Shown piece after piece: positions 1-64,000 of a DNA stretch of 64,000 bases. The position numbers and the translations under genes were made by a program. The DNA lies in assembly GCA_965277405.1 (NCBI GenBank), contig OZ255726.1, positions 1,376,001 to 1,440,000 on the forward strand, given 5' to 3'. This DNA is from Gammaproteobacteria bacterium (GTDB taxonomy: Bacteria > Pseudomonadota > Gammaproteobacteria > G965277405). Below the pieces are notes generated by a model. It was not told where the DNA came from. It was given only the letters and a program-made list of their open reading frames with translations, and did no database searches. How positions within the stretch are numbered: the first letter of the stretch is position 1; each line of letters opens with the position of its first letter.

Positions 1-1
1 T

Positions 2-1264
2 GATGCTAACAAAAAAAATCAAGATAGATATAACCAATTGGTAAATCTTTGCGAAAAGTTGATAAAACAAGGGTTTGCACACTTATTATTGTCGAAGTGT
101 GCGCGGGAAAATCTGGGTAAAATTTTGACACCATACTACACCGCAGCAGAAATGGACTTTATTACAGCTAACCGCGATAGTGCTTTAGCGATAGAAGCAG
201 TACAACTAAACTTTGGCATTCCTATCAATCCTGATCATCAAAATGACCCAATCACCTTGCAGACGGATGTAGCTGGCAAGTATACGTTTGCTAATCACCC
301 GTGCTATAACGGTGAGGTAGCAGCGGCAATAGCAACGGAAACAGGTAATGATAAGTCAGCGAAAATAACTCAGTGTACTATCAGTACCAACACAGATACC
401 AGCGATGCCAAGGCGGAAAAGCTCCACGACGACGGCTGGGTGCCGCATCTTACCGCCAGCTATCAATTTACCCCGTATAGCCGCGGCTACGTTAAATACA
501 GCGAATTTCTTCGCTACCCGTCCATGTTCGAAAGCACTTGGGGGTTCTCTGCCGCGCTCGGCCCGTATGGACTCGACCCCGAGCACGCGTATAATTGGGA
601 AATAAGCTATGTCCACGACCTAACCCAATGGCTGACCACCGCTGAATACGCTGACGTCAAACTCGCGTACTACGACCAACTGACCAAGGGCGTTATTGAC
701 CGCGGTGTTTCACTGTATTCTACTAATTTGGATGAAAAAAAGGTGCGCGGGGTAGAATTAACCCTACGCTACGACGGCGGTCGCTTGTTTAGTAATATTG
801 CTGTCAACTACGTGGTGCAAAACGACGTCTGTGACGAAAGCACCGCCGCATATAAATCGAGCGTGGAATATCGCTTGCCCACCTGCTTTGCATTCGGCAT
901 ACCCAGTAGGGGGCGTCAACTCGCGCAAGCCACCCCTAAATTATCGGCGGATTGGGCGTTCGGCGGCCGGCTGCTCGACCGCCGCCTCGAGATAGGCAGC
1001 CGGGTTAAGTATTATACCCGCGACGGCAACGCTGACCTTGACGAGTATGCGACTTATTCCCCCACCTCTTTGTTAGTACGATCTTTTGGCTGGGGCAATA
1101 CCCTGCTCGTTGACGCCTACGCCAACTATACAATCGATTCGAGTATCGCTGTCGAATTCGCCGCTGCTAACCTAACCGACCAATACTACCTCGACCCATT
1201 AACCCGTTCGCAGATGCCCGCACCTGGGCGGACGCTGAAACTGAATTTGACCGCGCGGTTGTAA
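2..1264 (+). CDS. TonB-dependent outer-membrane receptor, probably heme/hemophore receptor (5' part outside window)
   Basis: Frame is open from base 2; beta-barrel motifs (LDPEHAYNWE, NLTDQYYLDP, terminal PAPGRTLKLNLTARL); followed by hemophore-like and Slam genes. Confidence 0.85.
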   Translation, partial: DANKKNQDRYNQLVNLCEKLIKQGFAHLLLSKCARENLGKILTPYYTAAEMDFITANRDSALAIEAVQLNFGIPINPDHQNDPITLQTDVAGKYTFANHPCYNGEVAAAIATETGNDKSAKITQCTISTNTDTSDAKAEKLHDDGWVPHLTASYQFTPYSRGYVKYSEFLRYPSMFESTWGFSAALGPYGLDPEHAYNWEISYVHDLTQWLTTAEYADVKLAYYDQLTKGVIDRGVSLYSTNLDEKKVRGVELTLRYDGGRLFSNIAVNYVVQNDVCDESTAAYKSSVEYRLPTCFAFGIPSRGRQLAQATPKLSADWAFGGRLLDRRLEIGSRVKYYTRDGNADLDEYATYSPTSLLVRSFGWGNTLLVDAYANYTIDSSIAVEFAAANLTDQYYLDPLTRSQMPAPGRTLKLNLTARL

Positions 1265-1351
1265 AACGCGCAGTTAAACCCCCGAAGCAACTGCTTCACC
1301 CGTGTTATTTTCGTTTTGGAAATAATAAATTGTAATACTTTGGAGTTTTGT

Positions 1352-2203
1352 ATGAACAAACTAAAATTAGTCAGCAGTATCGCGGTTGTGGCTAGCGCGC
1401 TCGCTGCGCCAGCCCACGCCGAAACCGAAACACAAGTCGTTGTATTTAACCTTGACGAAATACAAGGTGGTTCGTCGAATATTGAGAAAGTGATTGTCGG
1501 CGAATCAAATGTAGACCGCCCGCCGTCTCATACTGTTGGGAAGGCGGGGATTGGCGCTGGATATGGTATGAAATCGCAATCCATGGTAGACTTTGCTGGG
1601 TTGGCAGATGCGGCACCCGCCGACGACAACGAGGTGCATTCGTTGAATTTCCCGTATGATGGTGCCCCAACAAGCCATGATGACTTTGGGGTATTCCACT
1701 TTGCCCAAGTAGGTGCAAACGACGTTTGGTTTGGCGAATGGGCACAAACTGCCGCGGACGGCGACCCAAACCATACCGTGTACTACGTCGGAGATAATGC
1801 CGATGCTAGGATAACAAGAACCGATAGTGCCGCTACTTACACGGTGAACGGTATCAATCACTACGCAGCAGCGGGTAACAACGGCCTATCTGGTACTTTT
1901 ACTGCTAATTTTAATGCTTTAACCCTAACAGGGTCTATGCGTACTACCAACTTACCTGTCGACATATTAATAAATATTGGCACTGCGAGGATTAACCCCG
2001 ACAGCGCTTCGATTGCTAATGGCGGCGGAGTCGCACCATCCGCACAGATCAGTGTATACGGAAAAATCATACCAGAGTTTGGTGATACAAATGGGATAGT
2101 TACAGGGCAATTCTACAATGGTCAGGTTGACCTCGCTGGGATGGTTACCTTTAAAGATACGCATGATTTCGATACAGCGTTTGGTGGTAGTATAGATCAA
2201 TAA
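1352..2203 (+). CDS. Hemophilin/HphA-like secreted hemophore (Slam-dependent, TbpB-like C-terminal barrel)
   Basis: Signal peptide MNKLKLVSSIAVVASALAAPAHA; PSH..GKAGIG, SHDDFGVFHFAQV, VWFGEW motifs; C-terminal DTAFGG; RBS GGAG before ATG 1352. Confidence 0.75.
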   Translation: MNKLKLVSSIAVVASALAAPAHAETETQVVVFNLDEIQGGSSNIEKVIVGESNVDRPPSHTVGKAGIGAGYGMKSQSMVDFAGLADAAPADDNEVHSLNFPYDGAPTSHDDFGVFHFAQVGANDVWFGEWAQTAADGDPNHTVYYVGDNADARITRTDSAATYTVNGINHYAAAGNNGLSGTFTANFNALTLTGSMRTTNLPVDILINIGTARINPDSASIANGGGVAPSAQISVYGKIIPEFGDTNGIVTGQFYNGQVDLAGMVTFKDTHDFDTAFGGSIDQ

Positions 2204-2205
2204 TC

Positions 2206-3720
2206 TTGTTTGTTATTAAATTCAACCCGCGCATGCAGGTGCATGCGCGGTTTTTTTTACTGTATTGTTTACTGCTGCTGCTGCTCCCATTCGCCGCCGC
2301 AGCTGCTGATAGCCAGTTGCCTAGTAGGTTGCCTAGTAGGTTGGATAGCGACGCTAGCAGCGACCAACCGCGTAATAGCAGCCAGCAGCGGTTACCAAAT
2401 GCCGACAGCGGCGCACGCCGCGCCATCATTATCGACGGTAAACCCTATCCTATCCAAGACAACGTCGATGACCTCGGCCGCGCGCTGTATGTGTCAATCC
2501 AACAACAACACTGGGCAGACGTCGAATATTATTTGGCAAAATACCAAACCCTCGCCAACGCCGACGCGTTATTATTGGCGTATGCCCGCGGTGCGCTCGC
2601 CAGAATACGCGGCGATATGCAGCAAGCAGCGAGTGAATACCGCAAATTACTGGCGTTGCGCCCTGACTTTTTCCCAGGCCAGCTAGAATTAGCCCGCGTG
2701 CTGTTTGCCGACCATCAAAACCAACAAGCTACAATGCTATTCGCGCAAATAGCCGACCAACTCGACCCTAGCAATACCAAGCACGCTAACATCATTAGTT
2801 CGGTGGAGAATTTCACCGAGGCGTTGCAACGCCGGCATACTTGGCAAAGCTCGGTCGCGGTTGGTTCAATCTGGACCGATAACCTCAACCATTCATCGCA
2901 GAGTTATACTTGCTTCGTATCTTTTCGCGGTCAGTGCTACTCCGAGCGACAAACCCCTGATGCGATTAGCGCGCGTGGCGTTGACTACCAGTTGACATTA
3001 AACCGCCAGGTGTCAATTAGTGGGCAGCATGGCGTATACTTTCGTGCGCAGTTATCCGCACAACGCTATCAAGACTACCCTGATTATCATCAAACAATCA
3101 TGACTAATCAAATAGGTTATGCCTTTGAGAATTATGCTGATTATATCAGCCTGGCGCCTGAGTATGAATTTCTTGAGTACGGTGACGCGACGTATTACCG
3201 CGCTTGGGGCTTGCATGCACAGTGGAGACGCAAGCTATCGAGGACGCGGATGTTTAAACTTGCAGCTGACTATAAAAAACACAAGTATGCGGATCAACAA
3301 CGGCAGCGGCTCAACAGTTCGGTGTATTCGCTAAATTTCAGCGCCTGGCAAATGCTCGCGGATAACTGGATGCTAATTAGCGGGGTGGATTGGTTGGAGA
3401 TAACAGCAAAAGCTACAACCGAATCTTATAACAAGCTGGGGCTCAGATTCGGTGCGTCGAAACAGTTTGCTGCTGGTATTCAGGTCGTGTTGCTCACCTC
3501 TGCCAGCCAACGCAGTAATCATAATTTTAGCAAAATCCTCGGTGCAAAACGCAATGACATTGTCAAAGATGCTACCTTGACTGTAACCGCAGCTAAACTG
3601 GCTATCGCCGGTTTTACCCCTACCATTACCCTGAACCAGCGGAGCACGCGCAGCAATATAGATTGGCTATATAGTAATCAAAAAAATCAAATCAACCTTA
3701 AACTAACAAGAAACTTTTAA
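2206..3720 (+). CDS. Slam / type XI secretion outer-membrane translocon (TPR + DUF560-type barrel); start codon uncertain (2206, 2233 or 2239)
   Basis: Signal-like hydrophobic stretch, TPR (YARGALAR..QLELARVLF), barrel strands ending in Phe; context downstream of hemophore. Confidence 0.8.
   Translation: MFVIKFNPRMQVHARFFLLYCLLLLLLPFAAAAADSQLPSRLPSRLDSDASSDQPRNSSQQRLPNADSGARRAIIIDGKPYPIQDNVDDLGRALYVSIQQQHWADVEYYLAKYQTLANADALLLAYARGALARIRGDMQQAASEYRKLLALRPDFFPGQLELARVLFADHQNQQATMLFAQIADQLDPSNTKHANIISSVENFTEALQRRHTWQSSVAVGSIWTDNLNHSSQSYTCFVSFRGQCYSERQTPDAISARGVDYQLTLNRQVSISGQHGVYFRAQLSAQRYQDYPDYHQTIMTNQIGYAFENYADYISLAPEYEFLEYGDATYYRAWGLHAQWRRKLSRTRMFKLAADYKKHKYADQQRQRLNSSVYSLNFSAWQMLADNWMLISGVDWLEITAKATTESYNKLGLRFGASKQFAAGIQVVLLTSASQRSNHNFSKILGAKRNDIVKDATLTVTAAKLAIAGFTPTITLNQRSTRSNIDWLYSNQKNQINLKLTRNF
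2227..2258 (+). terminator. Intrinsic terminator-like hairpin after the hemophore gene
   Basis: CCGCGCATGCA-GG-TGCATGCGCGG followed by T8. Confidence 0.65.
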
Positions 3721-3768
3721 GATAAACTAACAAGGAACTTTTAAGATAAACTAACAAGAAACTTTTAA
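3701..3768. repeat. 24-bp tandem repeat, about 2.8 copies
   Basis: AACTAACAAG(A/G)AACTTTTAAGATA repeated; duplicates the Slam 3' end. Confidence 0.9.
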
Positions 3769-3769
3769 T

Positions 3770-4681
3770 ATGAACCGTCCAACCGCAATTTTTATTATTT
3801 TTTTATTGTTTACCCCGTGTATCCCCGCAGCCGGTGATTGGCAGACCTTGCAAAATACTGCCACCAGCTTATACCAGCAGGGTGACTATGCGCAAGCCGC
3901 GGTATACCTGCAGCAGGCGATTGCTCGTGCTGAACAAGCAGATAATGGCGATAAATTTAAAGTCAGTAGCCTTAATTTACTCGCGTTTGTGTATTTGGCT
4001 ACAGGCGATCAGCAACGCGCAATAACAACGCTTGAACAAGCGATAATCATTGCGCGTAAGGTATACCCGAATTCCCACCCGACGTTGGCAATAATGTTGT
4101 TCAATACAGGCGATTTTCTCGAACAAGCTGGGCAAGCAGATCAAGCCCTGCTTGCGTATCAGGCGGCGTGGGCAATCCAGCGACAAGATGTGGTTAAATA
4201 CGCTGATGCTGCACTGAAAACAGCCGACGCCTTGGTGGCGATACACAATAGGCAGCAACGTTATCAGCGGAGCGTGGCGATTGCCACAACGATTCTGGCG
4301 GCGTATACCAACACCAAGCCAACCGCGTTTAATGAGTCGTTGCGGCAGATTAGCTACGCGCTGGCGCAGGCACAGTTGCAATTGCACCACCGCGAGTTAG
4401 CCCAACAAGCGCTAGCGCAACAGCTACGCCGTGACTTAGATCAAGATTTAAAGGGCGAGATGCTGACCTTAAGAAAAGATATGAACAAACGCTTTGAGCA
4501 GGTTGATAAACGCTTTGAGCAGGTTGATAAACGCTTTGAGCAGGTTGATAAACGCTTTGAGCAGGTTGATAAACGCTTTGAGCAACTTACTGGTCGCATA
4601 GATAGTTTTATGAAATGGTCGCTTACCACTATGATCACTTGTAGCGCTGTTATTATTGCTGTGCTTAAGTTTACTACGTGA
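3770..4681 (+). CDS. Exported TPR protein fused to a KRFEQVD coiled-coil repeat and C-terminal TM helix
   Basis: N-terminal signal peptide, TPR-like helices, then about 80 aa nearly identical to the C-terminus of the next gene. Confidence 0.7.
   Translation: MNRPTAIFIIFLLFTPCIPAAGDWQTLQNTATSLYQQGDYAQAAVYLQQAIARAEQADNGDKFKVSSLNLLAFVYLATGDQQRAITTLEQAIIIARKVYPNSHPTLAIMLFNTGDFLEQAGQADQALLAYQAAWAIQRQDVVKYADAALKTADALVAIHNRQQRYQRSVAIATTILAAYTNTKPTAFNESLRQISYALAQAQLQLHHRELAQQALAQQLRRDLDQDLKGEMLTLRKDMNKRFEQVDKRFEQVDKRFEQVDKRFEQVDKRFEQLTGRIDSFMKWSLTTMITCSAVIIAVLKFTT
4487..4584 (+). repeat. Coding 21-bp tandem repeat (KRFEQVD)x4 plus partial
   Basis: AAACGCTTTGAGCAGGTTGAT repeated; the next gene carries 3 copies plus a partial. 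Confidence 0.95.
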
Positions 4682-4701
4682 TTTAACAATACAAGCCAAT
4701 T

Positions 4702-5067
4702 ATGTTCGATAATGCTGTTTTTGAGAAGTGGTTAGACGACAATGCCGCTAAGGCTATGGAAAAAATAATTAGTGGTCAAGCTTTAAAGAGCGAGGAAACT
4801 ATTATTCTTGTGCTCAAGGGACAAGCCAATCATATTGCCCATTTAGATGAAGATTTAAAGGGCGAGATGCAGACCTTAAGAAAAGATATGGACAAACGCT
4901 TTGAGCAGGTTGATAAACGCTTTGAGCAGGTTGACAAACGCTTTGAGCAGGTTGATAAACGCTTTGAGCAACTTACTGGTCGCATAGATAATTTCATGAA
5001 ATGGTCGCTTACCACTATGATCACTTGTAGTGCTGTTATTATTGCTGTGCTTAAGTTTACTACGTGA
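4702..5067 (+). CDS. DUF1640/Bdr-like coiled-coil protein with C-terminal TM anchor
   Basis: Heptad repeats KRFEQVD x3, then hydrophobic tail WSLTTMITCSAVIIAVL. Confidence 0.65.
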   Translation: MFDNAVFEKWLDDNAAKAMEKIISGQALKSEETIILVLKGQANHIAHLDEDLKGEMQTLRKDMDKRFEQVDKRFEQVDKRFEQVDKRFEQLTGRIDNFMKWSLTTMITCSAVIIAVLKFTT

Positions 5068-5086
5068 TTTAAAATACAAGCTAATT

Positions 5087-5317
5087 ATGTTGGATAATGA
5101 TTCTTTTGATAGGTGGTTAGATCACAATGCCGCTAAGGTTATGGATAAAATAATGAGCGGGCAAGCTTTAAACAACGGTGAAATTATTGTTTTTTTGCTC
5201 AAGGCGCAAACCAATTATATTGCCTATTTAGGGCAAGGTTTAAGGGATGAGATGCTGGCCTTAAGAAAAGATATGGACGAACGCTTTGAGCAACTTACTT
5301 GTAGTGGTTTAGATTAG
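5087..5317 (+). pseudogene. Third, truncated copy of the DUF1640-like gene
   Basis: Paralogous N-terminus and same intergenic sequence; lacks repeats and TM tail through a deletion at an ACT microhomology. Confidence 0.7.
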
Positions 5318-5410
5318 TGGTTTAGATGTAATCTGACAGTTGCCCTGATTTGCGGCGGTCTGTGTCGGGTAAAGTTAGGTTGAGGAATTTTTTCTTGCAG
5401 ATTTCCTTAT

Positions 5411-5685
5411 GGAAGTTCTGATTAAGTCGCTGATGGAGCGAGGTTGCCTGCTTGCTGATGATTGCAAGGCGCAAAGCGCATGACCTAGCATATACGCCAA
5501 GGGATGCAACACAGCAAGTACCGCTGCAGCAAACCCAAAGTATATTCAACAGAAGGATGGGAAAAAACGCTGCGCTAACGTCGTTGCAGCACTTGATAAT
5601 ACCACCAGTATTATCTGCGCACTGCGTCTAGTTATCATCAGCGTTTTTCTCCGTCTCGCCCATCATGGACTTAATCAGCGGTTCC
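5411..5685. mobile_element. MITE with IS5-type termini (275 bp)
   Basis: GGAAGTTCTGATTAAGTC...GACTTAATCAGCGGTTCC; homologous to 8549-8833 in the opposite orientation. Confidence 0.85.
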
Positions 5686-5754
5686 CTGGGTCGATTCTAC
5701 CAAGTATTCTATCAAAATTGATTGTTTGGCGAAATTGCGCACGGCTACAGTCAA

Positions 5755-6741
5755 CTATTCGAAAGCCACGCTACTATCCCAAATACGCTGCCATATTTGC
5801 ATCAATCCAGATTTACCACTATGAGATACAGATAGACGCACAGGGGTTGTGGCGCCATTTATAAATGCAAAGGTAAACACATAATTAGGTTCTTTTCCCA
5901 TCCGTAAATCAGTCACGATAACCGTGTCTTGTACCATGTGCATTGCATAAAAACCTTGGGTTATCCAGCGCATTGTATCTATCGACAGATTACCAGCGGA
6001 TTGCTCGATGAGTTTGGCTCCACGTGGATGTTGGTATATTGGTAGTTGTGCATCAGCAGCGTCGAAAAACGAGACATACATGTTGTAGTAATACGTTTCA
6101 TCGACAACAATAATTCGATGCGCCAAGGTTGTGCCAGTCAAGGGAATACTCAGCATGCGTTGCGCCGCAACACCTTGGTTGGCAAACTGCTGCAACGCCA
6201 CGCGCTCAGCGTTAAATTTGGCATATACACTCCAAACGATATACAGCGTTGCCAACAATAGCGCATACAGTATCGATTGGCGCAGCCGCGGAGAATTTTT
6301 TAGAACGAGTGCTGCCAATGTTGTCAACAGCAACGGCAAGGTAAATAACGGGTCGATTATAAATAATGACGACCATACCACAGCTGGTAATTCAAGAGGC
6401 CACCATAGCTGCGTGCCGTACACCGTGAAAGCATCAAGCAATGGATGGGTAATTAACGCCAGCCAGACCGCAATATACAGTTGTTTACGTTGCCCATTAC
6501 GCAAGACGCGGTACAGCAGTTCGGCAAGCATTGGTGCACATATAGTTAATACAAATATGCTATGCGAAAACGCGCGATGCTTGGCATACGATGTAATCGG
6601 ATTATCATGCGACAACAGCACATCTAGGTCAGGAATCGTCGCTATAACCCCGCCAATGAGTGGTGTCAGCCGATTGGCGCGTTTGCCGAGCACGCTATAA
6701 AACAGCGTACTCCCCAACACAAATTGGCTGACGCTATCCAT
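5755..6741 (-). CDS. Membrane-bound metal-dependent hydrolase (YdjM/DUF457 family)
   Basis: MDSVSQ, PDLD, HRAFSHS, THPLLDAFT.YG, IIDP motifs. Confidence 0.85.
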   Translation of the reverse strand: MDSVSQFVLGSTLFYSVLGKRANRLTPLIGGVIATIPDLDVLLSHDNPITSYAKHRAFSHSIFVLTICAPMLAELLYRVLRNGQRKQLYIAVWLALITHPLLDAFTVYGTQLWWPLELPAVVWSSLFIIDPLFTLPLLLTTLAALVLKNSPRLRQSILYALLLATLYIVWSVYAKFNAERVALQQFANQGVAAQRMLSIPLTGTTLAHRIIVVDETYYYNMYVSFFDAADAQLPIYQHPRGAKLIEQSAGNLSIDTMRWITQGFYAMHMVQDTVIVTDLRMGKEPNYVFTFAFINGATTPVRLSVSHSGKSGLMQIWQRIWDSSVAFE

Positions 6742-6921
6742 ACATTACTTGCATATTCTGCGACACTTGCACACAGGATCCCTGTTGAAATTGCTGTTTG
6801 AATATTCAGTCTAGCAAATTACTATCCGCAACATAGCATGGTGCTTGCAATCAATGGACTTTTTAGTTGAGCAGCCCAACGAAGCCAATACTATTACCAA
6901 ATATTTATTCACTGTTCTTGT

Positions 6922-8541
6922 ATGCGATTCGCTGTATTCCAAACCCCTTCAATTGTTGGTGATATATCAGCCAATACTGACGCTATTATCTCCGCACTCC
7001 AGCAGAGTAATGCCGAATGCTTGGTGTTTTCAGAGCTATTTTTAATTGGCTATCCTGCCGCAGATTTGTTGTTAGATAAAGGGTTAAAAACTGCAATCAG
7101 CAGCGCCTATGCTCAGCTACTCGCAGCCAGCAAGCAATACCCAAGCCAAGCCGTTGCAGTTGGTATGCCATGGTTTGATGCCGACGGAGATTTAGTCAAT
7201 GCCGCCGCGCTGTTCCATAACGGCACTGTGCAATGGCATTTTAAGCAGCATTTACCGAATCACGGAGTGTTTACCGAAAAACGCTATTTCCATTGCAAAT
7301 CAACAGGCCCAAGTATTTGGCAGCTGGGCGGGCTACGCCTCGCAGTTGGTATTTGTGAAGATTGCTGGCATCAAGCGTTCTTAGATGCGATGCCCAACAT
7401 TGCACCAGACATTGTCCTCACCATCAATGCATCGCCATACTTTCAAGGCAAGCAGCAATGGCGAACAGACATTATGCGTGCTGTTGCACAACGCACCAAC
7501 GCGCCAGTACTGTATGCCCATCGCAGCGGGGGGCATGACGAATGGGTATTTGACGGTAGCTCGTTTGTTGTGCAAAAAAATGGAGCCATCGCGACTGCAC
7601 CGCTCGAAGGTGGCGAACCGCTAACGTATGACTTTGACACAGATACCACCATCAATGCAGTAACGCCTATCGCATCCGCACTCCAACTCAATTACGAAAT
7701 ACTCAAAATTGGCTTGCGCGAATTTACTAAAACCAATGGCTTTACAGCAGTGCTGATTGGGGTTTCTGGCGGTATTGACTCGGCATTAACGCTGGCAATT
7801 GCAGTCGATGCACTCGGCGCGGAAAATGTCCATGGCTACATGCTACCGTATATCTACACGTCTGCCGAGAGCAAATCCGACGCGCAGGCATTGGCAGATA
7901 ACCTTGGTGTTACCTTGCAAACCATTGCCATCGCAGCCTTGGTCGAGGCTAGCAATGGCTGTGTCGCTGATCAGTTGCATACCGCCACGCCTGGATCAAT
8001 TGCCCGCATGCAACAAAACATTCAAGCGCGCGCGCGCGCGCAAATATTAATGAGTCTCGCCAATGCCCATGGGCATCTGTTGTTAGCCACAGGCAACAAA
8101 AGCGAAATGGCGATGGGCTATGCAACGATGTACGGAGATATGGCCGGCGGGTTTAATATCATCAAAGACTTACTCAAAACACAGGTATACGAACTCTCGC
8201 ATTGGGTCAACCGCCAGCACGAGATTATTCCACATAATATTCTTACCCGCCCGCCGTCTGCCGAGCTTGCCCCAAATCAGCGCGACGACGACACCTTGCC
8301 GCCGTACGCTGTGCTCGACCCAATCATCAGACTGCTGGTTGAACAGCAACAAACTCCCACAGCAATTGCCCAAGCAACAGGTACACCACGCGCCACGATA
8401 GACCAAGTCATTACCATGCTCAATCAAAGCGAATTTAAACGCAGCCAAGCAGCGCCAGGGGTGAGAATATCCAAACGTGCATTTGGTCAAGAATGGCGGA
8501 TGCCGATATCCAAAGGCAGGAATATATTTAGTAAAGGGTGA
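6922..8541 (+). CDS. nadE: Glutamine-dependent NAD+ synthetase
   Basis: Nitrilase-like N-domain (GICED) plus SGGIDS, NIQAR.R, TGNKSE, PPSAEL motifs. Confidence 0.95.
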   Translation: MRFAVFQTPSIVGDISANTDAIISALQQSNAECLVFSELFLIGYPAADLLLDKGLKTAISSAYAQLLAASKQYPSQAVAVGMPWFDADGDLVNAAALFHNGTVQWHFKQHLPNHGVFTEKRYFHCKSTGPSIWQLGGLRLAVGICEDCWHQAFLDAMPNIAPDIVLTINASPYFQGKQQWRTDIMRAVAQRTNAPVLYAHRSGGHDEWVFDGSSFVVQKNGAIATAPLEGGEPLTYDFDTDTTINAVTPIASALQLNYEILKIGLREFTKTNGFTAVLIGVSGGIDSALTLAIAVDALGAENVHGYMLPYIYTSAESKSDAQALADNLGVTLQTIAIAALVEASNGCVADQLHTATPGSIARMQQNIQARARAQILMSLANAHGHLLLATGNKSEMAMGYATMYGDMAGGFNIIKDLLKTQVYELSHWVNRQHEIIPHNILTRPPSAELAPNQRDDDTLPPYAVLDPIIRLLVEQQQTPTAIAQATGTPRATIDQVITMLNQSEFKRSQAAPGVRISKRAFGQEWRMPISKGRNIFSKG

Positions 8542-8548
8542 TGATTAG

Positions 8549-8833
8549 GGAAGCTCTGATTAAGTCCATGATGGGCGAGACGGAGAAAAAACGCTGATGA
8601 TAACTAGACGCAGTGCGCAGATAATACTGGTGGTATTATCAAGTGCTGCAACGACGTTAGCGCAGCGTTTTTTCCCGGCCTTCTATTGAATAGATGATGG
8701 TTTGCCTACAAGCGGTACTTGCTGTGTTGCATCCCTTGGCGTATATGCTACGGCATGCGCCTGCGGAATGCGCCTTGCAATCATCAGCAATTGCAGGCAA
8801 ACTCGCTTCATCAGCGACTTAATCAGAGCTTCC
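8549..8833. mobile_element. MITE with IS5-type termini (285 bp)
   Basis: Perfect 18-bp TIR GGAAGCTCTGATTAAGTC; TTAG on both sides. Confidence 0.9.
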
Positions 8834-8837
8834 TTAG

Positions 8838-10076
8838 GGAAGCTCTGATTAAGACGCTCATATACTCCAATAACTCGCATATACTCCAAAAAAATAATAG
8901 CAATAATTTTCAATGGTCAATATTTGATCATTTCGCTGATCTTCGTGTTGCTGTTTTACTGTTTTTTTACTGTTTTTTACTGTTTTTTACTGTTTTTCTT
9001 GTTTTTTACTGTTTTTCTTGATCTTTGGGCGGTTCTATCCTGTTAGCCGTCCTCGAAACATGTATAAGTTCGTCAATGCAAGCAAAGAAAATACTTGTAC
9101 TCGATTCTTTTCTAGTCCTTTGTAGCGAGCTTTCTTATAACCAAACTGACATTTGATTACCCGAAAACAGTGCTCAATCCGGGCGCGCACCTTAGAGTTC
9201 TGTCTATTGCGTTTGCGCTGCGAGCCGCTCATTTGCTGCTTTGGTTTACGTTTATCATTCACGCGCCAATCTATCCCAAGGTGACGCGAGCCGCGTTTAT
9301 AACTGTCGCTCGTATATCCTGCATCGGCAAAGATAACCTTATCTGTTTCACGCAGCAATTTTGGGAGTTCATTGATGTCAGCTTCATTCGCGGCTGTCAC
9401 TGTCGCGCTATGAATCATATTGCTATTAGCGTCAGTTCCTATATGAATCTTCATGCCAAAATACCACTGATTGCCTTTCCTTGTTTGATGCATTTCAGGA
9501 TCACGGGCTTTCTCTTTATTCTTCGTAGATGATGGTGCATGGATGATCGTGGCATCAACCATCGACCCTTGTGAGATTATTATATTATTTTCCATACAAT
9601 ACTCATTCACCACAGCAAGTATCTTGACGCTGAGTTGATGCTTTTCTATGATCCTGCGGAAGTTCAAGATGGTAGTTTCATCAGGGATGGCATCGTCTAT
9701 CAGCTCTATATGGGCAAAACGCCGCATGCTTTCCATGTCATATAGTGCTTCTTCTACCCCTGGGTCTGATAAGTTGTACCATTGCTGTAAACAATAAACG
9801 CGTAACATGGTCTGCATATTAATTGGTGGGCGGCCATTCCCTTTCTTGGGATAATGCGGTTCTATTAACGCTAACAACCGTTGCCATGGAGCTAATTTGT
9901 CCATCGACTGCAAGAATTTTTCACGTTTTGTTGTTACTTTCTTGTGGTCGTATGCAGCACTGGCAAAAGTTGTTTGTTTCATAAGATTATCCGCTTATTC
10001 AAATATTCAAATAGATTCACCATTGTATATCTTTGTAGCTGATATTGCTGTTGTTTGGGACTTAATCAGAGATTCC
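8838..10076 (-). mobile_element. IS5-family element, intact
   Basis: TIRs GGAAGCTCTGATTAAG / CTTAATCAGAGATTCC; TTAG both sides; 315-aa transposase. Confidence 0.95.
9035..9982 (-). CDS. IS5-family DDE transposase
   Basis: LQQWYNLSD, VDATII, WYFGMK.H, ADAGY, RARIEH.F, RYKGL motifs. Confidence 0.95.
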   Translation of the reverse strand: MKQTTFASAAYDHKKVTTKREKFLQSMDKLAPWQRLLALIEPHYPKKGNGRPPINMQTMLRVYCLQQWYNLSDPGVEEALYDMESMRRFAHIELIDDAIPDETTILNFRRIIEKHQLSVKILAVVNEYCMENNIIISQGSMVDATIIHAPSSTKNKEKARDPEMHQTRKGNQWYFGMKIHIGTDANSNMIHSATVTAANEADINELPKLLRETDKVIFADAGYTSDSYKRGSRHLGIDWRVNDKRKPKQQMSGSQRKRNRQNSKVRARIEHCFRVIKCQFGYKKARYKGLEKNRVQVFSLLALTNLYMFRGRLTG

Positions 10077-10080
10077 TTAG

Positions 10081-10361
10081 ATAAACTCTGAAAAACTCGC
10101 TGATGGAGCGAGTTCGCTAGAAAATTATAATGATTGCACGGCGCGGCTTGCGTCCGTATGCCGTAGCAATACGACAAAACCCGCAACACAGCAAGCACGT
10201 AATTTTCTGCGAATCCTTGAGGAACGGGAACAAACGCTGCTCTCCGTCGTTGCAGCACTTGGCAATACCCACAAGACCCACCAGTGTTAGCTGCGCACTG
10301 CGCTTAAGTTTCATCAGCGTTTTTCTCCGTCCCGCCCATCATGGAATTAATCAGAGCTTCC
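10081..10361. mobile_element. MITE, variant with degenerate left TIR
   Basis: Shares CTCGCTGATGGAGCGAG...CCCATCATGGAATTAATCAGAGCTTCC with the other copies. Confidence 0.8.
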
Positions 10362-10365
10362 CTAA

Positions 10366-11577
10366 GGAATCTCTGATTAAGACTCGCATATATTCCAATA
10401 ACTCGCATATACTCCAAAAAAGTAATAGCAATAATTTTCAATGGTCAATATTTGACCATTTCGCAGATCTTCTGTTGCTGTTTTACTGTTTTTTACTGTT
10501 TTCTATTGTTTTTCTTGAATTTTGGGCGGTTCTATCCTGTTAGTCGTCCTCGCAGCATGTATAAGTTCGTCAATGCAAGCAAAGAAAATACTTGTACTCG
10601 ATTCTTTTCTAGTCCTTTGTAGCGAGCTTTCTTATAACCAAACTGACATTTGATTACCCGAAAACAGTGCTCAATCCGGGCGCGCACCTTAGAGTTCTGT
10701 CTATTGCGTTTGCGCTGCGAGCCGCTCATTTGCTGCTTTGGTTTACGTTTATCGTTCACGCGCCAATGTATCCCAAGGTGACGCGAGCCGCGTTTATAAC
10801 TGTCGCTCGTATATCCTGCATCGGCAAAGATAACCTTGTCTGTTTCACGCAGCAATTTTGGGAGTTCATTGATGTCCGCTTCATTCGCGGCTGTGGTGGT
10901 GGGCATTGCCGCGCTATGAATCATATTGCTATTAGCGTCAGTTCCTATATGAATCTTCATGCCAAAATACCACTGCTTGCCTTTCCTTGTTTGCTGCATT
11001 TCAGGATCACGGGCTTTCTCTTTATTCTTCGTAGACGACGGTGCATGGATGATCGTGGCATCAACCATCATCCCTTGTGAGATTGTTATATTATTTTCCA
11101 TACAATACTCATTCACCACAGCAAGTATCTTGACGCTGAGTTGATGTTTTTCTATGATCCTGCGGGCAAAGTTCAAGATGGTGGTTTCATCAGGGATGGC
11201 ATCGTCTATCAGCTCTATATGGGCAAAACGCCGCATGCTTTCCATGTCATATAGTGCTTCTGCTACCCCTGGGTCTGATAAGTTGTACCATTGCTGTAAA
11301 AAATAAATGCGTAACATGGTCTGCATATTAATCGGTGGGCGGCCATTCCCTTTCTTGGGATAATGCGGTTCTATTAACTCTAACAACTGTTGCCATGGAG
11401 CTAATTTGTCCATTAACTGCAAGAATTTTTCACGTTTTGTTGTTACTTTCTTGTGGTCGTATGCAGCACTGGCAAAAGTTGTTTGTTTCATAAGATTATC
11501 CGCTTATTCAAATAGATTCACCATTGTATATCTTTGTAGCTGATATTGCTGTTGTTTGGGACTTAATCAGAGCTTCC
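10366..11577 (-). mobile_element. IS5-family element, 319-aa transposase variant (CDS 10532-11491)
   Basis: Same TIRs; open frame with in-frame insertions (LNFARR, AAMPTTTA); flanks CTAA/TTAG. Confidence 0.93.
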
Positions 11578-11581
11578 TTAG

Positions 11582-11594
11582 GGAAGCTCTGATT
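11582..11594 (+). repeat. Isolated IS5/MITE terminal stub
   Basis: TTAG|GGAAGCTCTGATT followed by unrelated sequence. Confidence 0.7.
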
Positions 11595-11671
11595 CCGCTG
11601 CTGCAGCATTGACTTTGTTGCTTGGCAAAATATGCTATATATCAATTTTAATAACTTGAGTTGTAGGGGTA

Positions 11672-12973
11672 ATGTCAATAACGATTCAATCTATCAATGT
11701 CAAGGATATACGTTTTCCTACGTCGTTGCTGCTCGACGGTTCCGATGCGGTCAACAAAGACCCTGATTATTCAGCGACATATGTAACATTGCATACGAGT
11801 GATGCGGCATTAACTGGGCATTCGTTGATTTTCACTATCGGTCGTGGCAATGACATTTGTTGCCATGCTGTTGAGGCGATGCGTCATTTAATTATTGGTC
11901 AGGAGTTAGAGGCAATTCGTGACGATATGCCTAGTTTTTTTGCCCATATGCATTCAGATAGCCAGTTGCGTTGGTTAGGCCCAGAAAAAGGCGTGGTGCA
12001 TATGGCAATGGGGGCGATAATCAATGCTGTCTGGGATTTGCTAGCAAAAATAGCGCAACAACCGTTATGGCGTTACTTGAGTGATATGCACACAGAGGAG
12101 TTTGTTGACTGTGTTGATTTTCGCTATTTGAGCGATGCGATCACTCGCGATGAAGCGTTGACAATGGTCGATGCCAACCAGTCCACAAAAGCGCAGCGTA
12201 TTAATTTGCTCGAGCAACATGGGTATCCAGCATATACAACAAGCGCAGGTTGGTTGGGCTATAGTGATGAAAAAATGCAACGTATCTGCGAGCAAGCTGT
12301 TAAAGATGGTTGGAATTATATAAAAATAAAAGTCGGTTTAGATAAGGAAGATGACTTGCGCCGTTGCAAAATTATCCGCAACATCATTGGTGACCAACGC
12401 CATTTGATGATTGATGCCAATCAAATTTGGGATGTGCAGCAGGCGATTGACTGGGTGAAATACTTACAAGAAACCAAGCCGCTATTTATTGAAGAACCAA
12501 CCAGCCCTGATGATATTTTTGGGCATAAAAAAATTAAAGAAGCTGTCGCGCCGACAAGCATTGCGACTGGTGAGCATTGTCACAATCGGGTGATGTTTAA
12601 GCAGTTTATTCAAAACGATGCATTGGATTTTGTGCAAATAGATGCAACAAGATTAGGTGGTGTTAACGAAATTCTAGCGGTATATTTGCTCGCGGCAAAA
12701 TACAACAAACCAGTATGTCCTCATGCTGGAGGTGTGGGTTTATGCCAATACGTCCAGCATTTATCGATGATAGATTTTGTGCAAATATCGGCGACAACTG
12801 CAAACCGTGTTGTCGAATACGTCAGCCATTTAGCAGAGCATTTTAAAACACCGTGCCGTATTAAAAATGGCGCATATGTTGCGCCAACTGAATCGGGATA
12901 TAGTATTGAAATGCACGAACAGTCTGTTGCTAAATATCTGTATCCAACAGGAAATATTTGGCAGCTTCCTTAG
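11672..12973 (+). CDS. L-fuconate dehydratase (enolase superfamily)
   Basis: DIRFPTS..LDGSDA.N.DPDYS, YTTSAGWLGY, KIKVG, DANQ, EEPTSPDD, TGEH, PHAGGVGLC. Confidence 0.9.
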   Translation: MSITIQSINVKDIRFPTSLLLDGSDAVNKDPDYSATYVTLHTSDAALTGHSLIFTIGRGNDICCHAVEAMRHLIIGQELEAIRDDMPSFFAHMHSDSQLRWLGPEKGVVHMAMGAIINAVWDLLAKIAQQPLWRYLSDMHTEEFVDCVDFRYLSDAITRDEALTMVDANQSTKAQRINLLEQHGYPAYTTSAGWLGYSDEKMQRICEQAVKDGWNYIKIKVGLDKEDDLRRCKIIRNIIGDQRHLMIDANQIWDVQQAIDWVKYLQETKPLFIEEPTSPDDIFGHKKIKEAVAPTSIATGEHCHNRVMFKQFIQNDALDFVQIDATRLGGVNEILAVYLLAAKYNKPVCPHAGGVGLCQYVQHLSMIDFVQISATTANRVVEYVSHLAEHFKTPCRIKNGAYVAPTESGYSIEMHEQSVAKYLYPTGNIWQLP

Positions 12974-12974
12974 T

Positions 12975-13289
12975 TTAGATTCGCAAATCTTCTAAATTTT
13001 TGCCTTTTGCCAATTGAGCTAAAACCCAGCTAGGTTTGTTTCCCCTTCCTACCCACTTTTCATTTTCGTTATCAGGATTTTGGTATTTTGGTTGTATCGT
13101 GCGTTTTCGTGGTTTAGCAACTTCTTCCATGATGTATTCAACAGGGATATTCAAGGCTGCTGCCCTAGCTCTAATTTCATCAATGAGTTTGGCTTTTTCA
13201 ACTTCCATCCTGCTTTGCAATTCGATGTCAAGATCAGCTATCAGGCTGATTATTTCTTCTGTTTTAAGCTCTTTGACTTGGAGGTTCAT
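12975..13289 (-). CDS. hns: H-NS family nucleoid protein
   Basis: C-terminal PKYQNP...W.GRG.KP.W motif; coiled-coil N-terminus. Confidence 0.85.
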   Translation of the reverse strand: MNLQVKELKTEEIISLIADLDIELQSRMEVEKAKLIDEIRARAAALNIPVEYIMEEVAKPRKRTIQPKYQNPDNENEKWVGRGNKPSWVLAQLAKGKNLEDLRI

Positions 13290-13484
13290 TGTTGTAGTTG
13301 CTCGCTGAGGTTATTGGTGATTACGCTATTGTATAGACATATCGCCGATATAGCTAGGCGGATTGCAATCGCTAGCGCGACATTCCATAATTATGCAGCT
13401 AAACGCATAGTATCATACTCTTCATTTGCCGTGTTCCCCCGTCAAAAGGCCTGGTTGCAAGAGCTAGCACGCAGTCTCCGCTAA

Positions 13485-14696
13485 GGAATCTCTGATTAAG
13501 TCCCAAACAACAGCAATATCAGCTACAAAGATATACAATGGTGAATCTATTTGAATAAGCGGATAGTCTTATGAAACAAACAACTTTTGCCAGTGCTGCA
13601 TACGACCACAAGAAAGTAACAACAAAACGTGAAAAATTCTTGCAGTTAATGGACAAATTAGCTCCATGGCAACAGTTGTTAGAGTTAATAGAACCGCATT
13701 ATCCCAAGAAAGGGAATGGCCGCCCACCGATTAATATGCAGACCATGTTACGCATTTATTTTTTACAGCAATGGTACAACTTATCAGACCCAGGGGTAGA
13801 AGAAGCACTATATGACATGGAAAGCATGCGGCGTTTTGCCCATATAGAGCTGATAGACGATGCCATCCCTGCTGAAACTACCATCTTGAACTTGCCCGCA
13901 GGATCATAGAAAAACATCAACTCAGCGTCAAGATACTTGCTGGGGTGAATGACTATTGTATGGAAAATAATATAACAATCTCACCAGGGACGATGGTTGA
14001 TGCCACGATCATCCATGCACCATCATCTACGAAGAATAAAGAGAAAGCCCGTGATCCTGAAATGCATCAAACAAGGAAAGGCAAGCAGTGGTATTTTGGC
14101 ATGAAGATTCATATAGGAACTGACGCTAATAGCAATATGATTCATAGCGCTGCAATGCCTACCACCACAGCCGCGAATGAAGCTGACATCAATGAACTCC
14201 CAAAATTGCTGCGTGAAACAGATAAGGTCATCTTTGCCGATGCAGGATATACGAGCGACAGTTATAAACGCGGCTCGCGTCACCTTGGGATAGATTGGCG
14301 CGTGAATGATAAACGTAAACCAAAGCAGCAAATGAGCGGCTCGCAGCGCCAACGCAATACACAGAACTCTAAGGTGCGCGCCCGGATTGAGCACTGTTTT
14401 CGGGTAATCAAATGTCAGTTTGGTTATAAGAAAGCTCGCTACAAAGGACTAGAAAAGAATCGAGTACAAGTATTTTCTTTGCTGGCATTGACGAACTTAT
14501 ACATGCTGAGCGGACGACTAACAGGATAGAACCGCCCAAAATTCAAGAAAAACAGTAAAAAACAGTAAAAAACAGTAAAACAGCAACACGAAGATCAGCG
14601 AAATGATCAAATATTGACCATTGAAAATTATTGCTATTATTTTTTTGGAGTATATGCGAGTTATTGGAGTATATGCGAGTCTTAATCAGAGCTTCC
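13485..14696 (+). mobile_element. IS5-family element with frameshifted transposase
   Basis: CTAA target duplication on both sides; ORFs 13571-13909 and 13945-14529. Confidence 0.93.
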
Positions 14697-14782
14697 CTAA
14701 CAGCCTAGCAAGTGTTGTTTAACCTCACGCCAGCTGGTAGTGTCGGCGACTTAATCAGAGGGTTCATAGGCATTACAAAAAA

Positions 14783-15406
14783 CTATTTTGTTGCTGGCAC
14801 CATTGCAGCAGACAATACCACAACATCTGTAGTCGGTACGTCTTGGTGACCATTTTTGCTGCTAGTAGGTTGCTTGGCAATCAGGTCGATAACATCCATT
14901 CCTGCAATAATTTTACCAAATACGGCGTATCCATAGTCACGGCTACTATTATCTAAAAACGCATTATCGGCGACGTTGATAAAAAACTGAGATGTTGCAC
15001 TATCGACTGCCTGTGTGCGTGCCATTGATAGCATACCGCGTAGGTTTTTTAATCCGTTTTTAGCTTCGTTGCGAATCGGGTCGCGGGTTTTCTTTTGCTC
15101 AAAATTTGTTGTGAAACCGCCCATTTGCACCATGAAGTCCAGAATAACCCGGTGGGCGATGGTGTTATCATAAAAGCCATCATTGACATATTGTGCAAAG
15201 TTCGCGCTCGAAACTGGGGCGTTTTCATAGTCAAGTTCAATAATAAATGATCCGAGCGTGGTTGCAAACTTGACTTGACTTGGCTGTAGGTTGTTTGTAG
15301 CACTTGGCATTACTATTCCTTTAATGGTATTAAGAGTTTCTTCAACGTTGCAACCTGTCGATATAACTGTTAAAGCGGCGAAAATGAAGATTCGAAGTGT
15401 GGTCAT
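14783..15406 (-). CDS. Cyclophilin-type peptidyl-prolyl isomerase, possible lipoprotein
   Basis: GFYD.T..HRV, MART...[17 protein letters not shown]; lipobox-like ISTGC. Confidence 0.9.
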
Positions 15407-15545
15407 ATTTATAATGCTCGGTTGTCAATTTAATGCGTATTGCGATTTGGATTGTACAAACACTTGCTGCGTTGTGTTTGTTTTTCCAAGACATTTATGC
15501 CTGTAGTGGGTGCTGACTGGGCTATACAGAGACGCCTGATAGAGT

Positions 15546-15596
15546 CGCCTTGCAATCATCAGCAATTGTAGCCAAACTCGCTCCATCAGAGCTTCC
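15546..15596. mobile_element. MITE end fragment
   Basis: CGCCTTGCAATCATCAGCAATTG...CTCGCTCCATCAGAGCTTCC|TTAG. Confidence 0.7.
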
Positions 15597-15684
15597 TTAG
15601 ATGAAACTGCTCAAAAAAACATATTGAGTACACACAAGCAAGGCAACGTTTGGTAGCATTTCTTATTTTAACTCACCCTATTGT

Positions 15685-16815
15685 ATGATACCTCTGTCGA
15701 CTTACGCTGGACTGCTTGAACGTTACCGACCTTTTTTGATAATTGATCAAAATATTGTGCCAGTATCATTGTATGAAGGCAATACTCCGCTGCTACCATT
15801 ACTTAATATTCCACGAATCATAAAAAAAGACATACGTCTTTTTGCAAAAATAGAAGGCGCAAATCCAACTGGTTCATTTAAAGATCGTGGGATGACGGCC
15901 GTAATTACTCAAGCAATACGCGATGGTGCGTCTACGGTCGTCTGCGCTTCTACAGGAAATACCTCGGCATCGGCTGCTGCGTATGCTGCAAAAGCGGGGA
16001 TACGTTGTGTCGTGGTTATTCCAGAAAACAAAATTGCCTTAGGAAAACTCGCCCAAGCCATGATATATGGTGCCCAAGTTATTCAAATTAAAGGGGGGTT
16101 TGACGCAGCAATGGAGCTGGTCAAACTTTCTTGTGACCACCCAGAAGTCGTGTTGGTAAACTCGGTGAACCCATATCGGCTGCAAGGGCAAAAAACAATA
16201 GCCTTCGAAATCGTGGAAACGCTGGGCGATGCGCCAGACTACCATTATTTGCCAGTTGGCAATGCTGGCAATATTACTGCGCATTGGATGGGGTATTGTG
16301 AAGCTGCGGGTGAACGTCGTGCATATCCACCAGTTATTAAAGATTTTCACGAGTGGAAGGGTATGCAGTTAGCAAGTAATAGCAGCAAAATGCCTGTAAT
16401 GGTTGGGTATCAGGCCTGTGGCGCCGCTCCATTTGTTGATGGTGGTCCAATCGCTAGCCCAGAAACAATCGCCACTGCAATTCGAATAGGCAGGCCACAG
16501 TCATGGGATTATGCAATTGAAGCGGTTGATCAATCTAAAGGATGGTTTGCTGCCCAGCCGGATGCCAAAATATTGGCAGCACAAAAAATGCTCGCAACTT
16601 GCGAAGGAGTATTTTGTGAACCTGCTTCGGCTGTGAGTTTAGCTGGGCTTCTTGATGACTTGTCACATAATAAAATTACTGCAGGAAGCACGGTTGTGAT
16701 GACGCTAACAGGAAATGGGCTAAAAGATCCACAAATATGTATTGATACGGTCGACGTCAACACCATCAAAAGCATCAAGCCTGTAAAAGCAGAATTAGAG
16801 CCGTTTCTTATTTAA
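15685..16815 (+). CDS. thrC: Threonine synthase
   Basis: NPTGSFKDRG, CASTGNTSASAAAY, NSVNPYR.QGQKT, PVGNAGN. Confidence 0.95.
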   Translation: MIPLSTYAGLLERYRPFLIIDQNIVPVSLYEGNTPLLPLLNIPRIIKKDIRLFAKIEGANPTGSFKDRGMTAVITQAIRDGASTVVCASTGNTSASAAAYAAKAGIRCVVVIPENKIALGKLAQAMIYGAQVIQIKGGFDAAMELVKLSCDHPEVVLVNSVNPYRLQGQKTIAFEIVETLGDAPDYHYLPVGNAGNITAHWMGYCEAAGERRAYPPVIKDFHEWKGMQLASNSSKMPVMVGYQACGAAPFVDGGPIASPETIATAIRIGRPQSWDYAIEAVDQSKGWFAAQPDAKILAAQKMLATCEGVFCEPASAVSLAGLLDDLSHNKITAGSTVVMTLTGNGLKDPQICIDTVDVNTIKSIKPVKAELEPFLI

Positions 16816-16833
16816 AATTATTAGGAGTAGTGT

Positions 16834-17157
16834 ATGGCCACCATGGAAGTTACGACTGACACATTTGAGGAAGAAGTTATTGAACATAAAGACCAACTAG
16901 TCTTGGTAGATTTTTGGGCGTCATGGTGTGGCCCTTGCAAAACTATTGGTCCGATTGTCGAAAAGATTGCAGCACAAATGAGTGATAGTCTAAAAGTATG
17001 CAAAGTGAATGTTGAAGATAATCAAGAAATTGCAGGAAAATATAATGTGCGCGGTATTCCAACATTATTGTTGTTTAAAAATGGCGAGATTGTTGAAAGC
17101 CGCGTTGGTGCGGTGCCTGAAGAGGATATTCTCGGCATGGTTAAAGCGTATAGTTAA
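16834..17157 (+). CDS. trxA: Thioredoxin
   Basis: [16 protein letters not shown]; RBS AGGAG. Confidence 0.95.
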
Positions 17158-18626
17158 TGGTTGATCGAATTAGCGGAGTCGCGCTTACATTTGATGATGT
17201 TTTGCTCGTCCCTGCATACAGCGAAGTAGTCCCCAGTGCAGTTTCATTAACAACCAAACTGTGCAGCAAAATTGAGTTGAGTATTCCAATGCTCTCTGCG
17301 GCAATGGACACTGTTACTGAATCTGGACTAGCGATTGCCTTAGCACAAGAAGGTGGTCTTGGTATTATCCACAAAAACTTATCAATACAGCAACAAGCAG
17401 CAGAAGTCCGTCGGGTTAAAAAGTTTGAAAGTGGCGTTATTCGAGACCCAATCACGATTGACCAACACGCTCCAATCTCGGAGTTGCATGCCATCCGTAA
17501 ACGCTTCGGTATTTCAGGTGTGCCAGTCATTGACGCTGCAAATAATAGCCAAGTTGTTGGCATTGTCACCCAACGTGATGTGCGGTTTTCAACTGATGCC
17601 AAGCAGGTTGTGAGTGCAATTATGACCCCTGCTGAAAAATTGATAACGGTTGGCTGTAACTTCACCATGGCAGAAGCACAGGAAAAAATGCACGCTAATC
17701 GGATTGAAAAAGTCATCGTTGTTGACGATCACATGCAACTGATCGGGATGGTTACGGTGCGAGATTTATTGAAGCATACTATGTTCCCCAACGCCTGTAA
17801 AGATGAACACGGCGCCTTGCGCGTTGGAGCGGCGATTGGCATTGGCGCAGAGAGTCAAAAACGTGCAGAAGCAATTGTCGCGGCAGGTGTTGATGTATTA
17901 GTTGTTGATACCGCGCACGGACATTCACGCAACGTTATAGAAACTGTGTCGTACATGCGCAAGAAGTTTGCGTCGGTGAATCTTATAGCTGGGAATATTG
18001 CTACCGCAGACGCCGCACTGCGCATGGCTGATTGTGGAGTTGATGCGGTAAAAGTTGGTATTGGTCCAGGTTCAATTTGTACAACAAGAATTATTTCTGG
18101 TGTTGGCATGCCACAGATTAGCGCGGTTAGCCAAGTGTCTGCAGCATTGGTAGATAGCAGCGTGTTGGTGATTGCAGACGGTGGAATTCGCTATTCTGGG
18201 GATATTGCTAAAGTGATTGCCGCAGGAGCACATTGTGTCATGGTTGGTAGTTTACTTGCTGGCACGGATGAATCTCCTGGCGAATTTGAGCTATACCAAG
18301 CCCGTTCATACAAGCAATATCGTGGTATGGGTTCGCAAGCGGCAATGAAACAAGGTTCGAGCGATAGATATTTTCAAGAAGGTTCAGAAACAGATAAATT
18401 GGTACCAGAAGGCATTGAAGGTAGAGTACCAGCAAAAGGACCGTTAAAAGGGGTTGTCCACCAGTTGATGGGCGGAGTGCGCTCGTGCATGGGCTACACT
18501 GGTTGTGCCACAATTGATGAGTTGCGCACCAAGACCAAGTTCGTGCAAATTACCAATGCTGGGATGAAAGAAAGCCATGTCCACGATGTCCAAATTACTA
18601 AAGAATCTCCGAATTATCATGTATAA
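17157..18626 (+). CDS. guaB: IMP dehydrogenase
   Basis: [13 protein letters not shown] pair, [18 protein letters not shown]. Confidence 0.97.
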
Positions 18627-18666
18627 TGACACCTACATTCTGCTAGTTTCTTGCTAACAATGCTTT

Positions 18667-19545
18667 GTGAAAACTGTTGTTGCAGTAGGTAAGTTTGATG
18701 CAGTCCACATCGGTCATCAACAATTATTACAGCGTGCAGTTGCAATAGCGCAAGACACCCAGCAGCAACCATGCGCGCTGACATTTGACCCATTACCCAA
18801 TGAATTTTTTGCGCAGGATGATGCGGCATATTTTAGGCTCTACCCAACGCAGGCGCGCATCAAGCTGTTGCAATATTACGGCGCAAAACAAGTTTTTGTA
18901 CAAGCATTTGATGCGGACTTTAGGAATTTGAGCGCAATACAATTTGTCCGCGATGTGCTGTATCAGCAATACCAATGCAGTCACGTGATTGTTGGTGCAA
19001 ACTTTTCTTTTGGTTATCAAAAACAAGGCAATGCCCAGCTGCTTGAGAGGCTCGGCAAACAATATGATATGGCAGTCACGGTCGTACCTCTTGCCACAAG
19101 CCAGCAACAAGTTATTTCTTCTTCGGTAATTCGCGCGGCGGTGTTACGCAATGAATTTACCCAGGCAGCTGATTTGCTTGGGAGGTCGTATTGTTTTTCT
19201 GGTCAAGTGCGTAATGGTAGTAAACTTGGACGAACGCTGGGTTTTCCAACCGCCAACATTGAATTAGTCCATCGGCTACCGTTCGCCGGTGTATATGCTG
19301 TCACAGTAGCTACTGGCAATACGACACATGCAGGGGTAATGAACTGCGGCAACAGACCAACTGTGGGTGGAACCGCACACATTACCGAAGTGCATATATT
19401 CGATTTTTGCGATGATATTTATGGAGAAACGATAACTATAACTCCGCATACGTTTATCCGCGTCGAGCAAAAGTTTGCATCGGTTGATGCGTTGCAGTTA
19501 CAAATAACAAAAGACTGTCAGCAGGCCAAGCGCATCCTGAGCTAA
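18667..19545 (+). CDS. ribF: Riboflavin kinase / FAD synthetase
   Basis: G.FDAVH.GH, ISSS.IR, GRTLGFPTAN, G.RPT, EVHIFDF. Confidence 0.93.
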   Translation: MKTVVAVGKFDAVHIGHQQLLQRAVAIAQDTQQQPCALTFDPLPNEFFAQDDAAYFRLYPTQARIKLLQYYGAKQVFVQAFDADFRNLSAIQFVRDVLYQQYQCSHVIVGANFSFGYQKQGNAQLLERLGKQYDMAVTVVPLATSQQQVISSSVIRAAVLRNEFTQAADLLGRSYCFSGQVRNGSKLGRTLGFPTANIELVHRLPFAGVYAVTVATGNTTHAGVMNCGNRPTVGGTAHITEVHIFDFCDDIYGETITITPHTFIRVEQKFASVDALQLQITKDCQQAKRILS

Positions 19546-19610
19546 CAACGCGGAGGAAAAGCGGCACCCAAAGGCGCCGCCTGTTGCCGTATGTACTTAT
19601 TGGAGCAAGA

Positions 19611-21890
<2,280 letters not shown>

Positions 21891-21895
21891 TTAAA

Positions 21896-21932
21896 ATACA
21901 TTGTCTCTATCACTATGATAGTATTTGTCTAT
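21896..21932. promoter_or_regulatory. OxyR-binding site upstream of katG
   Basis: ATAC-N7-CTAT-N7-ATAG-N7-CTAT, 15/16 match to the OxyR consensus ATAG-N7-CTAT-N7-ATAG-N7-CTAT. Confidence 0.8.
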
Positions 21933-22118
21933 AACTTGTCGTGCCATAATCTGCCAAGCTACGGTGTATTGTGGGTAATCCATAACCGCCGCAATGATTA
22001 AACTGTGCTTGCCATATGTCCGCAGTAAGTTGTTTGCTTTGCAATATACGGGATACAATATGGTGTTGTGTGCATGCATATTAAGGATTCCTGTGCCATA
22101 CCCACATAACTTAGGCAA

Positions 22119-23006
22119 ATGAATTTTAGAGATCTACAATACATAATTGCTGTTGCTAGTACCTTAAGTTTCAGCAGAGCCGCTGAGGCATGCAATGTCT
22201 CACAGCCATCGTTAAGTATGCAAATCAAAAAGCTAGAGGCTGAGCTTGGCATCCAATTATTTATCCGTAATAATCGCCGTGTACAGGTCTCCGCTATGGG
22301 CAAAATTGTGTTAGATCGTGCCCAGCAAATTTTAACACTCAAGGATGAAATATCGAACTTTGCCCAAGCAAACAACAACGTGTTAAAAGGAACAATAAAT
22401 TTAGGCGCAATTTTGACAGTTGCTCCATATGTGTTTCCAGCAATCATTCAAATAACTGCCGTTGCCGCACCAGATACCACTCTCATCTTAAAAGAAGCCA
22501 AAACTGAAGATTTATTAAAAGGGCTGCTCAGTGAAGAAATCGACGCTGCCATTGTTAGCTTGCCAACAGATGACAATGTGTTTGAAAGCCAAGCATTATT
22601 TACAGACCCATTGTATGTGGCTGTTGCTGCGAGCCATCCTTTGGCAAGTCGGCAGATAATTAGTGCTGGGTCATTAGAAAATGAAGCGCTTATCCTGCTA
22701 GAAGAAGGGCATTGCTTGCGCAAGCAGGCGTTAGAAATTTGCTGTTCAATATCTGCACATGAAAACAAAATGTTGCAAGCGTCCAGTTTAGAAACTATTA
22801 AGAGTTTTGTTTCAATTGGTCAAGGACTCACGCTGATGCCAAGTATTGCTAAAAAAAATAACGATGGGATTTGTTATATCCCGCTGCAAAACAACAGTTT
22901 CTCGCGGACCATTGGCCTTGTCTGGAAAAAAGCATCAGCGAAAGCTGTGTTGATATCGCAGTTATTGGGGCTTATGCATACACTGTATATGAGTGATGCA
23001 GCTTAA
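22119..23006 (+). CDS. oxyR: OxyR, LysR-family peroxide sensor
   Basis: LysR HTH; LLEEGHCLRKQALEIC redox cysteine pair; SLET; divergent from katG. Confidence 0.9.
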   Translation: MNFRDLQYIIAVASTLSFSRAAEACNVSQPSLSMQIKKLEAELGIQLFIRNNRRVQVSAMGKIVLDRAQQILTLKDEISNFAQANNNVLKGTINLGAILTVAPYVFPAIIQITAVAAPDTTLILKEAKTEDLLKGLLSEEIDAAIVSLPTDDNVFESQALFTDPLYVAVAASHPLASRQIISAGSLENEALILLEEGHCLRKQALEICCSISAHENKMLQASSLETIKSFVSIGQGLTLMPSIAKKNNDGICYIPLQNNSFSRTIGLVWKKASAKAVLISQLLGLMHTLYMSDAA

Positions 23007-23007
23007 G

Positions 23008-23017
23008 CAGAGCTTCC
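23008..23017 (-). repeat. Isolated IS5/MITE terminal stub
   Basis: CAGAGCTTCC|TTAA, inverted relative to the stub at 11582. Confidence 0.55.
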
Positions 23018-23044
23018 TTAAGTTCGTGGATTGTATGCCCTCAA

Positions 23045-23875
23045 TTATGCGGCTACAGTGCGTTGTTTTTGCTTTCCCAATCCAGCGATGCTCAACTCAA
23101 TGGTTTGTCCAGCTTGCAAAAATTGTTGAGGAGACATCCCTAAACCAACGCCAGCAGGTGTCCCGGTAGAGATGATATCGCCAGGCAGCAACGTCATAAA
23201 CTGCGATAAATAGCTGATAATTGTTGCTGGTTTGAAAATCATTTGGTTGGTATTACTCGCTTGCTTGACGACTCCATCAACGCGCAGCTCCATGGCGAGG
23301 TTAGCAACATCTGCTATTTCACCCAGCGGCACCAAATACGGGCCAGTGGGAGCAAAAGTATCGTGTGATTTACCCTTGACCCATTGTCCGCCACGTTCTG
23401 TTTGAAAGGCGCGCTCTGAAACGTCGTTAATCATACAAACACCAGCGACATGGTTAAGCGCGGCTGCTTCGTCAACATATTTAGCTGGTTTGCCAATTAC
23501 AACTCCAAGCTCTACTTCCCAGTCTGTTTTTTGGCTGGTGCGGGGAATTTCGACATTATCATTGGGTCCACAAAGCGCACTTGGCGCTTTAAAAAAAATG
23601 ATTGGCTCGTTAGGAGGTGTGGCGCCTGTCTCTAGCGCATGGTCAGCATAGTTCAGACCGATGCAGATAAACTTGCTTGGCGTTGGGACACACGAGCCGA
23701 TGCGCTGATTTAGCGAAAGTTGTTCAAGTTTGTTCACATCGATGTCTAGGTTGGCTAAATTGCTGAGCACAGCGGGGGTAAAGTCTGCGATTAAAGGGGA
23801 TAAATCATACGCTGTATCGGTATGGAGTACCGCGGGTTTTTCTTGGCCAATTGCGCCGATGCGTAAAAATTTCAT
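23045..23875 (-). CDS. Fumarylacetoacetate-hydrolase family protein (probable 2,4-diketo-3-deoxy-L-fuconate hydrolase)
   Basis: CIGLNY.DH, DWEVEL, NDVSER, KGKS.DTF, TGTP.GVG; fucose-cluster context. Confidence 0.85.
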   Translation of the reverse strand: MKFLRIGAIGQEKPAVLHTDTAYDLSPLIADFTPAVLSNLANLDIDVNKLEQLSLNQRIGSCVPTPSKFICIGLNYADHALETGATPPNEPIIFFKAPSALCGPNDNVEIPRTSQKTDWEVELGVVIGKPAKYVDEAAALNHVAGVCMINDVSERAFQTERGGQWVKGKSHDTFAPTGPYLVPLGEIADVANLAMELRVDGVVKQASNTNQMIFKPATIISYLSQFMTLLPGDIISTGTPAGVGLGMSPQQFLQAGQTIELSIAGLGKQKQRTVAA

Positions 23876-23896
23876 GGTTAGTATTGCTCCGTAGGT

Positions 23897-24643
23897 TTAG
23901 ATATTGGTCCAGCCACCGTCAATAATTTGCGCGGTGCCCGTGGTGTATTGGGATTCATCACTCGCAAGATACAGCACTAAATATGCAATTTCCTCTGCGG
24001 TGCCAAGCCTCCCTAGCGGTTGGCGAGCAAGAAATGCTGCGCGTGCGGCTTGATACCCTCCAGTGAGGGTTTTCCCCATTTCCTGCATCCGACCTTCAAG
24101 AGAAGGGCTCGCGACTGTCCCCGGGCAAATCGCGTTGCAGCGCAGCCCGTCAGTGATGAAGTCAGCCGCGATTGATTTTGTCAAACCAATAATTGCGGCT
24201 TTTGTTGTGCCATAGACGAACCGATTCGGCGCAGCAATAGTCGACGACACTGCCGATGCGATATTGACAATGCTCGATGTTGGTTTGCTGAGTAATTGCG
24301 GCAAAAATGTACGACACATTCTATAGGTTGCGCGCACGTTTAAATCAATAGAAAAGTTAAACTGCTCGTCATCACAATCAAGAATGTTGCCATGGGCAAC
24401 AAAGCCAGCGCAATTTACCAACACATCAAAATCTTGGTGTTGTGTTGCAAGGTGGGTAACAGCGGTTGAGTCGAGGACATCAACGACTTGGGTTTGGCAG
24501 CCGGCAACGCCTTGTAATAATTCTGCGTTGATGTCTGTGGCTAAAACATTTGCCCCTTCTGCGGCGCATAGTTCGGCGCATGCCTTACCAATGCCTTGAC
24601 CTGCAGCAGTAATAAGTACATTTTTATTGGGTAGGCGTGGCAT
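23897..24643 (-). CDS. SDR, probable 2-keto-3-deoxy-L-fuconate dehydrogenase
   Basis: TAAGQGIG, NCAGFV..G.ILDC, YGTTKAA, CNAICPGTV.SPSL; start set at ATG 24643. Confidence 0.85.
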   Translation of the reverse strand: MPRLPNKNVLITAAGQGIGKACAELCAAEGANVLATDINAELLQGVAGCQTQVVDVLDSTAVTHLATQHQDFDVLVNCAGFVAHGNILDCDDEQFNFSIDLNVRATYRMCRTFLPQLLSKPTSSIVNIASAVSSTIAAPNRFVYGTTKAAIIGLTKSIAADFITDGLRCNAICPGTVASPSLEGRMQEMGKTLTGGYQAARAAFLARQPLGRLGTAEEIAYLVLYLASDESQYTTGTAQIIDGGWTNI

Positions 24644-24711
24644 GGTCAGGCTCTCCTCGAGTATGGTTGCTGGCGTGAATAATTTGTGATGCGGGTCAAC
24701 AGGTGGGGTTG

Positions 24712-25545
24712 TCACCGGTCGAGTGTATAAAACTGCTGAGCAGTGCGAAAAAAAATTGCTTGCTGCTCTGCAAGGGTTAGCTGCTGGCAATAGTATTGCA
24801 ACATTGATAACCAATCATGGTAATTGCACACTAATTTGACCACAGGCCAATCGCTGCCGTACATCAATTTTTTCGCTCCAAATGATTCAAGCAAATAGTC
24901 AAGGTACGGTATCAGCACTTGCACATCAGCAGAGTTGGCTTCAGTCACCAACCCTGAGAGTTTGCAATACACGTTGTCAAGCCTGCTCAGCGGCTGGATG
25001 CGTTGCTGCCATTGCTTAAAACCATCGCTGCTGCAAATATTAGGCTTGGCAGCATGGTCGATGACAATCGGTAACCCAGGGTTGCGCACCGCAAAATGAT
25101 ATAACCCATCGAGCGAGCGCGGGGTGAGCAAGGCATCAAAGGTGAGGTTGTGCGCGACCAACGCATCGATGCTCGGCTGCAACTGCGCAGCGCAAATCCA
25201 AGCGTCATCAGCCATGCTTGGTAACATTGGGCGGACACCTTTTAATGCGCTGGTGGCGGGGAGTGCGTCGAGTTGTTGTTGGACAACTGCTGGCGCATCC
25301 AATGGCAGCCAACCGACAACGCCAGCAATGATGCTGTGCTCAGTAGCAAGCGTTAATAATGCCTGTGTTTCGGCAATACTCGCTGCTGTTTGCACGATAA
25401 CCGTTTGGCTGACCGCTGCAGCCGATTCGCAGGTATAGTCGTGGATTGAAAAGTCACGATATATCTGCGCCAAGTCCACAGTCGGCCAGGCAAAATACGG
25501 CGCGTCTAATCGCCAAACGTGGCAGTGGCTGTCGATGATGCGCAT
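24712..25545 (-). CDS. Amidohydrolase, probable L-fuconolactonase
   Basis: IDSHCH.W, GVVGW, IDHAAKP, CKLSGL, YGSDWPV; start set at ATG 25545. Confidence 0.85.
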   Translation of the reverse strand: MRIIDSHCHVWRLDAPYFAWPTVDLAQIYRDFSIHDYTCESAAAVSQTVIVQTAASIAETQALLTLATEHSIIAGVVGWLPLDAPAVVQQQLDALPATSALKGVRPMLPSMADDAWICAAQLQPSIDALVAHNLTFDALLTPRSLDGLYHFAVRNPGLPIVIDHAAKPNICSSDGFKQWQQRIQPLSRLDNVYCKLSGLVTEANSADVQVLIPYLDYLLESFGAKKLMYGSDWPVVKLVCNYHDWLSMLQYYCQQLTLAEQQAIFFRTAQQFYTLDR

Positions 25546-25546
25546 A

Positions 25547-26566
25547 TTATAATGGCTGGTGTCGGATGTTGTCGATGGCAACATTGGCTTGAATGAGCCC
25601 GTTTTGCTGCAATGCCTGCCAAAGTTGTGGCGGGACAGGTTGGTTAATCCAACCAATATTCTGCTTAAGCTGTGGCAAACTATTGCCGCCAAGCAGGACA
25701 CTGGCAATCGCTGGGTGCGAATGGGCAAAATGGAGCGCGGCTGCGGGGAGTTGGGTGTTGTGGCTGCTGCAGATGGCGGCTAATTGTTCGGCTTTGTCTA
25801 TAATATGTGCTGGCGCTTGTTGATAATTATAGTTGGAACTACTTTTCTCGCTGCTGGCGAGGATGCCAGAATTAAACACCCCGCCGAGCACCACTGCGCT
25901 GCCGTGTTGCTGGCACAGCGGCAATAACGTATTAACAGGGCTTTGTTCCAGCAAACTATACCGACCAGCTAGCAAAAACACATCCCAATGTCCATGCTGC
26001 ATTGCCTCTACGCAGACCTGCCATTCATTCACCCCCAGACCAAACCCCTTAATATTGCCGTTGCGCCGCAGCTCGTCGAGGGCAGTATACCCAGAGGTCA
26101 TCGCGATTGCCATCGTCGCTGGATGGGTGTCGCCGTGGGTGACAGCTCCGATGTCATGGATATACAAAATATCGATAGCGTCAGTCCCCAGCCGCTGGAT
26201 GCTATCGGCATACGAGCGCATGACGCCAGCGTAGCTATAATCAAATATCGGTCGAAATGGCAAAGCATCAACGTAGCAGTCACAACCTTGATGGTGGCTG
26301 TGGTCTGGTGCTAACACCCGTCCTACCTTGGTTGAAAGCTGCCACGGGTCAGCTTGGTCATCAGCTAGATTGCGCAGAAAATCACCAAGTCGCCGTTCGC
26401 TCAGTCCAAAGCCGTATAACGGCGCTGTGTCAAAATAGCGCATCCCAGCATCCCACGCCGCACGCAAAAACTGTGCGGCTTGTTGATCGCTTATAGCTCG
26501 GTATAAATTGCCAAGCGCAGCGCAACCCATGCCCCATACTGGGAGTCGTATTAGCTGTTTCTGCAT
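25547..26566 (-). CDS. Aldo/keto reductase, probable L-fucose (D-threo-aldose) dehydrogenase
   Basis: G.AALGNLY, YFDTAPLYG.GLSE.RLG, STKVGR, FDYS, LLAGRYSLLEQ. Confidence 0.85.
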   Translation of the reverse strand: MQKQLIRLPVWGMGCAALGNLYRAISDQQAAQFLRAAWDAGMRYFDTAPLYGFGLSERRLGDFLRNLADDQADPWQLSTKVGRVLAPDHSHHQGCDCYVDALPFRPIFDYSYAGVMRSYADSIQRLGTDAIDILYIHDIGAVTHGDTHPATMAIAMTSGYTALDELRRNGNIKGFGLGVNEWQVCVEAMQHGHWDVFLLAGRYSLLEQSPVNTLLPLCQQHGSAVVLGGVFNSGILASSEKSSSNYNYQQAPAHIIDKAEQLAAICSSHNTQLPAAALHFAHSHPAIASVLLGGNSLPQLKQNIGWINQPVPPQLWQALQQNGLIQANVAIDNIRHQPL

Positions 26567-26680
26567 CGATACTATGCTAACAGGAGATTGAAAATTTTTT
26601 ATGAAAAATGTTGGATAATATGTGGCTGCTAAGGCGCGGTTGCACCGTCTTTTGTCAAATATACTTATGGGTTACGGCAA

Positions 26681-26788
26681 TTGCTGTGTTGCATCCCTTG
26701 GCGGATATGCTACGGCATGCGCCAACGAATACATGCACCTTGCAATTGCAGGCAAAGTCGCTCCATCAGCGGCTTAATCAGAGTTTCC
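26681..26788. mobile_element. Half-MITE
   Basis: TTGCTGTGTTGCATCCCTTGGCG...CTTAATCAGAGTTTCC|CTAG. Confidence 0.7.
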
Positions 26789-27180
26789 CTAGCATCATGA
26801 GCGACTAAAAAGCTGCACCAGCCAACACACACAGCCATAGCAGTGCAATAACAAGGTGCATACCAATACGGCAATAATAAGAGTAAAACAATATCCTATT
26901 GCTAGACTCAATAACGCCTCAACGACACTCCAAATACTCGTTAGCGGCCAAGGAATCCCTATTAGATAGATAAGCGGAAGCATTAACACAATAGCAATCG
27001 TATGAATATATTTATTCAGCAAAATATCAGTAAACATGCTTTCGTTATATCACAAGTGGCGTGTTATCAGTAATTTGGATTTATCGGCACTCGATTACGC
27101 GCTTAATCAATCCACTACACCTGACAACAAGATTGCCAACGTTTCGCAGCAAATAGGCAAAAGCATTATCCAAACTCAAA

Positions 27181-27463
27181 GGGACCTCTGATTAACTCGC
27201 TGATGGAGCGAGTTTGCCTGCAATTGCTGATGATTGCAAAGCGCAAACCGCTAAGCGCATGCCGTAGCATATACGCCAAGGGATGCAACACAGCAAGCGC
27301 AGCAATTGCAGCAAACCGTTGTATATTCAACAGAAGGACGGGAAAAAACGCTGCGCTCACGTCGTTGCACTTGATAATACCACCAGTATTATCAAGTGCT
27401 GCGCCTAGTTATCATCAGCGTTTTTTCTCCGTCTCCCCCATCATGGAATTAATTAGAGATTCC
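27181..27463. mobile_element. MITE with IS5-type termini
   Basis: GGGACCTCTGATTAACTCGCTGATGG...AATTAATTAGAGATTCC|CTAA. Confidence 0.85.
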
Positions 27464-27593
27464 CTAAGGCAACTTGACCGACTCAACATCGCCAACGTTA
27501 TCTATACGGGCTGGCGCCTACGCTAGAGTCGATAATACTCACTACTTGATCGGTTAAGCAAAATTCTCACTAGGCTTGCAGGCAATTATGAGT

Positions 27594-27685
27594 AAAAAAA
27601 ACGCCACAGTAAACTGTGGCGTTCAATAGCATTTTATGATCTAAACCTTGTTAACGGAAAGCTCACATTTTCCAGAGTGCTATAT
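27594..27685 (-). ncRNA. tracrRNA
   Basis: Anti-repeat 27650-27685 (CATTTTCCAGAGTGCTATA identical to the repeat), then GTTAACAAG nexus-like motif and hairpin AACGCCACAGT/ACTGTGGCGTT with T-run on the minus strand. Confidence 0.9.
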
Positions 27686-27690
27686 TTTCT

Positions 27691-27719
27691 ATTAAAACAT
27701 AAGATGTTGTATATTTCAA
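27691..27719 (-). promoter_or_regulatory. Sigma70-type promoter of tracrRNA
   Basis: Minus strand TTGAAA-17 nt-TTTAAT with TG extension, immediately upstream of the anti-repeat. Confidence 0.65.
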
Positions 27720-27919
27720 GTGGGACTTTGCATTAAAATAAGTAATTCAGCAATTTTTTTAAAATAAGGCAGATGCATTTATTGTGCGTGTTTTTATATT
27801 TGGCACATGAATTTACAAGAGGATCGAGTTAACATTATCGTAATCAGCAGACGATAGCACCATCTGGTCAAGCTAATTACGCCAGTTGGTTGGTATACAC
27901 ATTTATAAAGGAGAAAATA

Positions 27920-28045
27920 ATGAAAATACGTTTAGGCATAGATGTAGGAACAAACTCGCTGGGCTGGGCTGTACTTGAATTGGATGAAAAAAATGAAGTG
28001 ATCCGCACCATTGATGCTGGGGTGCGTATTTTTTCAGATGGCTGA
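27920..28045 (+). other. 41-codon duplicate of the Cas9 N-terminus (RuvC-I), mini-ORF or pseudogene
   Basis: MKIRLGIDVGTNSLGWAVLELDEKNEVIRTIDAGVRIFSDG*, 37/41 identical to Cas9 residues 1-41; own AAGGAG RBS. Confidence 0.85.
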
Positions 28046-28092
28046 AACCTAGGTGTTGGTTGGTATACACATTATATTAAGGAGAAAACATA

Positions 28093-31000
28093 ATGAAATG
28101 GCGTTTAGGAATAGATTTAGGCACGAACTCGCTTGGCTGGGCTGTACTTGAATTGGATGAAAAAAATGAAGTGATCCGCATCATTGATGCTGGAGCCCGT
28201 ATTTTTTCAGATGGAAGAAATCCAAAAGATAAGCATTCAAATGCAGTAACAAGAAGAGAAGCGCGTGGTGCCAGGCGGAATCGAGGTCGCGGAAAAAATC
28301 GGCAAGCTCGTTTGATGCAAGAGCTTATATCCGTAGGCTTGATGCCGAGTGACGAGACAGCACGCAAAGCTTTAGAAGGAGGAAAAAACATTTCGCAGTT
28401 AGCAACAGACCCTTGGATTTTACGCTGCCGCGCCCTAAAAGAAGCAATATCCCTGCAGCAAATAGGCAGAGTTATTTTTCATCTAGGGCAAAGACGTGGT
28501 TTTAAATCCAATCGAAAAACAGACCGAGCTAATAATGAAAAAGGCAAAGTCAAAGATGCTATTGCTCGCACCAAAGCTGATTTAGCCCAGCAAGGTGCGA
28601 CAACTCTTGGTGAATTGTTTGGCAAACCGCGACTCGACGTCGCCATACAAAACGCGCAACTGGCAAAAGGCAGGCGCTTGCCGCAACCATTAGCTCGAGT
28701 ACGTAGTACGGGTCAGGGTGTCAAATTGCAATATGACTATTATCCCACCCGCGAACTTATCCTCGACGAATTCGAGCAAATATGGCAAAAGCAAGCAGAA
28801 TATCATGCTGAGACTTTAACGGATGATGCCTATGATATTATCCAACAAACCCTTGCTTTTCAATACCCGTTAAAGCCACAACCTATTGGCAAATGCACCT
28901 TGCTGCCAGAAGAGTTGAGACTTGCAAAGGCAATGCCGACTTTTCAGCGTTCGCGGGTGTATCAAGAAGTCAATAACCTGCGTATTTGCCCAATTGGCGG
29001 GAAGGAATATTCAATTACGCTCGAGCAACGAGATGCAATTGTTAAACGGCTGCTGCAGCCAACCAGCCAAAAAGGAACAGTAACGTTCAACCAGTTGAGA
29101 AAATTATTAAGCCTATCAGCTTACGATATATTTAATCTAGAAAGTGAAAATAGACCATACTTAGAAGGCGATAAAACAGCGGCTGTGATGATGCAAAAAG
29201 AACGTTGGGGAACTGCATGGCTTAAGCTGGATACACCTGCCCAAGATGAAATTATTGAAAAACTGCTAGAAGAAGAAAACGAAGCAGACTTGCTCACATG
29301 GCTACAGCAACAATATGGCTTTGATACAGTACAAGCAGAAGCTATTGCAGACGCCCCTATTCCAAATGGCTATGGCAATCTTTCTAAAAAAGCGGTCGAC
29401 TGCTTGCAACCTATATTGCAAGCTGAAGTCATTACTTATGCAAAAGCTGCAATACGAGTATTTGGCTCCCATAGTAATTTTGCAACAGGAGAACTTCATG
29501 ATTTGCACCTGCCATATTATGGCAAAATATTAGAACGCCATGTTGCTTTTGGCTCAGGTAAGCCAGGTGACAAAGATGAACAACGCTACGGTAAAATCGC
29601 TAACCCAACCGTCCACGTAGCGTTGAATCAAGTGCGGGCTGTGGTGAATGATTTAATCCGCCGTTTTAAAGCGCCACATCAAGTTGTTATAGAAGTTGCA
29701 CGCGACTTACCGCTTTCTGCCAAAGGAAAAGGTGAGTTGTCAAGTCAACAACAGACTAACAAAGAAGCAAATGAGAGTCGGAAAGCCCGTTTAGTTGACG
29801 AGTATGGCGTTGCCAACACCCATGAAAATCGGCTACGGTTGCGTTTATATGACGAAATGGAGGCAATGGCTAAGCAATGCATATATAGTGGCAGACAAAT
29901 AGGCTTACATGAACTATTTAGCCACGCTATAGAGATAGACCATATCCTTCCTTTTTCACAAAGTTTGGACGACAGCTTTGCCAACAAAGTAATGTGCACG
30001 CGGGAAGCGAATCGTGATAAAGGCAATAACAGCCCATACCAAGCGTTTAGTCACAGCCCAAATGGCTATAGCTGGGAGGACATTTGCAATAGGGTTAAAT
30101 CTTTACCAGACAAAAATAAAAATAAAAAAAATAAAAAAAACAATATAGGTAATAAACATTGGCGGTTTAACGCTGATGCTATGGAGCAATTTGCAGAGGA
30201 AGGTGGTTTTTTAGCGCGGCAACTTAATGACACAAAATATATTGCCAGATTAACAAAAAGCTATTTAGAAGTAATGTTTGGTGGGGCGCCAACAGCTGGA
30301 GGCAGCCAACGTGTTTGGGTGGTAGTAGGCAAGCTAACAGCAGATCTACGCTATGTATGGAATTTAGATAGCGTGTTATTGGGTCACGATATTGCTGTTT
30401 CAGCAGCACAAAAGAAAAACCGCAGCGACCACCGCCACCATGCCATTGATGCAATTGTGATTGGGCTCACAGATAGAAAACTTGTTAAAAAAGCAGCATT
30501 GATTGCACAAGAAAATGAAGATTTAGGAACACGGCTGTTTGCAAGAATGCCCTTACCATGGCATGGCTTTAAAGAACAAGTGCGAACAGTATTAGAAAAA
30601 GTAGTTGTCAGCCACAAACCAGACCATGGTTATCAAGGAGCTATGCTCGACGGTACTGCATATGGGATAATGAATAAAAGCAAAATTGAGTCTGACTTTA
30701 CAAAAGCAGTTTCTGTTGTAACCCGTAAGTCATTAGATGATAGTAAATTTTTTAAAGCGCATCCAGACCTAAAAAAAATACGCGACCCAGACATTAAGGC
30801 ATCGTTACTTGCTGCCACTCAAGGGTATGGCGGGAGTGAATTTAAGCATGCGTTGGTGCAAGCAGGTGAGGCGATGCAGCCACCAGTACGTCGCGTTCGC
30901 ATCATTAAAAACGAGACGATCATCCCAATTGTCGATTATAAAACGGCACAAGTCTATAAAGGCTATGAAAGTGGCAGCAATTATTGTTATGATATTTGGC

Positions 31001-31362
31001 AAAATGGAACTGGCAAATGGGATGGGGTGGTCGTGTCGACATATACAGCATATCAACGTGCAAAAATAGATCCACAATGGTGGCGCAAGCCAGTAGATGA
31101 TGATGGAAAACCGCTGATTATGCGCCTACGCAAAAATGACATGTTGCGGATTCAAGATGCAGGGCGTGATAAAATTGTACGCGTCGTAAAATTTACTAAG
31201 GGGGTTCTTGCTTTAGCTGAGCATTTTGAAGCAAACGTTGACGCCAGGAACAGGAGCAAAGACGACGAGTTGAAATATATTTTTAAGGCGCCTTCAGCAC
31301 TGCAAAAAGCAAACGCCATCCGCATCACGGTCAGTCCATCGGGATTGGTTAAACGGTATTGA
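28093..31362 (+). CDS. cas9: Type II-C Cas9, 1089 aa
   Basis: RuvC-I GIDLG, Arg-rich bridge helix, RRGFKSNRK, NPTV, IEVAR, HNH EIDHILP...NKV...N..KGN, LNDT.Y, RHHAIDA all intact. Confidence 0.97.
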   Translation: MKWRLGIDLGTNSLGWAVLELDEKNEVIRIIDAGARIFSDGRNPKDKHSNAVTRREARGARRNRGRGKNRQARLMQELISVGLMPSDETARKALEGGKNISQLATDPWILRCRALKEAISLQQIGRVIFHLGQRRGFKSNRKTDRANNEKGKVKDAIARTKADLAQQGATTLGELFGKPRLDVAIQNAQLAKGRRLPQPLARVRSTGQGVKLQYDYYPTRELILDEFEQIWQKQAEYHAETLTDDAYDIIQQTLAFQYPLKPQPIGKCTLLPEELRLAKAMPTFQRSRVYQEVNNLRICPIGGKEYSITLEQRDAIVKRLLQPTSQKGTVTFNQLRKLLSLSAYDIFNLESENRPYLEGDKTAAVMMQKERWGTAWLKLDTPAQDEIIEKLLEEENEADLLTWLQQQYGFDTVQAEAIADAPIPNGYGNLSKKAVDCLQPILQAEVITYAKAAIRVFGSHSNFATGELHDLHLPYYGKILERHVAFGSGKPGDKDEQRYGKIANPTVHVALNQVRAVVNDLIRRFKAPHQVVIEVARDLPLSAKGKGELSSQQQTNKEANESRKARLVDEYGVANTHENRLRLRLYDEMEAMAKQCIYSGRQIGLHELFSHAIEIDHILPFSQSLDDSFANKVMCTREANRDKGNNSPYQAFSHSPNGYSWEDICNRVKSLPDKNKNKKNKKNNIGNKHWRFNADAMEQFAEEGGFLARQLNDTKYIARLTKSYLEVMFGGAPTAGGSQRVWVVVGKLTADLRYVWNLDSVLLGHDIAVSAAQKKNRSDHRHHAIDAIVIGLTDRKLVKKAALIAQENEDLGTRLFARMPLPWHGFKEQVRTVLEKVVVSHKPDHGYQGAMLDGTAYGIMNKSKIESDFTKAVSVVTRKSLDDSKFFKAHPDLKKIRDPDIKASLLAATQGYGGSEFKHALVQAGEAMQPPVRRVRIIKNETIIPIVDYKTAQVYKGYESGSNYCYDIWQNGTGKWDGVVVSTYTAYQRAKIDPQWWRKPVDDDGKPLIMRLRKNDMLRIQDAGRDKIVRVVKFTKGVLALAEHFEANVDARNRSKDDELKYIFKAPSALQKANAIRITVSPSGLVKRY

Positions 31363-31383
31363 TAATACTTGGAATATATCAAG

Positions 31384-31464
31384 GGAAGCTCTGAATAATT
31401 CCATGGTGGTGAGACGGAGCAAAAATGACGTTAGCGCATCGTTTTTCCCGTCATCAGAGGTTCC
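31384..31464. mobile_element. 81-bp internally deleted MITE between cas9 and cas1
   Basis: GGAAGCTCTGAATAATTCCATGGTGGTGAGACGG...CATCAGAGGTTCC. Confidence 0.75.
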
Positions 31465-31494
31465 TAAGGTAACAAGCGTCAGCGCGAGTGGTCT

Positions 31495-32433
31495 GTGCAT
31501 AATCGGATTATAGAAATAACGAGCGACAGAGTGTATATCAGCGCTGAGCGTGGTTTTTTGAGAATGACTAGGCAAAAAGAATTACTTGGTAAAGTTGCGC
31601 TCGACGATATATCAGGGGTTATCATCCGTGGCTACGGGGCTACAATATCTGCGAATATTTGTGCACATCTTGCTGCATCTCATGTACCAATTATAATTTG
31701 CGGCAGTGATCAACTGCCAGCAAGCGTAGTATGGCCAATTAATGGGAATTTTCAGCAAGGTATTCATATGCAGGCTCAGGCAGATGCTAAAAAGCCGTTG
31801 TGTAAGAGACTTTGGTCAGCATTGGTGCAAGCAAAAATTACCAATCAAGCGTTGGTTCTTGGCTACGATGGCAAAGAAAATGCAGACGTATTAGCAATGG
31901 CAGCGCGGGTAAAATCAGGCGATGCTGATAATGTAGAGGCACAAGCAGCAAGACGATATTGGAAACGTCTACTAGGTAGTGATTTTAAACGTGACCGGCA
32001 ACAACACGGTATTAACGCCGCATTGAATTATGGGTATACAGTATTGCGTGCAGCAACCGCCCGCTCAATTTTGGTGGCTGGACTGCATCCATCGCTTTCC
32101 ATCCACCATCAAAGCCGTGGTGATGCGCTACGATTGGCTGATGACTTAATGGAACCATTTCGCCCATTTGTAGACTTGGTTGTGTTGGGGCTAGTAACAG
32201 CACAGCAAACGGCGCAAGATATTGAACTAAACAAAGAGACAAAATCCAGACTGGTAGCAGTGTTATCGCTAGACTTGAAGAGTTGTAAAGGAACAAGCCC
32301 GTTACAACTGTGCCTTGACCGCCTCGCACAATCACTGGTTGCTGTATTTATGGGGCAACAGACAAAGTTAGAACTACCACAAGCACCATTTGCCTTGCAT
32401 AGTTTAATAAAAAGCAACCCAGAGCAGTTATAA
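31495..32433 (+). CDS. cas1: Cas1 (type II)
   Basis: KI.NQ, SGD..N.EAQAARRYW, NAALNYGY.VLR, LADDLMEPFRP. Confidence 0.97.
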   Translation: MHNRIIEITSDRVYISAERGFLRMTRQKELLGKVALDDISGVIIRGYGATISANICAHLAASHVPIIICGSDQLPASVVWPINGNFQQGIHMQAQADAKKPLCKRLWSALVQAKITNQALVLGYDGKENADVLAMAARVKSGDADNVEAQAARRYWKRLLGSDFKRDRQQHGINAALNYGYTVLRAATARSILVAGLHPSLSIHHQSRGDALRLADDLMEPFRPFVDLVVLGLVTAQQTAQDIELNKETKSRLVAVLSLDLKSCKGTSPLQLCLDRLAQSLVAVFMGQQTKLELPQAPFALHSLIKSNPEQL

Positions 32434-32434
32434 T

Positions 32435-32779
32435 ATGCACCAAGAAACGACACACTTAAATGGATATAGACTGATGTGGGTTATGGTTTTGTTTGATTTA
32501 CCGACAACGACACCCGAAGAACGGCGGGCATATACTTTATTTCGCGCACATTTGCTAGATCAAGCATTCGAAATGGCACAATACTCAGTATACGTGCGCC
32601 ATACATCAGGTAAAGATGCCGCGAAAGCTATCATACGCAGAATAACTGTATCTGTGCCGGCAGAAGGCAAGGTTGACATTTTGCAGTTCACCGACAAGCA
32701 GTATGCAAACATAATCTGTCTAAGAGGAAAACGTAGAGCATATTCGCCAAAAAACCCCGAACAATTGGTGATGTTTTGA
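32435..32779 (+). CDS. cas2: Cas2
   Basis: YRLMW..VLFDLP, FR..LL, M.QYSVY, TDKQY. Confidence 0.97.
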   Translation: MHQETTHLNGYRLMWVMVLFDLPTTTPEERRAYTLFRAHLLDQAFEMAQYSVYVRHTSGKDAAKAIIRRITVSVPAEGKVDILQFTDKQYANIICLRGKRRAYSPKNPEQLVMF

Positions 32780-32783
32780 TGAA

Positions 32784-32827
32784 AACCGAGGATATTTTAA
32801 TAAGAATTCTATTAAAAAACCTCGGTT
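32784..32827. terminator. Inverted repeat between cas2 and the array; likely terminator for convergent transcripts
   Basis: AACCGAGG..TTTTAATA / TATTAAAA..CCTCGGTT. Confidence 0.55.
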
Positions 32828-32851
32828 ATTCAACGATATAGCTGCAAGCTA

Positions 32852-35800
32852 AGTATAGCACTCTGGAAAATGAAAGCCAACCGCAACACAAGGGTTGGCT
32901 TATTGCTACACTTGTGTAGTATAGCACTCTGGAAAATGAAAGCCAACCGCAACATATGGGTAGCAGTTTAGCTTGATTTGGATAGTATAGCACTCTGGAA
33001 AATGAAAGCCAACCGCAACACACGCAGAGCTCTTGCGCACTTCTCACTTAGTATAGCACTCTGGAAAATGAAAGCCAACCGCAACGGAATGATAGGTAGT
33101 AATGTCCGCGGCATGAGTATAGCACTCTGGAAAATGAAAGCCAACCGCAACTTTCCACCTCTTTTAACCCCCTATATCTTGAGTATAGCACTCTGGAAAA
33201 TGAAAGCCAACCGCAACACATCATCCCATGCGTCCGTAAAACGATTTAGTATAGCACTCTGGAAAATGAAAGCCAACCGCAACACCCGTCGTCGCTATAA
33301 GTAGATTCTGGAAAGTATAGCACTCTGGAAAATGAAAGCCAACCGCAACAAAAATGAATGAACTCCCTTATAAACTATAAGTATAGCACTCTGGAAAATG
33401 AAAGCCAACCGCAACAACTTCTTTCATAGATAAAAGATATTCGTTAGTATAGCACTCTGGAAAATGAAAGCCAACCGCAACCTATATAAATTTTGCTGCC
33501 TTTTTTTATATAGTATAGCACTCTGGAAAATGAAAGCCAACCGCAACCCGATACACCAGCAGCACTTTTGGTGCATTAGTATAGCACTCTGGAAAATGAA
33601 AGCCAACCGCAACATGTGTTTTAAACTTACGTCCGCCAGTTTTAGTATAGCACTCTGGAAAATGAAAGCCAACCGCAACCTAATTTGTGCCCAACCATTG
33701 GCAGATGACAGTATAGCACTCTGGAAAATGAAAGCCAACCGCAACTGCTTTAAAACCCAACGATACACAACTTTAAGTATAGCACTCTGGAAAATGAAAG
33801 CCAACCGCAACCGAACGTGGCGCAATAAAATTAAAAAGCGGAGTATAGCACTCTGGAAAATGAAAGCCAACCGCAACTTTACCCCGCTTTCGGTGGTTAA
33901 AGGCTTAAGTATAGCACTCTGGAAAATGAAAGCCAACCGCAACGTGCACCACTGCCGCCGTGCCAAAATACGCAGTATAGCACTCTGGAAAATGAAAGCC
34001 AACCGCAACAGTGCTTTAGGGTTTTAAAACCAAATGGAAAGTATAGCACTCTGGAAAATGAAAGCCAACCGCAACCAACGCATCACGAGGGTTTGCATAT
34101 TCTAAAGTATAGCACTCTGGAAAATGAAAGCCAACCGCAACAGACCTTTATTAAAAACCTCTTGCTTGACAAGTATAGCACTCTGGAAAATGAAAGCCAA
34201 CCGCAACACTTGGCACCTCGATTTTAAATATTGAAAAGTATAGCACTCTGGAAAATGAAAGCCAACCGCAACAATGAGCAAGTGGAACATCACGCTAGCG
34301 TAGTATAGCACTCTGGAAAATGAAAGCCAACCGCAACCAAAAACAGCTATCTTCCCTAAGCGCGGAGAGTATAGCACTCTGGAAAATGAAAGCCAACCGC
34401 AACTCAAAACGAGTTTGGTAATCTGGTTCTTTGAGTATAGCACTCTGGAAAATGAAAGCCAACCGCAACATTCTGTGCAGTCTGCCACCCTAATGATTAA
34501 GTATAGCACTCTGGAAAATGAAAGCCAACCGCAACATGGGTTACGTCGCTGCCAATTTCTTGCGGAGTATAGCACTCTGGAAAATGAAAGCCAACCGCAA
34601 CTCACGGCGTTTTGTGTGATTTGCGATTGTGAGTATAGCACTCTGGAAAATGAAAGCCAACCGCAACTGAAACTCAGCAGACTTTCTGTCACCGCCCAGT
34701 ATAGCACTCTGGAAAATGAAAGCCAACCGCAACTGCCTGCGAGAAGAATATGAACCATTAAAAAGTATAGCACTCTGGAAAATGAAAGCCAACCGCAACT
34801 CCATCCGCCGCACAGGCTCATACACAGCTAGTATAGCACTCTGGAAAATGAAAGCCAACCGCAACAACCAAACCCCTGGTTGCTCATTCTCTATAAGTAT
34901 AGCACTCTGGAAAATGAAAGCCAACCGCAACTGCAACTAGTTCAGCCTTGTATTTTCTTTCAGTATAGCACTCTGGAAAATGAAAGCCAACCGCAACCAT
35001 CGCCTTAAACACCCCAGTTGCCAACGAAGTATAGCACTCTGGAAAATGAAAGCCAACCGCAACACTTTGGGACGAATGGAGCCAGACAAGCGCAGTATAG
35101 CACTCTGGAAAATGAAAGCCAACCGCAACCTACCAATGATTTCTTCGTGCGTCACGTCGAGTATAGCACTCTGGAAAATGAAAGCCAACCGCAACTGGAA
35201 TGTATGATTGTGATGTTCATGATGCAGTATAGCACTCTGGAAAATGAAAGCCAACCGCAACCCAACAACCTGCCATTGGGCGCTCCAATCGAGTATAGCA
35301 CTCTGGAAAATGAAAGCCAACCGCAACTTTGGCGTTCGCCGATATATCGCCATGAACAGTATAGCACTCTGGAAAATGAAAGCCAACCGCAACGCTATCG
35401 TGGGTTCTATTGCATTTGCTGCAAGTATAGCACTCTGGAAAATGAAAGCCAACCGCAACAGAAAACAATCTAACGTCGGTAAAAATATCAGTATAGCACT
35501 CTGGAAAATGAAAGCCAACCGCAACGCTTATACCACATGGCGGCCAAGCGCATGGAGTATAGCACTCTGGAAAATGAAAGCCAACCGCAACAAATGTCAA
35601 TTTGCGCCAATGTTCTCAATAAGTATAGCACTCTGGAAAATGAAAGCCAACCGCAACTGCCAATGATTTGTTTAAGCGCAATTGCCGAGTATAGCACTCT
35701 GGAAAATGAAAGCCAACCGCAACTTAAAAAATGAACGAACTCCCTTATAAACTAGTATAGCACTCTGGAAAATGAAAGCCAACCGCAACCTAAAATCCCT

Positions 35801-38800
35801 GCATTCATCAGGGTTATGCAGTATAGCACTCTGGAAAATGAAAGCCAACCGCAACCTCGAATTAGAACAAGCCACGGTTGAAGTCAGTATAGCACTCTGG
35901 AAAATGAAAGCCAACCGCAACCTAAAATCCCTGCATTCATCAGGGTTATGCAGTATAGCACTCTGGAAAATGAAAGCCAACCGCAACCTCGAATTAGAAC
36001 AAGTCACGGTTGAAGTCAGTATAGCACTCTGGAAAATGAAAGCCAACCGCAACTTCTGCTACCACGTCTTGCACGCAGTAGGCAGTATAGCACTCTGGAA
36101 AATGAAAGCCAACCGCAACAGAGCCATCTGTTAATCCATGGGCTAACGCAGTATAGCACTCTGGAAAATGAAAGCCAACCGCAACTGGCGTCGACCTTGA
36201 CGCCTTTGCCGTATTAGTATAGCACTCTGGAAAATGAAAGCCAACCGCAACCAAAGGATAGCTAACGTCATCCCCCTGATTAGTATAGCACTCTGGAAAA
36301 TGAAAGCCAACCGCAACGTTTATTAAGCGTATCAATAGCTGACGCGCAGTATAGCACTCTGGAAAATGAAAGCCAACCGCAACTTACAGTGAATTCGCAG
36401 CGGTCGGGAGATTAGTATAGCACTCTGGAAAATGAAAGCCAACCGCAACAGTTCTATAAAATGTACCATTTGTGGACGGAGTATAGCACTCTGGAAAATG
36501 AAAGCCAACCGCAACTTCTGCTACCACGTCTTGCACGCAGTAGGCAGTATAGCACTCTGGAAAATGAAAGCCAACCGCAACTGGCGTCGACCTTGACGCC
36601 TTTGCCGTATTAGTATAGCACTCTGGAAAATGAAAGCCAACCGCAACCAAAGGATAGCTAACGTCATCCCCCTGATTAGTATAGCACTCTGGAAAATGAA
36701 AGCCAACCGCAACGTTTATTAAGCGTATCAATAGCTGACGCGCAGTATAGCACTCTGGAAAATGAAAGCCAACCGCAACCTATGCTGCAAAATGCCGCTG
36801 CGCCTAGGCAGTATAGCACTCTGGAAAATGAAAGCCAACCGCAACCAACCGTTTTAATAGTGCCTAAAGCCATTTAGTATAGCACTCTGGAAAATGAAAG
36901 CCAACCGCAACCAACCGTTTTAATAGTGCCTAAAGCCATTTAGTATAGCACTCTGGAAAATGAAAGCCAACCGCAACAAAGGTCGTAAATAGGCTATCAG
37001 TTGCCCCAGTATAGCACTCTGGAAAATGAAAGCCAACCGCAACTATGAAAGGCGTTATTGCAATGTTTATTGCAGTATAGCACTCTGGAAAATGAAAGCC
37101 AACCGCAACCTAAACAGTTGTAAGTAGTCCACCCACCCCAGTATAGCACTCTGGAAAATGAAAGCCAACCGCAACCCGCCTGCGGCGGTGACCACATACC
37201 AATTAAGTATAGCACTCTGGAAAATGAAAGCCAACCGCAACTTTGCTTTGTAAGGTAATACGGATTCCAGCAGTATAGCACTCTGGAAAATGAAAGCCAA
37301 CCGCAACCAACCGTTTTAATAGTGCCTAAAGCCATTTAGTATAGCACTCTGGAAAATGAAAGCCAACCGCAACCAGGCGGCTGGTCGTTATTGGGTGGCG
37401 GATAGTATAGCACTCTGGAAAATGAAAGCCAACCGCAACTAACAAGCGACGTTTCCCACCAATGCATGGAGTATAGCACTCTGGAAAATGAAAGCCAACC
37501 GCAACAAAGGTCGTAAATAGGCTATCAGTTGCCCCAGTATAGCACTCTGGAAAATGAAAGCCAACCGCAACCTTCAGCTAACACGCGTTTAGCAATCGAA
37601 CAGTATAGCACTCTGGAAAATGAAAGCCAACCGCAACAACGGACACTGTCATGAGTAACCCTCCAAAAGTATAGCACTCTGGAAAATGAAAGCCAACCGC
37701 AACTAGCGAGGAGTAGGCTACTGTTTGCCGCCCAGTATAGCACTCTGGAAAATGAAAGCCAACCGCAACAAATGTCAATTTGCGCCAATGTTCTCAATAA
37801 GTATAGCACTCTGGAAAATGAAAGCCAACCGCAACATGCGGAGTGTCATAAAATCGCAGACGAATAGTATAGCACTCTGGAAAATGAAAGCCAACCGCAA
37901 CTGCCTACTGGTTCAATAATTTCAATGGCAAAGTATAGCACTCTGGAAAATGAAAGCCAACCGCAACTTCCACATGAAAATGCGTCGGTATGCATTAGTA
38001 TAGCACTCTGGAAAATGAAAGCCAACCGCAACAGTTTATGCCTTGTTATGTGTTTCATTTTAAGTATAGCACTCTGGAAAATGAAAGCTAACCGCAACCT
38101 CTCATTGATGATGTTGAATGTTTGCGGGAGTATAGCACTCTGGAAAATGAAAGCCAACCGCAACTTGTTGAGCAAATTACAATATATAATTACGAGTATA
38201 GCACTCTGGAAAATGAAAGCCAACCGCAACCTTTTTGACGCCATCGACCGAATCGCAGTAAGTATAGCACTCTGGAAAATGAAAGCCAACCGCAACTAAA
38301 TTGTTCAGTGGGGTGCTGGGGAATTCAGTATAGCACTCTGGAAAATGAAAGCCAACCGCAACCCATTCTCAAGAAGCTAATTGGCTGGGCTGAGTATAGC
38401 ACTCTGGAAAATGAAAGCCAACCGCAACTATCGCTCATATTTTCATTTGCCACATACCAGTATAGCACTCTGGAAAATGAAAGCCAACCGCAACCTGCGC
38501 CACGTTTAAGTTTTACGTATGCTTAGTATAGCACTCTGGAAAATGAAAGCCAACCGCAACTGATGGCCCGCACTACCAGCTTTCTTGGAAAGTATAGCAC
38601 TCTGGAAAATGAAAGCCAACCGCAACAACGCTTCATGAGGATTCGTGTATTCTAATAGTATAGCACTCTGGAAAATGAAAGCCAACCGCAACCCTTGGGT
38701 CTCAGAAGGATTTGGTACGTGTAGTATAGCATTCTGGAAAATGAAAGCCAACCGCAACCTGTCAAGTTAACGTGAGTCCTGCCTGCCAAGTATAGCACTC

Positions 38801-39712
38801 TGGAAAATGAAAGCCAACCGCAACCAGGCGTTTTAATAGTGCCTAAAGCCATTTAGTATAGCACTCTGGAAAATGAAAGCCAACCGCAACCTACGCTAAA
38901 TACGTTTTAAACATCGACAAGAGTATAGCACTCTGGAAAATGAAAGCCAACCGCAACATTTGCCACAAACGAAGGTGGCAATTATGGAGTATAGCACTCT
39001 GGAAAATGAAAGCCAACCGCAACTGAGGTTGGTGGTGTAGGTTGTGGCGATACAGTATAGCACTCTGGAAAATGAAAGCCAACCGCAACAAAACGCAACG
39101 CAGGGAGCACAGGCAATGCAGTATAGCACTCTGGAAAATGAAAGCCAACCGCAACAAAGCCACGGACGACGAAATAAGCTTGGTTAGTATAGCACTCTGG
39201 ATAATGAAAGCCAACCGCAACCGTGGTAGCTAAAGACAAATTAGCTACTGGAGTATAGCACTCTGGAAAATGAAAGCCAACCGCAACATGACGATAAAAG
39301 GCAAAGCACGTCTTGCCAAGTATAGCACTCTGGAAAATGAAAGCAAACCGCAACAGTTACAGCAGTCCGCACTAACTCGTTTACAGTATAGCACTCTGGA
39401 AAATGAAAGCCAACCGCAACACCAAAACATACGACAGAACACTTGATAAAGTATAGCACCCTGGAAAATGAAAGCCAACCGCAACCGATTATCTGTTGGG
39501 GCAACTGATAGCCTAAGTATAGCACTCTGGAAAATGAAAGCCAACCGCAACAGATTTACAGGCGTTCGGAGTGTTGGTATAAGTATAGCACTCTGGAAAA
39601 TGAAAGCCAACCGCAACCACTCTAACAAAACTAATAGATATTTTTGTAGTATAGAACTCTGGAAAATGAAAGCCAACCGCAACAGCCTGGGTGAATGAAA
39701 GCCAACCGCAAC
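32852..39712 (-). CRISPR. CRISPR array: 104 full 36-bp repeats, 103 spacers of 29-31 bp, plus a truncated terminal unit
   Basis: Repeat (minus strand) GTTGCGGTTGGCTTTCATTTTCCAGAGTGCTATACT; manual count; orientation from tracrRNA complementarity and the TGCTATACT extended -10. Confidence 0.98.
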
Positions 39713-39725
39713 TAAGTTTACTTAA

Positions 39726-40975
39726 GGAACCTCTGATTAAGTCCCAAACAACAGCAATATCAGCTAGAAAGATATACAATGGTGAATCTATTTGAATATT
39801 TGAATAAGCGGATAATCTTATGAAACAAAGAACTTTTGCCAGTGCTGCATACGACCACAAGAAAGTAACAACGAAACCAAAAAAAATTCTTGCAATTGAT
39901 GGACAAATTAGCTCCGTGTTAGGGTTAATAGCGGTTGTTAGCGTTAATTTAGCGTTAATAGAACCGCATTATCCCAAGAAAGGGAATGGCCAGGACTACC
40001 AATTAATATGCAGACCATGTTACGCGTTTATTGTTTACAGCAATGGTACAACTTATCAGACCCAGGGGTAGAAGAAGCACTATATGACATGGAAAGCATG
40101 CGGCGTTTTGCCCATATAGAGCTGATAGACGATGCCATCCCTGATGAAACCACCATCTTGAACTTGCCCGCAGGGTCATACAAAATCATCAACTCAGCGT
40201 CAAGATACTTGCTGTGGTGAATGAGTATTTTATGGAAAATAATATAACAATCTCACAAGGGACGATGGTTGATGCCACGACCATCAATGCGCCATCATCT
40301 ACGAAGAATAAAGAGAAAAAACGGGATCCTGAAATGCATCAAACCCGCAAAGGCAATCAGTGGTATTTTGGCATGAAGATTCATATAGGAACTGACGCTA
40401 ATAGCAATATGATGCATAGCGCGGCAATGCCTACCACCACAGCCGCGAATGAAGCGGACATCAATGAACTCCCCAAATTGCTGCGTGAAACAGATAAGGT
40501 TATCTTTGCCGATGCAGGATATACGAGCGACAGTTATAAACGCGGCTCGCGTCACCTTGGGATAGATTGGCGCGTGAATGATAAACGTAAACCAAAGCAG
40601 CAAATGAGCGGCTCGCAGCGCCAACGCAATACACAGAACTCTAATGCGCGCCCGGATTGAGCACTGTTTTCGGGTAATCAAATGTCAGTTTGGTTATAAG
40701 AAAGCTCGCTACAAAGGACTAGAAAAGAATCGAGTACAAGTATTTTCTTTGCTTGCATTGACGAACTTATACATGCTGCGCGGACGACTAACGGGATAGA
40801 ACCGCCCAAAATTCAAGAAAAACAGTAAAAAACAATAAAAACAGTAAAAAACAGTAAAACAGCAACACGAAGATCAGCGAAATGATCAAATATTGACCAT
40901 TGAAAATTATTGCTATTATTTTTTTGGAGTATATGCGAGTTATTGGAGTATATGAGCGTCTTAATCAGAGCTTCC
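39726..40975 (+). mobile_element. IS5-family element, multiply frameshifted
   Basis: TIRs present; fragments 39820-40071, 40008-40220, 40214-40660; flanks TTAA/TTAG do not match. Confidence 0.92.
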
Positions 40976-41726
40976 TTAGTAAATCTCCCTGCTGAGGAAG
41001 GCTCTTCAGCAACCTGTCATCTTTCATGCTTGCAAAAACTTTTGCAAGGTTGGCTATGTTGGTTGATCTGCTCTTTGCTAACTTCAATGCTCCCAAATTC
41101 AATAGGAGCTGATTACCACGCGCATCCACAGACATGTCCTGATATTGAGCAACGTATAAAGGCAGGCCAGATTTCAGAGTTTCTTTTCCAGCATTTAATG
41201 TGCCGCCTTTTTCTCCTGCCTCAATGACAATCATCACCCGACTGAGCGCAATGATTAGTTGGTTGCGTCTCATAGCCCTAAATGCTTGCCACGGCGCGCC
41301 TAGCTCAAACTGGCTTACCACCAAAACCCGCTCCCAATTCCAAACAGGTTGAAGCATTCTTTTAATTTTGAAATGATTGATACCTTCAGGTAGGACAAAA
41401 ATGGTTTTGCCACCAGCTTTCAGGCAATTGTAGTGGGCCTTAAAATCAACGCCCGCGGCGTTCCCAGAAACCACAGACACATTGTTATGTGCTGCTTGAT
41501 CTGCACAATCCCGTGCTGTTTCCAACCCTTTCTGGCTTGATTTGCGTGACCCACAAAAACCCAGACCCGCCATATTCAGCAGGTCGCTGTTGCCGACCAT
41601 ATCCAGATGCTTAGGCGCTGTATTGCCCATGATAATCTTCACCCGTTGCGGATATAGCGCATCATCAAGCTCAACCCTGAACGGTCTCCTATCAATATTT
41701 TTGTTGTCAAAGGTCAAATCACTCAT
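40965..41726 (-). CDS. DprA/Smf Rossmann-domain protein (ShosA-like); stop codon supplied by the IS end
   Basis: CGSR, VVSG.A.GVD..AH, GGKTI.VL, RN.LI.ALS, VIEAG.KGGT; lacks the extra domains of competence DprA. Confidence 0.88.
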   Translation of the reverse strand: MSDLTFDNKNIDRRPFRVELDDALYPQRVKIIMGNTAPKHLDMVGNSDLLNMAGLGFCGSRKSSQKGLETARDCADQAAHNNVSVVSGNAAGVDFKAHYNCLKAGGKTIFVLPEGINHFKIKRMLQPVWNWERVLVVSQFELGAPWQAFRAMRRNQLIIALSRVMIVIEAGEKGGTLNAGKETLKSGLPLYVAQYQDMSVDARGNQLLLNLGALKLAKSRSTNIANLAKVFASMKDDRLLKSLPQQGDLLRKL

Positions 41727-41729
41727 GCT

Positions 41730-42548
41730 CTATTCATTGTCCGTATCACGCAATGTTTTAACAAAGCTACACCCGTACACTTCCTTCGCCCCAGCTTGCT
41801 GTAGCTTCATTGCGATATATTGAATTGTCATTCCTGACTGGTATATGTCATCAATTAGGATTACCGTTTTATTATTCACATTGAATGCATGACTGTTATG
41901 AAAGGTGACTTTAGCGTCTTCCCAATTATTCCACTTCTCATCAAATTTAGAATCCTTCACAAATGATTTTTGCCCTGTAAAAACAAAGCCGCCTGTTACA
42001 TCTTGTTTAGCTGTTTTTGTGCTCACAAGTGACGTTACGCTACTAGGCAGGTCAAAGTCCTTAGCTGGACTTGCTGGCACTGAGCAAATTAAATCGGCAT
42101 CTTGGAAATAAGGTAGGTCTTGGATGACTTGTGAAACTGTATCTGCGAGCTCATTTATGGAATTTTGATCCATTTTGTGTTTGCCATCATCCACAAGGTC
42201 TCCCGTCTTAGTACGTTTGCGCGAAGAATTGTCAGTGAAGTTTGTGTCGAGAGCAACACTGAGCGATAAGCAGCCACGCAAATAAATCAGATTACCTTGC
42301 TTTGCTTCCCATTTTTCAACGGTTTTAATTTCCTTTTGGTTAAGATAACGCCAATAATTCTCATATTCTTGGCTTTCTTTGAGATCTAATCCTGTTTGCT
42401 CTTCAAAGACTTTTTTTGCAGATTCGATTGCCACAGAAAAAGTTGGCTTATCTTTATCTTTTTGAACCCCAGAATTACCTGCAAAGCATTTTCTTCGTGG
42501 CTTCAGCTTATGAGCGGCGAGAACGGCATCTTTTGTGATTTCTTTCAT
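41730..42548 (-). CDS. ComF-like phosphoribosyltransferase (ShosT-like)
   Basis: VILIDDIYQSG.T PRPP-binding loop, L..AGA.EV, ICSVPAS; 3 bp upstream of the DprA gene. Confidence 0.8.
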   Translation of the reverse strand: MKEITKDAVLAAHKLKPRRKCFAGNSGVQKDKDKPTFSVAIESAKKVFEEQTGLDLKESQEYENYWRYLNQKEIKTVEKWEAKQGNLIYLRGCLSLSVALDTNFTDNSSRKRTKTGDLVDDGKHKMDQNSINELADTVSQVIQDLPYFQDADLICSVPASPAKDFDLPSSVTSLVSTKTAKQDVTGGFVFTGQKSFVKDSKFDEKWNNWEDAKVTFHNSHAFNVNNKTVILIDDIYQSGMTIQYIAMKLQQAGAKEVYGCSFVKTLRDTDNE

Positions 42549-42564
42549 CTTAAAAAACTTCCTT

Positions 42565-42776
42565 ATGTTAACTTGATGCCTTTTTTTTCTCTTGCTGCGA
42601 TGTACAGCTAATTATTTCATTCTTCTGCAATCACCTTGTACGACCTACTTTGAAGCTAGGTACTTTACCATCAACTACAAAATCGATACCATCAACTGCA
42701 AATCAATAAGTAAGTTTTCTTACATTTTAAGATAATCGGCGAGTTCTGTCAAGGTCATAATGTCATTATTGGGCAT
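42565..42776 (-). pseudogene. Excisionase-type (HTH_17) DNA-binding gene remnant
   Basis: Manual translation MPNNDIMTLTELADYLKM*...DGKVPSFKVG with stops, a frameshift and an internal duplication; GAAGGA RBS. Confidence 0.65.
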
Positions 42777-43165
42777 GGCTTTAATATCCTTCTAGGGAAG
42801 CTCTGAACAATCCACTACATTTGATTTTCTTGACGCAGCAATGCTCAAGAACAATAAACTCAAAAACTAACAAACTGAGAAGCTGAGCTGAGCTGAGAAG
42901 CTATTTTTAAAGGAGGGTAATATGATGCACGCAAAAGATGCAATGCGACTGAGACCAAACAACATGAAAAAAGTATTTCTGGCCCTAGTAGTGATCTCCG
43001 GCTCTGGCAAGTTGCAGATGGAAAACTAATTGTACCTTTTGAGGTATGTGACTTCTTGTTTGTTTCTGCTATCATGCAGCAGCAATTTTTCTATTTTCAT
43101 AACAGCCTTGAAACCTGGGTAATCTTGTGCGGGTCGCAGGGCAGTGAATATGTTGGAGATGTAAC

Positions 43166-43603
43166 ATGATAGCTATTCACGCTTTAACAGATTGTCATAA
43201 AGATTCATGGTCTCGGTTATGGAAGCAATACCTAGCCTTCTACAAGGTGGCAAGGAGCAACACTGTTTTTGATTTGACTTTTTCGCGACTAATTGACGAA
43301 GATGCAGAATGTGAAGGGTATATCGCATACATTGACGGCAATGCAGTGGGAATTGTCCACTGTATTTATCACCTACACCTCTGGCAGCAGGAAAAGATCT
43401 GCTATTTGCAGGATTTATTCGTGGATAAAAATTACAGGAAACACGGTGTTGCCAGCAAATTAATATCACAAATTTATGCGCGTGCAGACGAGAAAAACGC
43501 GAAAGGTGTGTATTGGCTGACACAGGACTTCAATATAGCAGCCCGAAATTTATACGACAAGATAGGGTATAAAACGCCTTTTATAAAATATGCACGCACA
43601 TGA
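43166..43603 (+). CDS. GNAT-family N-acetyltransferase
   Basis: CYLQDLFV...R..GVA..LI, VYWLT...N..AR.LYDK. Confidence 0.9.
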   Translation: MIAIHALTDCHKDSWSRLWKQYLAFYKVARSNTVFDLTFSRLIDEDAECEGYIAYIDGNAVGIVHCIYHLHLWQQEKICYLQDLFVDKNYRKHGVASKLISQIYARADEKNAKGVYWLTQDFNIAARNLYDKIGYKTPFIKYART

Positions 43604-43662
43604 AAAAGAATATAGTTATCATTGGCACTGGTATAAACGGGTTGATGTGCGCTTACCATTTG

Positions 43663-43940
43663 GTGAAGCCTCGCTGATGGAGCGAGTTTGCCTGCAATTG
43701 CTGATGATTGCAAGGCGCAAACCGCTAAGCGCATGCCGTAGCATATACGCCAAGGGATGCAACACAGCAAGTACCGCTTGTAGGCAAACCATCATATATT
43801 CAATAGAAGGCCGGGAAAAAACGCTGCGCTAACGTCGTTGCAGCACTTGATAATACCACCAGTATTATCTGCGCACTGCGTCTAGCTATCATCAGCGTTT
43901 TTTCTCCGTCTCGCCCATCATGGACTTAATCAGAGCTTCC
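43663..43940. mobile_element. MITE, left TIR damaged
   Basis: Homologous to 8549-8833, reversed; ends GACTTAATCAGAGCTTCC|TTAA. Confidence 0.85.
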
Positions 43941-43944
43941 TTAA

Positions 43945-45163
43945 GGAATCTCTGATTAAGTCCCAAACAACAGCAATATCAGCTACAAAGATATACAATG
44001 GTGAATCTATTTGAATATTTGAATAAGCGGATAATCTTATGAAACAAAGAACTTTTGCCAGTGCTGCATACGACCACAAGAAAGTAACAACAAAACGTGA
44101 AAAATTCTTGCAGTTAATGGACAAATTAGCTCCATGGCAACAGTTGTTAGCGTTAATAGAACCGCATTATCCCAAGAAAGGGAATGGCCGCCCACCGATT
44201 AATATGCAGACCATGTTACGCATTTATTTTTTACAGCAATGGTACAACTTATCAGACCCAGGGGTAGAAGAAGCACTATATGACATGGAAAGCATGCGGC
44301 GTTTTGCCCATATAGAGCTGATAGACGATGCCATCCCTGCTGAAACTACCATCTTGAACTTGCCCGCAGGATCATAGAAAAACATCAACTCAGCGTCAAG
44401 ATACTTGCTGGGGTGAATGACTATTGTATGGAAAATAATATAACAATCTCACCAGGGACGATGGTTGATGCCACGATCATCCATGCACCGTCGTCTACGA
44501 AGAATAAAGAGAAAGCCCGTGATCCTGAAATGCATCAAACCCGCAAAGGCAATCAGTGGTATTTTGGCATGAAGATTCATATAGGAACTGACGCTAATAG
44601 CAATATGATGCATAGCGCGGCAATGCCTACCACCACAGCTGCGAATGAAGCTGACATCAATGAACTCCCAAAATTGCTGCGTGAAACAGATAAGGTTATC
44701 TTTGCCGATGCAGGATATACGAGCGACAGTTATAAACGCGGCTCGCGTCATCTTGGGATAGATTGGCGTGTGAATGATAAACGCAAGCCACAGCAGCAAA
44801 TGAGCGGCTCGCAGCGCCAACGCAATACACAGAACTCTAAGGTGCGCGCACGGATTGAGCACTGTTTTCGGGTAATCAAATGTCAGTTTGGTTATAAGAA
44901 AGCTCGCTACAAAGGACTAGAAAAGAACCGAGTACAAGTATTTTCTTTGCTTGCATTGACGAACTTGTACATGCTTCGAGGACGGCTAACAGGATAGAAC
45001 CGCCAAAAATTCAAGAAAAACAGTAAAAAACAGTAAAAAACAGTAAAACAGCAACAGAAGATCAGCGAAATCGTCAAATATTGACCATTGAAAATTATTG
45101 CTATTACTTTTTTGGAGTATATGCGAGTTCTTGGAGTATATGCGAGTCTTAATCAGAGCTTCC
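43945..45163 (+). mobile_element. IS5-family element, frameshifted transposase (tandem copy 1)
   Basis: TIRs; ORFs 44039-44377 and 44413-44997. Confidence 0.93.
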
Positions 45164-45167
45164 TTAG

Positions 45168-46395
45168 GGAATCTCTGATTAAGTCCCAAACAACAGCAAT
45201 ATCAGCTACAAAGATATACAATGGTGAATCTATTTGAATATTTGAATAAGCGGATAATCTTATGAAACAAACAACTTTTGCCAGTGCTGCATACGACCAC
45301 AAGAAAGTAACAACAAAACGTGAAAAATTCTTGCAGTCGATGGACAAATTAGCTCCATGGCAACGGTTGTTAGCGTTAATAGAACCGCATTATCCCAAGA
45401 AAGGGAATGGCCGCCCACCAATTAATATGCAGACCATGTTACGCGTTTATTGTTTACAGCAATGGTACAACTTATCAGACCCAGGGGTAGAAGAAGCACT
45501 ATATGACATGGAAAGCATGCGGCGTTTTGCCCATATAGAGCTGATAGACGATGCCATCCCTGATGAAACTACCATCTTGAACTTCCGCAGGATCATAGAA
45601 AAGCATCAACTCAGCGTCAAGATACTTGCTGTGGTGAATGAGTATTGTATGGAAAATAATATAACAATCTCACAAGGGTCGATGGTTGATGCCACGATCA
45701 TCCATGCACCATCATCTACGAAGAATAAAGAGAAAGCCCGTGATCCTGAAATGCATCAAACAAGGAAAGGCAATCAGTGGTATTTTGGCATGAAGATTCA
45801 TATAGGAACTGACGCTAATAGCAATATGATTCATAGCGCGACAGTGACAGCCGCGAATGAAGCTGACATCAATGAACTCCCCAAATTGCTGCGTGAAACA
45901 GATAAGGTTATCTTTGCCGATGCAGGATATACGAGCGACAGTTATAAACGCGGCTCGCGTCACCTTGGGATAGATTGGCGTGTGAATGATAAACGTAAAC
46001 CAAAGCAGCAAATGAGCACCTCGCAGCGCAAACGCAATAGACAGAACTCTAAGGTGCGCGCCCGGATTGAGCACTGTTTTCGGGTAATCAAATGTCAGTT
46101 TGGTTATAAGAAAGCTCGCTACAAAGGACTAGAAAAGAATCGAGTACAAGTATTTTCTTTGCTTGCATTGACGAACTTATACATGCTGCGAGGACGACTA
46201 ACAGGATAGAACCGCCCAAAATTCAAGAAAAACAGTAAAAAACAATAAAAACAGTAAAAAACAGTAAAAAACAGTAAAACAGCAACACGAAGATCAGCGA
46301 AATGATCAAATATTGACCATTGAAAATTATTGCTATTATTTTTTTGGAGTATATGCGAGTTATTGGAATATATGCGAGTCTTAATCAGAGCTTCC
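45168..46395 (+). mobile_element. IS5-family element, intact (tandem copy 2; CDS 45262-46209)
   Basis: TIRs, 315-aa transposase, TTAG junctions. Confidence 0.95.
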
Positions 46396-46399
46396 TTAG

Positions 46400-47607
46400 G
46401 GAATCTCTGATTAAGTCCCAAACAACAGCAATATCAGCTACAAAGATATAGAATGGTGAATCTATTTGAATATTTGAATAAGCGGATAATCTTATGAAAC
46501 AAACAACTTTTGCCAGTGCTGCATACGACCACAAGAAAGTAACAACAAAACGTGAGAAATTCTTGCAGTCGATGGACAAATTAGCTCCATGGCAACGGTT
46601 GTTAGCGTTAATAGAACCGCATTATCCCAAGAAAGGGAATGGCCGCCCACCAATTAATATGCAGACCATGTTACGCGTTTATTGTTTACAGCAATGGTAC
46701 AACTTATCAGACCCAGGGGTAGAAGAAGCACTATATGACATGGAAAGCATGCGGCGTTTTGCCCATATAGAGCTGATAGACGATGCCATCCCTGATGAAA
46801 CCACCATCTTGAACTTCCGCAGGATCATAGAAAAACATCAACTCAGCGTCAAGATACTTGCTGTGGTGAATGAGTGTTGTATGGAAAATAATATAATAAT
46901 CTCACAAGGGTCGATGGTTGATGCCACGATCATCCACGCACCATCATCTACGAAGAATAAAGAGAAAGCCCGTGATCCTGAAATGCATCAAACAAGGAAA
47001 GGCAATCAGTGGTATTTTGGCATGAAGATTCATATAGGAACTGACGCTAATAGCAATATGATTCATAGCGCGACAGTGACAGCCGCGAATGAAGCGGACA
47101 TCAATGAACTCCCCAAATTGCTGCGTGAAACAGATAAGGTTATCTTTGCCGATGCAGGATATACGAGCGACAGTTATAAACGCGGCTCGCGTCATCTTGG
47201 GATAGATTGGCGTGTGAATGATAAACGCAAGCCAAAGCAGCAAATGAGCACCTCGCAGCGCAAACGCAATAGACAGAACTCTAAGGTGCGCGCCCGGATT
47301 GAGCACTGTTTTCGGGTAATCAAATGTCAGTTTGGTTATAAGAAAGCTCGCTACAAAGGACTAGAAAAGAATCGAGTACAAGTATTTTCTTTGCTTGCAT
47401 TGACGAACTTATACATGCTGCGCGGACGACTAACAGGATAGAACCGCCCAAAATTCAAGAAAAACAATAAAAAACAGTAAAAAACAGTAAAACAGCAACA
47501 GAAGATCTGCGAAATGGTCAAATATTGACCATTGAAAATTATTGCTATTACTTTTTTGGAGTATATGCGAGTTATTGGAATATATGCGAGTCTTAATCAG
47601 AGCTTCC
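46400..47607 (+). mobile_element. IS5-family element, intact (tandem copy 3; CDS 46494-47441)
   Basis: TIRs, 315-aa transposase, TTAG/TTAA flanks. Confidence 0.95.
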
Positions 47608-47640
47608 TTAAGGAAGGGGTGTGTTTTTCAACAGCCTGTT

Positions 47641-48309
47641 AAAGGAGCACAAAACCCGCTCCTGGGATGACATCACCATTAACAATCTGGTCAGTACCAT
47701 CGCGGCTGAACATCAACTGGAATCAAGTGTCGGAAAATTGATAGTGCGACCAACCTTCCCCATCTGGATCAAACCGAAGAGTCCGATCTGCATCTGTTGA
47801 CACGGCTAGCCAAGCAATATGACGCCGTAGCTAAGCCTGTCGGAGGCTTTTTGCTGTTTGTCCAGAAAGGTGAAGCTAAAAGCGCTACTGGCAAGACAAT
47901 TCCAGCAGTGGTCATCAGCCGCAACCAAACCAGCGACCATCGAATAACCATGGCTGATCGAGGTAAATATGCAACCGTGCTGGCTCACTGGCACAACACA
48001 GCAACAGGTACCCGTACACCAGTGCGAGTGGGAGACAGCAAACCAGTTTATACCCTGCGCCATAACTACTAGGATGCTGAAACTGCCAGAGCTGCCGCGC
48101 AAGGCAAGCTGGATGCTCTCAACCGTGGTCTGGCCACCGCCAGTGTGACATTGAAACAGGGAAACCCACTCTTAGCAGCAGAAGCCAAGGTGACATTATC
48201 AGGATTCAGAACCGGCGTGGCGGGTGACTGGGTAGTGACTCAAGTCAATCACGAATTCAGCGACAGCGGGTACAGCACCAGCGTGGAGGCAGAAACACCG
48301 AAACGCTAA
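47641..48309 (+). pseudogene. Phage late-control D (tail/baseplate hub) gene remnant
   Basis: KTRSWDD.T...LV..IA.EH, HLDQTEESDLHLLTRLA..YDAVAKP..G.LLF; 5' truncated, frameshifts and stop. Confidence 0.75.
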
Positions 48310-48325
48310 GAGAAAAAAAAGAAAG

Positions 48326-48426
48326 CGACCACCAAAGGTACAGCAGCACCTAAAGTGGTCGTCAAGCCACGGTAGCAAAAGTACCGTGAACCAACCAAGT
48401 ATTCCCCACCGTGAACACGGCATGGG
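48326..48426 (+). other. Three consecutive hairpins upstream of the phage methyltransferase; candidate structured RNA
   Basis: CGACCAC/GTGGTCG, CACGGTA/TACCGTG and CCGTG/CACGG stems. Confidence 0.45.
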
Positions 48427-48449
48427 TGAGCTTATCAAAAATATTAAGG

Positions 48450-49221
48450 ATGTTCACGTTGAGACCACAACCAATTATCCCCTTGATGGGCGGCAAAAGA
48501 CGCCTAGCCAAGGAAATACTACCTCTATTTAAGGTGCACAAAACCAATGTGGAACCGTTCTGTGGCGGAGCTGCCATATTCTTTTACAAACTGGAATCAT
48601 CCGTCGCGGTTCTGAACGACTGCAACGGCGGACTGGTGAACCTTTATAGGGTCGTTAAACACCATTTAGAGGAGTTTTTAAGGCCTTGCAAATGGGCTCT
48701 GGTCAGCCGTTGGGAGTTCCTCTGGCAGAAGACATCCAACCCTGGAAACCCTGACCGATATCCAACGCGCTAGCCGCTTCTACTACCACCAGAAGATGGC
48801 GTTTGGTGGTAAAGTATCCAGTCAGACTTTCGGCACCTCGGCAGTCAGTCCTCCCAAGCTCAACCTGCTGCGGATTGAGGAAGATCTGTTCACCGCGCAC
48901 CTGCGGGTGGACAGAGTCTATATCGAGCATCTTGACTGGCCCGATTGTGTGAAGAAATATGATCGGGAGGGTACACTGTTTCACCTTGATCCCCCTTACT
49001 GGGGCACAGCCAGTTATGGCATGGACTTTGGGCTGGAACAATACAAACTGATGGCAGAGCTGGCCCGAATTGTTCAAGGCAGAATGATTATATCGGTCAA
49101 CGATATTCCAGAGATGAGAGCTGCTTGCGAGGGTCTGTCCATGCGTTCTCTTGGCATTAGATACACAATGGGTGGGCGCAAGGGCAGCCAAGCCAAAGGG
49201 CTACTGATCTGGAATTGGTAG
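48450..49221 (+). pseudogene. Phage D12-class (Dam-like) adenine methyltransferase, frameshifted near 48745
   Basis: GGKRRLA, VEPFCGGAA, LND.NG.LVNLYR, then TLTDIQRA.RF..., LDPPYW in a shifted frame. Confidence 0.85.
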
Positions 49222-49273
49222 TAAAAACGGAAAAAACGTCGCCATGGTGCGTCGGACACGTTAAAACCGTTTC

Positions 49274-49317
49274 CGCAAACCAGTACAGAAAGTTCGTAAA
49301 CCAAATGCGCTGCTACA
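49274..49317. mobile_element. Probable end of a Mu-like transposable prophage
   Basis: CG(C/T)AAACCA direct repeats 21 bp apart, terminal ...GCTACA, abrupt junction with an IS remnant. Confidence 0.5.
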
Positions 49318-49565
49318 TGATAAGCACATTGATGATGGAATTATGCGGAAAAAGCCACGCGGTCAGGCACACGTTAGCAAAAGGCTGGTAACAAGTTGAT
49401 ATCATCAACACGCTTTGTGGTCGAGAGAACTTTCGCCACAATGACAAGGGTGTATGGTCTCCAGCGCACGATATCTTGGCATAGCCAAAGTCGATGCTGA
49501 GGTTGAAGGCAATGGCGTATAACTTGAAAAGGGATCGCAACTTATATCAACAACAGCAGCAGTAT
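49318..49565 (+). pseudogene. C-terminal remnant of a different IS5-family (IS1106-like) transposase
   Basis: DGIMRKKPRG...ISSTRFVVERTFATM.R.YG..R.RYLG..K...AMAYNLKR across frameshifts. Confidence 0.65.
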
Positions 49566-49659
49566 TGCTCTTAAATGGTGGGAAATAGGACCAAAAAAGA
49601 CCGGATAAATGGGCATATATGCACCATTTTCGGAGCATTCTATGTTTTTTTTCAGTAAA

Positions 49660-49785
49660 AATCTCCAATCTCCAATCTCCAATCTCCAATCTCCAATCTC
49701 CAATCTCCAATCTCCAATCTCCAATCTCCAATCTCCAATCTCCAATCTCCAATCTCCAATCTCCAATCTCCAATCTCCAATCTCC
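49660..49785. repeat. Perfect heptanucleotide microsatellite (AATCTCC)18
   Basis: 126 bp read directly. Confidence 0.97.
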
Positions 49786-49928
49786 AATTTACAATTTCCC
49801 ACGCAGCAAAGCAAAAAATGAGGTCTTATTGTAGTTGTCTTCATTCATGCAGCGCTTGCAAGCCAACAAAACGCATCTGCATCAGCAACGTAATCTGAAC
49901 TTGCCGATGCAGAGCTACAATTGAGTTA

Positions 49929-50426
49929 TCAGTCAAGAAACAAATCATCAAAATTTTTGTCTTGATGCTGTGCCAAATGCTTGACCATCGTGGTGCTGAT
50001 AACCGCATGAATATCTATGTGATTTTCATGGTGGATAAGGTTTTTGACAAGAAAGTCACGAACACGGTTAATCTGTTCGATTTCATCAACTTGGACATGC
50101 AACAACACATCAAAAAATCCACTGACATGATAAATCGCATACACTTCGCTTATATCAAGCAATTTGCGCTTAAATGTATCAAACTCTAATCCACCGAGCT
50201 TAAAGGTAATGAAGGCATCGATGGTACGAACAACATTGGTATTGCCAAAAATTGTATGATAGCCACGGATAACCCTTAAATCTTCTAGCTTACTTAACCG
50301 TTGATTGACAGCACTTCTTGAAAGCCCAATGCTGCGTGAAATATGCGCAATAGGGATTCTGGCGTTGTCTTTAAGGTGGGCGAGAATTCTGCGATCATAA
50401 CGATCTAATACTAATTTATTACTCAT
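49929..50426 (-). CDS. Lrp/AsnC-family transcriptional regulator
   Basis: LD..D.RIL..L..NAR......GLSRSAV..RL.KLE...VI.GY; V.G.FD. Confidence 0.9.
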   Translation of the reverse strand: MSNKLVLDRYDRRILAHLKDNARIPIAHISRSIGLSRSAVNQRLSKLEDLRVIRGYHTIFGNTNVVRTIDAFITFKLGGLEFDTFKRKLLDISEVYAIYHVSGFFDVLLHVQVDEIEQINRVRDFLVKNLIHHENHIDIHAVISTTMVKHLAQHQDKNFDDLFLD

Positions 50427-51142
50427 GATTTACTCCATTCTCCTCGCATATACAGCGAAGTTTGTAAAGCAACAATATCAATGATAGTCACATTCTTGTT
50501 GCTATAATTACTAGGAATACCCAGTATTTGAATAAATGAATAACTACAACACATCACATAGTGAGTTTTGTATTGTTGTTACACACTATCCGTATATTAT
50601 ATACAACAAAACTATTTTGTATATACAATCGGTGTTGTGTTATATCGTCGCCAAGGGTGCCATACCTGCCTGCTGGTCTGGTATACTTGTTGCGATTTAG
50701 AGCAACCACTACGTATAGGTACCGCTATTTTATGAGTGTTTTCAACTCCTTGTAGTTAATAGCAACCCGTTTGCAGCCCGCAATGGCAGGAAATTTGACC
50801 GACTGTTATGTAGTTTTGCTTGCAAATTGAGACATTTAGTATTCATCATACGCTCTTTAGCGCTTCATCAGTGCCGCATTTGATTTGCGTCTTAGCTCTG
50901 AACGTTGTGCCCCTGTATTCCCTGTTTTTTTTATACGGGACATTAATACTGTATAGAGGAGATGGATACAGTCGCGGTTTCTGTCGTAACATCACACAAA
51001 ACACCACATTTGTAGCTGCAGCTCTTCATCATGTTTTTGCTCTTGACTAGGATTGAAAAGCTGTTTTTATTCATTTTTTATTGTCTTTCATGCGTTTTTG
51101 CTAAATTTCCTATGTTTTGGACGCACTAATAGGGGGGATGGG

Positions 51143-51178
51143 AATAAATGAGACTGTAAGTTGTAAATAAATGAGACT
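51143..51178. repeat. 13-bp direct repeat, possible transposase-binding sites at a second prophage end
   Basis: AATAAATGAGACT at 51143 and 51166. Confidence 0.45.
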
Positions 51179-51461
51179 CTACAGTTGAGCAAATTTGTTG
51201 ATTTTATGCGGGTTGTAGCGTGAATCCCTTATGGCGCTTAGGTTGTAGGATGGTAGGGGAATTATTACCGTTTGCTTCCGTTTTGTGCACTCCTCGGCAA
51301 TAATTGTAGCGTTTATCGAGGTTTTACGGGGATTACTGCTTTGCAAAAACGTGAAATTTAACGTAAAAAAGCGTGTTTAAAAAGCAATTATTTTACGTTA
51401 AAAACGTGTTAAATAAATGGTGTTTTTTAGGAGTGATTCGCAACAATGATGTGGCCGCGAT

Positions 51462-51764
51462 TTAATAGATAATGTCGCCACTGCGTACCGCAGCTGCGTA
51501 TTCGTCATCTGGTAATAATTGACCAAACACATCCCAGCGCGACTCAAAAAACACACCTAAGTCTGCTTCAGTAACTTTTTTATGAAAAAAATAAAAATTT
51601 ACTGGAGGTCTTGTAGCAAAACCTTTATTTAATATAGCTTTATTAAGTATGTCTTGCAACATTGATGCATCTTTACCAGAAAAGAGTTGGGTTCTATAAT
51701 TAAAGGTGAACTCTACGTCTGGATAATCTTCGTCTATAGACTTGAGGCTGTATGATTTTTTCAT
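51462..51764 (-). CDS. Hypothetical 100-aa protein coupled to the MuF fusion; candidate immunity/partner
   Basis: ATGA start/stop overlap with the upstream gene. Confidence 0.55.
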   Translation of the reverse strand: MKKSYSLKSIDEDYPDVEFTFNYRTQLFSGKDASMLQDILNKAILNKGFATRPPVNFYFFHKKVTEADLGVFFESRWDVFGQLLPDDEYAAAVRSGDIIY

Positions 51765-53504
51765 GTTTTGTATTTAAATAGTATACCTAGTGCAGTGTCA
51801 AATAGCGATTGGTCGATGCGGATAAAATCAAAAAACATCTTGGTATCTGACCAAGCATGCCGCTCTGACTTCCACGTTGTGCCCTTGTCGATTCTACCAA
51901 GAAGTTTATCAAAAGACATTGTCATTATTTCTAGAGCAGGTGCATTTGGAGTATGATTATATTCACGGCCAACATAGGGGTGATAATAACTGTCTTTGCG
52001 AGTAACCTCACTCCTATCATATCCTGAATGTGCTACATCACGCAAACGCTCTAATGAGTCGCCTTTGGTACGTTGGTCATGAACGTTTTGAAATACGGCA
52101 TCGAGTTTTGGAAGTCCTCGCTGCAAGTGGTGTGCATATTCATGCACAGTAGAATGATGGTTGTCAGTGGCTATATGTTTATCATAACTTCGATAGAACG
52201 CTCTTCCGTGCGTTAATACCGCACTCACTTCACCCAGCTCATTGGTCTTATCCGTCCAGTCATCTGGATAACGTTGCGAGGCTTCTCGCACCAATTTCGC
52301 GCCTTTGCCGTTACCTTTCACCAGTGCCACGTTGTTAATGCCACGCACTGCCGCTAATCGCGCCAACAACTGCTCTTGAAATTCGCCGATATATAGCTGT
52401 CCTGATTTAGCAAAATCCTGTGAGTTTTGCACATCGACAAGCCCATCAAGGAACGTTTTACCGTTGCGCATTTTGCTGTTGAAAATGCCCTCGCGCACCT
52501 TTGTACCTTCACGCTCGTAGAGCTTTGGATCACTGCTGTTTGTAAAGCTCGCAACAGGGTTTGTAGCCGCTGTTGTCGTCTGTTCTGGCTGCCAATGCCC
52601 ACCACCTGTTGGCTGATACGCAACCGTGATGGTGCGGCAATTAAAATGATACGGTGGTGAACCTGCGCTGTGATCGACAGGAGTTGTGGTACTAAACATT
52701 TTCCAAGCTGATTTTGCAGCATCGGCATCTTTGTTATTAGTAGCAGCTAAATATCTATGGCGTTGTTGTGTTAATTGGGTGACTGGGATAATGGTACCGT
52801 GCAATTCACGGCACACCGCAGACGTTTTATCGTCTAGATACGCCTGTACTTTTACATATTGAATCCCAGCGCGTTAATAGCCTGTCACTCGACCCATCTC
52901 ACGGGTTTTTGTCGCAGTATGATCTGCCAGCATATGCCAATACGCACTGCTTTTATCAACGACATCAGCTAAGCCGTGCGCTAGAGCCTTGGCCAATTGC
53001 GGTTGAGTCATGCCGTCGGTAAATAAAGCATCTAACTTGCTGTTAATAATTTTGCTGGTATGACTGTCCCAATGCTGCCCAACCCAAAACAGATTGCTAG
53101 TATGGATTTGCTCTAGCGCATCAAAATCGACAGTTTGAAAACCAATATCAACCGCTACTTCTTTGGCGCCTATTTTTATACAACGCACCACCCAGATTGA
53201 TAATTGGTTTGCGCAATGCCGCAACCATTGCATCGCCACCTAAATCATTGGCCAATACCTTATAGATAACATCAATATCCTCCTTGGCGATTGTCGTCCC
53301 CAAATCACGACTTACATCAAGAGCTCTGGCAATCCCACTCTTGGCAGTATCACTCCACGCCCGCGTATACATATCTTTTAAGTCAGTCGTTAATCGCTCA
53401 AAAGCAGCATCGTATTTTAACAAGAAAATGGTGACACTACGACGTACTATCGCCCTACGGATGGTTTTTTCTATATACAGATTAACACTTTCACTTGGCA
53501 TCAA
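51761..53504 (-). pseudogene. Phage MuF head-morphogenesis protein with C-terminal HExxH metallopeptidase-like extension
   Basis: LDDKTS.VCRELHG and PPYHFNCRT MuF motifs; HEYAH...E; frameshift in A-run near 53175 and in-frame TAA at 52874-52876. Confidence 0.75.
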
Positions 53505-53694
53505 ATAATCCTTGCTGCGTTGGCCGCGTGGATTGAGATTTACACGTATAACGTTTTACATCACCATGGGTTTCTTCCGCTGTTTTCCAGCGATGATCAC
53601 AGCTTAAGCATTTGCGCCACCGCTCCACAAATGCTTCATTTGGTCGAGTTCCATAAATGCGGATTGCGGAAGAACCGCATTTATGGCAGATCAC
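53491..53694 (-). CDS. Small phage zinc-ribbon protein (NrdR-N/Ogr-like)
   Basis: C..CG...R.RKC..C..RW.T.E; overlaps the MuF start. Confidence 0.65.
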   Translation of the reverse strand: MICHKCGSSAIRIYGTRPNEAFVERWRKCLSCDHRWKTAEETHGDVKRYTCKSQSTRPTQQGLFDAK

Positions 53695-53723
53695 TAGGTG
53701 TAAATGCTACGGAGGTTGTTTAG

Positions 53724-54942
53724 GGAATCTCTGATTAAGTCCCAAACAACAGCAATATCAGCTACAAAGATATACAATGGTGAATCTATTTGAATATTTG
53801 AATATTTGAATAAGCGGATAATCTTATGAAACAAACAACTTTTGCCAGTGCTGCATACGACCACAAGAAAGTAACAACGAAACCAAAAAAAATTCTTGCA
53901 GTTAATGGACAAATTAGCTCCATGGCAACAGTTGTTAGAGTTAATAGAACCGCATTATCCCAAGAAAGGGAATGGCCGCCCACCGATTAATATGCAGACC
54001 ATGTTACGCATTTATTTTTTACAGCAATGGTACAACTTATCAGACCCAGGCGTAGCAGAAGCACTATATGACATGGAAAGCATGAGGCGTTTTGCCCAGA
54101 TAGAGCTGATAGACGATGCCATCCCTGCTGAAACTACCATCTTGAACTTGCCCGCAGGATCATAGAAAAACATCAACTCAGCGTCAAGATACTTGCTGTG
54201 GTGAATGAGTATTGTATGGAAAATAATATAACAATCTCACAAGGGTCGATGGTTGATGCCACGATCATCCACGCACCATCATCTACGAAGAATAAAGAGA
54301 AAGCCCGTGATCCTGAAATGCATCAAACAAGGAAAGGCAATCAGTGGTATTTTGGCATGAAGATTCATATAGGAACTGACGCTAATAGCAATATGATTCA
54401 TAGCGCGGCAATGCCTACCACCACAGCCGCGAATGAAGCTGACATCAATGAACTCCCCAAATTGCTGCGTGAAACAGATAAGGTTATCTTTGCCGATGCA
54501 GGATATACGAGCGACAGTTATAAACGCGGCTCGCGTCATCTTGGGATAGATTGGCGTGTGAATGATAAACGCAAGCCAAAGCAGCAAATGAGCACCTCGC
54601 AGCGCCAACGCAATACACAGAACTCTAAGGTGCGCGCCCGGATTGAGCACTGTTTTCGGGTAATCAAATGTCAGTTTGGTTATAAGAAAGCTCGCTACAA
54701 AGGACTAGAAAAGAATCGAGTACAAGTATTTTCTTTGCTGGCATTGACGAACTTATACATGCTGCGAGGACGACTAACAGGATAGAACCGCCCAAAATTC
54801 AAGAAAAACAGTAAAAAACAATAAAAACAGTAAAAAACAGTAAAACAGCAACACGAAGATCAGCGAAATGATCAAATATTGACCATTGAAAATTATTGCT
54901 ATTATTTTTTTGGAGTATATGAGCGTCTTAATCAGAGCTTCC
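53724..54942 (+). mobile_element. IS5-family element, doubly frameshifted
   Basis: TIRs; ATG 53826 disrupted; fragments 53896-54165 and 54198-54785. Confidence 0.92.
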
Positions 54943-54947
54943 CTTAG

Positions 54948-55983
54948 TGTAAATGCTACGGAGGTGTGTTCACACATCAGCTAACTTAAGAAGCTGGTAC
55001 TGTATTAGTTACTAAACAAAGGAGTACAGCAGGAACAACCCACATCATTGTGCCAAAACAACGTTTCATAGTCGAGAAGTTATGATTCACAGGGTTCTTG
55101 TCGACAAGCACCCTGTGAATCGCGTAGCCAACGATTTTTCCATTTCGCTACTATTCGCTACTAACTGTTTACAAGTGGCTCAGACGCTATACATCAGGTG
55201 GAACATCTGCACTGTACAATCTTTCCAGCAGGCCAATTTCAACCCCAGCTAAGCTCGCTGAGACCTTGGCTCAACGCATCCAAAAACTCTATTTAGAGTC
55301 ACAAATGAATGCACGGAGCATTGCCAAGTATTTGCAATTGGCATACTCCACTGTCACCAAAATTTTGAGACGGCTATGCCTTACAAAAAAGACCTTAAAA
55401 AGAGAAAAAGCGCATCGCTATGAGCATGAACACCCTGGTGACATGCTGCATCTGGACATCAACAAACTGCAACGTTTTACTCCACTGGGCATAAATTTGG
55501 TGCTCCTGCAACAGCAAATACAGGCCATGGTATTGAGGGTGCCCATGTTGGTATTGATGACCATAGTCGATGGGCGTTTGTGGCGGTGCTTCCTGATGGG
55601 AAAAAGGAAACGACTCAGGATTGTATACACCGATCATTGGAGCATTGTTCATCTTTGGGAATAGCGGTGCAACGGCTGATGACAGACAATGGACCTGCAT
55701 ATCGATCAAAGTTCGTAAATAGATATCTTGATGCTTGTCAAATCAAGCACGTTTTTACCAAACCATACAGGCCTCAGACCAACGGAAAAGCAGCAAGGTT
55801 TATACAAACGCTTAGCAAGGAATGGGCATTTTCGCAGCCATAGCAAACAAGTGATGAGCGCAACAAAGCTCTTCCAAAATATCTTAACCACTATAACCTC
55901 AGACGCACACATTCCGCTTTAGGGAGGCTACCACCAGCTGCTAGAATTGTTGGTTTTTGTAAACAACGTGTGTAGTTTTGACA
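54948..55983 (+). mobile_element. IS481-family element with degenerate transposase
   Basis: TGT...ACA imperfect TIRs; RYEH..PGDMLHLD, MTDNG.AY.S, PYRPQTNGKA.RF; start codon lost, frameshifts. Confidence 0.85.
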
Positions 55984-55992
55984 CATAAGGAA

Positions 55993-56243
55993 GGAAGCCC
56001 TGATTAAGTTCATGATGGGCGAGACGAAAAAAAACGCTGATGATAACTAGCCGCAGTGCGCAGATAATACTGGTGGGTCTTGTGGGTATTGCCAAGTGCT
56101 GCAACGACGCAGCGCAGCGTTTTTCCCCGTTGCTGTGTTGCATCCCTTGGCGTATAGCTAGGTCATGCGCTCTCGGTTTGCGCCTTGCAATCATCTGCAA
56201 TTGCAGGCAAACTCGCTCCATCAGCGAGTTAATCAGAGTTTCC
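55993..56243. mobile_element. MITE with IS5-type termini
   Basis: GGAAGCCCTGATTAAGTTCATGATGGGCGAG...GTTAATCAGAGTTTCC. Confidence 0.85.
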
Positions 56244-56271
56244 ATAAGATGGTTATCCTAAGGTTCAACAA

Positions 56272-56925
56272 TTGAATAACAGCGCCGCGCTTGACCTATT
56301 GCATGGTGCTATCCAAGCGAGCAATGCCACTGTCAAGACAGGAGCTGATCAAAAAATAATCGACTTCCTGAATGTGCTAGCACAATGGAATGCCGTTCAT
56401 AGCTTAAGCGGCCGCTCTGGATTGCGCGCGTGGATTGCTATTGACGTTATCGACAGCCTACAATGCTTGTTCACCTTGCAACACACACCCGCAAGCAGCA
56501 ACGCCTGCAACGTGGTTGACCTTGGGTCTGGCAATGGGTTTCCGTCGATAATTCTGGCGTGTTGTAGCGACATGCAAATCTTCTGCATTGAACGCAGGCA
56601 GAAAAAAGCTGCATTCTTACGCCATATCATCATGGAGCTACAGCTTACCAACGCAAAAGTTTTTGCGATAGACTCCAGCCAGTTTCACCCCAACAGCAGA
56701 ATTGATGCACTCGTTACTCGTGCATTTGGCAACTTCAACGATATTATTGCTGCTAGCCAGCACTTCATGCAGCATGCCACGTATGTCTGCATAAAAAGCG
56801 ACTCAATACAAAACCAGCAACAACAACATATGGCACAACACCTTATGGCTACACACGTAGTCAACAACATACGTACACAGTCGCGCCACAACCTGCTGCA
56901 CACATTTCAGTTGCCAGTAGCGTGA
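56272..56925 (+). CDS. rsmG: 16S rRNA m7G527 methyltransferase
   Basis: QWN..H.L, IDSL, VDLGSGNGFP.I, KK..FL, TRAF; upstream of parA. Confidence 0.85.
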   Translation: MNNSAALDLLHGAIQASNATVKTGADQKIIDFLNVLAQWNAVHSLSGRSGLRAWIAIDVIDSLQCLFTLQHTPASSNACNVVDLGSGNGFPSIILACCSDMQIFCIERRQKKAAFLRHIIMELQLTNAKVFAIDSSQFHPNSRIDALVTRAFGNFNDIIAASQHFMQHATYVCIKSDSIQNQQQQHMAQHLMATHVVNNIRTQSRHNLLHTFQLPVA

Positions 56926-57704
56926 GCGATTTTCACCGTTTTATTACTATTTCCAACCAAAAAGGTGGCGTTGGGAAAACCACAACTGCCATCAACCTCA
57001 GCGCATCGCTGGCAGCCGCAGGATATAAAGTATTGCTGATAGACATAGACCCGCAGGGCAATGCCACAATGGGTTCTGGGATTGAAAAAACCCAACTCAA
57101 AGTTGGTATAGATTCAGTACTGCTGAATAACTGCCCCCCAGAAAACGCCATCATCAGCAATACCGTTGGCGGCTATGATGTGCTGCCCACCAACAACAAC
57201 TTAGTTGCGCTAGAAGTTGAATTGCTTACCAAAAAAAACCGTGAATATACGCTACAAAATCAATTGAGCGGCATTGCCAAACACTATAACTTTATGATTG
57301 CCGACTGCCCGCCAGGACTAAATATTTTGACAGTCAACGCCTTGGTCGCCGCGGATAGTGTCTTGGTACCAATTCAATGCGAATACTATGCCCTCGAAGG
57401 ACTCAGCGACTTACTGCGCACCATCAAGCAACTCCAAGTACGCGCCAACCAAAAGCTAGAAGTCGAAGGGATGTTACGCACCATGTACGACCCGCGCACC
57501 GTCCTCTCACGAGATGTCTCACAACAACTCGTCAAACACTTTGGTGATCAGGTACTCAACACCGTGATTCACAGAAACATTCGTCTTGCAGAGTCACCCA
57601 GCCATGGAGTTCCAGCCATGGTATACGATAAATTTTCGAGCGGCGCAGTGCATTATCATGCACTTGCTGGCGAAATTCTACGCCGCCATAAACTGGTAGT
57701 GTAG
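56922..57704 (+). CDS. parA: Chromosome partitioning ATPase
   Basis: NQKGGVGKTTT, DIDPQGNAT, DCPP, QCEYYALEG, RLAESPSHG. Confidence 0.95.
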   Translation: MSDFHRFITISNQKGGVGKTTTAINLSASLAAAGYKVLLIDIDPQGNATMGSGIEKTQLKVGIDSVLLNNCPPENAIISNTVGGYDVLPTNNNLVALEVELLTKKNREYTLQNQLSGIAKHYNFMIADCPPGLNILTVNALVAADSVLVPIQCEYYALEGLSDLLRTIKQLQVRANQKLEVEGMLRTMYDPRTVLSRDVSQQLVKHFGDQVLNTVIHRNIRLAESPSHGVPAMVYDKFSSGAVHYHALAGEILRRHKLVV

Positions 57705-57709
57705 CAACA

Positions 57710-57870
57710 GTAAAAATTCAGCGGGCGGAATGTTGCGCAGCATTTGCAAATGCTCTTTTTTGGCAGCAACATGCAATGACAGCGTCTTGTTGCTAACACG
57801 ATCATCCAATGTCACCAGCCACCCAGTGTGGTTACTGCCAAGGACGGGGCTTATCAGATCACTATTCCAC
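57710..57870 (-). pseudogene. Possible IS30-family transposase fragment
   Basis: VLGSNHTGWLVTLDDRVSNKTL resembles the region after the first IS30 catalytic Asp; short and degenerate. Confidence 0.35.
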
Positions 57871-57895
57871 ACACTGTAAGCTATGAGCCATACGC

Positions 57896-59164
57896 TTACA
57901 TGTATGGGAGATACATAGCTAGCCCTGGCAAAAACCACAGCAAAATTGCTGTGCCAAGCATAATAGCCACAAAAGGCCATACGCCTTGAATAACTTCTGG
58001 TAACTTTGCCTTGCCAACGGCTTGAACAACAAAGAGGTTCATGCCAACGGGCGGAGTTATCAAGGCACATTCGATCATGATAACAAATATAATCCCAAAC
58101 CAGATGGGATGAAGCCCCAGCAGCGCAAGAGGCTCAATAAGAACTGGCATCATAATCAACAGCATGCTCAAAGATTCAAGAAAGAGACCCATAACCAACA
58201 AAACGATACAAATAACCAGTATAAAGAGCCAAGGTTCAGTAAAAGCAGTTGCAACAAACGCTGTTATGGCTTGAGGAATTTGATAAATCGTAATGGATTT
58301 GCCAAAAAGTGCGGCAGCGGCCACAATCAATAAAATGGTTACCGTTGTTTTCATTGCAGCCATGGCTGCTGAGTGAATATCTGCAAAGGTATTTTTTCGT
58401 TTTGCCAGAACAATTGCCAGAGCAAGCACGAAACCGACACCCGCAGCTTCGCTTGGTGTAAACATCCCTCCATAGATACCACCAACAACCACAAAAGCGA
58501 TAAATACTACTGGTAATGCGGCTACTGTTGCTGCTAACCTTTCTTCTCTAGAGGCTTTTTCTGAACGAATATAACTATTGTTAAATTTGGCAAAAATAAA
58601 GCTATAAAAGATAAACATACTTGCCAAAAAAATCCCTGGACCAATGCCAGCAAGAAAAAGCTTGGGTATTGATGCCTCAGTAATCACACCATAAATAATC
58701 ATGGGGATGGAAGGAGGAATTAAAATACCAAGTGTTCCTCCGGCTGCAACCAAGCCTAGTACAAAGAATTTTGGATAACCTCTTTGAGTCATTTCAACTA
58801 TAACCACTGTGCCGACGGTTGCTGCAGTTGCAACAGATGATCCGGAAATTGCGGCAAAAAGCGCACATGTAATAACCGTCGCAACAGCCAATCCTCCCGG
58901 CCAATGACCAACCCAGGATTGCACCGCTCTAAAAAGGTCTGAGCCAATGCCACCAACTAACAATACATGAGACATTAACAAAAACAGAGGGACAGCGAGC
59001 AGTTCAAAGCTATCAATCCCAGAAATCATAAACTGACTTACCATGATCATAGGTAAGCCCTTAAGCCATAATAAAATAGTCCCAAGAGAAGCCATCGCAA
59101 TCGCCACAGGCACCCGCAGCAGCAACAAGCAGATTAGGGCGAGTAGAATAAATAGCGTATCGAT
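57896..59164 (-). CDS. dctM: TRAP transporter large permease
   Basis: ISGSSVATA, GGTLGILIPPS, ITPPVGMNLF; frame extends to an ATC codon at 59164 behind an AGGA RBS. Confidence 0.9.
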   Translation of the reverse strand: MDTLFILLALICLLLLRVPVAIAMASLGTILLWLKGLPMIMVSQFMISGIDSFELLAVPLFLLMSHVLLVGGIGSDLFRAVQSWVGHWPGGLAVATVITCALFAAISGSSVATAATVGTVVIVEMTQRGYPKFFVLGLVAAGGTLGILIPPSIPMIIYGVITEASIPKLFLAGIGPGIFLASMFIFYSFIFAKFNNSYIRSEKASREERLAATVAALPVVFIAFVVVGGIYGGMFTPSEAAGVGFVLALAIVLAKRKNTFADIHSAAMAAMKTTVTILLIVAAAALFGKSITIYQIPQAITAFVATAFTEPWLFILVICIVLLVMGLFLESLSMLLIMMPVLIEPLALLGLHPIWFGIIFVIMIECALITPPVGMNLFVVQAVGKAKLPEVIQGVWPFVAIMLGTAILLWFLPGLAMYLPYM

Positions 59165-59173
59165 AGTTTTTTC

Positions 59174-59695
59174 CTATTCTACAAGGTCTAATTCACTGGA
59201 TATTTCTTCCTCTCCTGTAAATGTTTTATAAACTTCAGAAATGCACTGGAGAAAAAGTAGTCCTAGACCTATAAGTAAGGAGATTTGAATAATCCACATG
59301 GGAATTGCGAGGACACTGTCCGTTGTCGCAGAGGTTTTAAGAGAATAACTAATATCCTTGAAACTATTTATGCTAACAAGAACACAAAATACAGCCGTAA
59401 GAGTAAGCGCAAACATATCCAAAATTTTACGGACGGTAACATTGATATTGTCACCGATAATATCCACAATAATTAAACTTTTTTTTTGTAAAGCAAAAGC
59501 CACACCCAGATAAACACACCATATCTGAGCAATTTGAGAGAATTCTTCTGTCCATTTTGTCGGCATGCCAAATTTACGCATCACCACTTCATACGTTACG
59601 CAAAACCCAACGAAAACAAATATCCATGCCGTAACAACACCAGAATACCATGAAGCTTTATCAATGGCTTTTGAGAGTAGTCTAAGTAATTTCAT
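59174..59695 (-). CDS. dctQ: TRAP transporter small permease
   Basis: Four TM helices, EVVMR, WTEE; located between dctP and dctM. Confidence 0.88.
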   Translation of the reverse strand: MKLLRLLSKAIDKASWYSGVVTAWIFVFVGFCVTYEVVMRKFGMPTKWTEEFSQIAQIWCVYLGVAFALQKKSLIIVDIIGDNINVTVRKILDMFALTLTAVFCVLVSINSFKDISYSLKTSATTDSVLAIPMWIIQISLLIGLGLLFLQCISEVYKTFTGEEEISSELDLVE

Positions 59696-59804
59696 GAAAA
59701 ACACAGAGATGAGATACGCGGCAAATTATCTTATCGCATGGAAATTAAATCGGGAATAACAACTGACATTACTGCTGACTGTGTTGAGTTAATCTCGGTG
59801 CTGA

Positions 59805-60797
59805 TTATAGCTTACCAGCTTCTGTAACGATAGCTTGACCCATTGCCCCTGCTCTTTTCACATAAGCATTAACAACAGACTCTGTGGCCTTTTTCCAGAC
59901 AGATCTTTGCTCGTCAGTCAGCTCGATAATTTTAATCTTATCCGCAAGGAACTCACGTGCTGCATTTTCTGTGTTGACAATTGAAGTTCGCAACTCTTGC
60001 TCAACACGCTTTCCAGCTTTGCTAACTACCGCGCGCTCTGAGTCAGTCAACGCTTTCCATACATCATTATTGATAACCACGATGAATTCAATATCCAAGT
60101 GATTGGTCAAAGTCAGGTAATCCATAACCTCATACAACTTACGCGATCGTACAGCAGTAATTCCTGTCATACCAGCATCAACAGTGCCATTTTGGTATGC
60201 CAGAAACTGTTTCGAGCCCGACATAATTGTCGGAGCGGCTCCAATCGCTGCAATTGTGTCAGAAATTGTCGCACCAAATGATCTGATTTTTAATCCTTTA
60301 GCATCTTCTGGAACAATAATTGGTTTATCACCTTTAGTTAAAATTACTGCTCCACCATATGCTTGATACCACAAAGGCTTAGCACCAGTTTTTTCAATTG
60401 CTGGATCAAGAATGTTGCGAATTGAACTTCCTGGAGCAGTAGCTGCTGTAATTTTGTCGGCATCATCAAACAGGAAAGGAACATAAAAAGCATCAACAGC
60501 AGGAACAGTACCGACAAAACGCGTTAAGGATGCCACCCCCATTTCGATTGCCCCAGATGCCACAGCCTGTGGAACTTCTTTATCTTTAAACAATTGAGCA
60601 GAAGGGTAGATTTCAATTTTAACTTCACCATTTGTCTCTCGCTCAACTTCTTCCTTGAAGCTCATAACATTTTGCCCAAGAGGGTGGGTCAAAGGTAGCT
60701 GAAGGGTTAGCCGTAACGTTGTCTCTCCTGCTTGCGCAAAACCAGAGAAAGAAGACAGAGTTATTCCAGCGAAAAGACCCAGAAATAATTTTTTCAT
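59805..60797 (-). CDS. dctP: TRAP transporter substrate-binding protein
   Basis: Signal peptide, F.EEVE..T.G.V....YP..QL, KGLKIR, Q.GTVD; GGAGG RBS. Confidence 0.92.
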   Translation of the reverse strand: MKKLFLGLFAGITLSSFSGFAQAGETTLRLTLQLPLTHPLGQNVMSFKEEVERETNGEVKIEIYPSAQLFKDKEVPQAVASGAIEMGVASLTRFVGTVPAVDAFYVPFLFDDADKITAATAPGSSIRNILDPAIEKTGAKPLWYQAYGGAVILTKGDKPIIVPEDAKGLKIRSFGATISDTIAAIGAAPTIMSGSKQFLAYQNGTVDAGMTGITAVRSRKLYEVMDYLTLTNHLDIEFIVVINNDVWKALTDSERAVVSKAGKRVEQELRTSIVNTENAAREFLADKIKIIELTDEQRSVWKKATESVVNAYVKRAGAMGQAIVTEAGKL

Positions 60798-61009
60798 AAA
60801 TTAACCTCCCTGTATAAACTATAATTTTTGATATCTGCAAAGTTCTGTTGCAAAGTTGAATGCGATTGTATTCAAGGCTTTGTTTTATGGAACCTATGAT
60901 TAAAATATTTCTTAAGTTTGCAGCGGATCCTGCAATGTTGCGCGGTCCGCTTTCTAAATTAACTGTATGGGGCATTATGCTTACATAGAAAATATTTGAC
61001 ATCCTCTCC

Positions 61010-61170
61010 GTCTTGTTAATTGCAGGGACAATCAATACCCCCACCGCCAACACCGGTGGTGTTAATCAGACCGCCACTGATAATTCCTGTCTGCACACCA
61101 AGTCCATTGGTCTGCGTCAGCACCGCCATCAGTTGTTCTACAGTAAAATATGCCATCCAATCCATAAATT
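61010..61170 (-). pseudogene. Possible TauE/SafE-family exporter fragment
   Basis: GIISGG....TGVGGG continuing as VLIVPA in another frame. Confidence 0.4.
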
Positions 61171-61212
61171 GTTTGCGAGAAAATTGAATCGACATGCCTC
61201 GTTGCGTAGTAT

Positions 61213-61944
61213 ATGGCAATGACAAACTTGCAAGCATCTCCAGCTACATATACGCGCCCTCTACTGCATACGCCAAACGGCAGTAAAGCTGTGGTGCTTC
61301 ACTCTTGCTGTGCGCCATGTTCTGGAGAAGTAATCGCAGCAATCGTAGCTAGCGATATTGCGCTTACTGTGTTTTTTTACAACCCCAATATTCACCCACG
61401 CCAAGAGTATGAAATTCGCAAGCAAGAAAATATCCGCTACTGCCACGACAACAACATCAATTTTGTCGATGGCGACTACGACGCCGAATATTGGTTTGAG
61501 CGCGTAAAAGGGCAGGAATTACTCCCAGAACGCGGCGAGCGCTGTACCACCTGTTTTGACATGCGTTTCGAAGTAACAGCAGCTTTCGCTCACAGCCGTG
61601 ATATCTGGGTATTTACTTCCTGTTTGGGTATTTCACGCTGGAAAGATATGAATCAAATCAACGCCAGCGGCATTCGTGCCAGCCAGCGTTTTGACGGTCT
61701 TGAATATTGGACATACAATTGGCGAAAAATGGGCGGGTCACAACGGATGATTGCGATATCAAAAACGGAGAATTTCTACCAACAAGAGTATTGTGGCTGT
61801 ATTTATAGTCTGCGTGATACCAATAAACATCGGCTATCGCGCGGTCGCGAGCGCATTACTCGCGGCGTGCGTTATTATGGAATTGCCCAGGATCACCCTG
61901 CTATCCAACAACAAATTGGCAACAACCGCGGTGTTGCCGAATAA
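61213..61944 (+). CDS. queH: Epoxyqueuosine reductase QueH (DUF208)
   Basis: [33 protein letters not shown]. Confidence 0.92.
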
Positions 61945-61961
61945 GGCGATGTTATGGCTTA

Positions 61962-61996
61962 TGAAACCTCTGATTAAGTCCATGATGGGCGAGACG
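61962..61996. mobile_element. MITE end stub
   Basis: TGAAACCTCTGATTAAGTCCATGATGGGCGAGACG. Confidence 0.7.
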
Positions 61997-62008
61997 AAGC
62001 ATGCGTGT

Positions 62009-63492
<1,484 letters not shown>

Positions 63493-63499
<7 letters not shown>

Positions 63500-63960
63500 A
63501 TCAAGATCAGTATTGGATGGAACAGGCATTGCTGCAAGCCAAATGCGCCTATGCCAACCACGAAGTACCGATTGGTGCAATTATTATTGCAAATAATACG
63601 GTAATAGGCATTGGTGCCAATGCACCAATAGCCAATTGCGACCCCACCGCCCACGCAGAAATCATCGCCATTCGCGATGCAGCACAACGCATCAACAACT
63701 ACCGACTTAGCAACGCTACCTTGTATTCCACCATTGAGCCGTGCGCTATGTGTGTTGGCGCAATGATTCACGCACGGATTACCCGACTGGTATTTGGGGC
63801 ATTTGAGCCGAAAACTGGCGCTGTCTCCTCTGCATTTCAACTGCTTGATGGCTGCCGCCATAACCACACTATCGAATACCATGGCGGCGTCCTCCATGAC
63901 CGCGCCCAACAGCTATTACAATCATTTTTTTCTAAACGTCGCGGCAAGCATCCCGCATGA
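63493..63960 (+). CDS. tadA: tRNA adenosine-34 deaminase
   Basis: EVPIGA, DPTAHAE, NYRL, EPCAMC.GAM.HAR, FF..RR. Confidence 0.95.
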
Positions 63961-64000
63961 ATAATTCCATGCTCTGGCAACCAACTGCTGCTGCTATTGC

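Follow-up and report, generated by a model that had tools for sequence, protein, structure and literature searches.

A truncated tandem copy of the cas9 5′ end in the leader of a type II-C CRISPR-Cas locus, probably a duplication relic

The DNA analyzed here, a stretch of 64,000 nucleotides from a gammaproteobacterium (hereafter the window), contains a complete type II-C CRISPR-Cas locus composed of a putative tracrRNA, cas9, cas1, cas2 and a CRISPR array (Table 1). The assignment to II-C follows from a Cas9 with an HNH domain and a split RuvC domain, from the presence of both cas1 and cas2, and from a predicted tracrRNA with an anti-repeat accompanying the array. Neither csn2 nor cas4 was found in the interval from cas9 to the array, where the start of the array at position 32852 leaves no space for a fourth gene. 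The N-terminus of the window Cas9 could be aligned with solved II-C Cas9 chains (8jtj and 9ar4), and the Pfam RuvC_III match covered Cas9 residues 705-842. In the putative tracrRNA, the anti-repeat (27648-27693) could pair with the CRISPR repeats at a complementarity of 78-92%, and the RNA would end in a terminator-like hairpin (minus strand, 27624-27599) with a run of T behind it. Judging by the orientation of the anti-repeat and of the terminator, the array would be transcribed from the minus strand. A comparison with Rfam returned only a sub-threshold match (ncS54, 28.2 bits against a threshold of 43), located on the tail of the tracrRNA.

Table 1. Features of the type II-C locus and of the tandem repeat upstream of cas9 (positions in the window).
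Feature	Position	Strand	Description
Putative tracrRNA	27592-27693	-	Divergent from cas9; ends approximate; anti-repeat and terminator-like hairpin
Unique spacer between tracrRNA and copy 1	27694-27884	+	Presumed promoter region of cas9, with a single weak sigma-70-like match (27812-27841)
Copy 1, upstream repeat unit	27885-28054	+	19-nt head, Shine-Dalgarno site, 41-codon ORF, stop, 13-nt junction stretch
19-nt head of copy 1	27885-27903	+	Identical to 28055-28073 of copy 2; nowhere else in the genome
Ribosome-binding site of copy 1 (AAGGAG)	27908-27913	+	6 nt 5′ of the mini-ORF ATG; read from the sequence
Mini-ORF	27920-28045	+	41 codons and TGA; copies Cas9 residues 1-41 (RuvC-I strands, Asp8)
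Core in copy 1	27962-28007	+	46 nt identical to 28135-28180 of cas9; proposed conversion donor
Junction stretch	28042-28054	+	Includes TGA at 28043-28045; identity to the homologous bases of cas9 (28215-28227) at 6 of 13 nt
Copy 2, cas9-proximal repeat unit	28055 to about 28227	+	Identical 19-nt head, AAGGAG at 28079-28084, cas9 codons 1-45
cas9	28093-31362	+	1089 aa; Pfam HNH_4, RuvC_III, Cas9_a; TIGR01865 at 648 bits (cut-off 100)
Core in cas9 (codons 15-29)	28135-28180	+	Same sequence as copy 1 in the window strain; strain 2 has T at 28161 and G at 28175 (D23, S28)
cas1	31495-32433	+	Pfam Cas_Cas1
cas2	32435-32779	+	Pfam CRISPR_Cas2
CRISPR array	32852-39683	-	104 repeats of 36 nt, 103 spacers of 29-31 nt

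The sequence and its alignment revealed a direct tandem repeat of 170/173 nt between the putative tracrRNA and cas9. A first-pass annotation, made from the sequence alone, had described a unit that occurs twice and consists of a GTTGGTTGGTATACACATT head, an AAGGAG motif and 41 codons; our sequence comparison, alignment and repeat search all confirmed this description. The 19-mer heads each of the two copies, and the ATG start codons are located at 27920 in copy 1 and at 28093 in copy 2, the latter being the start of cas9. In the repeat search the unit appeared as 137 nt at 88% identity with a spacing of 173 and as 19 nt at 100% identity with a spacing of 170; the period differs between the coding part (173 nt) and the heads (170 nt), as the leader contains two small indels. 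On the upstream side, the homology of the copies stops sharply at 27885, and the junction stretch at the other end of copy 1 represents either filler or else fast-diverged sequence. When the repeat was searched by blastn within the 2.17-Mb genome, the match was far beyond chance (E-value of 1.6e-55), and only two copies of the unit were present, both of them here, as was the case for the 19-mer. A dispersed element was ruled out, since the 19-mer and the unit are both confined to this site. A 30-nt match at 42528-42557 turned out to be the A-rich start of another gene, i.e. a chance match. Around the unit, the repeat search showed no inverted or special repeats and no dedicated recombination element.

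The ORF of copy 1 (the mini-ORF) is free of indels and internal stops, while the 19-nt leader piece contains the two indels mentioned above. The mini-ORF differs from cas9 at 13 of 123 nucleotides, and its peptide is identical to the host Cas9 at 37 of 41 residues. The differences were as first annotated, both for the four amino acids (I3/W3, V9/L9, T30/I30 and V35/A35, mini-ORF/cas9) and for the six codons with purely synonymous changes (6, 10, 11, 14, 34 and 41), and the identical core of 15 codons is real as well (codons 15-29, a 46-nt run). The peptide is homologous to Cas9 residues 1-41, including the Asp of the first strand, and is thus a RuvC-I segment. In the comparison with TIGR01865 it matched positions 2-34 with an E-value of 2e-10, which is under the family cut-off because the peptide is a fragment only. 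Asp8, the catalytic residue in the first RuvC-I strand of Cas9, is retained as had been stated. However, the stop codon does not lie right before the bridge helix, as had also been stated, and the ORF ends approximately 10 residues short of this arginine-rich helix.

The junction between the copies was bridged by contigs of two public runs, X1 (187 nt, 27978-28164) and X2 (183 nt, 27978-28160), with 0 differences and with a depth equal to that of the flanks, which rules out an assembly artefact; both runs belong to one study and the source sample is possibly among them, so that the support they give is independent to a limited extent. A further assembly of the species likewise encodes the 41-aa ORF (protein P0123), on a 387-kb contig that carries the Cas9 of this second strain as well (P0002). 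Over 41 aa, P0123 differs from the window mini-ORF by one replacement, R29C, and P0002 differs from the window Cas9 at 3 of 1089 residues (E23D, I28S and V837A). The X2 contigs contained the same three changes at the nucleotide level (28161 A>T, 28175 T>G and 30602 T>C), together with 4 synonymous changes. With five other differences in cas9, X2 represents a slightly different strain. We read the strain-2 state from P0002, P0123 and the X2 contigs. The X2 contigs break at 28160/28176, and the depth of the variant contig was 19.6 in comparison to 45.5. Judging by these contig ends and depths, both core states may coexist in the X2 sample, although contigs drop minor variants.

To describe the distribution of the unit, we compared the Cas9 N-terminus with fetched Cas9 loci, of which 111 distinct non-own loci had an N-terminal match (six loci of the own genome were excluded). 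In 101 of these loci the upstream sequence extended over 300 nt or more, and none of the 101 had a second N-terminal copy. Among 400 genomes of the class, 30 others had a match to the Cas9 N-terminus, and in none of them were two matches adjacent. Among the loci examined, a recurrent feature of Cas9 loci was thus rejected. The only other upstream repeats noticed in these loci were a non-coding 64-68-nt repeat in one of them (L049) and an anti-repeat in another (L117). A short N-terminal frame in genome G230 (contig C51) proved to be a single cas9 split over two frames and not a duplicate. Among the small proteins (22-72 aa) of a collection of 5.8 billion, P0123, from the same species, was the sole relative of the mini-ORF. 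The relatives available to us were 60 species representatives, all from the same class only, with no same-genus relative in the collections, and the nearest foreign Cas9 overall was 61% identical. The duplicated unit is therefore restricted to a species or lineage, yet is present in at least two assemblies. A full-text literature search brought up no paper dealing with a duplicated cas9 5′ end or with an ORF in the cas9 leader.

The first-pass annotation had attributed the differences between the copies to divergence under coding constraint. Indeed, the pairwise dN/dS of the copies was 0.18, with an excess of synonymous changes (P of 0.003-0.004 versus neutrality) and a synonymous divergence of approximately 0.33. 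However, a value of 0.18 would arise in any case, given the constraint on the cas9 copy and the transfer of constrained sequence into the relic by gene conversion; the 13 changes were compatible with a mean omega of 0.5-0.6 (P of 0.03-0.17), which is the value expected if cas9 alone is constrained. We also examined the replaced residues in 119 Cas9 homologues, which served to polarize the changes and assigned three of the four replacements to the upstream copy. V9 and V35 were ordinary (found in 16 and 90 of the 119 homologues, respectively). Position 3 was W in 94 homologues, Y in 22 and I in none; position 30 was L in 92, I in 15, V in 7, M in 4 and T in none. Thus, the mini-ORF lacks two residues typical of the family, an aromatic one at position 3 and an aliphatic one at position 30. 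Because I3 and T30 occupy positions at which working Cas9s do not vary in this way, the constraint on the upstream copy looks relaxed, and coding constraint was not established. Between the strains, one replacement (R29C) was found in the 41 residues of the mini-ORF versus 1 in the 1048 residues of Cas9 outside the repeat.

Two of the three amino-acid differences between the Cas9s of the strains fall within 41 of the 1089 residues (P of 0.004), and two of the seven nucleotide differences within 46 of 4708 nt (P of 0.002). The upstream copies of both strains have E23 and I28. In the window strain, the 46-nt identical run had a P of 0.02 by permutation of nucleotides and of 0.05 by permutation of codons, and when the strain-2 state was used instead, the differences between the copies were spread evenly, the longest run of identical codons being 8 (P of 0.53). 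Elsewhere in cas9, a second tight pair of between-strain differences was noticed (30891/30894), and with clusters counted as single events the case for the core weakens to about P 0.05 (5 events x 46/4708). We read the identical core as probably a conversion tract rather than a product of selection, with a direction that we infer without an outgroup. The copies, approximately 89% identical, would still recombine, and a tract of at least 15 nt and at most 46 nt could have carried codons 23 and 28 of the upstream copy over to the functional cas9 in the window strain, creating the identical core and altering two Cas9 residues. Such a transfer from copy 1 to cas9 would comprise two nucleotides only (28161 and 28175; P of 0.002-0.05 by event counting). 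Alternatively, the differences in the core could have arisen in strain 2, through a pair of point mutations or the import of a patch. Recurrent conversion would also explain the cas9-like divergence of the upstream copy without selection on its peptide.

With respect to expression, we found no terminator-like site on the plus strand in 27400-28400. Two sigma-70-like matches inside the unit (27894-27921 and 28066-28094) overlap the start codons and are unable to serve these ORFs, and a promoter inside the unit was rejected. cas9 would be transcribed from upstream of 27885, and copy 1 is probably co-transcribed with it, since it lies between the presumed promoter and cas9 with no terminator in between. 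The mini-ORF has the signals of a leader ORF, i.e. a Shine-Dalgarno site and a start codon on the same strand as cas9 and no terminator ahead of cas9, the position of the promoter being presumed. The AAGGAG and the start codon make its translation probable, in the role of an incidental upstream ORF whose end is 47 nt ahead of the ATG of cas9. Its stop codon and the cas9 Shine-Dalgarno site are 34 nt apart and do not overlap; read through the TGA, however, the frame ends at a TAA that overlaps the cas9 ATG (28091-28093). A structured attenuator was rejected, as the leader fold had a z-score of +1.05 and 171 of 200 shuffled sequences folded at least as well. Likewise, self-targeting or guide-directed regulation was unsupported: the longest match of an array-1 spacer to 27700-28300 was 12 nt (with about 0.14 expected, by estimate), and the matches of array-2 spacers to 27000-32850 were of at most 11-13 nt.

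Taking these results together, we propose, with a probability of roughly 0.6, that copy 1 is the relic of a partial tandem duplication, which probably serves as an incidental translated upstream ORF and as an occasional conversion donor, and whose peptide, consisting of the first three RuvC strands, has no function of its own. A local recombination event would have duplicated approximately 170 nt in tandem, namely 35 nt of the leader and the first 41-45 codons of cas9, and the upstream unit would now be a truncated pseudo-5′ end of cas9. The repeat has the properties of such a relic: it is a contiguous direct repeat of the adjacent gene, it is truncated, and it occurs in one lineage. As for the origin, duplication in situ is the most likely one, and an illegitimate join during the import of a diverged allele is less likely. 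We favor duplication in situ because the genome has many local tandem repeats (a scan found many arrays and, by our reading, about 17 further tandem pairs of a simple two-copy kind), because the window contains a second partial gene duplicate (4702-5067, 88% identical to the C-terminus of 3770-4681), and because no closer Cas9 donor was found. Several observations weigh against the relic. The dN/dS of 0.18, together with an ORF devoid of indels and stops, would fit some selection on this ORF, and the 41 codons are intact in two assemblies. Moreover, a perfect 170-nt repeat is easily lost, and a synonymous divergence of approximately 0.33 implies either long retention or the import of an allele, in which case the repeat was born diverged.

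The last point leads to the alternative that we consider the most serious, although clearly less probable than the relic, in which an imported allele recombined inside cas9 and was linked illegitimately to the resident gene at its codon 41, so that the copies had diverged before they were joined. If so, the mini-ORF would be the resident 5′ end placed ahead of the imported one, and it would still be a relic today. The synonymous-biased divergence (dS of approximately 0.33 and dN/dS of 0.18) is typical of alleles diverging as working genes, and repeats diverged from birth would resist deletion and could thereby persist. The 13-nt junction at 28042-28054 is unlike either flank, in the style of filler or an illegitimate join, and the clustered differences between the strains (28161/28175 and 30891/30894) suggest patchy recombination in the species. 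However, in 5.8 billion proteins no Cas9 was nearer to the mini-ORF than that of the host: the best of the longer matches was the Cas9 of the species itself (85-90%), the next reached 71%, and the nearest foreign Cas9 61%. I3 and T30, absent from the 119 working homologues, make the copy unlike the start of a functional allele, and the homology ends at 27885, although alleles of the same locus should match further upstream; in addition, the genome generates many local tandem duplications by itself. The scar of a cas9 allele swap had been one of the options in the first-pass annotation. As a description of the present state of the copy, a scar is the best-supported reading, but the search for a donor of the swap yielded none.

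The remaining alternatives assign a function to copy 1. Translation of the mini-ORF could act in cis, tuning the stability of the cas9 mRNA, the access of Rho or the initiation of translation. The consensus AAGGAG at a 6-nt spacing, the 41-codon frame intact in two assemblies, the lack of a terminator-like site between the mini-ORF and cas9 and the low dN/dS are in agreement with this, and the ancestral form was possibly translationally coupled to cas9, given that the readthrough TAA overlaps the cas9 ATG. We nevertheless find such a role unlikely, as known leader peptides are conserved and the mini-ORF was confined to the same species, being absent from the 101 other Cas9 loci and from the 30 genomes of the class. 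There is no structure that translation could remodel (z of +1.05), the present stop is separated from the cas9 Shine-Dalgarno site by 34 nt, R29C arose in 41 residues between near-identical strains as compared with the single change in 1048 Cas9 residues, and a regulatory leader has no need to remain Cas9-like. About as doubtful is a combined function, in which a maintained upstream ORF would set the Cas9 dosage and the same copy, as a resident donor, would patch the RuvC-I hairpin. A dedicated silent cassette, repeatedly rewriting this hairpin (residues ~15-29) or the whole Cas9 N-terminus, for instance to escape an inhibitor, is very improbable. In its favor, the core holds two of the three Cas9 differences between the strains, cas9 of the window strain shows the cassette state there, and the X2 breaks at 28160/28176 with the unequal depths (19.6 vs 45.5) may reflect coexisting core states. 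Against it, one cassette offers one alternative state at most, the donor carries I3 and T30, which none of the 119 homologues has, no dedicated recombination element and no inverted or special repeats were seen around it, and what we see is a single putative event of 2 nt. Tandem paralogues often undergo conversion simply as a side effect of their homology. The least probable of all, with hardly any credence, is a peptide or decoy acting in trans, where the 41-aa product would bind Cas9 or a factor targeting Cas9 and thus modulate Cas9. The product does keep Asp8 and the conserved glycine/threonine/asparagine/serine motif of RuvC-I, and it is callable as a gene in two assemblies. However, it comprises three strands only, the rest of the fold being hundreds of residues away in Cas9 (RuvC_III at 705-842), and it would find no partner surface unless full-length Cas9 lacks its own N-terminus; it also ends short of the arginine-rich helix, carries replacements at two hydrophobic/aromatic positions that are invariant in the family, and is restricted to one species. 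The annotation as a stand-alone RuvC-I peptide gene therefore overstates what is present, and its action in trans was unsupported with a unit confined to one species (0 of 101 loci, 0 of 30 genomes). Where the same annotation had coupled a trans-acting peptide with a silent cassette able to recombine through the core, the recombination half received partial support from E23D and I28S inside the core, and the peptide half none.

The relic as we propose it is a known kind of feature, a partial tandem duplication that leaves a pseudo-5′ end, with probable translation in the leader and a probable role as conversion donor as its twists. Partial tandem duplications that leave truncated pseudo-copies beside the parent gene belong to the general biology of bacterial genomes. 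The cas9 copy resembles them in adjoining its parent, in its premature stop, in being lineage-specific and in having substitutions at otherwise invariant positions; it differs in that it has a ribosome-binding site and a start codon within the leader of the parent, is likely still translated, and diverged with a synonymous bias. Known leader peptides, such as those of attenuation systems or of the erm/cat type, are conserved across relatives and act via alternative RNA structures or stalling motifs. The mini-ORF shares with them the short ORF with its own Shine-Dalgarno site on the same strand in a 5′ leader, with no terminator in between, but it is absent from 101 other Cas9 loci, the fold is no better than that of shuffled sequences, and its sequence is that of the start of Cas9. 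In silent-cassette systems such as pilE/pilS of Neisseria and vlsE of Borrelia, gene conversion draws on silent copies. Here, too, a truncated partial copy is found, and a short patch of it seems to be present in the expressed gene of one strain. In contrast to the several variant cassettes of those systems, the 2.17-Mb genome has two copies of the unit, and the mini-ORF is a single cassette with its own start signals, no recombination-initiating element seen and one putative two-nucleotide event.

Two other cas9 loci offer a comparison. In the type II-A system of Streptococcus pyogenes, a long form of the tracrRNA reportedly represses the cas9 promoter. The window likewise has a divergent tracrRNA (putative here) and a cas9 leader in one intergenic region; however, control in S. 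pyogenes consists in RNA-guided repression and involves no duplicated coding piece, and in the window no spacer of either array matched the duplicated region beyond chance. The broken cas9 of G230 also has a short ORF for the Cas9 N-terminus (a frame of 201-220 aa, 64% over query residues 2-56), but there the sole cas9 is split in two frames, whereas the window has an extra copy beside an intact gene.

For genome annotation, our results mean that the 41-aa "hypothetical protein" 5′ of cas9 in two assemblies is a cas9 fragment and does not represent a new Cas-associated gene. Should the relic be inert, which we judge most likely, the duplication is an ordinary event in a repeat-rich genome and the matter is closed. 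If, instead, the combination of a maintained leader ORF and a resident donor were true, the E23/I28 and D23/S28 variants would arise by conversion within the locus and could coexist in one population, and a defence gene would carry its own template for variation. In either case, the locus is a natural experiment, with a strong Shine-Dalgarno-led ORF in the leader of cas9 and a homologous template 170 nt from the gene, and it bears on how leader translation relates to Cas9 dosage and how intralocus conversion relates to the diversity of Cas9 alleles.

The repeat content of the genome that carries the tandem duplicate of the cas9 5' end is unusually high for its 2.17-Mb size. A dispersed repeat of about 290 nt occurs in more than 200 copies (blastn coverage of 200-227 per position), and in the contigs of public runs its depth was about 400 times that of its flanks. 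One copy adjoins the tracrRNA side of the type II-C locus in the window, and another lies immediately upstream of the second cas9 of the genome (genome 2052436-2052744). The inverted repeats I1 and I2 arise because of a partial inverted copy of the same element. At several sites in the genome, tandem repeats with units of 123 to 290 nt also form very long arrays, and these presumably represent giant repetitive genes.

A second gene in the window has also been partly duplicated in tandem (4436-5292); the repeat unit measures 407 nt, with 86% identity. Here, the ORF at 4702-5067 (121 aa) is an 88%-identical repeat of the C-terminal part of the TPR protein encoded at 3770-4681, comprising its coiled-coil and membrane-helix portion.

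Coordinates of repeats, loci and spacers
Feature	Coordinates	Remark
Dispersed repeat (~290 nt)	window 27179-27468	
Dispersed repeat, further copies	window 5417-5687, 8545-8835, 10086-10367, 15546-15589, 26681-26783, 43670-43946, 55993-56238	
Very long tandem-repeat arrays	genome 599464-622282, 2702-9887, 15437-23708, 138225-146517, 1480591-1493676, 1882631-1885183, and others	
Non-coding direct repeats, locus L049	L049 308-1218 and ~1435-1498	64-68 nt; the latter immediately before cas9 start
Second type II locus, Cas9-like frame	genome 2053063-2056086 (contig C1)	1062 aa
Second type II locus, own array (array 2)	genome ~2057525-2058800	at least 19 repeats
Common spacer, array 1	window 39156-39183	spacer 95
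Common spacer, array 2	genome 2058020-2058047	

Within cas9 itself, the comparison of the two strains revealed an exchange of synonymous third bases between the adjacent arginine codons 933 and 934 (window 30891 and 30894), which read CGT CGC in one strain vs CGC CGT in the other; the two positions form a second closely spaced pair of between-strain differences in the gene. We also noticed that the frame of the mini-ORF upstream of cas9, if its TGA were read through (28043-28093), would stop at a TAA overlapping the cas9 ATG, the sequence reading TAATG at 28091-28095. Stop-start overlaps of this type are typical of coupled genes. The overlap may be a coincidence, as one frame in three would fit.

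Among the class genomes, the most similar Cas9 N-terminus (64%) was found in G230, on contig C51 (loci L024, L133 and L134), where cas9 is split over two reading frames of about 201-220 aa and 980 aa; the split reflects either a frameshift or a mistake in the assembly. In G300 (locus L049), five copies of a non-coding direct repeat with 82-87% identity precede a distant cas9.

The Cas9-like frame of the second type II locus shows 29-30% identity to the window Cas9, and the repeat sequence of array 2 differs from that of array 1, the array of the type II-C locus. Spacer 21 of array 1 has a 22-nt exact match to the organism's own chromosome (genome 1943879-1943900). Either a partial match to self or the remnant of a prophage could account for it. 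The two arrays have one near-identical spacer in common (28 nt, 96%); both CRISPR systems of this genome apparently acquired sequence from the same invader.
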